Assembly (NCBI GenBank): GCA_964016885.1
Contig: OZ024747.1
Span: 78,554,001 to 78,618,000 of the forward strand
Source of the DNA: Eledone cirrhosa
Taxonomy: Eukaryota
DNA: 64,000 nucleotides
Direction of reading: 5' to 3'
Shown one piece after another: positions 1 through 64,000 of this stretch (position 1 is its first letter; each line of letters opens with the position of its first letter). Position numbers and translations under genes: made by a program. Below the pieces are notes generated by a model that saw only the letters and a program-made list of their open reading frames with translations, searched no databases and was not told the DNA's origin.

Positions 1-1249
1 TAGAATTAGACTAATACCTGACACTATCTCATGTCAACAGTCACCACAACTATAGAATTAGACTAATACCTGACACAATCTCATGACAACAGTGACCACA
101 ACTATAGAATTAGACTAATACCTGACACTATCTCATGTCAACAGTGACCACAACTATAGAATTAGACTAATACCTGACACTATCTCATGACAACAGTGAC
201 CACAACTATAGTATTAGACTAATACCTGACACAATCTCATGACAACAGTGACCACAACTATAGAATTAGACTAATACCTGACACTATCTCATGTCAACAG
301 TGACCACAACTATAGAATTAGACTAATACCTGACACTATCTCATGACAACAGTGACCACAACTATAGAATTAGACTAATACCTGACACTATCTGATGACA
401 ACAGTGACCACAACTATAGAATTAGACTAATACCTGACACTATCTCATGACAACAGTGACCACAACTATAGAATTAGACTAATACCTGACACTATCTGAT
501 GACAACAGTGACCACAACTATAGAATTAGACTAATACCTGACACTATCTCATGACAACAGTGACCACAACTATAGAATTAGACTAATACCTGACACTATC
601 TCATGTCAACAGTGACCACAACTATAGAATTAGACTAATACCTGACACTATCTCATGACAACAGTGACCACAACTATAGAATTAGACTAATACCTGACAC
701 TATCTCATGACAACAGTGACCACAACTATAGAATTAGACTAATACCTGACACTATCTCATGTCAACAGTGACCACAACTATAGAATTAGACTAATACCTG
801 ACACTACCTCATGACAACAGTGACCACAACTATAGAATTAGACTAATACCTGACACTATCTGATGACAACAGTGACCACAACTATAGAATTAGACTAATA
901 CCTGACACTATCTGATGACAACAGTGACCACAACTATAGAATTAGAGTAATACCTGACACTATCTCATGACAAAAGTGACCACAACTATAGAATTAGACT
1001 AATACCTGACACTATCTCATGACAACAGTGACCACAACTATAGAATTAGACTAATACCTGACACTATCTGATGACAACAGTGACCACAACTATAGAATTA
1101 GACTAATACCTGACACTATCTGATGACAACAGTGACCACAACTATAGAATTAGGCTAATACCTGACACTATCTCATGACAACAGTGACCACAACTATAGA
1201 ATTAGACTAATACCTGACACTATCTCATGACAACAGTGACCACAACTAT

Positions 1250-1872
1250 AGAATTAGACTAATACCTGACACTATCTCATGACAACAGTGACCACAACTA
1301 TAGAATTAGACAAATACCTGACACTATCTCATGACAACAGTGACCACAACTATAGAATTAGACTAATACCTGACACTATCTCATGACAACAGTGACCACA
1401 ACTATAGAATTAGACAAATACCTGACACTATCTCATGACAACAGTGACCACAACTATAGAATTAGACTAATACCTGACACTATCTCATGACAACAGTGAC
1501 CACAACTATAGAATTAGACAAATACCTGACACTATCTCATGACAACAGTGACCACAACTATAGAATTAGACTAATACCTGACACTATCTCATGACAACAG
1601 TGACCACAACTATAGAATTAGACAAATACCTGACACTATCTCATGACAACAGTGACCACAACTATAGAATTAGACTAATACCTGACACTATCTCATGACA
1701 ACAGTGACCACAACTATAGAATTAGACAAATACCTGACACTATCTCATGACAACAGTGACCACAACTATAGAATTAGACTAATACCTGACACTATCTCAT
1801 GACAACAGTGACCACAACTATAGAATTAGACAAGTACCTGACACTATCTCATGACAACAGTGACCACAACTA
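1250..1872 (+). repeat. 104-bp dimeric higher-order repeat, 6 copies
   Basis: The T12A variant (GACAAATA) occurs at 1312, 1416, 1520, 1624, 1728 and 1832, strictly every second monomer. Confidence 0.9.
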
Positions 1873-2154
1873 TAGAATTAGACTAATACCTGACACTATC
1901 TCATGACAACAGTGACCACAACTATAGAATTAGACTAATACCTGACACTACCTCATGACAACAGTGACCACAACTATAGAATTAGACAAATACCTGACAC
2001 TATCTCATGACAACAGTGACCACAACTATAGAATTAGACTAATACCTGACACTATCTCATGTCAACAGTCACCACAACTATAGAATTAGACTAATACCTG
2101 ACACAATCTCATGACAACAGTGACCACAACTATAGAATTAGACTAATACCTGAC

Positions 2155-5100
2155 ACTATCTCATGTCAACAGTGACCACAACTATAGAATTAGACTAATA
2201 CCTGACACTATCTCATGACAACAGTGACCACAACTATAGTATTAGACTAATACCTGACACAATCTCATGACAACAGTGACCACAACTATAGAATTAGACT
2301 AATACCTGACACTATCTCATGTCAACAGTGACCACAACTATAGAATTAGACTAATACCTGACACTATCTCATGACAACAGTGACCACAACTATAGAATTA
2401 GACTAATACCTGACACAATCTCATGACAACAGTGACCACAACTATAGAATTAGACTAATACCTGACACTATCTCATGTCAACAGTGACCACAACTATAGA
2501 ATTAGACTAATACCTGACACTATCTCATGACAACAGTGACCACAACTATAGAATTAGACTAATACCTGACACTATCTCATGTCAACAGTGACCACAACTA
2601 TAGAATTAGACTAATACCTGACACTATCTCATGTCAACAGTGACCACAACTATAGAATTAGACTAATACCTGACACTATCTCATGACAACAGTGACCACA
2701 ACTATAGAATTAGACTAATACCTGACACTATCACATGACAACAGTGACCACAACTATAGAATTAGACTAATACCTGACACTATCTCATGACAACAGTGAC
2801 CACAACTATAGAATTAGACTAATACCTGACACTATCTCATGTCAACAGTGACCACAACTATAGAATTAGACTAATACCTGACACTATCTCATGACAACAG
2901 TGACCACAACTATAGAATTAGAATAATACCTGACACTATCTCATGACAACAGTGACCACAACTATAGAATTAGACTAATACCTGACACTATCTCATGACA
3001 ACAGTGACCACAACTATAGAATTAGACTAATACCTGACACTATCTCATGTCAACAGTGACCACAACTATAGAATTAGACTAATACCTGACACTATCTCAT
3101 GACAGCAGTGACCACAACTATAGAATTAGACTAATACCTGACACTATCTCATGACAACAGTGACCACAACTATAGAATTAGACTAATACCTGACACTATC
3201 TCATGTCAACAGTGACCACAACTATAGAATTAGACTAATACCTGACACTATCTCATGACAACAGTGACCACAACTATAGAATTAGACTAATACCTGACAC
3301 AATCTCATGACAACAGTGACCACAACTATAGAATTAGACTAATACCTGACACTATCTCATGACAACAGTGACCACAACTATAGAATTAGACTAATACCTG
3401 ACACTATCTCATGTCAACAGTGACCACAACTATAGAATTAGACTAATACCTGACACTATCTCATGACAACAGTGACCACAACTATAGAATTAGACTAATA
3501 CCTGACACAATCTCATGACAACAGTGACCACAACTATAGAATTAGACTAATACCTGACACTATCTCATGACAACAGTGACCACAACTATAGAATTAGACT
3601 AATACCTGACACTATCTCATGACAACAGTGACCACAATAATAGAATTAGACTAATACCTGACACTATCTCATGACAACAGTGACAACATCTATAGAATTA
3701 GACTAATACCTGACACTATCTCATGACAACAGTGACCACATCTATAGAATTAGACTAATACCTGACACTATCTCATGACAACAGTGACCACAACTATAGA
3801 ATTAGACTAATACCTGACACTATCTCATGACAACAGTGACCACAACTATAGAATTAGACTAATACCTGACACTATCTCATGACAACAGTGACCACAACTA
3901 TAGAATTAGACTAATACCTGACACTATCTCATGACAACAGTGACCACATCTATAGAATTAGACTAATACCTGACACTATCTCATGACAACAGTGACCACA
4001 ACTATAGAATTAGACTAATACCTGACACTATCTCATGACAACAGTGACCACAACTATAGAATTAGACTAATACCTGACACTATCTCATGACAACAGTGAC
4101 CACAACTATAGAATTAGACTAATACCTGACACTATCTCATGACAACAGTGACCACAACTATAGAATTAGACTAATACCTGACACTATCTCATGATAACAG
4201 TGACCACAACTATAGAATTAGACTAATACCTGACACTATCTCATGATAACAGTGACCACAACTATAGAATTAGACTAATACCTGACACTATCTCATGACA
4301 ACAGTGACCACAACTATTGAATTAGACTAATACCTGACACTATCTCATGATAACAGTGACCACAACTATAGAATTAGACTAATACCTGACACTATCTTAT
4401 GACAACAGTGACCACAACTATAGAATTAGACTAATACCTGACACTATCTTATGACAACAGTGACCACAACTATAGAATTAGACTAATACCTGACACTATC
4501 TTATGACAACAGTGACCACAACTATAGAATTAGACTAATACCTGACACTATCTCATGATAACAGTGACCACAACTATAGAATTAGACTAATACCTGACAC
4601 TATCTCATGACAACAGTGACCACAACTATAGAATTAGACTAATACCTGACACTATCTCATATCAACAGTGACCACAACTATAGAATTAGACTAATACCTG
4701 ACACTATCTCACGTCAACAGTGACCACAACTATAGAATTAGACTAATACCTGACACTATCTCATATCAACAGTGACCACAACTATAGAATTAGACTAATA
4801 CCTGACACTATCTCACGTCAACAGTGACCACAACTATAGAATTAGACTAATACCTGAGACTATCTCATGTCAACAGTGACCACAACTATAGAATTAGACT
4901 AATACCTGACACTATCTCATGACAACAGTGACCACAACTATAGTATTAGACTAATACCTGACACAATCTCATGACAACAGTGACCACAACTATAGAATTA
5001 GACTAATACCTGACACTATCTCATGTCAACAGTGACCACAACTATAGAATTAGACTAATACCTGACACTATCTCATGACAACAGTGACCACAACTATAGA

Positions 5101-7354
5101 ATTAGACTAATACCTGACACAATCTCATGACAACAGTGACCACAACTATAGAATTAGACTAATACCTGACACTATCTCATGTCAACAGTGACCACAACTA
5201 TAGAATTAGACTAATACCTGACACTATCTCATGACAACAGTGACCACAACTATAGAATTAGACTAATACCTGACACTATCTCATGTCAACAGTGACCACA
5301 ACTATAGAATTAGACTAATACCTGACACTATCTCATGTCAACAGTGACCACAACTATAGAATTAGACTAATACCTGACACTATCTCATGACAACAGTGAC
5401 CACAACTATAGAATTAGACTAATACCTGACACTATCACATGACAACAGTGACCACAACTATAGAATTAGACTAATACCTGACACTATCTCATGACAACAG
5501 TGACCACAACTATAGAATTAGACTAATACCTGACACTATCTCATGTCAACAGTGACCACAACTATAGAATTAGACTAATACCTGACACTATCTCATGACA
5601 ACAGTGACCACAACTATAGAATTAGAATAATACCTGACACTATCTCATGACAACAGTGACCACAACTATAGAATTAGACTAATACCTGACACTATCTCAT
5701 GACAACAGTGACCACAACTATAGAATTAGACTAATACCTGACACTATCTCATGTCAACAGTGACCACAACTATAGAATTAGACTAATACCTGACACTATC
5801 TCATGACAGCAGTGACCACAACTATAGAATTAGACTAATACCTGACACTATCTCATGACAACAGTGACCACAACTATAGAATTAGACTAATACCTGACAC
5901 TATCTCATGTCAACAGTGACCACAACTATAGAATTAGACTAATACCTGACACTATCTCATGACAACAGTGACCACAACTATAGAATTAGACTAATACCTG
6001 ACACAATCTCATGACAACAGTGACCACAACTATAGAATTAGACTAATACCTGACACTATCTCATGACAACAGTGACCACAACTATAGAATTAGACTAATA
6101 CCTGACACTATCTCATGTCAACAGTGACCACAACTATAGAATTAGACTAATACCTGACACTATCTCATGACAACAGTGACCACAACTATAGAATTAGACT
6201 AATACCTGACACAATCTCATGACAACAGTGACCACAACTATAGAATTAGACTAATACCTGACACTATCTCATGACAACAGTGACCACAACTATAGAATTA
6301 GACTAATACCTGACACTATCTCATGACAACAGTGACCACAATAATAGAATTAGACTAATACCTGACACTATCTCATGACAACAGTGACAACATCTATAGA
6401 ATTAGACTAATACCTGACACTATCTCATGACAACAGTGACCACATCTATAGAATTAGACTAATACCTGACACTATCTCATGACAACAGTGACCACAACTA
6501 TAGAATTAGACTAATACCTGACACTATCTCATGACAACAGTGACCACAACTATAGAATTAGACTAATACCTGACACTATCTCATGACAACAGTGACCACA
6601 ACTATAGAATTAGACTAATACCTGACACTATCTCATGACAACAGTGACCACATCTATAGAATTAGACTAATACCTGACACTATCTCATGACAACAGTGAC
6701 CACAACTATAGAATTAGACTAATACCTGACACTATCTCATGACAACAGTGACCACAACTATAGAATTAGACTAATACCTGACACTATCTCATGACAACAG
6801 TGACCACAACTATAGAATTAGACTAATACCTGACACTATCTCATGACAACAGTGACCACAACTATAGAATTAGACTAATACCTGACACTATCTCATGATA
6901 ACAGTGACCACAACTATAGAATTAGACTAATACCTGACACTATCTCATGATAACAGTGACCACAACTATAGAATTAGACTAATACCTGACACTATCTCAT
7001 GACAACAGTGACCACAACTATTGAATTAGACTAATACCTGACACTATCTCATGATAACAGTGACCACAACTATAGAATTAGACTAATACCTGACACTATC
7101 TTATGACAACAGTGACCACAACTATAGAATTAGACTAATACCTGACACTATCTTATGACAACAGTGACCACAACTATAGAATTAGACTAATACCTGACAC
7201 TATCTTATGACAACAGTGACCACAACTATAGAATTAGACTAATACCTGACACTATCTCATGATAACAGTGACCACAACTATAGAATTAGACTAATACCTG
7301 ACACTATCTCATGACAACAGTGACCACAACTATAGAATTAGACTAATACCTGAC
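2155..7354 (+). repeat. Tandem segmental duplication, offset 52 monomers (2704 bp)
   Basis: Rare variants recur in order at +2704: A4T 2240/4944, T29A 2733/5437, C11A 2923/5627, A37G 3105/5809, CT50-51TA 3638/6342, A2T 4318/7022. Block ends are approximate. Confidence 0.9.
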
Positions 7355-8029
7355 ACTATCTCATGACAACAGTGACCACAACTATAGAATTAGACTAATA
7401 CCTGACACTATCTCATGACAACAGTGGCCACAACTATAGAATTAGACTAATACCTGAAACTATCTCATGACAACAGTGACCACAACTATAGAATTAGACT
7501 AATACCTGACACTATCTCATGACAACAGTGACCACAACTATAGAATTAGACTAATACCTGACACTATCTCATGACAACAGTGACCACAACTATAGAATTA
7601 GACTAATACCTGACACTATCTCATGACAACATTGACCACAACTATAGAATTAGACTAATACCTGACACTGTCTCATGACAACAGTGACCAGAACTATAGA
7701 ATTAGACTAATACCTGACACTATCTCATGACAACAGTGACCACAACTATAGAATTAGACTAATACCTGACACTATCTCATGATAACAGTGACCTCAACTA
7801 TATAATTAGACTAATACCTGACACTATCTCACGTCAACAGTGACCACAACTATAGAATTAGACTAATACCTGACACTATCTCACATCAACAGTGACCAAA
7901 ACTATAGAATTAGACTAATACCTGACACTATCTCATGTCAACAGTGACCACAACTATAGAATTAGACTAATACCTGACACTATCTCATGAAAACAGTGAC
8001 CACAACTATAGAATTAGACTAATACCTGA

Positions 8030-11000
8030 CACTATCTCACATCAACAGTGACCAAAACTATAGAATTAGACTAATACCTGACACTATCTCATGTCAACAG
8101 TGACCACAACTATAGAATTAGACTAATACCTGACACTATCTCATGAAAACAGTGACCACAACTATAGAATTAGACTAATAACTGACACTATCTCATGATA
8201 ACAGTGACCTCAACTATAGAATTAGACTAATACCTGACACTATCTCATGACAACAGTGACCACAACTATAGAATTAGACTAATACCTGACACTATCTCAT
8301 GATAACAGTGACCTCAACTATAGAATTAGACTAATACCTGACACTATCTCATGACAACAGTGACCACAACTATAGAATTAGACTAATACCTGACACTATC
8401 TCATGACAACAGTGACCACAACTATAGAATTAGACTAATACCTGACACTATCTCATGACAACAGTGACCACAACTATAGAATTAGACTAATACCTGACAC
8501 TATCTCATGACAACAGTGACCACAACTATAGAATTAGACTAATACCTGACACTATCTCATGTCAACAGTGACCTCAACTATAGAATTAGACTAATACCTG
8601 ACACTATCTCATGACAACAGTGACCACAACTATAGAATTAGACTAATACCTGACACTATCTCATGACAACAGTGACCACAACTCTAGAATTAGACTAATA
8701 CCTGACACTATCTCATGACAACAGTGACCACAACTATAGAATTAGACTAATACCTGACACTATCTCATGACAACAGTGACCTCAACTATAGAATTAGACT
8801 AATACCTGACACTATCTCATGACAACAGTGACCACAACTATAGAATTAGACTAATACCTGACACTATCTCATGTCAACAGTGACCACAACTATAGAATTA
8901 GACTAATACCTGACACTATCTCATGTCAACAGTGATCACAACTATAGAATTAGACTAATACCTGACACTATCTCATGACAACAGTGACCACAACTATAGA
9001 ATTAGACTAATACCTGACACTATCTCATGTCAACAGTGACCACAACTATAGAATTAGACTAATACCTGACACTATCTCATGACAACAGTGACCTCAACTA
9101 TAGAATTAGACTAATACCTGACACTATCTCATGATAACAGTGACCTCAACTATAGAATTAGACTAATACCTGACACTATCTCACATCAACAGTGACCACA
9201 ACTATAGAATTAGACTAATACCTGACACTATCTCATGACAACAGTGACCACAACTATAGAATTAGACTAATACCTGACACTATCTCATGACAACAGTGAC
9301 CACAACTATAGAATTAGACTAATACCTGACACTATCTCATGATAACAGTGACCTCAACTATAGAATTAGACTAATACCTGACACTATCTCATGACAACAG
9401 TGACCTCAACTATAGAATTAGACTAATACCTGACACTATCTAATGACAACAGTGACCACAACTATAGAATTAGACTAATACCTGACACTATCTCATGACA
9501 ACAGTGACCACAACTATAGAATTAGACTAATACCTGACACTATCTCACATCAACAGTGACCACAACTATAGAATTAGACTAATACCTGACACTATCTCAC
9601 ATCAACAGTGACCACAACTATAGAATTAGACTAATACCTGACACTATCTCACATCAACAGTGACCACAACTATAGAATTAGACTAATACCTGACACTATC
9701 TCACGTCAACAGTGACCACAACTATAGAATTAGACTAATACCTGACACTATCTCATGTCAACAGTGACCACAACTATAGAATTAGACTAATACCTGACAC
9801 TATCTCATGACAACAGTGACCACAACTATAGAATTAGACTAATACCTGACACTATCTCACATCAACAGTGACCACAACTATAGAATTAGACTAATACCTG
9901 ACACTATCTCATGACAACAGTGACCACAACTATAGAATTAGACTAATACCTGACACTATCTCACATCAACAGTGACCACAACTATAGAATTAGACTAATA
10001 CCTGACACTATCTCACATCAACAGTGACCACAACTATAGAATTAGACTAATACCTGACACTATCTCATGACAACAGTGACCACAACTATAGAATTAGACA
10101 AATACCTGACACTATCTCATGACAACAGTGACCACAACTATAGAATTAGACTAATACCTGACACTATCTCATGACAACAGTGACCACAACTATAGAATTA
10201 GACTAATACCTGACACTACCTCATGACAACAGTGACCACAACTATAGAATTAGACAAATACCTGACACTATCTCATGACAACAGTGACCACAACTATAGA
10301 ATTAGACTAATACCTGACACTATCTCATGTCAACAGTCACCACAACTATAGAATTAGACTAATACCTGACACAATCTCATGACAACAGTGACCACAACTA
10401 TAGAATTAGACTAATACCTGACACTATCTCATGTCAACAGTGACCACAACTATAGAATTAGACTAATACCTGACACTATCTCATGACAACAGTGACCACA
10501 ACTATAGTATTAGACTAATACCTGACACAATCTCATGACAACAGTGACCACAACTATAGAATTAGACTAATACCTGACACTATCTCATGTCAACAGTGAC
10601 CACAACTATAGAATTAGACTAATACCTGACACTATCTCATGACAACAGTGACCACAACTATAGAATTAGACTAATACCTGACACTATCTCATGACAACAG
10701 TGACCACAACTATAGAATTAGACTAATACCTGACACTATCTCATGACAACAGTGACCACAACTATAGAATTAGACTAATACCTGACACTATCTCATGACA
10801 ACAGTGACCACAACTATAGAATTAGACTAATACCTGACACTATCTCATGATAACAGTGACCACAACTATAGAATTAGACTAATACCTGACACTATCTCAT
10901 GATAACAGTGACCACAACTATAGAATTAGACTAATACCTGACACTATCTCATGACAACAGTGACCACAACTATTGAATTAGACTAATACCTGACACTATC

Positions 11001-14000
11001 TCATGATAACAGTGACCACAACTATAGAATTAGACTAATACCTGACACTATCTTATGACAACAGTGACCACAACTATAGAATTAGACTAATACCTGACAC
11101 TATCTTATGACAACAGTGACCACAACTATAGAATTAGACTAATACCTGACACTATCTTATGACAACAGTGACCACAACTATAGAATTAGACTAATACCTG
11201 ACACTATCTCATGATAACAGTGACCACAACTATAGAATTAGACTAATACCTGACACTATCTCATGACAACAGTGACCACAACTATAGAATTAGACTAATA
11301 CCTGACACTATCTCATATCAACAGTGACCACAACTATAGAATTAGACTAATACCTGACACTATCTCACGTCAACAGTGACCACAACTATAGAATTAGACT
11401 AATACCTGAGACTATCTCATGTCAACAGTGACCACAACTATAGAATTAGACTAATACCTGACACTATCTCATGACAACAGTGACCACAACTATAGAATTA
11501 GACTAATACCTGACACTATCTCATGACAACAGTGGCCACAACTATAGAATTAGACTAATACCTGAAACTATCTCATGACAACAGTGACCACAACTATAGA
11601 ATTAGACTAATACCTGACACTATCTCATGACAACAGTGACCACAACTATAGAATTAGACTAATACCTGACACTATCTCATGACAACAGTGACCACAACTA
11701 TAGAATTAGACTAATACCTGACACTATCTCATGACAACATTGACCACAACTATAGAATTAGACTAATACCTGACACTGTCTCATGACAACAGTGACCAGA
11801 ACTATAGAATTAGACTAATACCTGACACTATCTCATGACAACAGTGACCACAACTATAGAATTAGACTAATACCTGACACTATCTCATGATAACAGTGAC
11901 CTCAACTATATAATTAGACTAATACCTGACACTATCTCACGTCAACAGTGACCACAACTATAGAATTAGACTAATACCTGACACTATCTCATGTCAACAG
12001 TGACCACAACTATAGAATTAGACTAATACCTGACACTATCTCATGACAACAGTGACCTCAACTATAGAATTAGACTAATACCTGACACTATCTCATGATA
12101 ACAGTGACCTCAACTATAGAATTAGACTAATACCTGACACTATCTCACATCAACAGTGACCACAACTATAGAATTAGACTAATACCTGACACTATCTCAT
12201 GACAACAGTGACCACAACTATAGAATTAGACTAATACCTGACACTATCTCATGACAACAGTGACCACAACTATAGAATTAGACTAATACCTGACACTATC
12301 TCATGATAACAGTGACCTCAACTATAGAATTAGACTAATACCTGACACTATCTCATGACAACAGTGACCTCAACTATAGAATTAGACTAATACCTGACAC
12401 TATCTAATGACAACAGTGACCACAACTATAGAATTAGACTAATACCTGACACTATCTCATGACAACAGTGACCACAACTATAGAATTAGACTAATACCTG
12501 ACACTATCTCACATCAACAGTGACCACAACTATAGAATTAGACTAATACCTGACACTATCTCACATCAACAGTGACCACAACTATAGAATTAGACTAATA
12601 CCTGACACTATCTCACATCAACAGTGACCACAACTATAGAATTAGACTAATACCTGACACTATCTCACGTCAACAGTGACCACAACTATAGAATTAGACT
12701 AATACCTGAGACTATCTCATGTCAACAGTGACCACAACTATAGAATTAGACTAATACCTGACACTATCTCATGACAACAGTGACCACAACTATAGAATTA
12801 GACTAATACCTGACACTATCTCATGACAACAGTGGCCACAACTATAGAATTAGACTAATACCTGAAACTATCTCATGACAACAGTGACCACAACTATAGA
12901 ATTAGACTAATACCTGACACTATCTCATGACAACAGTGACCACAACTATAGAATTAGACTAATACCTGACACTATCTCATGACAACAGTGACCACAACTA
13001 TAGAATTAGACTAATACCTGACACTATCTCATGACAACATTGACCACAACTATAGAATTAGACTAATACCTGACACTGTCTCATGACAACAGTGACCAGA
13101 ACTATAGAATTAGACTAATACCTGACACTATCTCATGACAACAGTGACCACAACTATAGAATTAGACTAATACCTGACACTATCTCATGATAACAGTGAC
13201 CTCAACTATATAATTAGACTAATACCTGACACTATCTCACGTCAACAGTGACCACAACTATAGAATTAGACTAATACCTGACACTATCTCACATCAACAG
13301 TGACCAAAACTATAGAATTAGACTAATACCTGACACTATCTCATGTCAACAGTGACCACAACTATAGAATTAGACTAATACCTGACACTATCTCATGAAA
13401 ACAGTGACCACAACTATAGAATTAGACTAATAACTGACACTATCTCATGATAACAGTGACCTCAACTATAGAATTAGACTAATACCTGACACTATCTCAT
13501 GACAACAGTGACCACAACTATAGAATTAGACTAATACCTGACACTATCTCATGATAACAGTGACCACAACTATAGAATTAGACTAATACCTGACACTATC
13601 TCATGACAACAGTGACCACAACTATAGAATTAGACTAATACCTGACACTATCTCATGACAACAGTGACCACAACTATAGAATTAGACTAATACCTGACAC
13701 TATCTCATGACAACAGTGACCACAACTATAGAATTAGACTAATACCTGACACTATCTCATGACAACAGTGACCACAACTATAGAATTAGACTAATACCTG
13801 ACACTATCTCATGTCAACAGTGACCTCAACTATAGAATTAGACTAATACCTGACACTATCTCATGACAACAGTGACCACAACTATAGAATTAGACTAATA
13901 CCTGACACTATCTCATGACAACAGTGACCACAACTCTAGAATTAGACTAATACCTGACACTATCTCATGACAACAGTGACCACAACTATAGAATTAGACT

Positions 14001-16780
14001 AATACCTGACACTATCTCATGACAACAGTGACCTCAACTATAGAATTAGACTAATACCTGACACTATCTCATGACAACAGTGACCACAACTATAGAATTA
14101 GACTAATACCTGACACTATCTCATGTCAACAGTGACCACAACTATAGAATTAGACTAATACCTGACACTATCTCATGTCAACAGTGATCACAACTATAGA
14201 ATTAGACTAATACCTGACACTATCTCATGACAACAGTGACCACAACTATAGAATTAGACTAATACCTGACACTATCTCATGTCAACAGTGACCACAACTA
14301 TAGAATTAGACTAATACCTGACACTATCTCATGACAACAGTGACCTCAACTATAGAATTAGACTAATACCTGACACTATCTCATGATAACAGTGACCTCA
14401 ACTATAGAATTAGACTAATACCTGACACTATCTCACATCAACAGTGACCACAACTATAGAATTAGACTAATACCTGACACTATCTCATGACAACAGTGAC
14501 CACAACTATAGAATTAGACTAATACCTGACACTATCTCATGACAACAGTGACCACAACTATAGAATTAGACTAATACCTGACACTATCTCATGATAACAG
14601 TGACCTCAACTATAGAATTAGACTAATACCTGACACTATCTCATGACAACAGTGACCTCAACTATAGAATTAGACTAATACCTGACACTATCTAATGACA
14701 ACAGTGACCACAACTATAGAATTAGACTAATACCTGACACTATCTCATGACAACAGTGACCACAACTATAGAATTAGACTAATACCTGACACTATCTCAC
14801 ATCAACAGTGACCACAACTATAGAATTAGACTAATACCTGACACTATCTCACATCAACAGTGACCACAACTATAGAATTAGACTAATACCTGACACTATC
14901 TCACATCAACAGTGACCACAACTATAGAATTAGACTAATACCTGACACTATCTCACGTCAACAGTGACCACAACTATAGAATTAGACTAATACCTGACAC
15001 TATCTCATGTCAACAGTGACCACAACTATAGAATTAGACTAATACCTGACACTATCTCATGACAACAGTGACCACAACTATAGAATTAGACTAATACCTG
15101 ACACTATCTCACATCAACAGTGACCACAACTATAGAATTAGACTAATACCTGACACTATCTCATGACAACAGTGACCACAACTATAGAATTAGACTAATA
15201 CCTGACACTATCTCACATCAACAGTGACCACAACTATAGAATTAGACTAATACCTGACACTATCTCACATCAACAGTGACCACAACTATAGAATTAGACT
15301 AATACCTGACACTATCTCATGACAACAGTGACCACAACTATAGAATTAGACAAATACCTGACACTATCTCATGACAACAGTGACCACAACTATAGAATTA
15401 GACTAATACCTGACACTATCTCATGACAACAGTGACCACAACTATAGAATTAGACTAATACCTGACACTACCTCATGACAACAGTGACCACAACTATAGA
15501 ATTAGACAAATACCTGACACTATCTCATGACAACAGTGACCACAACTATAGAATTAGACTAATACCTGACACTATCTCATGTCAACAGTCACCACAACTA
15601 TAGAATTAGACTAATACCTGACACAATCTCATGACAACAGTGACCACAACTATAGAATTAGACTAATACCTGACACTATCTCATGTCAACAGTGACCACA
15701 ACTATAGAATTAGACTAATACCTGACACTATCTCATGACAACAGTGACCACAACTATAGTATTAGACTAATACCTGACACTATCTCATGACAACAGTGAC
15801 CACAACTATAGAATTAGACTAATACCTGACACTATCTCATGTCAACAGTGACCACAACTATAGAATTAGACTAATACCTGACACTATCTCATGACAACAG
15901 TGACCACAACTATAGAATTAGACTAATACCTGACACTATCTCATGACAACAGTGACCACAACTATAGAATTAGACTAATACCTGACACTATCTCATGACA
16001 ACAGTGACCACAACTATAGAATTAGACTAATACCTGACACTATCTCATGACAACAGTGACCACAACTATAGAATTAGACTAATACCTGACACTATCTCAT
16101 GATAACAGTGACCACAACTATAGAATTAGACTAATACCTGACACTATCTCATGATAACAGTGACCACAACTATAGAATTAGACTAATACCTGACACTATC
16201 TCATGACAACAGTGACCACAACTATTGAATTAGACTAATACCTGACACTATCTCATGATAACAGTGACCACAACTATAGAATTAGACTAATACCTGACAC
16301 TATCTTATGACAACAGTGACCACAACTATAGAATTAGACTAATACCTGACACTATCTTATGACAACAGTGACCACAACTATAGAATTAGACTAATACCTG
16401 ACACTATCTTATGACAACAGTGACCACAACTATAGAATTAGACTAATACCTGACACTATCTCATGATAACAGTGACCACAACTATAGAATTAGACTAATA
16501 CCTGACACTATCTCATGACAACAGTGACCACAACTATAGAATTAGACTAATACCTGACACTATCTCATATCAACAGTGACCACAACTATAGAATTAGACT
16601 AATACCTGACACTATCTCACGTCAACAGTGACCACAACTATAGAATTAGACTAATACCTGAGACTATCTCATGTCAACAGTGACCACAACTATAGAATTA
16701 GACTAATACCTGACACTATCTCATGACAACAGTGACCACAACTATAGAATTAGACTAATACCTGACACTATCTCATGACA
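8030..16780 (+). repeat. Segmental duplication, offset 101 monomers (5252 bp): about 8030-11530 vs about 13280-16780
   Basis: C17A 8181/13433, C44T 8936/14188, C30A 9442/14694, G42C 10338/15590 and C22G 11410/16662 all lie at +5252. Block ends are approximate. Confidence 0.88.
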
Positions 16781-17999
16781 ACAGTGACCACAACTATAGA
16801 ATTAGACTAATACCTGACACAATCTCATGACAACAGTGACCACAACTATAGAATTAGACTAATACCTGACACTATCTCATGACAACAGTGACCACAACTA
16901 TAGAATTAGACTAATACCTGACACTATCTCATGTCAACAGTGACCACAACTATAGAATTAGACTAATACCTGACACTATCTCATGACAACAGTGACCACA
17001 ACTATAGAATTAGACTAATACCTGACACAATCTCATGACAACAGTGACCACAACTATAGAATTAGACTAATACCTGACACTATCTCATGACAACAGTGAC
17101 CACAACTATAGAATTAGACTAATACCTGACACTATCTCATGACAACAGTGACCACAATAATAGAATTAGACTAATACCTGACACTATCTCATGACAACAG
17201 TGACAACATCTATAGAATTAGACTAATACCTGACACTATCTCATGACAACAGTGACCACATCTATAGAATTAGACTAATACCTGACACTATCTCATGACA
17301 ACAGTGACCACAACTATAGAATTAGACTAATACCTGACACTATCTCATGACAACAGTGACCACAACTATAGAATTAGACTAATACCTGACACTATCTCAT
17401 GACAACAGTGACCACAACTATAGAATTAGACTAATACCTGACACTATCTCATGACAACAGTGACCACATCTATAGAATTAGACTAATACCTGACACTATC
17501 TCATGACAACAGTGACCACAACTATAGAATTAGACTAATACCTGACACTATCTCATGACAACAGTGACCACAACTATAGAATTAGACTAATACCTGACAC
17601 TATCTCATGACAACAGTGACCACAACTATAGAATTAGACTAATACCTGACACTATCTCATGACAACAGTGACCACAACTATAGAATTAGACTGATACCTG
17701 ACACTATCTCATGATAACAGTGACCACAACTATAGAATTAGACTAATACCTGACACTATCTCATGATAACAGTGACCACAACTATAGAATTAGACTAATA
17801 CCTGACACTATCTCATGACAACAGTGACCACAACTATTGAATTAGACTAATACCTGACACTATCTCATGATAACAGTGACCACAACTATAGAATTAGACT
17901 AATACCTGACACTATCTTATGACAACAGTGACCACAACTATAGAATTAGACTAATACCTGACACTATCTTATGACAACAGTGACCACAACTATAGAATT

Positions 18000-20900
18000 A
18001 GACTAATACCTGACACTATCTTATGACAACAGTGACCACAACTATAGAATTAGACTAATACCTGACACTATCTCATGATAACAGTGACCACAACTATAGA
18101 ATTAGACTAATACCTGACACTATCTCATGACAACAGTGACCACAACTATAGAATTAGACTAATACCTGACACTATCTCATATCAACAGTGACCACAACTA
18201 TAGAATTAGACTAATACCTGACACTATCTCACGTCAACAGTGACCACAACTATAGAATTAGACTAATACCTGAGACTATCTCATGTCAACAGTGACCACA
18301 ACTATAGAATTAGACTAATACCTGACACTATCTCATGACAACAGTGACCACAACTATAGAATTAGACTAATACCTGACACTATCTCATGACAACAGTGGC
18401 CACAACTATAGAATTAGACTAATACCTGAAACTATCTCATGACAACAGTGACCACAACTATAGAATTAGACTAATACCTGACACTATCTCATGACAACAG
18501 TGACCACAACTATAGAATTAGACTAATACCTGACACTATCTCATGACAACAGTGACCACAACTATAGAATTAGACTAATACCTGACACTATCTCATGACA
18601 ACATTGACCACAACTATAGAATTAGACTAATACCTGACACTGTCTCATGACAACAGTGACCAGAACTATAGAATTAGACTAATACCTGACACTATCTCAT
18701 GACAACAGTGACCACAACTATAGAATTAGACTAATACCTGACACTATCTCATGATAACAGTGACCTCAACTATATAATTAGACTAATACCTGACACTATC
18801 TCACGTCAACAGTGACCACAACTATAGAATTAGACTAATACCTGACACTATCTCACATCAACAGTGACCAAAACTATAGAATTAGACTAATACCTGACAC
18901 TATCTCATGTCAACAGTGACCACAACTATAGAATTAGACTAATACCTGACACTATCTCATGAAAACAGTGACCACAACTATAGAATTAGACTAATACCTG
19001 ACACTATCTCATGATAACAGTGACCTCAACTATAGAATTAGACTAATACCTGACACTATCTCATGACAACAGTGACCACAACTATAGAATTAGACTAATA
19101 CCTGACACTATCTCATGACAACAGTGACCACAACTCTAGAATTAGACTAATACCTGACACTATCTCATGACAACAGTGACCACAACTATAGAATTAGACT
19201 AATACCTGACACTATCTCATGATAACAGTGACCTCAACTATAGAATTAGACTAATACCTGACACTATCTCATGACAACAGTGACCACAACTATAGAATTA
19301 GACTAATACCTGACACTATCTCATGACAACAGTGACCACAACTCTAGAATTAGACTAATACCTGACACTATCTCATGACAACAGTGACCACAACTATAGA
19401 ATTAGACTAATACCTGACACTATCTCATGACAACAGTGACCTCAACTATAGAATTAGACTAATACCTGACACTATCTCATGACAACAGTGACCACAACTA
19501 TAGAATTAGACTAATACCTGACACTATCTCATGTCAACAGTGACCACAACTATAGAATTAGACTAATACCTGACACTATCTCATGTCAACAGTGACCACA
19601 ACTATAGAATTAGACTAATACCTGACACTATCTCATGACAACAGTGACCACAACTATAGAATTAGACTAATACCTGACACTATCTCATGTCAACAGTGAC
19701 CACAACTATAGAATTAGACTAATACCTGACACTATCTCATGACAACAGTGACCTCAACTATAGAATTAGACTAATACCTGACACTATCTCATGATAACAG
19801 TGACCTCAACTATAGAATTAGACTAATACCTGACACTATCTCACATCAACAGTGACCACAACTATAGAATTAGACTAATACCTGACACTATCTCATGACA
19901 ACAGTGACCACAACTATAGAATTAGACTAATACCTGACACTATCTCATGACAACAGTGACCACAACTATAGAATTAGACTAATACCTGACACTATCTCAT
20001 GATAACAGTGACCTCAACTATAGAATTAGACTAATACCTGACACTATCTCATGACAACAGTGACCTCAACTATAGAATTAGACTAATACCTGACACTATC
20101 TAATGACAACAGTGACCACAACTATAGAATTAGACTAATACCTGACACTATCTCATGACAACAGTGACCACAACTATAGAATTAGACTAATACCTGACAC
20201 TATCTCACATCAACAGTGACCACAACTATAGAATTAGACTAATACCTGACACTATCTCACATCAACAGTGACCACAACTATAGAATTAGACTAATACCTG
20301 ACACTATCTCACATCAACAGTGACCACAACTATAGAATTAGACTAATACCTGACACTATCTCACGTCAACAGTGACCACAACTATAGAATTAGACTAATA
20401 CCTGACACTATCTCATGTCAACAGTGACCACAACTATAGAATTAGACTAATACCTGACACTATCTCATGACAACAGTGACCACAACTATAGAATTAGACT
20501 AATACCTGACACTATCTCACATCAACAGTGACCACAACTATAGAATTAGACTAATACCTGACACTATCTCATGACAACAGTGACCACAACTATAGAATTA
20601 GACTAATACCTGACACTATCTCACATCAACAGTGACCACAACTATAGAATTAGACTAATACCTGACACTATCTCACATTAACAGTGACCACAACTATAGA
20701 ATTAGACTAATACCTGACACTATCTCACATCAACAGTGACCACAACTATAGAATTAGACTAATACCTGACACTATCTCACATCAACAGTGACCACAACTA
20801 TAGAATTAGACTAATACCTGACACTATCTCATGTCAACAGTGACCACAACTATAGAATTAGACTAATACCTGACACTATCTCATGACAACGGTGACCACA

Positions 20901-23900
20901 ACTATAGAATTAGACTAATACCTGACACTATCTCATGTCAACAGTGACCACAACTATAGAATTAGACTAATAGCTGACACTATCTCATGTCAACAGTGAC
21001 CACAACTATAGAATTAGACTAATAGCTGACACTATCTCATGTCAACAGTGACCACAACTATAGAATTAGACTAATACCTGACACTATCTCATGTCAACAG
21101 TGACCACAACTATAGAATTAGACTAATACCTGACACTATCTCATGTCAACAGTGACCACAACTATAGAATTAGACTAATACCTGACACTATCTCATGACA
21201 ACGGTGACCACAACTATAGAATTAGACTAATACCTGACACTATCTCATGTCAACAGTGACCACAACTATAGAATTAGACTAATACCTGACACTATCTTAT
21301 GACAACAGTGACCACAACTATAGAATTAGACTAATACCTGACACTATCTCATGATAACAGTGACCACAACTATAGAATTAGACTAATACCTGACACTATC
21401 TCATGACAACAGTGACCACAACTATAGAATTAGACTAATACCTGACACTATCTCATATCAACAGTGACCACAACTATAGAATTAGACTAATACCTGACAC
21501 TATCTCACGTCAACAGTGACCACAACTATAGAATTAGACTAATACCTGAGACTATCTCATGTCAACAGTGACCACAACTATAGAATTAGACTAATACCTG
21601 ACACTATCTCATGACAACAGTGACCACAACTATAGAATTAGACTAATACCTGACACTATCTCATGACAACAGTGGCCACAACTATAGAATTAGACTAATA
21701 CCTGAAACTATCTCATGACAACAGTGACCACAACTATAGAATTAGACTAATACCTGACACTATCTCATGACAACAGTGACCACAACTATAGAATTAGACT
21801 AATACCTGACACTATCTCATGACAACAGTGACCACAACTATAGAATTAGACTAATACCTGACACTATCTCATGACAACATTGACCACAACTATAGAATTA
21901 GACTAATACCTGACACTGTCTCATGACAACAGTGACCAGAACTATAGAATTAGACTAATACCTGACACTATCTCATGACAACAGTGACCACAACTATAGA
22001 ATTAGACTAATACCTGACACTATCTCATGATAACAGTGACCTCAACTATATAATTAGACTAATACCTGACACTATCTCACGTCAACAGTGACCACAACTA
22101 TAGAATTAGACTAATACCTGACACTATCTCACATCAACAGTGACCACAACTATAGAATTAGACTAATACCTGACACTATCTCATGTCAACAGTGACCACA
22201 ACTATAGAATTAGACTAATACCTGACACTATCTCATGAAAACAGTGACCACAACTATAGAATTAGACTAATACCTGACACTATCTCATGATAACAGTGAC
22301 CTCAACTATAGAATTAGACTAATACCTGACACTATCTCATGACAACAGTGACCACAACTATAGAATTAGACTAATACCTGACACTATCTCATGATAACAG
22401 TGACCTCAACTATAGAATTAGACTAATACCTGACACTATCTCATGACAACAGTGACCACAACTATAGAATTAGACTAATACCTGACACTATCTCATGACA
22501 ACAGTGACCACAACTATAGAATTAGACTAATACCTGACACTATCTCATGACAACAGTGACCACAACTATAGAATTAGACTAATACCTGACACTATCTCAT
22601 GACAACAGTGACCACAACTATAGAATTAGACTAATACCTGACACTATCTCATGTCAACAGTGACCTCAACTATAGAATTAGACTAATACCTGACACTATC
22701 TCATGACAACAGTGACCACAACTATAGAATTAGACTAATACCTGACACTATCTCATGACAACAGTGACCACAACTCTAGAATTAGACTAATACCTGACAC
22801 TATCTCATGACAACAGTGACCACAACTATAGAATTAGACTAATACCTGACACTATCTCATGACAACAGTGACCTCAACTATAGAATTAGACTAATACCTG
22901 ACACTATCTCATGACAACAGTGACCACAACTATAGAATTAGACTAATACCTGACACTATCTCATGTCAACAGTGACCACAACTATAGAATTAGACTAATA
23001 CCTGACACTATCTCATGTCAACAGTGACCACAACTATAGAATTAGACTAATACCTGACACTATCTCATGACAACAGTGACCACAACTATAGAATTAGACT
23101 AATACCTGACACTATCTCATGTCAACAGTGACCACAACTATAGAATTAGACTAATACCTGACACTATCTCATGACAACAGTGACCTCAACTATAGAATTA
23201 GACTAATACCTGACACTATCTCATGATAACAGTGACCTCAACTATAGAATTAGACTAATACCTGACACTATCTCACATCAACAGTGACCACAACTATAGA
23301 ATTAGACTAATACCTGACACTATCTCATGACAACAGTGACCACAACTATAGAATTAGACTAATACCTGACACTATCTCATGACAACAGTGACCACAACTA
23401 TAGAATTAGACTAATACCTGACACTATCTCATGATAACAGTGACCTCAACTATAGAATTAGACTAATACCTGACACTATCTCATGACAACAGTGACCTCA
23501 ACTATAGAATTAGACTAATACCTGACACTATCTAATGACAACAGTGACCACAACTATAGAATTAGACTAATACCTGACACTATCTCATGACAACAGTGAC
23601 CACAACTATAGAATTAGACTAATACCTGACACTATCTCACATCAACAGTGACCACAACTATAGAATTAGACTAATACCTGACACTATCTCACATCAACAG
23701 TGACCACAACTATAGAATTAGACTAATACCTGACACTATCTCACATCAACAGTGACCACAACTATAGAATTAGACTAATACCTGACACTATCTCACGTCA
23801 ACAGTGACCACAACTATAGAATTAGACTAATACCTGACACTATCTCATGTCAACAGTGACCACAACTATAGAATTAGACTAATACCTGACACTATCTCAT

Positions 23901-24700
23901 GACAACAGTGACCACAACTATAGAATTAGACTAATACCTGACACTATCTCACATCAACAGTGACCACAACTATAGAATTAGACTAATACCTGACACTATC
24001 TCATGACAACAGTGACCACAACTATAGAATTAGACTAATACCTGACACTATCTCACATCAACAGTGACCACAACTATAGAATTAGACTAATACCTGACAC
24101 TATCTCACATCAACAGTGACCACAACTATAGAATTAGACTAATACCTGACACTATCTCACATCAACAGTGACCACAACTATAGAATTAGACTAATACCTG
24201 ACACTATCTCACATCAACAGTGACCACAACTATAGAATTAGACTAATACCTGACACTATCTCATGTCAACAGTGACCACAACTATAGAAATAGACTAATA
24301 CCTGACACTATCTCATGACAACGGTGACCACAACTATAGAATTAGACTAATACCTGACACTATCTCATGTCAACAGTGACCACAACTATAGAATTAGACT
24401 AATAGCTGACACTATCTCATGTCAACAGTGACCACAACTATAGAATTAGACTAATAGCTGACACTATCTCATGTCAACAGTGACCACAACTATAGAATTA
24501 GACTAATACCTGACACTATCTCATGTCAACAGTGACCACAACTATAGAATTAGACTAATACCTGACACTATCTCATGTCAACAGTGACCACAACTATAGA
24601 ATTAGACTAATACCTGACACTATCTCATGACAACGGTGACCACAACTATAGAATTAGACTAATACCTGACACTATCTCATGTCAACAGTGACCACAACTA
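18000..24700 (+). repeat. Tandem duplication, offset 63 then 66 monomers
   Basis: A43G 18399/21675 lies at +3276. C30A 20102/23534, A39G 20891/24323 and 21203/24635, and C17G 20973/24405 lie at +3432. Block ends are approximate. Confidence 0.85.
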
Positions 24701-27049
24701 TAGAATTAGACTAATAGCTGACACTATCTCATGTCAACAGTGACCACAACTATAGAATTAGACTAATAGCTGACACTATCTCACGTCAACAGTGACCACA
24801 ACTATAGAATTAGACTAATACCTGACACTATCTCACGACAACAGTGACCACAACTATAGAATTAGACTAATACCTGACACTATCTCATGACAACAGTGAC
24901 CACAACTATAGAATTAGACTAATACCTGACACTATCTCATGACAACAGTGACCACAACTATAGAATTAAACTAATACCTGACACTATCTCATGACAACAG
25001 TGACCACAACTATAGAATTAGACTAATACCTGACACTATCTCATGTCAACAGTGACCACAACTATAGAATTAGACTAATACCTGACACTATCTCATGACA
25101 ACAGTGACCACATCTATAGAATTAGACTAATACCTGACACTATCTCATGACAACAGTGACCACAACTATAGAATTAGACTAATACCTGACACTATCTCAT
25201 GACAACAGTGACCACAACTATAGAATTAGACTAATACCTGACACTATCTCATGACAACAGTGACCACAACTATAGAATTAGACTAATACCTGACACTATC
25301 TCATGACAACAGTGACCACAACTATAGAATTAGACTAATACCTGACACTATCTCATGACAACAGTGACCACAACTATAGAATTAGACTAATACCTGACAC
25401 TATCTCATGACAACAGTGACCACAACTATAGAATTAGACTAATACCTGACACTATCTCATGACAACAGTGACCACAACTATAGAATTAGACTAATACCTG
25501 ACACTATCTCATGACAACAGTGACCACAACTATAGAATTAGACTAATACCTGACACTATCTCATGACAACAGTGACCACAACTATAGAATTAGACTAATA
25601 CCTGACACTATCTCATGACAACAGTGACCACAACTATAGAATTAGACTAATACCTGACACTATCTCATGACAACAGTGACCACAACTATAGAATTAGACT
25701 AATACCTGACACTATCTCATGACAACAGTGACCACAACTATAGAATTAGACTAATACCTGACACTATCTCATGACAACAGTGACCACAACTATAGAATTA
25801 GACTAATACCTGACACTATCTCATGACAACAGTGACCACAACTATAGAATTAGACTAATACCTGACACTATCTCATGTCAACAGTGACCACAACTATAGA
25901 ATTAGACTAATACCTGACACTATCTCATGTCAACAGTGACCACAACTATAGAATTAGACTAATAGCTGACACTATCTCATGACAACAGTGACCACAACTA
26001 TAGAATTAGACTAATAGCTGACACTATCTCATGACAACAGTGACCACAACTATAGAATTAGACTAATAGCTGACACTATCTCATGACAACAGTGACCTCA
26101 ACTATATAATTAGACTAATACCTGACACTATCTCACGTCAACAGTGACCACAACTATAGAATTAGACTAATACCTGACACTATCTCATGACAACAGTGAC
26201 CACAACTATAGAATTAGACTAATACCTGACACTATCTCATGTCAACAGTGACCACAACTATAGAATTAGACTAATACCTGACACTATCTCATGACAACAG
26301 TGACCACAACTATAGAATTAGACTAATACCTGACACTATCTCATGACAACAGTGACCACAACTATAGAATTAGACTAATACCTGACACTATCTCATGACA
26401 ACAGTGACCACAACTATAGAATTAGACTAATACCTGACACTATCTCATGACAACAGTGACCACAACTATAGAATTAGACTAATACCTGACACTATCTCAT
26501 GACAACAGTGACCACAACTATAGAATTAGACTAATACCTGACACTATCTCATGACAACAGTGACCACAACTATAGAATTAGACTAATACCTGACACTATC
26601 TCATGACAACAGTGACCACAACTATAGAATTAGACTAATACCTGACACTATCTCATGACAACAGTGACCACAACTATAGAATTAGACTAATACCTGACAC
26701 TATCTCATGACAACAGTGACCACAACTATAGAATTAGACTAATACCTGACACTATCTCATGACAACAGTGACCACAACTATAGAATTAGACTAATACCTG
26801 ACACTATCTCATGACAACAGTGACCACAACTATAGAATTAGACTAATACCTGACACTATCTCATGACAACAGTGACCACAACTATAGAATTAGACTAATA
26901 CCTGACACTATCTCATGACAACAGTGACCACAACTATAGAATTAGACTAATACCTGACACAATCTCATGACAACAGTGACCACAACTATAGAATTAGACT
27001 AATACTTGACACTATCTCATGACAACAGTGACCACACCTATAGAATTAG

Positions 27050-30000
27050 ACTAATACCTGACACTATCTCATATCAACAGTGACCACAACTATAGAATTA
27101 GACTAATACCTGACACTATCTCATGACAACAGTGACCACAACTATAGAATTAGACTAATACCTGACACTATCTCATGTCAACAGTGACCACAACTATAGA
27201 ATTAGACTAATACCTGACACTATCTCATGTCAACAGTGACCACAACTATAGAATTAGACTAATACCTGACACTATCTCATGACAACAGTGACCACAACTA
27301 TAGAATTAGACTAATACCTGACACTATCTCATGACAACAGTGACCACAATAATAGAATTAGACTAATACCTGACACTATCTCATGACAACAGTGACCACA
27401 TCTATAGAATTAGACTAATACCTGACACTATCTCATGACAACAGTGACCACATCTATAGAATTAGACTAATACCAGACACTATCTCATATCAACAGTGAC
27501 CACAACTATAGAATTAGACTAATACCTGACACTATCTCATGACAACAGTGACCACAACTATAGAATTAGACTAATACCTGACACTATCTCATGACAACAG
27601 TGACCACATCTATAGAATTAGACTAATACCTGACACTATCTCATGACAACAGTGACCACAACTATAGAATTAGACTAATACCTGACACTATCTCATGACA
27701 ACAGTGACCACAACTATAGAATTAGACTAATACCTGACACTATCTCATGACAACAGTGACCACATCTATAGAATTAGACTAATACCTGACACTATCTCAT
27801 GATAACAGTGACCACAACTATAGAATTAGACTAATACCTGACACTATCTTATGACAACAGTGACCACAACTATAGAATTAGACTAATACCTGACACTATC
27901 TCATGATAACAGTGACCACAACTATAGAATTAGACTAATACCTGACACTATCTCATGACAACAGTGACCACAACTATAGAATTAGACTAATACCTGACAC
28001 TATCTCATGATAACAGTGACCACAACTATAGAATTAGACTAATACCTGACACTATCTCATGACAACAGTGACCACAACTATAGAATTAGACTAATACCTG
28101 ACACTATCTCATGTCAACAGTGACCACAACTATAGAATTAGACTAATAGCTGACACTATCTCATGACAACAGTGACCACAACTATAGAATTAGACTAATA
28201 CCTGACACTATCTCATGACAACAGTGACCACAACTATAGAATTAGACTAATACCTGACACTATCTCATGACAACAGTGACCACAACTATAGAATTAGACT
28301 AATACCTGACACTATCTCATGACAACAGTGACCACAACTATAGAATTAGACTAATACCTGACACTATCTCATGACAACAGTGACCACAACTATAGAATTA
28401 GACTAATACCTGACACTATCTCATGACAACAGTGACCACAACTATAGAATTAGACTAATACCTGACACTATCTCATGTCAACAGTGACCACAACTATAGA
28501 ATTAGACTAATACCTGACACTATCTCATATCAACAGTGACCACAACTATAGAATTAGACTAATACCTGACACTATCTCATGTCAACACTGACCACAACTA
28601 TAGAATTAGACTAATACCTGACACTATCTCACGTCAACAGTGACCACAACTATAGAATTAGACTAATACCTGACACTATCTCGTGTCAACAGTGAACACA
28701 ACTATAGAATTAGACTAATACCTGACACTATCTCACGTCAACAGTGACCACAACTATATAATTAGACTAATACCTGACACTATCTCATGACAACAGTGAC
28801 CACAACTATAGAATTAGACTAATACCTGACACTATCTCATGACAACAGTGACCACAACTATAGAATTAGACTAATACCTGACACTATCTCATGTCAACAG
28901 TGACCACAACTATAGAATTAGACTAATACCTGACACTATCTCATGTCAACAGTGACCACAACTATAGAATTAGACTAATACCTGACACTATCTCACGTCA
29001 ACAGTGACCACAACTATAGAATTAGACTAATACCTGACACTATCTCATGACAACAGTGACCACAACTATAGAATTAGACTAATACCTGACACTATCTCAT
29101 GACAACAGTGACCACAACTATAGAATTAGACTAATACCTGACACTATCTCATGACAACAGTGACCACAACTATAGAATTAGACTAATACCTGACACTATC
29201 TCATGACAACAGTGACCACAACTATAGAATTAGACTAATAGCTGACACTATCTCATGTCAACAGTGACCACAACTATAGAATTAGACTAATACCTGACAC
29301 TATCTCATATCAACAGTGACCACAACTATAGAATTAGACTAATACCTGACACTATCTCATGACAACAGTGACCACAACTATAGAATTAGACTAATACCTG
29401 ACACTATCTCATGACAACAGTGACCACAACTATAGAATTAGACTAATACCTGACACTATCTCATGACAACAGTGACCACAACTATAGAATTAGACTAATA
29501 GCTGACACTATCTCATGACAACAGTGACCACAACTATAGAATTAGACTAATACCTGACACTATCTCATGTCAACAGTGACCACAACTATAGAATTAGACT
29601 AATACTTGACACTATCTCATATCAACAGTGACCACAACTATAGAATTAGACTAATACCTGACACTATCTCATGACAACAGTGACCACAACTATAGAATTA
29701 GACTAATACCTGACACTATCTCATGACAACAGTGACCACAATAATAGAATTAGACTAATACCTGACACTATCTCATGACAACAGTGACCACATCTATAGA
29801 ATTAGACTAATACCTGACACTATCTCATGACAACAGTGACCACAACTATAGAATTAGACTAATACCTGACACTATCTCATGACAACAGTGACCACAACTA
29901 TAGAATTAGACTAATACCTGACACTATCTCATGACAACAATGACCACAACTATAGAATTAGACTAATACCTGACACTATCTCATGACAACAGTGACCAGA

Positions 30001-33000
30001 ACTATAGAATTAGACTAATACCTGACACTATCTCATGATAACAGTGACCACAACTATAGAATTAGACTAATACCTGACACTATCTCATGACAACAGTGAC
30101 CACAACTATAGAATTAGACTAATACCTGACACTATCTCATGACAACAGTGACCACAACTATAGAATTAGACTAATACCTGACACTATCTCACATCAACAG
30201 TGACCACAACTATAGAATTAGACTAATACCTGACACTATCTCATGACAACAGTGACCACAACTATAGAATTAGACTAATACCTGACACTATCTCATGTCA
30301 ACAGTGACCACAACTATAGAATTAGACTAATACCTGACACTATCTCATGTCAACAGTGACCACAACTATAGAATTAGACTAATACCTGACACTATCTCAT
30401 GACAACAGTGACCACAACTATAGAATTAGACTAATACTTGACACTATCTCATGACAACAGTGACCACACCTATAGAATTAGACTAATACCTGACACTATC
30501 TCATATCAACAGTGACCACAACTATAGAATTAGACTAATACCTGACACTATCTCATGATAACAGTGACCACAACTATAGAATTAGACTAATACCTGACAC
30601 TATCTCATGATAACAGTGACCACAACTATAGAATTAGACTAATACCTGACACTATCTCATGTCAACAGTGACCACAACTATAGAATTAGACTAATACCTG
30701 ACACTATCTCATGACAACAGTGACCACAACTATAGAATTAGACTAATACCTGACACTATTTCATGACAACAGTGACCACAACTATAGAATTAGACTAATA
30801 CCTGACACTATCTCATGATAACAGTGACCACAACTATAGAATTAGACTAATACCTGACACTATCTTATGACAACAGTGACCACAACTATAGAATTAGACT
30901 AATACCTGACACTATCTCATGACAACAGTGACCACAACTATAGAATTAGACTAATACCTGACACTATCTCATGACAACAGTGACCACAACTATAGAATTA
31001 GACTAATACCTGACACTATCTCATGACAACAGTGACCACAACTATAGTATTAGACTAATACCTGACACTATCTCATGACAACAGTGACCACAACTATAGA
31101 ATTAGACTAATACCTGACACTATCTCATATCAACAGTGACCACAACTATAGAATTAGACTAATACCTGACACTATCTCATGACAACAGTGACCACAACTA
31201 TAGAATTAGACTAATACCTGACACTATCTCATGTCAACAGTGACCACAACTATAGAATTAGACTAATACCTGACACTATCTCATGTCAACAGTGACCACA
31301 ACTATAGAATTAGACTAATACCTGACACTATCTCATGACAACAGTGACCACAACTATAGAATTAGACTAATACCTGACACTATCTCATGACAACAGTGAC
31401 CACAATAATAGAATTAGACTAATACCTGACACTATCTCATGACAACAGTGACCACATCTATAGAATTAGACTAATACCTGACACTATCTCATGACAACAG
31501 TGACCACATCTATAGAATTAGACTAATACCAGACACTATCTCATATCAACAGTGACCACAACTATAGAATTAGACTAATACCTGACCCTATCTCATGACA
31601 ACAGTGACCACAACTATAGAATTAGACTAATACCTGACACTATCTCATGACAACAGTGACCACATCTATAGAATTAGACTAATACCTGACACTATCTCAT
31701 GACAACAGTGACCACAACTATAGAATTAGACTAATACCTGACACTATCTCATGACAACAGTGACCACAACTATAGAATTAGACTAATACCTGACACTATC
31801 TCATGACAACAGTGACCACATCTATAGAATTAGACTAATACCTGACACTATCTCATGATAACAGTGACCACAACTATAGAATTAGACTAATACCTGACAC
31901 TATCTTATGACAACAGTGACCACAACTATAGAATTAGACTAATACCTGACACTATCTCATGATAACAGTGACCACAACTATAGAATTAGACTAATACCTG
32001 ACACTATCTCATGACAACAGTGACCACAACTATAGAATTAGACTAATACCTGACACTATCTCATGATAACAGTGACCACAACTATAGAATTAGACTAATA
32101 CCTGACACTATCTCATGACAACAGTGACCACAACTATAGAATTAGACTAATACCTGACACTATCTCATGTCAACAGTGACCACAACTATAGAATTAGACT
32201 AATAGCTGACACTATCTCATGACAACAGTGACCACAACTATAGAATTAGACTAATACCTGACACTATCTCATGACAACAGTGACCACAACTATAGAATTA
32301 GACTAATACCTGACACTATCTCATGACAACAGTGACCACAACTATAGAATTAGACTAATACCTGACACTATCTCATGACAACAGTGACCACAACTATAGA
32401 ATTAGACTAATACCTGACACTATCTCATGACAACAGTGACCACAACTATAGAATTAGACTAATACCTGACACTATCTCATGACAACAGTGACCACAACTA
32501 TAGAATTAGACTAATACCTGACACTATCTCATGTCAACAGTGACCACAACTATAGAATTAGACTAATACCTGACACTATCTCATATCAACAGTGACCACA
32601 ACTATAGAATTAGACTAATACCTGACACTATCTCATGTCAACACTGACCACAACTATAGAATTAGACTAATACCTGACACTATCTCACGTCAACAGTGAC
32701 CACAACTATAGAATTAGACTAATACCTGACACTATCTCGTGTCAACAGTGAACACAACTATAGAATTAGACTAATACCTGACACTATCTCACGTCAACAG
32801 TGACCACAACTATATAATTAGACTAATACCTGACACTATCTCATGACAACAGTGACCACAACTATAGAATTAGACTAATACCTGACACTATCTCATGACA
32901 ACAGTGACCACAACTATAGAATTAGACTAATACCTGACACTATCTCATGTCAACAGTGACCACAACTATAGAATTAGACTAATACCTGACACTATCTCAT

Positions 33001-35400
33001 ATCAACAGTGACCACAACTATAGAATTAGACTAATACCTGACACTATCTCATGACAACAGTGACCACAACTATAGAATTAGACTAATACCTGACACTATC
33101 TCATGACAACAGTGACCACAACTATAGAATTAGACTAATACCTGACACTATCTCATGACAACAGTGACCACAACTATAGAATTAGACTAATAGCTGACAC
33201 TATCTCATGACAACAGTGACCACAACTATAGAATTAGACTAATACCTGACACTATCTCATGTCAACAGTGACCACAACTATAGAATTAGACTAATACCTG
33301 ACACTATCTCACGTCAACAGTGACCACAACTATAGAATTAGACTAATACCTGACACTATCTCATGACAACAGTGACCACAACTATAGAATTAGACTAATA
33401 CCTGACACTATCTCATGACAACAGTGACCACAACTATAGAATTAGACTAATACCTGACACTATCTCATGACAACAGTGACCACAACTATAGAATTAGACT
33501 AATACCTGACACTATCTCATGACAACAGTGACCACAACTATAGAATTAGACTAATAGCTGACACTATCTCATGTCAACAGTGACCACAACTATAGAATTA
33601 GACTAATACCTGACACTATCTCATATCAACAGTGACCACAACTATAGAATTAGACTAATACCTGACACTATCTCATGACAACAGTGACCACAACTATAGA
33701 ATTAGACTAATACCTGACACTATCTCATGACAACAGTGACCACAACTATAGAATTAGACTAATACCTGACACTATCTCATGACAACAGTGACCACAACTA
33801 TAGAATTAGACTAATAGCTGACACTATCTCATGACAACAGTGACCACAACTATAGAATTAGACTAATACCTGACACTATCTCATGTCAACAGTGACCACA
33901 ACTATAGAATTAGACTAATACTTGACACTATCTCATATCAACAGTGACCACAACTATAGAATTAGACTAATACCTGACACTATCTCATGACAACAGTGAC
34001 CACAACTATAGAATTAGACTAATACCTGACACTATCTCATGACAACAGTGACCACAATAATAGAATTAGACTAATACCTGACACTATCTCATGACAACAG
34101 TGACCACATCTATAGAATTAGACTAATACCTGACACTATCTCATGACAACAGTGACCACAACTATAGAATTAGACTAATACCTGACACTATCTCATGACA
34201 ACAGTGACCACAACTATAGAATTAGACTAATACCTGACACTATCTCATGACAACAATGACCACAACTATAGAATTAGACTAATACCTGACACTATCTCAT
34301 GACAACAGTGACCAGAACTATAGAATTAGACTAATACCTGACACTATCTCATGATAACAGTGACCACAACTATAGAATTAGACTAATACCTGACACTATC
34401 TCATGACAACAGTGACCACAACTATAGAATTAGACTAATACCTGACACTATCTCATGACAAGAGTGACCACAACTATAGAATTAGACTAATACCTGACAC
34501 TATCTCACATCAACAGTGACCACAACTATAGAATTAGACTAATACCTGACACTATCTCATGACAACAGTGACCACAACTATAGAATTAGACTAATACCTG
34601 ACACTATCTCATGTCAACAGTGACCACAACTATAGAATTAGACTAATACCTGACACTATCTCATGTCAACAGTGACCACAACTATAGAATTAGACTAATA
34701 CCTGACACTATCTCATGACAACAGTGACCACAACTATAGAATTAGACTAATACTTGACACTATCTCATGACAACAGTGACCACACCTATAGAATTAGACT
34801 AATACCTGACACTATCTCATATCAACAGTGACCACAACTATAGAATTAGACTAATACCTGACACTATCTCATGATAACAGTGACCACAACTATAGAATTA
34901 GACTAATACCTGACACTATCTCATGATAACAGTGACCACAACTATAGAATTAGACTAATACCTGACACTATCTCATGTCAACAGTGACCACAACTATAGA
35001 ATTAGACTAATACCTGACACTATCTCATGACAACAGTGACCACAACTATAGAATTAGACTAATACCTGACACTATTTCATGACAACAGTGACCACAACTA
35101 TAGAATTAGACTAATACCTGACACTATCTCATGATAACAGTGACCACAACTATAGAATTAGACTAATACCTGACACTATCTTATGACAACAGTGACCACA
35201 ACTATAGAATTAGACTAATACCTGACACTATCTCATGACAACAGTGACCACAACTATAGAATTAGACTAATACCTGACACTATCTCATGACAACAGTGAC
35301 CACAACTATAGAATTAGACTAATACCTGACACTATCTCATGACAACAGTGACCACAACTATAGTATTAGACTAATACCTGACACTATCTCATGACAACAG
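27050..35400 (+). repeat. Tandem duplication, offset 78 then 83 monomers (5 extra monomers near 33000-33250)
   Basis: T19A 27475/31531, G40C 28588/32644 and A31G 28683/32739 lie at +4056. G40A 29940/34256, C28T 30760/35076 and A4T 31048/35364 lie at +4316. Confidence 0.9.
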
Positions 35401-35599
35401 TGACCACAACTATAGAATTAGACTAATACCTGACACTATCTCATGACAACAGTGACCACAACTATAGAATTAGACTAATACCTGACACTATCTCATGACA
35501 ACAGTGACCACAACTATAGAATTAGACTAATACCTGACACTATCTCATGACAACAGTGACCACAACTATAGAATTAGACTAATACCTGACACTATCTCA

Positions 35600-38500
35600 T
35601 GACAACAGTGACCACAACTCTAGAATTAGACTAATACCTGACACTATCTCATGACAACAGTGGCCACAACTATAGAATTAGACTAATACCTGACACTATC
35701 TCATGACAACAGTGACCACAACTATAGAATTAGACTAATACCTGACACTATCTCATGACAACAGTGACCACAACTATAGAATTAGACTAATACCTGACAC
35801 TATCTCATGTCAACAGTGACCACAACTATAGAATTAGACTAATACCTGACACTATCTCATGACAACAGTGACCACAACTATAGAATTAGACTAATACCTG
35901 ACACTATCTCATGACAACAGTGACCACAACTATAGAATTAGACTAATACCTGACACTATCTCATGACAACAGTGACCACAACTATAGAATTAGACTAATA
36001 CTTGACACTATCTCATGACAACAGTGACCACACCTATAGAATTAGACTAATACCTGACACTATCTCATATCAACAGTGACCACAACTATAGAATTAGACT
36101 AATACCTGACACTATCTCATGACAACAGTGACCACAACTATAGAATTAGACTAATACCTGACACTATCTCATGTCAACAGTGACCACAACTATAGAATTA
36201 GACTAATACCTGACACTACCTCATGACAACATTGACCACAACTATAGAATTAGACTAATACCTGACACTATCTCATGACAACAGTGACCACAACTATAGA
36301 ATTAGACTAATACCTGACACTATCTCATGACAACAGTGACCACAACTATAGAATTAGACTAATACCTGACACTACCTCATGACAACATTGACCACAACTA
36401 TAGAATTAGACTAATACCTGACACTATCTCATGACAACAGTGACCACAACTATAGAATTAGACTAATACCTGACACTATCACATGACAACAGTGACCACA
36501 ACTATAGAATTAGACTAATACCTGACACTATCTCAAGACAACAGTGACCACAACTATAGAATTAGACTAATACCTGACACTATCTCATGACAACAGTGAC
36601 CACAACTATAGAATTAGACTAATACTTGACACTATCTCATGACAACAGTGACCACACCTATAGAATTAGACTAATACCTGACACTATCTCATATCAACAG
36701 TGACCACAACTATAGAATTAGACTAATACCTGACACTATCTCATGACAACAGTGACCTCAACTATATAATTAGACTAATACCTGACACTATCTCACGTCA
36801 ACAGTGACCACAACTATAGAATTAGACTAATACCTGACACTATCTCATGTCAACATTGACCACAACTCTAGAATTAGACTAATACCTGACACTATCTCAT
36901 GACAACAGTGACCTCAACTATAGAATTAGACTAATACCTGACACTATCTCATGACAACAGTGACCACAACTATAGAATTAGACTAATACCTGACACTATC
37001 TCACGTCAACAGTGACCACAACTATAGAATTAGACTAATACCTGACACTATCTCACGTCAACAGTGACCACAACTATAGAATTAGACTAATACCTGACAC
37101 TATCTCATGACAACAGTGACCACAACTATAGAATTAGACTAATACCTGACACTATCTCATGACAACAGTGACCACACCTATAGAATTAGACTAATACCTG
37201 ACACTATCTCATGACAACAGTGACCACAACTATAGAATTAGACTAATACCTGACACTATCTCATGACAACAGTGACCACAACTATAGAATTAGACTAATA
37301 CCTGACACTATCTCATGACAACAGTGACCACAACTATAGAATTAGACTAATACCTGACACTATCTCATGATAACAGTGACCTCAACTATAGAATTAGACT
37401 AATACCTGACACTATCTCATGTCAACAGTGACCACAACTATAGAATTAGACTAATACCTGACACTATCTCATGACAACAGTGACCACAACTATAGAATTA
37501 GACTAATACCTGACACTATCTCATGTCAACAGTGACCACAACTATAGAATTAGACTAATACCTGACACTATCTCATGTCAACAGTGACCACAACTATAGA
37601 ATTAGACTAATACCTGACACTATCTCATGACAACAGTGACCACAACTATAGAATTAGACTAATACCTGACACTATCTCATGTCAACAGTGACCACAACTA
37701 TAGAATTAGACTAATACCTGACACTATCTCATGACAACAGTGACCACAACTATAGAATTAGACTAATACCTGACACTATCTCATGACAACAGTGACCACA
37801 CCTATAGAATTAGACTAATACCTGACACTATCTCATGTCAACAGTGACCACAACTATAGAATTAGACTAATACCTGACACTATCTCATGACAACAGTGAC
37901 CACAACTATAGAATTAGACTAATACCTGACACTATCTCATGACAACAGTGACCACAACTATAGAATTAGACTAATACCTGACACTATCTCATGACAACAG
38001 TGACCACAACTATAGAATTAGACTAATACCTGACACTATCTCATGTCAACAGTGACCACAACTATAGAATTAGACTAATACCTGACACTATCTCATGACA
38101 ACAGTGACCACAACTATAGAATTAGACTAATACCTGACACTATCTCATGACAACAGTGACCACAACTATAGAATTAGACTAATACCTGACACTATCTCAT
38201 GACAACAGTGACCACAACTATAGAATTAGACTAATACCTGACACTATCTCATGTCAACAGTGACCACAACTATAGAATTAGACTAATACCTGACACTATC
38301 TCATGTCAACAGTGACCACAACTATAGAATTAGACTAATACCTGACACTATCTCATGACAACAGTGACCACAACTATAGAATTAGACTAATACCTGACAC
38401 TATCTCATGTCAACAGTGACCACAACTATAGAATTAGACTAATACCTGACACTATCTCATGACAACAGTGACCACAACTATAGAATTAGACTAATACCTG

Positions 38501-41500
38501 ACACTATCTCATGACAACAGTGACCACACCTATAGAATTAGACTAATACCTGACACTATCTCACGTCAACAGTGACCACAACTATAGAATTAGACTAATA
38601 CCTGACACTATCTCATGACAACAGTGACCACAACTATAGAATTAGACTAATACCTGACACTATCTCATGACAACAGTGACCACAACTATAGAATTAGACT
38701 AATACCTGACACTATCTCATGACAACAGTGACCACAACTATAGAATTAGACTAATACCTGACACTATCTCATGTCAACAGTGACCACAACTATAGAATTA
38801 GACTAATACCTGACACTATCTCATGACAACAGTGACCACAACTATAGAATTAGACTAATACCTGACACTATCTCATGACAACAGTGACCACAACTATAGA
38901 ATTAGACTAATACCTGACACTATCTCATGTCAACAGTGACCACAACTATAGAATTAGACTAATACCTGACACTATCTCATGACAACAGTGACCACAACTA
39001 TAGAATTAGACTAATACTTGACACTATCTCATGACAACAGTGACCACACCTATAGAATTAGACTAATACCTGACACTATCTCATATCAACAGTGACCACA
39101 ACTATAGAATTAGACTAATACCTGACACTATCTCATGACAACAGTGACCACAACTATAGAATTAGACTAATACCTGACACTATCTCATGTCAACAGTGAC
39201 CACAACTATAGAATTAGACTAATACCTGACACTACCTCATGACAACATTGACCACAACTATAGAATTAGACTAATACCTGACACTATCTCATGACAACAG
39301 TGACCACAACTATAGAATTAGACTAATACCTGACACTATCTCATGACAACAGTGACCACAACTATAGAATTAGACTAATACCTGACACTACCTCATGACA
39401 ACATTGACCACAACTATAGAATTAGACTAATACCTGACACTATCTCATGACAACAGTGACCACAACTATAGAATTAGACTAATACCTGACACTATCACAT
39501 GACAACAGTGACCACAACTATAGAATTAGACTAATACCTGACACTATCTCATGACAACAGTGACCACAACTATAGAATTAGACTAATACCTGACACTATC
39601 TCATGACAACAGTGACCACAACTATAGAATTAGACTAATACTTGACACTATCTCATGACAACAGTGACCACACCTATAGAATTAGACTAATACCTGACAC
39701 TATCTCATATCAACAGTGACCACAACTATAGAATTAGACTAATACCTGACACTATCTCATGACAACAGTGACCTCAACTATATAATTAGACTAATACCTG
39801 ACACTATCTCACGTCAACAGTGACCACAACTATAGAATTAGACTAATACCTGACACTATCTCATGTCAACAGTGACCACAACTCTAGAATTAGACTAATA
39901 CCTGACACTATCTCATGACAACAGTGACCTCAACTATAGAATTAGACTAATACCTGACACTATCTCATGACAACAGTGACCACAACTATAGAATTAGACT
40001 AATACCTGACACTATCTCACGTCAACAGTGACCACAACTATAGAATTAGACTAATACCTGACACTATCTCACGTCAACAGTGACCACAACTATAGAATTA
40101 GACTAATACCTGACACTATCTCATGACAACAGTGACCACAACTATAGAATTAGACTAATACCTGACACTATCTCATGACAACAGTGACCACACCTATAGA
40201 ATTAGACTAATACCTGACACTATCTCATGACAACAGTGACCACAACTATAGAATTAGACTAATACCTGACACTATCTCATGACAACAGTGACCACAACTA
40301 TAGAATTAGACTAATACCTGACACTATCTCATGACAACAGTGACCACAACTATAGAATTAGACTAATACCTGACACTATCTCATGATAACAGTGACCTCA
40401 ACTATAGAATTAGACTAATACCTGACACTATCTCATGTCAACAGTGACCACAACTATAGAATTAGACTAATACCTGACACTATCTCATGACAACAGTGAC
40501 CACAACTATAGAATTAGACTAATACCTGACACTATCTCATGTCAACAGTGACCACAACTATAGAATTAGATTAATACCTGACACTATCTCATGACAACAG
40601 TGACCACAACTATAGAATTAGACTAATACCTGACACTATCTCATGTCAACAGTGACCACAACTATAGAATTAGACTAATACCTGACACTATCTCATGTCA
40701 ACAGTGACCACAACTCTAGAATTAGACTAATACCTGACACTATCTCATGACAACAGTGACCTCAACTATAGAATTAGACTAATACCTGACACTATCTCAT
40801 GACAACAGTGACCACAACTATAGAATTAGACTAATACCTGACACTATCTCATGACAACAGTGACCACAACTATAGAATTAGACTAATACCTGACACTATC
40901 TCATGACAACAGTGACCACAACTATAGAATTAGACTAATACCTGACACTATCTCATGATAACAGTGACCACAACTATAGAATTAGACTAATACCTGACAC
41001 TATCTCATGTCAACAGTGACCACAACTCTAGAATTAGACTAATACCTGACACTATCTCATGACAACAGTGACCACAACTATAGAATTAGACTAATACCTG
41101 ACACTATCTCATGATAACAGTGACCACAACTATAGAATTAGACTAATACCTGACACTATCTCATGTCAACAGTGACCACAACTCTAGAATTAGACTAATA
41201 CCTGACACTATCTCATGACAACAGTGACCACAACTATAGAATTAGACTAATACCTGACACTATCTCATGACAACAGTGACCACAACTATAGAATTAGACT
41301 AATACCTGACACTATCTCATGACAACAGTGACCACAACTATAGAATTAGTCTAATACCTGACACTATCTCATGACAACAGTGACCACAACTATAGAATTA
41401 GACTAATACCTGACACTATCTCATGATAACAGTGACCACAACTATAGAATTAGACTAATACCTGACACTATCTCATGTCAACAGTGACCACAACTCTAGA

Positions 41501-44500
41501 ATTAGACTAATACCTGACACTATCTCATGACAACAGTGACCACAACTATAGAATTAGACTAATACCTGACACTATCTCATGACAACAGTGACCACACCTA
41601 TAGAATTAGACTAATACCTGACACTATCTCATGACAACAGTGACCACAACTATAGAATTAGACTAATACCTGACACTACCTCATGACAACAGTGACCACA
41701 ACTATAGAATTAGACTAATACCTGACACTATCTCATGACAACAGTGGCCACAACTATAGAATTAGACTAATACCTGACACTATCTCATGACAACAGTGAC
41801 CACAACTATAGAATTAGACTAATACCTGACACTATCTCATGACAACAGTGACCACAACTATAGAATTAGACTAATACCTGACACTATCTCATGTTTCTAT
41901 TGCATCTAATGTTCTGTAATATTATGATGGTAATTTGGAAAGATTAAAACAAAATTTTTAAAAATAGAATTAGACTAATACCTGACACTATCTCATGTCA
42001 ACAGTGACCACAACTATAGAATTAGACTAATACCTGACACTATCTCATGACAACAGTGACCACAACTATAGAATTAGACTAATACTTGACACTATCTCAT
42101 GACAACAGTGACCACACCTATAGAATTAGACTAATACCTGACACTATCTCATATCAACAGTGACCACAACTATAGAATTAGACTAATACCTGACACTATC
42201 TCATGACAACAGTGACCACAACTATAGAATTAGACTAATACCTGACACTATCTCATGTCAACAGTGACCACAACTATAGAATTAGACTAATACCTGACAC
42301 TACCTCATGACAACATTGACCACAACTATAGAATTAGACTAATACCTGACACTATCTCATGACAACAGTGACCACAACTATAGAATTAGACTAATACCTG
42401 ACACTATCTCATGACAACAGTGACCACAACTATAGAATTAGACTAATACCTGACACTACCTCATGACAACATTGACCACAACTATAGAATTAGACTAATA
42501 CCTGACACTATCTCATGACAACAGTGACCACAACTATAGAATTAGACTAATACCTGACACTATCTCATGTCAACAGTGACCACAACTATAGAATTAGACT
42601 AATACCTGACACTATCTCATGACAACAGTGACCACAACTATAGAATTAGACTAATACCTGACACTATCTCATGACAACAGTGACCACAACTATAGAATTA
42701 GACTAATACTTGACACTATCTCATGACAACAGTGACCACACCTATAGAATTAGACTAATACCTGACACTATCTCATATCAACAGTGACCACAACTATAGA
42801 ATTAGACTAATACCTGACACTATCTCATGACAACAGTGACCTCAACTATATAATTAGACTAATACCTGACACTATCTCACGTCAACAGTGACCACAACTA
42901 TAGAATTAGACTAATACCTGACACTATCTCATGACAACAGTGACCACAACTATAGAATTAGACTAATACCTGACACTATCTCACGTCAACAGTGACCACA
43001 ACTATAGAATTAGACTAATACCTGACACTATCTCACGTCAACAGTGACCACAACTATAGAATTAGACTAATACCTGACACTATCTCATGACAACAGTGAC
43101 CACAACTATAGAATTAGACTAATACCTGACACTATCTCATGACAACAGTGACCACACCTATAGAATTAGACTAATACCTGACACTATCTCATGACAACAG
43201 TGACCACAACTATAGAATTAGACTAATACCTGACACTATCTCATGACAACAGTGACCACAACTATAGAATTAGACTAATACCTGACACTATCTCATGACA
43301 ACAGTGACCACAACTATAGAATTAGACTAATACCTGACACTATCTCATGATAACAGTGACCTCAACTATAGAATTAGACTAATACCTGACACTATCTCAT
43401 GTCAACAGTGACCACAACTATAGAATTAGACTAATACCTGACACTATCTCATGACAACAGTGACCACAACTATAGAATTAGACTAATACCTGACACTATC
43501 TCATGTCAACAGTGACCACAACTATAGAATTAGACTAATACCTGACACTATCTCATGTCAACAGTGACCACAACTATAGAATTAGACTAATACCTGACAC
43601 TATCTCATGACAACAGTGACCACAACTATAGAATTAGACTAATACCTGACACTATCTCATGTCAACAGTGACCACAACTATAGAATTAGACTAATACCTG
43701 ACACTATCTCATGACAACAGTGACCACAACTATAGAATTAGACTAATACCTGACACTATCTCATGTCAACAGTGACCACAACTATAGAATTAGACTAATA
43801 CCTGACACTATCTCATGTCAACAGTGACCACAACTCTAGAATTAGACTAATACCTGACACTATCTCATGACAACAGTGACCTCAACTATAGAATTAGACT
43901 AATACCTGACACTATCTCATGACAACAGTGACCACAACTATAGAATTAGACTAATACCTGACACTATCTCATGACAACAGTGACCACAACTATAGAATTA
44001 GACTAATACCTGACACTATCTCATGACAACAGTGACCACAACTATAGAATTAGACTAATACCTGACACTATCTCATGATAACAGTGACCACAACTATAGA
44101 ATTAGACTAATACCTGACACTATCTCATGTCAACAGTGACCACAACTATAGAATTAGACTAATACCTGACACTATCTCATGACAACAGTGACCACAACTA
44201 TAGAATTAGACTAATACCTGACACTATCTCATGATAACAGTGACCACAACTATAGAATTAGACTAATACCTGACACTATCTCATGTCAACAGTGACCACA
44301 ACTCTAGAATTAGACTAATACCTGACACTATCTCATGACAACAGTGACCACAACTATAGAATTAGACTAATACCTGACACTATCTCATGACAACAGTGAC
44401 CACAACTATAGAATTAGACTAATACCTGACACTATCTCATGACAACAGTGACCACAACTATAGAATTAGACTAATACCTGACACTATCTCATGACAACAG

Positions 44501-47500
44501 TGACCACAACTATAGAATTAGACTAATACCTGACACTATCTCATGATAACAGTGACCACAACTATAGAATTAGACTAATACCTGACACTATCTCATGTCA
44601 ACAGTGACCACAACTCTAGAATTAAACTAATACCTGACACTATCTCATGACAACAGTGACCACAACTATAGAATTAGACTAATACCTGACACTATCTCAT
44701 GACAACAGTGACCACACCTATAGAATTAGACTAATACCTGACACTATCTCATGACAACAGTGACCACAACTATAGAATTAGACTAATACCTGACACTATC
44801 TCATGACAACAGTGGCCACAACTATAGAATTAGACTAATACCTGACACTATCTCATGACAACAGTGACCACAACTATAGAATTAGACTAATACCTGACAC
44901 TATCTCATGACAACAGTGACCACAACTATAGAATTAGACTAATACCTGACACTATCTCATGTCAACAGTGACCACAACTATAGAATTAGACTAATACCTG
45001 ACACTATCTCATGACAACAGTGACCACAACTATAGAATTAGACTAATACCTGACACTATCTCATGACAACAGTGACCACAACTATAGAATTAGACTAATA
45101 CCTGACACTATCTCATGACAACAGTGACCACAACTATAGAATTAGACTAATACTTGACACTATCTCATGACAACAGTGACCACACCTATAGAATTAGACT
45201 AATACCTGACACTATCTCATATCAACAGTGACCACAACTATAGAATTAGACTAATACCTGACACTATCTCATGACAACAGTGACCACAACTATAGAATTA
45301 GACTAATACCTGACACTATCTCATGTCAACAGTGACCACAACTATAGAATTAGACTAATACCTGACACTACCTCATGACAACATTGACCACAACTATAGA
45401 ATTAGACTAATACCTGACACTATCTCATGACAACAGTGACCACAACTATAGAATTAGACTAATACCTGACACTATCTCATGACAACAGTGACCACAACTA
45501 TAGAATTAGACTAATACCTGACACTACCTCATGACAACATTGACCACAACTATAGAATTAGACTAATACCTGACACTATCTCATGACAACAGTGACCACA
45601 ACTATAGAATTAGACTAATACCTGACACTATCACATGACAACAGTGACCACAACTATAGAGTTAGACTAATACCTGACACTATCTCATGACAGCAGTGAC
45701 CACAACTATAGAATTAGACTAATACCTGACACTATCTCATGACAACAGTGACCACAACTATAGAATTAGACTAATACTTGACACTATCTCATGACAACAG
45801 TGACCACACCTATAGAATTAGACTAATACCTGACACTATCTCATATCAACAGTGACCACAACTATAGAATTAGACTAATACCTGACACTATCTCATGACA
45901 ACAGTGACCTCAACTATATAATTAGACTAATACCTGACACTATCTCACGTCAACAGTGACCACAACTATAGAATTAGACTAATACCTGACACTATCTCAT
46001 GTCAACAGTGACCACAACTCTAGAATTAGACTAATACCTGACACTATCTCATGACAACAGTGACCTCAACTATAGAATTAGACTAATACCTGACACTATC
46101 TCATGACAACAGTGACCACAACTATAGAATTAGACTAATACCTGACACTATCTCACGTCAACAGTGACCACAACTATAGAATTAGACTAATACCTGACAC
46201 TATCTCACGTCAACAGTGACCACAACTATAGAATTAGACTAATACCTGACACTATCTCATGACAACAGTGACCACAACTATAGAATTAGACTAATACCTG
46301 ACACTATCTCATGACAACAGTGACCACACCTATAGAATTAGACTAATACCTGACACTATCTCATGACAACAGTGACCACAACTATAGAATTAGACTAATA
46401 CCTGACACTATCTCATGACAACAGTGACCACAACTATAGAATTAGACTAATACCTGACACTATCTCATGACAACAGTGACCACAACTATAGAATTAGACT
46501 AATACCTGACACTATCTCATGATAACAGTGACCTCAACTATAGAATTAGACTAATACCTGACACTATCTCATGTCAACAGTGACCACAACTATAGAATTA
46601 GACTAATACCTGACACTATCTCATGTCAACAGTGACCACAACTATAGAATTAGACTAATACCTGACACTATCTCATGTCAACAGTGACCACAACTATAGA
46701 ATTAGACTAATACCTGACACTATCTCATGACAACAGTGACCACAACTATAGAATTAGACTAATACCTGACACTATCTCATGTCAACAGTGACCACAACTA
46801 TAGAATTAGACTAATACCTGACACTATCTCATGACAACAGTGACCACAACTATAGAATTAGACTAATACCTGACACTATCTCATGTCAACAGTGACCACA
46901 ACTATAGAATTAGACTAATACCTGACACTATCTCATGTCAACAGTGACCACAACTCTAGAATTAGACTAATACCTGACACTATCTCATGACAACAGTGAC
47001 CTCAACTATAGAATTAGACTAATACCTGACACTATCTCATGACAACAGTGACCACAACTATAGAATTAGACTAATACCTGACACTATCTCATGACAACAG
47101 TGACCACAACTATAGAATTAGACTAATACCTGACACTATCTCATGACAACAGTGACCACAACTATAGAATTAGACTAATACCTGACACTATCTCATGATA
47201 ACAGTGACCACAACTATAGAATTAGACTAATACCTGACACTATCTCATGTCAACAGTGACCACAACTCTAGAATTAGACTAATACCTGACACTATCTCAT
47301 GACAACAGTGACCACAACTATAGAATTAGACTAATACCTGACACTATCTCATGATAACAGTGACCACAACTATAGAATTAGACTAATACCTGACACTATC
47401 TCATGTCAACAGTGACCACAACTCTAGAATTAGACTAATACCTGACACTATCTCATGACAACAGTGACCACAACTATAGAATTAGACTAATACCTGACAC

Positions 47501-50500
47501 TATCTCATGACAACAGTGACCACAACTATAGAATTAGACTAATACCTGACACTATCTCATGACAACAGTGACCACAACTATAGAATTAGACTAATACCTG
47601 ACACTATCTCATGACAACAGTGACCACAACTATAGAATTAGACTAATACCTGACACTATCTCATGATAACAGTGACCACAACTATAGAATTAGACTAATA
47701 CCTGACACTATCTCATGTCAACAGTGACCACAACTCTAGAATTAGACTAATACCTGACACTATCTCATGACAACAGTGACCACAACTATAGAATTAGACT
47801 AATACCTGACACTATCTCATGACAACAGTGACCACACCTATAGAATTAGACTAATACCTGACACTATCTCATGACAACAGTGACCACAACTATAGAATTA
47901 GACTAATACCTGACACTACCTCATGACAACAGTGACCACAACTATAGAATTAGACTAATACCTGAGACTATCTCATGTCAACAGTGACCACAACTATAGA
48001 ATTAGACTAATACCTGACACTATCTCATGACAACAGTGACCACAACTATAGAATTAGACTAATACCTGACACTATCTCATGACAACAGTGACCACAACTA
48101 TAGAATTAGACTAATACCTGACACAATCTCATGTCAACAGTGACCACAACTATAGAATTAGACTAATACCTGACACTATCTCATGACAACAGTGACCACA
48201 ACTATAGAATTAGACTAATACCTGACACTATCTCATGACAACAGTGACCACAACTATAGAATTAGACTAATACCTGACACTATCTCATGACAACAGTGAC
48301 CACAACTATAGAATTAGACTAATACTTGACACTATCTCATGACAACAGTGACCACACCTATAGAATTAGACTAATACCTGACACTATCTCATATCAACAG
48401 TGACCACAACTATAGAATTAGACTAATACCTGACACTATCTCATGACAACAGTGACCACAACTATAGAATTAGACTAATACCTGACACTATCTCATGTCA
48501 ACAGTGACCACAACTATAGAATTAGACTAATACCTGACACTACCTCATGACAACATTGACCACAACTATAGAATTAGACTAATACCTGACACTATCTCAT
48601 GACAACAGTGACCACAACTATAGAATTAGACTAATACCTGACACTATCTCATGACAACAGTGACCACAACTATAGAATTAGACTAATACCTGACACTACC
48701 TCATGACAACATTGACCACAACTATAGAATTAGACTAATACCTGACACTATCTCATGACAACAGTGACCACAACTATAGAATTAGACTAATACCTGACAC
48801 TATCACATGACAACAGTGACCACAACTATAGAGTTAGACTAATACCTGACACTATCTCATGACAGCAGTGACCACAACTATAGAATTAGACTAATACCTG
48901 ACACTATCTCATGACAACAGTGACCACAACTATAGAATTAGACTAATACTTGACACTATCTCATGACAACAGTGACCACACCTATAGAATTAGACTAATA
49001 CCTGACACTATCTCATATCAACAGTGACCACAACTATAGAATTAGACTAATACCTGACACTATCTCATGACAACAGTGACCTCAACTATATAATTAGACT
49101 AATACCTGACACTATCTCACGTCAACAGTGACCACAACTATAGAATTAGACTAATACCTGACACTATCTCATGTCAACAGTGACCACAACTCTAGAATTA
49201 GACTAATACCTGACACTATCTCATGACAACAGTGACCTCAACTATAGAATTAGACTAATACCTGACACTATCTCATGACAACAGTGACCACAACTATAGA
49301 ATTAGACTAATACCTGACACTATCTCACGTCAACAGTGACCACAACTATAGAATTAGACTAATACCTGACACTATCTCACGTCAACAGTGACCACAACTA
49401 TAGAATTAGACTAATACCTGACACTATCTCATGACAACAGTGACCACAACTATAGAATTAGACTAATACCTGACACTATCTCATGACAACAGTGACCACA
49501 CCTATAGAATTAGACTAATACCTGACACTATCTCATGACAACAGTGACCACAACTATAGAATTAGACTAATACCTGACACTATCTCATGACAACAGTGAC
49601 CACAACTATAGAATTAGACTAATACCTGACACTATCTCATGACAACAGTGACCACAACTATAGAATTAGACTAATACCTGACACTATCTCATGATAACAG
49701 TGACCTCAACTATAGAATTAGACTAATACCTGACACTATCTCATGTCAACAGTGACCACAACTATAGAATTAGACTAATACCTGACACTATCTCATGACA
49801 ACAGTGACCACAACTATAGAATTAGACTAATACCTGACACTATCTCATGTCAACAGTGACCACAACTATAGAATTAGACTAATACCTGACACTATCTCAT
49901 GTCAACAGTGACCACAACTATAGAATTAGACTAATACCTGACACTATCTCATGACAACAGTGACCACAACTATAGAATTAGACTAATACCTGACACTATC
50001 TCATGTCAACAGTGACCACAACTATAGAATTAGACTAATACCTGACACTATCTCATGACAACAGTGACCACAACTATAGAATTAGACTAATACCTGACAC
50101 TATCTCACATCAACAGTGACCACAACTATAGAATTAGACTAATACCTGACACTATCTCATGTCAACAGTGACCACAACTCTAGAATTAGACTAATACCTG
50201 ACACTATCTCATGACAACAGTGACCTCAACTATAGAATTAGACTAATACCTGACACTATCTCATGACAACAGTGACCACAACTATAGAATTAGACTAATA
50301 CCTGACACTATCTCATGACAACAGTGACCACAACTATAGAATTAGACTAATACCTGACACTATCTCATGACAACAGTGACCACAACTATAGAATTAGACT
50401 AATACCTGACACTATCTCATGATAACAGTGACCACAACTATAGAATTAGACTAATACCTGACACTATCTCATGTCAACAGTCACCACAACTCTAGAATTA

Positions 50501-51000
50501 GACTAATACCTGACACTATCTCATGACAACAGTGACCACAACTATAGAATTAGACTAATACCTGACACTATCTCATGATAACAGTGACCACAACTATAGA
50601 ATTAGACTAATACCTGACACTATCTCATGTCAACAGTGACCACAACTCTAGAATTAGACTAATACCTGACACTATCTCATGACAACAGTGACCACAACTA
50701 TAGAATTAGACTAATACCTGACACTATCTGATGACAACAGTGACCACAACTATAGAATTAGACTAATACCTGACACTATCTCATGATAACAGTGACCACA
50801 ACTATAGAATTAGACTAATACCTGACACTATCTCATGTCAACAGTGACCACAACTCTAGAATTAGACTAATACCTGACACTATCTCATGACAACAGTGAC
50901 CACAACTATAGAATTAGACTAATACCTGACACTATCTCATGACAACAGTGACCACACCTATAGAATTAGACTAATACCTGACACTATCTCATGACAACAG
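35600..51000 (+). repeat. About 3.1-kb higher-order repeat (58-61 monomers), about 5 copies
   Basis: The doubly variant monomer T27C+G40T (ACTACCTCATGACAACATTGAC) occurs in pairs 3 monomers apart, starting at 36219, 39235, 42303, 45371 and 48543 (spacings 58, 59, 59, 61 monomers). Each pair is preceded by a C18T+A49C monomer and a CATATC monomer. Confidence 0.9.
41895..41963. other. 69-bp unique AT-rich non-satellite segment interrupting the array in register
   Basis: TTCTATTGCATCTAATGTTCTGTAATATTATGATGGTAATTTGGAAAGATTAAAACAAAATTTTTAAAA has about 20% GC (14/69) and does not align to the monomer on the + strand. The satellite resumes at 41964 (ATAGAATTAGAC), and the next monomer starts at 41965 = 1+52x807. 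Confidence 0.97.
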
Positions 51001-52769
51001 TGACCACAACTATAGAATTAGACTAATACCTGACACTATCTCATGACAACAGTGACCACACCTATAGAATTAGAGTAATACCTGACACTACCTCATGACA
51101 ACAGTGACCACAACTATAGAATTAGACTAATACCTGACACTATCTCATGTCAACAGTGACCACAACTCTAGAATTAGACTAATACCTGACACTATCTCAT
51201 GTCAACAGTGACCACAACTATAGAATTAGACTAATACCTGACACTATCTCATGACAACAGTGACCACAACTATAGAATTAGACTAATACCTGACACTATC
51301 TCATGACAACAGTGACCTCAACTATCGAATTAGACTAATACCTGACACTACCTCATGACAACAGTGACCACATCTATAGAATTAGACTAATACCTGACAC
51401 TATCTCATGACAACAGTGACCACAACTATAGAATTAGACTAATACCTGACACTATCTCATGACAACAGTGACCACAACTATAGAATTAGACTAATACCTG
51501 ACACTATCTCATGACAACAGTGACCACAATAATAGAATTAGACTAATACCTGACACTATCTCATGACAACAGTGACCACAACTATAGAATTAGACTAATA
51601 CCTGACACTATCTCATGACAACAGTGACCACAACTATATAATTAGACTAATACCTGACACTATCTCACGTCAACAATGACCACAACTATAGAATTAGACT
51701 AATACCTGACACTATCTCACATCAACAGTGACCACAACTATAGAATTAGACTAATACCTGACACGATCTCATGTCAACAGTGACCACAACTATAGAATTA
51801 GACTAATACCTGACACTATCTCATGACAACAGTGACCACAACTATAGAATTAGACTAATACCTGACACTATCTCATGTCAACAGTGACCACAACTATAGA
51901 ATTAGACTAATACCTGACACTATCTCACATCAACAGTGACCACAACTATAGAATTAGACTAATACCTGACACTATCTCATGACAACAGTGACCACAACTA
52001 TAGAATTAGACTAATACCTGACACTATCTCATGACAACAGTGACCACAACTATAGAATTAGACTAATACCTGACACTATCTCATGAAAACAGTGACCACA
52101 ACTATAGAATTAGACTAATACCTGACACTATCTCATGACAACAGTGACCACAACTATAGAATTAGACTAATACCTGACACTATCTCATGACAACAGTGAC
52201 CACAACTATAGAATTAGACTAATACCTGACACTATCTCATGACAACAGTGACCACAACTATAGAATTAGACTAATACCTGACACTATCTCATGACAACAG
52301 TGACCACAACTATAGAATTAGACTAATACCTGACACTATCTCATGACAACAGTGACCACAACTATAGAATTAGACTAATACCTGACACTATCTCATGACA
52401 ACAGTGACCACAACTATAGTATTAGACTAATACCTGACACTATCTCATGACAACAGTGACCACAACTATAGAATTAGACTAATACCTGACACTATCTCAC
52501 ATCAACAGTGACCACAACTATAGAATTAGACTAATACCTGACACTATCTCATGTCAACAGTGACCACAACTATAGAATTAGACTAATACCTGACACTATC
52601 TCATGACAACAGTGACCACAACTATAGAATTAGACTAATACCTGACACTATCTCATGTCAACAGTGACCACAACTATAGAATTAGACTAATACCTGACAC
52701 TATCTCATGACAACAGTGACCACAACTATAGAATTAGACTAATACCTGACACTATCTCATGTCAACAGT

Positions 52770-52774
52770 AACAC
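52770..52774. other. 51-bp monomer: 1-bp deletion plus substitution (CAGTGACCACAAC -> CAGTAACACAAC)
   Basis: Line 52741 reads gtcaacagta acacaactat instead of gtcaacagtg accacaacta. All downstream monomers are shifted by one base. Confidence 0.95.
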
Positions 52775-55700
52775 AACTATAGAATTAGACTAATACCTGA
52801 CACTATCTCATGTCAACAGTGACCACAACTATAGAATTAGACTAATACCTGACACTATCTCATGACAACAGTGACCACAACTATAGAATTAGACTAATAC
52901 CTGACACTATCTCATGTCAACAGTGACCACAACTATAGAATTAGACTAATACCTGACACTATCTCATGACAACAGTGACCACAACTATAGAATTAGACTA
53001 ATACCTGACACTATCTCATGACAACAGTGACCTCAACTATAGAATTAGACTAATACCTGACACTATCTCACGTCAACAGTGACCACAACTATAGAATTAG
53101 ACTAATACCTGACACTATCTTATGTCAACAGTGACCACAACTATAGAATTAGACTAATACCTGACACTATCTCATGACAACAGTGACCACAACTATAGAA
53201 TTAGACTAATACCTGACACTATCTCATGACAACAGTGACCACAACTATAGAATTAGACTAATACCTGACACTACCTCATGACAACAGTGACCACAACTAT
53301 AGAATTAGACTAATACCTGACACTACCTCATGACAACAGTGACCACAACTATAGAATTAGACTAATACCTGACACTATCTCATGACAACAGTGACCACAA
53401 CTATAGAATTAGACTAATACCAGACACTATCTCATGACAACAGTGAGCACATCTATAGAATTAGACTAATACCTGACACTATCTCATGACAACAGTGAGC
53501 ACATCTATAGAATTAGACTAATACCTGACACTATCTCATGTCAACAGTGACCACAACTATAGAATTAGACTAATACCTGACACTATCTCATGACAACAGT
53601 GACCACAACTATAGAATTAGACTAATACCTGACACTATCTCATGTCAACAGTGACCACAACTATAGAATTAGACTAATACCTGACACTATCTCACATCAA
53701 CAGTGACCACAACTATAGAATTAGACTAATACCTGACACTATCTCATGACAACAGTGACCACAACTATAGAATTAGACTAATACCTGACACTATCTCATG
53801 ACAACAGTGACCACAACTATAGTATTAGACTAATACCTGACACTATCTCATGACAACAGTGACCACAACTATAGAATTAGACTAATACCTGACACTATCT
53901 CATGACAACAGTGACCACAACTATAGAATTAGACTAATACCTGACACTATCTCATGACAACAGTGACCACAACTATAGAATTAGACTAATACCTGACACT
54001 ATCTCATGAAAACAGTGACCACAACTATAGAATTAGACTAATACCTGACACTATCTCATGACAACAGTGACCACAACTATAGAATTAGACTAATACCTGA
54101 CACTATCTCATGACAACAGTGACCACAACTATAGAATTAGACTAATACCTGACACTATCTCATGACAACAGTGACCACAACTATAGAATTAGACTAATAC
54201 CTGACACTATCTCATGACAACAGTGACCACAACTATAGAATTAGACTAATACCTGACACTATCTCATGACAACAGTGACCACAACTATAGAATTAGACTA
54301 ATACCTGACACTATCTCACATCAACAGTGACCACAACTATAGAATTAGACTAATACCTGACACTATCTCATGTCAACAGTGACCACAACTATAGAATTAG
54401 ACTAATACCTGACACTATCTCATGACAACAGTGACCACAACTATAGAATTAGACTAATACCTGACACTATCTCATGTCAACAGTGACCACAACTATAGAA
54501 TTAGACTAATACCTGACACTATCTCATGACAACAGTGACCACAACTATAGAATTAGACTAATACCTGACACTATCTCATGTGAACAGTGACCACAACTAT
54601 AGAATTAGACTAATACCTGACACTATCTCATGACAACAGTGACCACAACTATAGAATTAGACTAATACCTGACACTATCTCATGACAACAGTGACCTCAA
54701 CTATAGAATTAGACTAATACCTGACACTATCTCACGTCAACAGTGACCACAACTATAGAATTAGACTAATACCTGACACTATCTTATGTCAACAGTGACC
54801 ACAACTATAGAATTAGACTAATACCTGACACTATCTCATGACAACAGTGACCACAACTATAGAATTAGACTAATACCTGACACTATCTCATGACAACAGT
54901 GACCACAACTATAGAATTAGACTAATACCTGACACTACCTCATGACAACAGTGACCACAACTATAGAATTAGACTAATACCTGACACTACCTCATGACAA
55001 CAGTGACCACAACTATAGAATTAGACTAATACCTGACACTATCTCATGACAACAGTGACCACAACTATAGAATTAGACTAATACCTGACACTATCTCATG
55101 TCAACAGTGACCACAACTATAGAATTAGACTAATACCTGACACTATCTCATGACAACAGTGACCACAACTATAGAATTAGACTAATACCTGACACTATCT
55201 CATGACAACAGTGACCTCAACTATAGAATTAGACTAATACCTGACACTATCTCACGTCAACAGTGACCACAACTATAGAATTAGACTAATACCTGACACT
55301 ATCTTATGTCAACAGTGACCACAACTATAGAATTAGACTAATACCTGACACTATCTCATGACAACAGTGACCACAACTATAGAATTAGACTAATACCTGA
55401 CACTATCTCATGACAACAGTGACCACAACTATAGAATTAGACTAATACCTGACACTACCTCATGACAACAGTGACCACAACTATAGAATTAGACTAATAC
55501 CTGACACTACCTCATGACAACAGTGACCACAACTATAGAATTAGACTAATACCTGACACTATCTCATGACAACAGTGACCACAACTATAGAATTAGACTA
55601 ATACCTGACACTATCTCATGTCAACAGTGACCACAACTATAGAATTAGACTAATACCTGACACTATCTCATGACAACAGTGACCACAACTATAGAATTAG

Positions 55701-56049
55701 ACTAATACCTGACACTATCTCATGACAACAGTGACCTCAACTATAGAATTAGACTAATACCTGACACTATCTCATGACAACAGTGACCACAACTATAGAA
55801 TTAGACTAATACCTGACACTACCTCATGACAACAGTGACCACAACTATAGAATTAGACTAATACCTGACACTACCTCATGACAACAGTGACCACAACTAT
55901 AGAATTAGACTAATACCTGACACTATCTCATGACAACAGTGACCACAACTATAGAATTAGACTAATACCTGACACTATCTCATGTCAACAGTGACCACAA
56001 CTATAGAATTAGACTAATACCTGACACTATCTCATGACAACAGTGACCA

Positions 56050-59000
56050 CAACTATAGAATTAGACTAATTCCTGACACTATCTCATGACAACAGTGACC
56101 ACAATAATAGAATTAGACTAATACCTGACACTATCTCATGACAACAGTGACCACATCTATAGAATTAGACTAATACCTGACACTATCTCATGACAACAGT
56201 GACCACAACTATAGAATTAGACTAATACCTGACACTATCTCATGACAACAGTGACCACAATAATAGAATTAGACTAATACCTGACACTATCTCATGACAA
56301 CAGTGACCACATCTATAGAATTAGACTAATACCTGACACTATCTCATGACAACAGTGACCACAACTATAGAATTAGACTAATACCTGACACTATCTCATG
56401 ACAACAGTGACCACAACTATAGAATTAGACTAATACCTGACACTATCTCATGACAACAGTGACCACAACTATAGAATTAGACTAATACCTGACACTATCT
56501 CATGACAACAGTGACCACAACTATAGAATTAGACTAATACCTGACACTATCTCATGACAACAGTGACCACAACTATAGAATTAGACTAATACCTGACACT
56601 ATCTCATGACAACAGTGACCACAACTATAGAATTAGACTAATACCTGACACTACCTCATGACAACAGTGACCACAACTATAGAATTAGACTAATACCTGA
56701 CACTATCTCATGACAACAGTGACCACAACTATAGAATTAGACTAATACCTGACACTATCTCATGACAACAGTGACCACAACTATAGAATTAGACTAATAC
56801 CTGACACTACCTCATGACAACAGTGACCACAACTATAGAATTAGACTAATACCTGACACTACCTCATGACAACAGTGACCACAACTATAGAATTAGACTA
56901 ATACCTGACACTATCTCATGACAACAGTGACCACAACTATAGAATTAGACTAATACCTGACACTATCTCATGACAACAGTGACCACAACTATAGAATTAG
57001 ACTAATACCTGACACTATCTCATGTCAACAGTGACCACAACTATAGAATTAGACTAATACCTGACACTATCTCATGTCAACATTGACCACAACTATAGAA
57101 TTAGACTAATACCTGACACTATCTCATGTCAACATTGACCACAACTATAGAATTAGACTAATACCTGACACTATCTCATGACAACAGTGACCACAACTAT
57201 AGAATTAGACTAATACCTGACACTATCTCATGATAACAGTGACCACAACTATAGAATTAGACTAATGCCTGACACAATATCATGATAACAGTGACCACAC
57301 CTATAGAATTAGACTAATACCTGACACTATCTCATGACAACAGTGACCACAACTATAGAATTAGACTAATACCTGACACTATCTCATGACAACAGTGACC
57401 ACAACTATAGAATTAGACTAATACCTGACACTATCTCATGACAACAGTGACCACATCTATAGAATTAGACTAATATCTGACACTATCTCATGACAACAGT
57501 GACCACAACTATAGAATTAGACTAATTCCTGACACTATCTCATGACAACAGTGACCACAATAATAGAATTAGACTAATACCTGACACTATCTCATGACAA
57601 CAGTGACCACATCTATAGAATTAGACTAATACCTGACACTATCTCATGACAACAGTGACCACAACTATAGAATTAGACTAATACCTGACACTATCTCATG
57701 ACAACAGTGACCACAATAATAGAATTAGACTAATACCTGACACTATCTCATGACAACAGTGACCACATCTATAGAATTAGACTAATACCTGACACTATCT
57801 CATGACAACAGTGACCACAACTATAGAATTAGACTAATACCTGACACTATCTCATGACAACAGTGACCACAACTATAGAATTAGACTAATACCTGACACT
57901 ATCTCATGACAACAGTGACCACAACTATAGAATTAGACTAATACCTGACACTATCTCATGACAACAGTGACCACAACTATAGAATTAGACTAATACCTGA
58001 CACTATCTCATGACAACAGTGACCACAACTATAGAATTAGACTAATACCTGACACTATCTCATGACAACAGTGACCACAACTATAGAATTAGACTAATAC
58101 CTGACACTACCTCATGACAACAGTGACCACAACTATAGAATTAGACTAATACCTGACACTATCTCATGACAACAGTGACCACAACTATAGAATTAGACTA
58201 ATACCTGACACTATCTCATGACAACAGTGACCACAACTATAGAATTAGACTAATACCTGACACTACCTCATGACAACAGTGACCACAACTATAGAATTAG
58301 ACTAATACCTGACACTACCTCATGACAACAGTGACCACAACTATAGAATTAGACTAATACCTGACACTATCTCATGACAACAGTGACCACAACTATAGAA
58401 TTAGACTAATACCTGACACTATCTCATGACAACAGTGACCACAACTATAGAATTAGACTAATACCTGACACTATCTCATGTCAACAGTGACCACAACTAT
58501 AGAATTAGACTAATACCTGACACTATCTCATGTCAACATTGACCACAACTATAGAATTAGACTAATACCTGACACTATCTCATGTCAACATTGACCACAA
58601 CTATAGAATTAGACTAATACCTGACACTATCTCATGACAACAGTGACCACAACTATAGAATTAGACTAATACCTGACACTATCTCATGATAACAGTGACC
58701 ACAACTATAGAATTAGACTAATGCCTGACACAATATCATGATAACAGTGACCACACCTATAGAATTAGACTAATACCTGACACTATCTCATGACAACAGT
58801 GACCACAACTATAGAATTAGACTAATACCTGACACTATCTCATGACAACAGTGACCACAACTATAGAATTAGACTAATACCTGACACTATCTCATGACAA
58901 CAGTGACCACATCTATAGAATTAGACTAATATCTGACACTATCTCATGACAACAGTGACCACAACTATAGAATTAGACTAATACCTGACACTATCTCATG

Positions 59001-62000
59001 ACAACAGTGACCACATCTATAGAATTAGACTAATACCTGACACTATCTCATGACAACAGTGACCACAACTATAGAATTAGACTAATACCTGACACTATCT
59101 CATGACAACAGTGACCACAACTATAGAATTAGACTAATACCTGACACTATCTCATGACAACAGTGACCACAACTATAGAATTAGACTAATACCTGACACT
59201 ATCTCATGACAACAGTGACCACAATAATAGAATTAGACTAATACCTGACACTATCTCATGACATCAGTGACCACAACTATAGAATTAGACTAATACCTGA
59301 CACTATCTCATGACAACAGTGACTACAACTATAGAATTAGACTAATACCTGACACTATCTCATGACAACAGTGACCACATCTATAGAATTAGACTAATAC
59401 CTGACACTATCTCATGACAACAGTGACCACAACTATAGAATTAGACTAATACCTGACACTATCTCATGACAACAGTGACCACAACTATAGAATTAGACTA
59501 ATACCTGACACTATCTCATGACAACAGTGACCACAACTATAGAATTAGACTAATACCTGACACTATCTCATGACAACAGTGACCACAACTATAGAATTAG
59601 ACTAATACCTGACACTACCTCATGACAACAGTGACCACAACTATAGAATTAGACTAATACCTGACACTATCTCATGACAACAGTGACCACAACTATAGAA
59701 TTAGACTAATACCTGACACTATCTCATGACAACAGTGACCACAACTATAGAATTAGACTAATACCTGACACTACCTCATGACAACAGTGACCACAACTAT
59801 AGAATTAGACTAATACCTGACACTATCTCACATCAACAGTGACCACAACTATAGAATTAGACTAATACCTGACACTATCTCATGTCAACAGTGACCACAA
59901 CTATAGAATTAGACTAATACCTGACACTATCTCATGACAACAGTGACCACAACTATAGAATTAGACTAATACCTGACACTATCTCATGTCAACAGTGACC
60001 ATAACTATAGAATTAGACTAATACCTGACACTATCTCATGACAACAGTGACCACAACTATAGAATTAGACTAATACCTGACACTATCTCATGTCAACAGT
60101 GACCACAACTATAGAATTAGACTAATACCTGACACTATCTCATGTCAACAGTGACCACAACTATAGAATTAGACTAATACCTGACACTATCTCATGACAA
60201 CAGTGACCACAACTATAGAATTAGACTAATACCTGACACTATCTCATGTCAACAGTGACCACAACTATAGAATTAGACTAATACCTGACACTAGCTCATG
60301 ACAACAGTGACCACAACTATAGAATTAGACTAATACCTGACACTATCTCATGACAACAGTGACCTCAACTATAGAATTAGACTAATACCTGACACTATCT
60401 CACGTCAACAGTGACCACAACTATAGAATTAGACTAATACCTGACACTATCTTATGTCAACAGTGACCACAACTATAGAATTAGACTAATACCTGACACT
60501 ATCTCATGTCAACATTGACCACAACTATAGAATTAGACTAATACCTGACACTATCTCATGACAACAGTGACCACAACTATAGAATTAGACTAATACCTGA
60601 CACTATCTCATGATAACAGTGACCACAACTATAGAATTAGACTAATGCCTGACACAATATCATGATAACAGTGACCACACCTATAGAATTAGACTAATAC
60701 CTGACACTATCTCATGACAACAGTGACCACAACTATAGAATTAGACTAATACCTGACACTATCTCATGACAACAGTGACCACAACTATAGAATTAGACTA
60801 ATACCTGACACTATCTCATGACAACAGTGACCACATCTATAGAATTAGACTAATACCTGACACTATCTCATGACAACAGTGACCACAACTATAGAATTAG
60901 ACTAATACCTGACACTATCTCATGACAACAGTGACCACATCTATAGAATTAGACTAATACCTGACACTATCTCATGACAACAGTGACCACAACTATAGAA
61001 TTAGACTAATACCTGACACTATCTCATGACAACAGTGACCACAACTATAGAATTAGACTAATACCTGACACTATCTCATGACAACAGTGACCACAACTAT
61101 AGAATTAGACTAATACCTGACACTATCTCATGACAACAGTGACCACAATAATAGAATTAGACTAATACCTGACACTATCTCATGACATCAGTGACCACAA
61201 CTATAGAATTAGACTAATACCTGACACTATCTCATGACAACAGTGACTACAACTATAGAATTAGACTAATACCTGACACTATCTCATGACAACAGTGACC
61301 ACATCTATAGAATTAGACTAATACCTGACACTATCTCATGACAACAGTGACCACAACTATAGAATTAGACTAATACCTGACACTATCTCATGACAACAGT
61401 GACCACAACTATAGAATTAGACTAATACCTGACACTATCTCATGACAACAGTGACCACAACTATAGAATTAGACTAATACCTGACACTATCTCATGACAA
61501 CAGTGACCACAACTATAGAATTAGACTAATACCTGACACTACCTCATGACAACAGTGACCACAACTATAGAATTAGACTAATACCTGACACTATCTCATG
61601 ACAACAGTGACCACAACTATAGAATTAGACTAATACCTGACACTATCTCATGACAACAGTGACCACAACTATAGAATTAGACTAATACCTGACACTACCT
61701 CATGACAACAGTGACCACAACTATAGAATTAGACTAATACCTGACACTATCTCACATCAACAGTGACCACAACTATAGAATTAGACTAATACCTGACACT
61801 ATCTCATGTCAACAGTGACCACAACTATAGAATTAGACTAATACCTGACACTATCTCATGACAACAGTGACCACAACTATAGAATTAGACTAATACCTGA
61901 CACTATCTCATGTCAACAGTGACCACAACTATAGAATTTGACTAATACCTGACACTATCTCATGACAACAGTGACCACAACTATAGAATTAGACTAATAC

Positions 62001-62400
62001 CTGACACTATCTCATGTCAACAGTGACCACAACTATAGAATTAGACTAATACCTGACACTATCTCATGTCAACAGTGACCACAACTATAGAATTAGACTA
62101 ATACCTGACACTATCTCATGACAACAGTGACCACAACTATAGAATTAGACTAATACCTGACACTATCTCATGTCAACAGTGACCACAACTATAGAATTAG
62201 ACTAATACCTGACACTATCTCATGACAACAGAGACCACAACTATAGAATTAGACTAATACCTGACACTATCTCATGACAACAGTGACCTCAACTATAGAA
62301 TTAGACTAATACCTGACACTATCTCACGTCAACAGTGACCACAACTATAGAATTAGACTAATACCTGACACTATCTTATGTCAACAGTGACCACAACTAT
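56050..62400 (+). repeat. Overlapping tandem duplications with offsets of 28 (1456 bp) and 37 (1924 bp) monomers
   Basis: A16T 56071/57527, A16G 57267/58723 and C17T 57476/58932 lie at +1456. A16G 58723/60647, A37T 59264/61188 and C45T 59334/61258 lie at +1924. Confidence 0.88.
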
Positions 62401-64000
62401 AGAATTAGACTAATACCTGACACTATCTCATGACAACAGTGACCACAACTATAGAATTAGACTAATACCTGACACTATCTCATGACAACAGTGACCACAA
62501 CTATAGAATTAGACTAATACCTGACACTACCTCATGACAACAGTGACCACAACTATAGAATTAGACTAATACCTGACACTACCTCATGACAACAGTGACC
62601 ACAACTATAGAATTAGACTAATACCTGACACTATCTCATGACAACAGTGACCACAACTATAGAATTAGACTAATACCTGACACTATCTCATGTCAACAGT
62701 GACCACAACTATAGAATTAGACTAATACCTGACACTATCTCATGACAACAGTGACCACAACTATAGAATTAGACTAATACCTGACACTATCTCATGACAA
62801 CAGTGACCACAACTATAGAATTAGACTAATACCTGACACTATCTCACATCAACAGTGACCACAACTATAGAATTAGACTAATACCTGACACTATCTCATG
62901 TCAACAGTGACCACAACTATAGAATTAGACTAATACCTGACACTATCTCATGACAACAGTGACCACAACTATAGAATTAGACTAATACCTGACACTATCT
63001 CATGTCAACAGTGACCACAACTATAGAATTAGACTAATACCTGACACTATCTCATGACAACAGTGACCACAACTATAGAATTAGACTAATACCTGACACT
63101 ATCTCATGTCAACAGTGACCACAACTATAGAATTAGACTAATACCTGACACTATCTCATGTCAACAGTGACCACAACTATAGAATTAGACTAATACCTGA
63201 CACGATCTCATGACAACAGTGACCACAACTATAGAATTAGACTAATACCTGACACTATCTCATGTCAACAGTGACCACAACTATAGAATTAGACTAATAC
63301 CTGACACTATCTCATGACAACAGTGACCACAACTATAGAATTAGACTAATACCTGACACTATCTCATGACAACAGTGACCTCAACTATAGAATTAGACTA
63401 ATACCTGACACTATCTCACGTCAACAGTGACCACAACTATAGAATTAGACTAATACCTGACACTATCTCATGACAACAGTGACCACAACTATAGAATTAG
63501 ACTAATACCTGACACTATCTTATGTCAACAGTGACCACAACTATAGAATTAGACTAATACCTGACACTATCTCATGACAACAGTGACCACAACTATAGAA
63601 TTAGACTAATACCTGACACTATCTCATGACAACAGTGACCACAACTATAGAATTAGACTAATACCTGACACTATCTCATGTCAACAGTGACCACAACTAT
63701 AGAATTAGACTAATACCTGACACTATCTCATGACAACAGTGACCACAACTATAGAATTAGACTAATACCTGACACTATCTCATGACAACAGTGACCTCAA
63801 CTATAGAATTAGACTAATACCTGACACTATCTCACGTCAACAGTGACCACAACTATAGAATTAGACTAATACCTGACACTATCTTATGTCAACAGTGACC
63901 ACAACTATAGAATTAGACTAATACCTGACACTATCTCATGACAACAGTGACCACAACTATAGAATTAGACTAATACCTGACACTATCTCATGACAACAGT

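Follow-up and report, generated by a model that had tools for sequence, protein, structure and literature searches.

A 69-bp copy of a distant locus within a 52-bp satellite array of the Eledone cirrhosa assembly: a candidate templated sequence insertion

The satellite array and a single foreign segment

The stretch of DNA analysed here (the window; 64,000 nucleotides, G000:C7:78554001-78618000) is a single 52-bp array of 1230.8 copies with 97% matches, within which lies one segment of different origin.

1..64000, + strand: 52-bp satellite, part of one 98-kb array at G000:C7:78541338-78639352
41895..41963, + strand: 69-bp insert, identical to G000:C5:101263476-101263544 (+)

Genome-wide, a pattern of 31 monomer bases is matched 1,287 times on the forward strand and 0 times on the reverse (genome places being given for the first 100 listed), and the count within C7:78541338-78639352 is also 1,287; thus, the 98-kb array contains all exact copies. 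Higher-order units of ~59 monomers surround the insert. At the array's right end (L007/L029/L030, window-relative 70252-84499), higher-order units carry fixed 43-bp and 50-bp monomers, in 5 copies each. The array itself contains no N; a 200-N scaffold gap lies ~7 kb past its right end (L030; the G000:C7, 78646001-78648000 bin). The sole phase shift in the window, at 52729-52780, consists of a 1-bp deletion and an adjacent substitution, and this variant is single-copy in the 98-kb array.

A scan of the window for unique 12-mers returned 27 runs, of which the sole one to exceed a point change spans 41884-41973. This bears out a preliminary description of the window, according to which the segment is the only non-satellite sequence in 64 kb; the remainder of the 98-kb array contains no second foreign run. 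The insert is exactly 69 bases long, as a distant copy agrees with it at 69/69 bases and the next base differs at either side. It comprises 28 T, 27 A, 9 G and 5 C (20% GC), while the 52-bp monomer has 13 C and 6 G; these recounted values agree with those first reported. Compared in register, it agrees with the satellite at 17/69 bases, an identity that rules out a diverged satellite monomer, and the best agreement over all phases and strands is 27/69. On its own the insert shows no structure (fold z -0.8). The monomer phase is equal to its left and right, as had been described, with 104 bases between good monomers. The preliminary description also relied on markers that lie seven monomers apart both here and in two paralogous blocks. 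The marker positions are correct, but the constancy of the count should carry less weight than it seems to, because ~6 whole-monomer indels per 62 monomers separate one higher-order copy from its neighbour.

The insert is a real feature of the assembly and a candidate feature of the genome. The assembly locus equals the window slice, which rules out an edit confined to the window. Of the technical patch that had been proposed, the window-level form is thereby excluded, while an artefact at the level of the assembly keeps a low probability that deserves to be weighed.

Length changes elsewhere in the array

Across the 98-kb array, 13 of ~1,880 monomers change length. These indels are of five kinds (-9 five times, -2 five times, -3, -1 and +1), all of them out of register, and two of the kinds have been amplified to 5 copies each. 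A constraint on array phasing had been suggested for this satellite, and selection of that sort, under which only in-register inserts persist in the array, is consistent with the rarity of indels. Homogenisation alone predicts that rarity, however, and all of the visible indels break register, including the two kinds that spread. These indels leave a strict phasing constraint unsupported and largely refuted, and we consider phasing selection a very improbable source of the insert's register.

A single intact donor on another chromosome

The preliminary description had raised the possibility that the segment is captured ectopic DNA, with a source to be sought in the same assembly. At E<=10 the 69-mer has 2 matches in G000, both 100%: the window itself and C5:101263476-101263544. 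This conjecture has therefore held up, with an exact, intact and unique donor on another chromosome. The donor is unbroken in the assembly and in the contigs of three public runs (X1-X3, see below), indicating a copy and not an excision. The locus is AT-rich, and no satellite 12-mer lies within 10 kb on each side (20 kb), so there was no reciprocal swap; together with flank identities of 11 and 17 of 52, this rules out reciprocal exchange or homologous conversion with the donor.

The donor sits in a hairpin-forming element:

G000:C5:101263425-101263776 (L002:1450-1801): inverted repeat at the donor, bounded by TA

This inverted repeat is single-copy and 352 bp long, with arms of ~70 bp that are ~85% complementary (fold z -7.2). 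The insert takes in the final 20 bases of the left arm and then extends into the loop. Overlap with an inverted-repeat arm was found for 3,961/196,068 background 69-mers (2.0%), the background being non-simple 69-mers in 247 kb that include the donor's own 20-kb neighbourhood. The element is MITE-like in shape; it is possible that it is an old MITE-like relic or a hairpin RNA, and it may be a double-stranded RNA substrate. A young MITE family as the donor is unsupported, the arm pattern having 2 exact matches (both arms) and 14 one-mismatch matches vs 10 for the control. No known RNA family comes near gathering score at the donor, and 2 weak matches fall on adjoining microsatellite-like DNA. 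Among the 8 ORFs scanned of the 14 listed for the donor region, coding context is limited to one sub-threshold GIY-YIG match.

Several other elements were observed in passing. The ORF with the sub-threshold GIY-YIG match (L005:5250-5915, E 0.0016) lies ~5.5 kb from the donor and is possibly a Penelope-like remnant. Elements of 330-470 bp that are similar to the donor repeat but unrelated to it occur in L005, L042 and L043, and a dispersed tandem family with a spacing of 1.5 kb or longer (L054-L061; G000:C5:33.40-33.42 Mb) shares a 19-21-base match with the donor arm.

Junctions and the A-rich end

Both junctions are blunt, with microhomology of 0 and 0 and no added bases; of 20,000 pastes placed at random, 29% likewise showed zero microhomology at both junctions. 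The left flank ends in 5 bases that are found again 6 bases upstream of the donor start, a match that random pastes equal in 5-6% of cases (p 0.05-0.06). Towards its right end the insert contains a short motif:

41943..41948, + strand: ATTAAA hexamer, ending 15 bases before the insert's A-rich end

We take ATTAAA at this position to be a poly(A)-signal variant. The four As that end the insert are also present in the donor and are thus templated; no untemplated A tail was found on the insert, and a TTTT/A target site is absent at both breakpoints on either strand. A hexamer together with at least four terminal As on one strand occurs in 225/183,168 background 69-mers (0.12%), the hexamer alone in 7% and the A end alone in 2%. 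The arm overlap and the poly(A)-signal variant with its AAAA end make the donor look non-random, both tests being post hoc; indeed, all four statistics that lend support in this analysis are post hoc, from about eight features examined. The junction bases, judged by eye, do not fit an origin at a Hi-C restriction junction, given the enzyme sites that we presume to be the relevant ones.

Replacement or duplication at the target

The preliminary description interpreted the segment as a length-neutral replacement. The flanks offer other ways to read it:

41860..41894, + strand: left copy of a 35-bp direct repeat (no other exact repeat flanks the insert), with the A34T variant as its last base
41964..41998, + strand: right copy of the 35-bp direct repeat; its A34T (41998) is missing from both paralogous blocks
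38896..41894, + strand: left copy in the tandem-duplication reading (2,999 bp); the right flank of the insert matches 38896 onward, 601 bases exact
41964..44962, + strand: right copy in the tandem-duplication reading; the left flank of the insert matches up to 44962, 215 bases exact

The monomer at 41965 has A34T (41998), and both 'paralogous' blocks are plain there. Within the 35-bp flanking repeat the A34T base alone is informative, the repeat being partly automatic in an array. The longest exact match of the right flank lies one higher-order unit upstream and that of the left flank one unit downstream; the flanks thus favour different paralogs (+3068 and -3068). Such discordance arises for 14-18% of 69-base masks placed at random, or for 2.6-2.7% by a stricter definition that was chosen post hoc. 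The putative 3-kb duplicates are not mutually closest, with 28 mismatches vs 9 between H2 and H4.

Three readings fit these observations. The first is a 69-for-69 replacement accompanied by an independent A34T change; the second is an insertion with a 35-bp flanking duplication and the loss of two monomers; in the third, the insert lies where the two copies of a 2,999-bp duplication meet, with a total that happens to equal one higher-order unit. Over 62 columns, 6 substitutions and 6 monomer indels distinguish adjacent higher-order copies, so either extra event would be ordinary. The A34T at 41998 better fits the 35-bp flanking duplication or the 3-kb duplication junction than it fits replacement. 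Of the original interpretation, the kept register stands, but length-neutral replacement is not established, as a 35-bp repeat or a 2,999-bp joint fits the flanks equally.

Read contigs, other arrays and a technical origin

X1-X3 are three public runs from one sample, in the form of contigs, and contain 4/16 sampled words. In 3/3 runs a single unbranched 728-bp contig carries the 69-mer near its middle, between C5 flanks; the depth of this contig is 5.5-9.4 and that of the satellite ~10,000. No junction piece is among the X1-X3 contigs listed, a result of low power given that our control, the single-copy two-change array variant at 52770, was seen in 0/3 runs. The absence of a junction from X1-X3 is therefore uninformative: either contig simplification drops single-copy array branches, or the sample has a different haplotype. 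In X2 and X3 the donor allele differs by one letter, and the insert equals the assembly's own C5 allele. The RAD run X4 leaves the interior of the insert uncovered.

The preliminary description also proposed a look at other arrays of this satellite for in-register foreign segments. The survey made here covered a 5S rDNA array of the same assembly, homogeneous, at least 395 kb long and with a unit of ~850-885 bp (L064-L103; G000:C4:92.70-93.10 Mb), and no foreign run was found in ~395 kb of it; 17 stretches of small contigs contained no long homogeneous array. The lack of a foreign run in the 5S array indicates that neither pastes nor real inserts are frequent. As such, the 5S survey rules out a frequent artefact and yields no length distribution. 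A head-to-head 5S arrangement is listed at C14:42.77 Mb.

These data bear on the idea that 69 bases of the same genome came to lie over 69 satellite bases through an edit, a software error or a read that was chimeric. Such a paste would explain the register and the marker count without coincidence, and it agrees with the zero microhomology and the absence of any untemplated base. It is likewise consistent with X1-X3, where the 69-mer occurs in C5 context only, and with the identity of the insert to the C5 allele of the assembly and not to that of X2 and X3. We know of no assembler step that makes same-length pastes of this kind, however, and we found no paper on assembly steps that do so in the literature searched. 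Few random pastes would take their bases from a donor with a hairpin and an A-rich end, or land beside a discordant marker, and no second patch is present in the rest of the 98-kb array or the 5S array. The missing junction says nothing in favour of a paste, since the control variant is missing too, and blunt ends distinguish little, as they arise both in random pastes at the frequency given above and in real events, according to the available portion of PMC11724301. Overall, a technical patch is unlikely, although we would not dismiss it.

A templated insertion as the favoured reading

We favour, with moderate confidence, a templated sequence insertion, with either DNA or RNA as the template, that occurred during break repair and fell in register by chance. 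The observations behind this reading are the exact and intact donor, the blunt junctions, the 35-bp direct repeat on both sides and the flanks that match different higher-order copies. A break in the array would have occurred after monomer position 34, and a short fragment from the hairpin-forming locus would have been joined to the broken end. This fragment may have been a released piece of DNA or, about equally likely, a cDNA of a short transcript primed at the A-rich end; the lack of an untemplated A tail and of a TTTT/A site weakens the RNA version. The array would then have resumed at position 52 of an upstream-type monomer, which makes a duplication of target sequence, of 35 bp or 2,999 bp, more probable than its overwriting. 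The insert exists in one copy and is identical to its donor, so the event is young. What counts against a templated insertion is that the register is owed to chance, with one further event needed under each reading of the flanks. That the 52-bp register was kept is probably due to chance, at odds of 1 in 52. A same-length paste explains the register for free, but findings of this kind draw attention because they look coincidental. The patch is most likely ordinary and young, with a known donor.

The register could also have been held by the repair itself. A broken end would have copied 69 distant bases, and its upstream satellite homology would have guided it back into the array; the foreign tail would have lain across from 69 bases of template and been extended from its mismatched end. 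The register then follows automatically whenever the offset of re-invasion is divisible by 52. This course also fits the switch to another higher-order copy after the insert and the 5-base match that lies offset at the left junction. However, this is a single event, the last two bases of the tail mismatch the template, unpaired tails are normally clipped, and we found no paper describing such tail retention in the literature searched. A model of satellite growth by BIR does contain out-of-register re-initiation behind the fork, as outlined in the accessible text of PMC8997354. We regard this course of events as rather improbable for the insert, and we are equally doubtful of its wider form, in which tandem-array repair keeps a non-homologous ectopic 3' tail in register and the insert, placed at the meeting point of two higher-order copies, would be the footprint of a break that added one 3-kb unit.

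If the templated insertion is real, it is a clean and young record of a satellite-array break that was patched with DNA of another chromosome, whose source is resolved to single bases. It would also tag one haplotype of an array that cannot otherwise be mapped. Were in-register inserts to prove common across arrays, they would suggest a repair route that preserves register and has not been described, and BIR models of satellite growth would be testable. If the insert is an artefact, accurate assemblies can contain same-length pastes that are visible only in homogeneous repeats.

Comparison with known systems

No title or abstract opening in the partial collection of literature searched concerned equal-length ectopic replacement in satellites. 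In the part of PMC8997354 available, which models array growth by BIR, mitochondrial insertions in a maize centromere are mentioned. Templated sequence insertions (TSIPs) are defined by Onozawa and Aplan 2016 (PMC5110952, in part) as coming from distant loci whose donors remain intact. The insert resembles their Class 2 in being a short exact copy of a distant intergenic locus, with a single distant donor (69/69, C5), an intact donor site and no untemplated poly(A), and its 69 bp are close to the 73-414 bp of the experimental events given there. In contrast to Class 2 as described in that text, it has no microhomology and no untemplated bases and keeps the monomer register, and it is known from an assembly; moreover, it lies in a satellite, whereas the survey excluded alpha satellite. 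With respect to target duplication, signal and tail, the insert has no untemplated tail, yet the 35-bp flanking repeat and ATTAAA are present.

These last features recall Class 1 TSIPs (LINE-1 ORF2-mediated), which, in the same portion of the paper, have a flanking direct repeat of at least 5 bp; the hexamer 15 bases before the A-rich end is a further likeness. The Class 1 signal lies 10-30 bases before the end, and here a variant hexamer is found at 15, although the hexamer alone is as common in background 69-mers as stated above. The differences are that the hexamer is ATTAAA and not AATAAA, that the As are templated with no untemplated tail of 10-40 A, and that the insertion is not at 5'-TTTT/A-3'.

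Polymerase theta tandem duplications (PMC13031629, PMC13031928, both in part) carry junction inserts of 1-20 bp from the flanks, with microhomology. An insert at a tandem-duplication joint is one reading here as well, but its 69 bp come from another chromosome. The distant templated insertions of yeast, as reported in the available text of PMC11724301, are similar in being copied and pasted from another locus with 0-4 nt of microhomology, many of the insertions at breaks having none. Their donors are said to be enriched in fragile regions. Those events arose at induced experimental breaks, whereas for the C5 donor it is the inverted repeat alone that suggests fragility.
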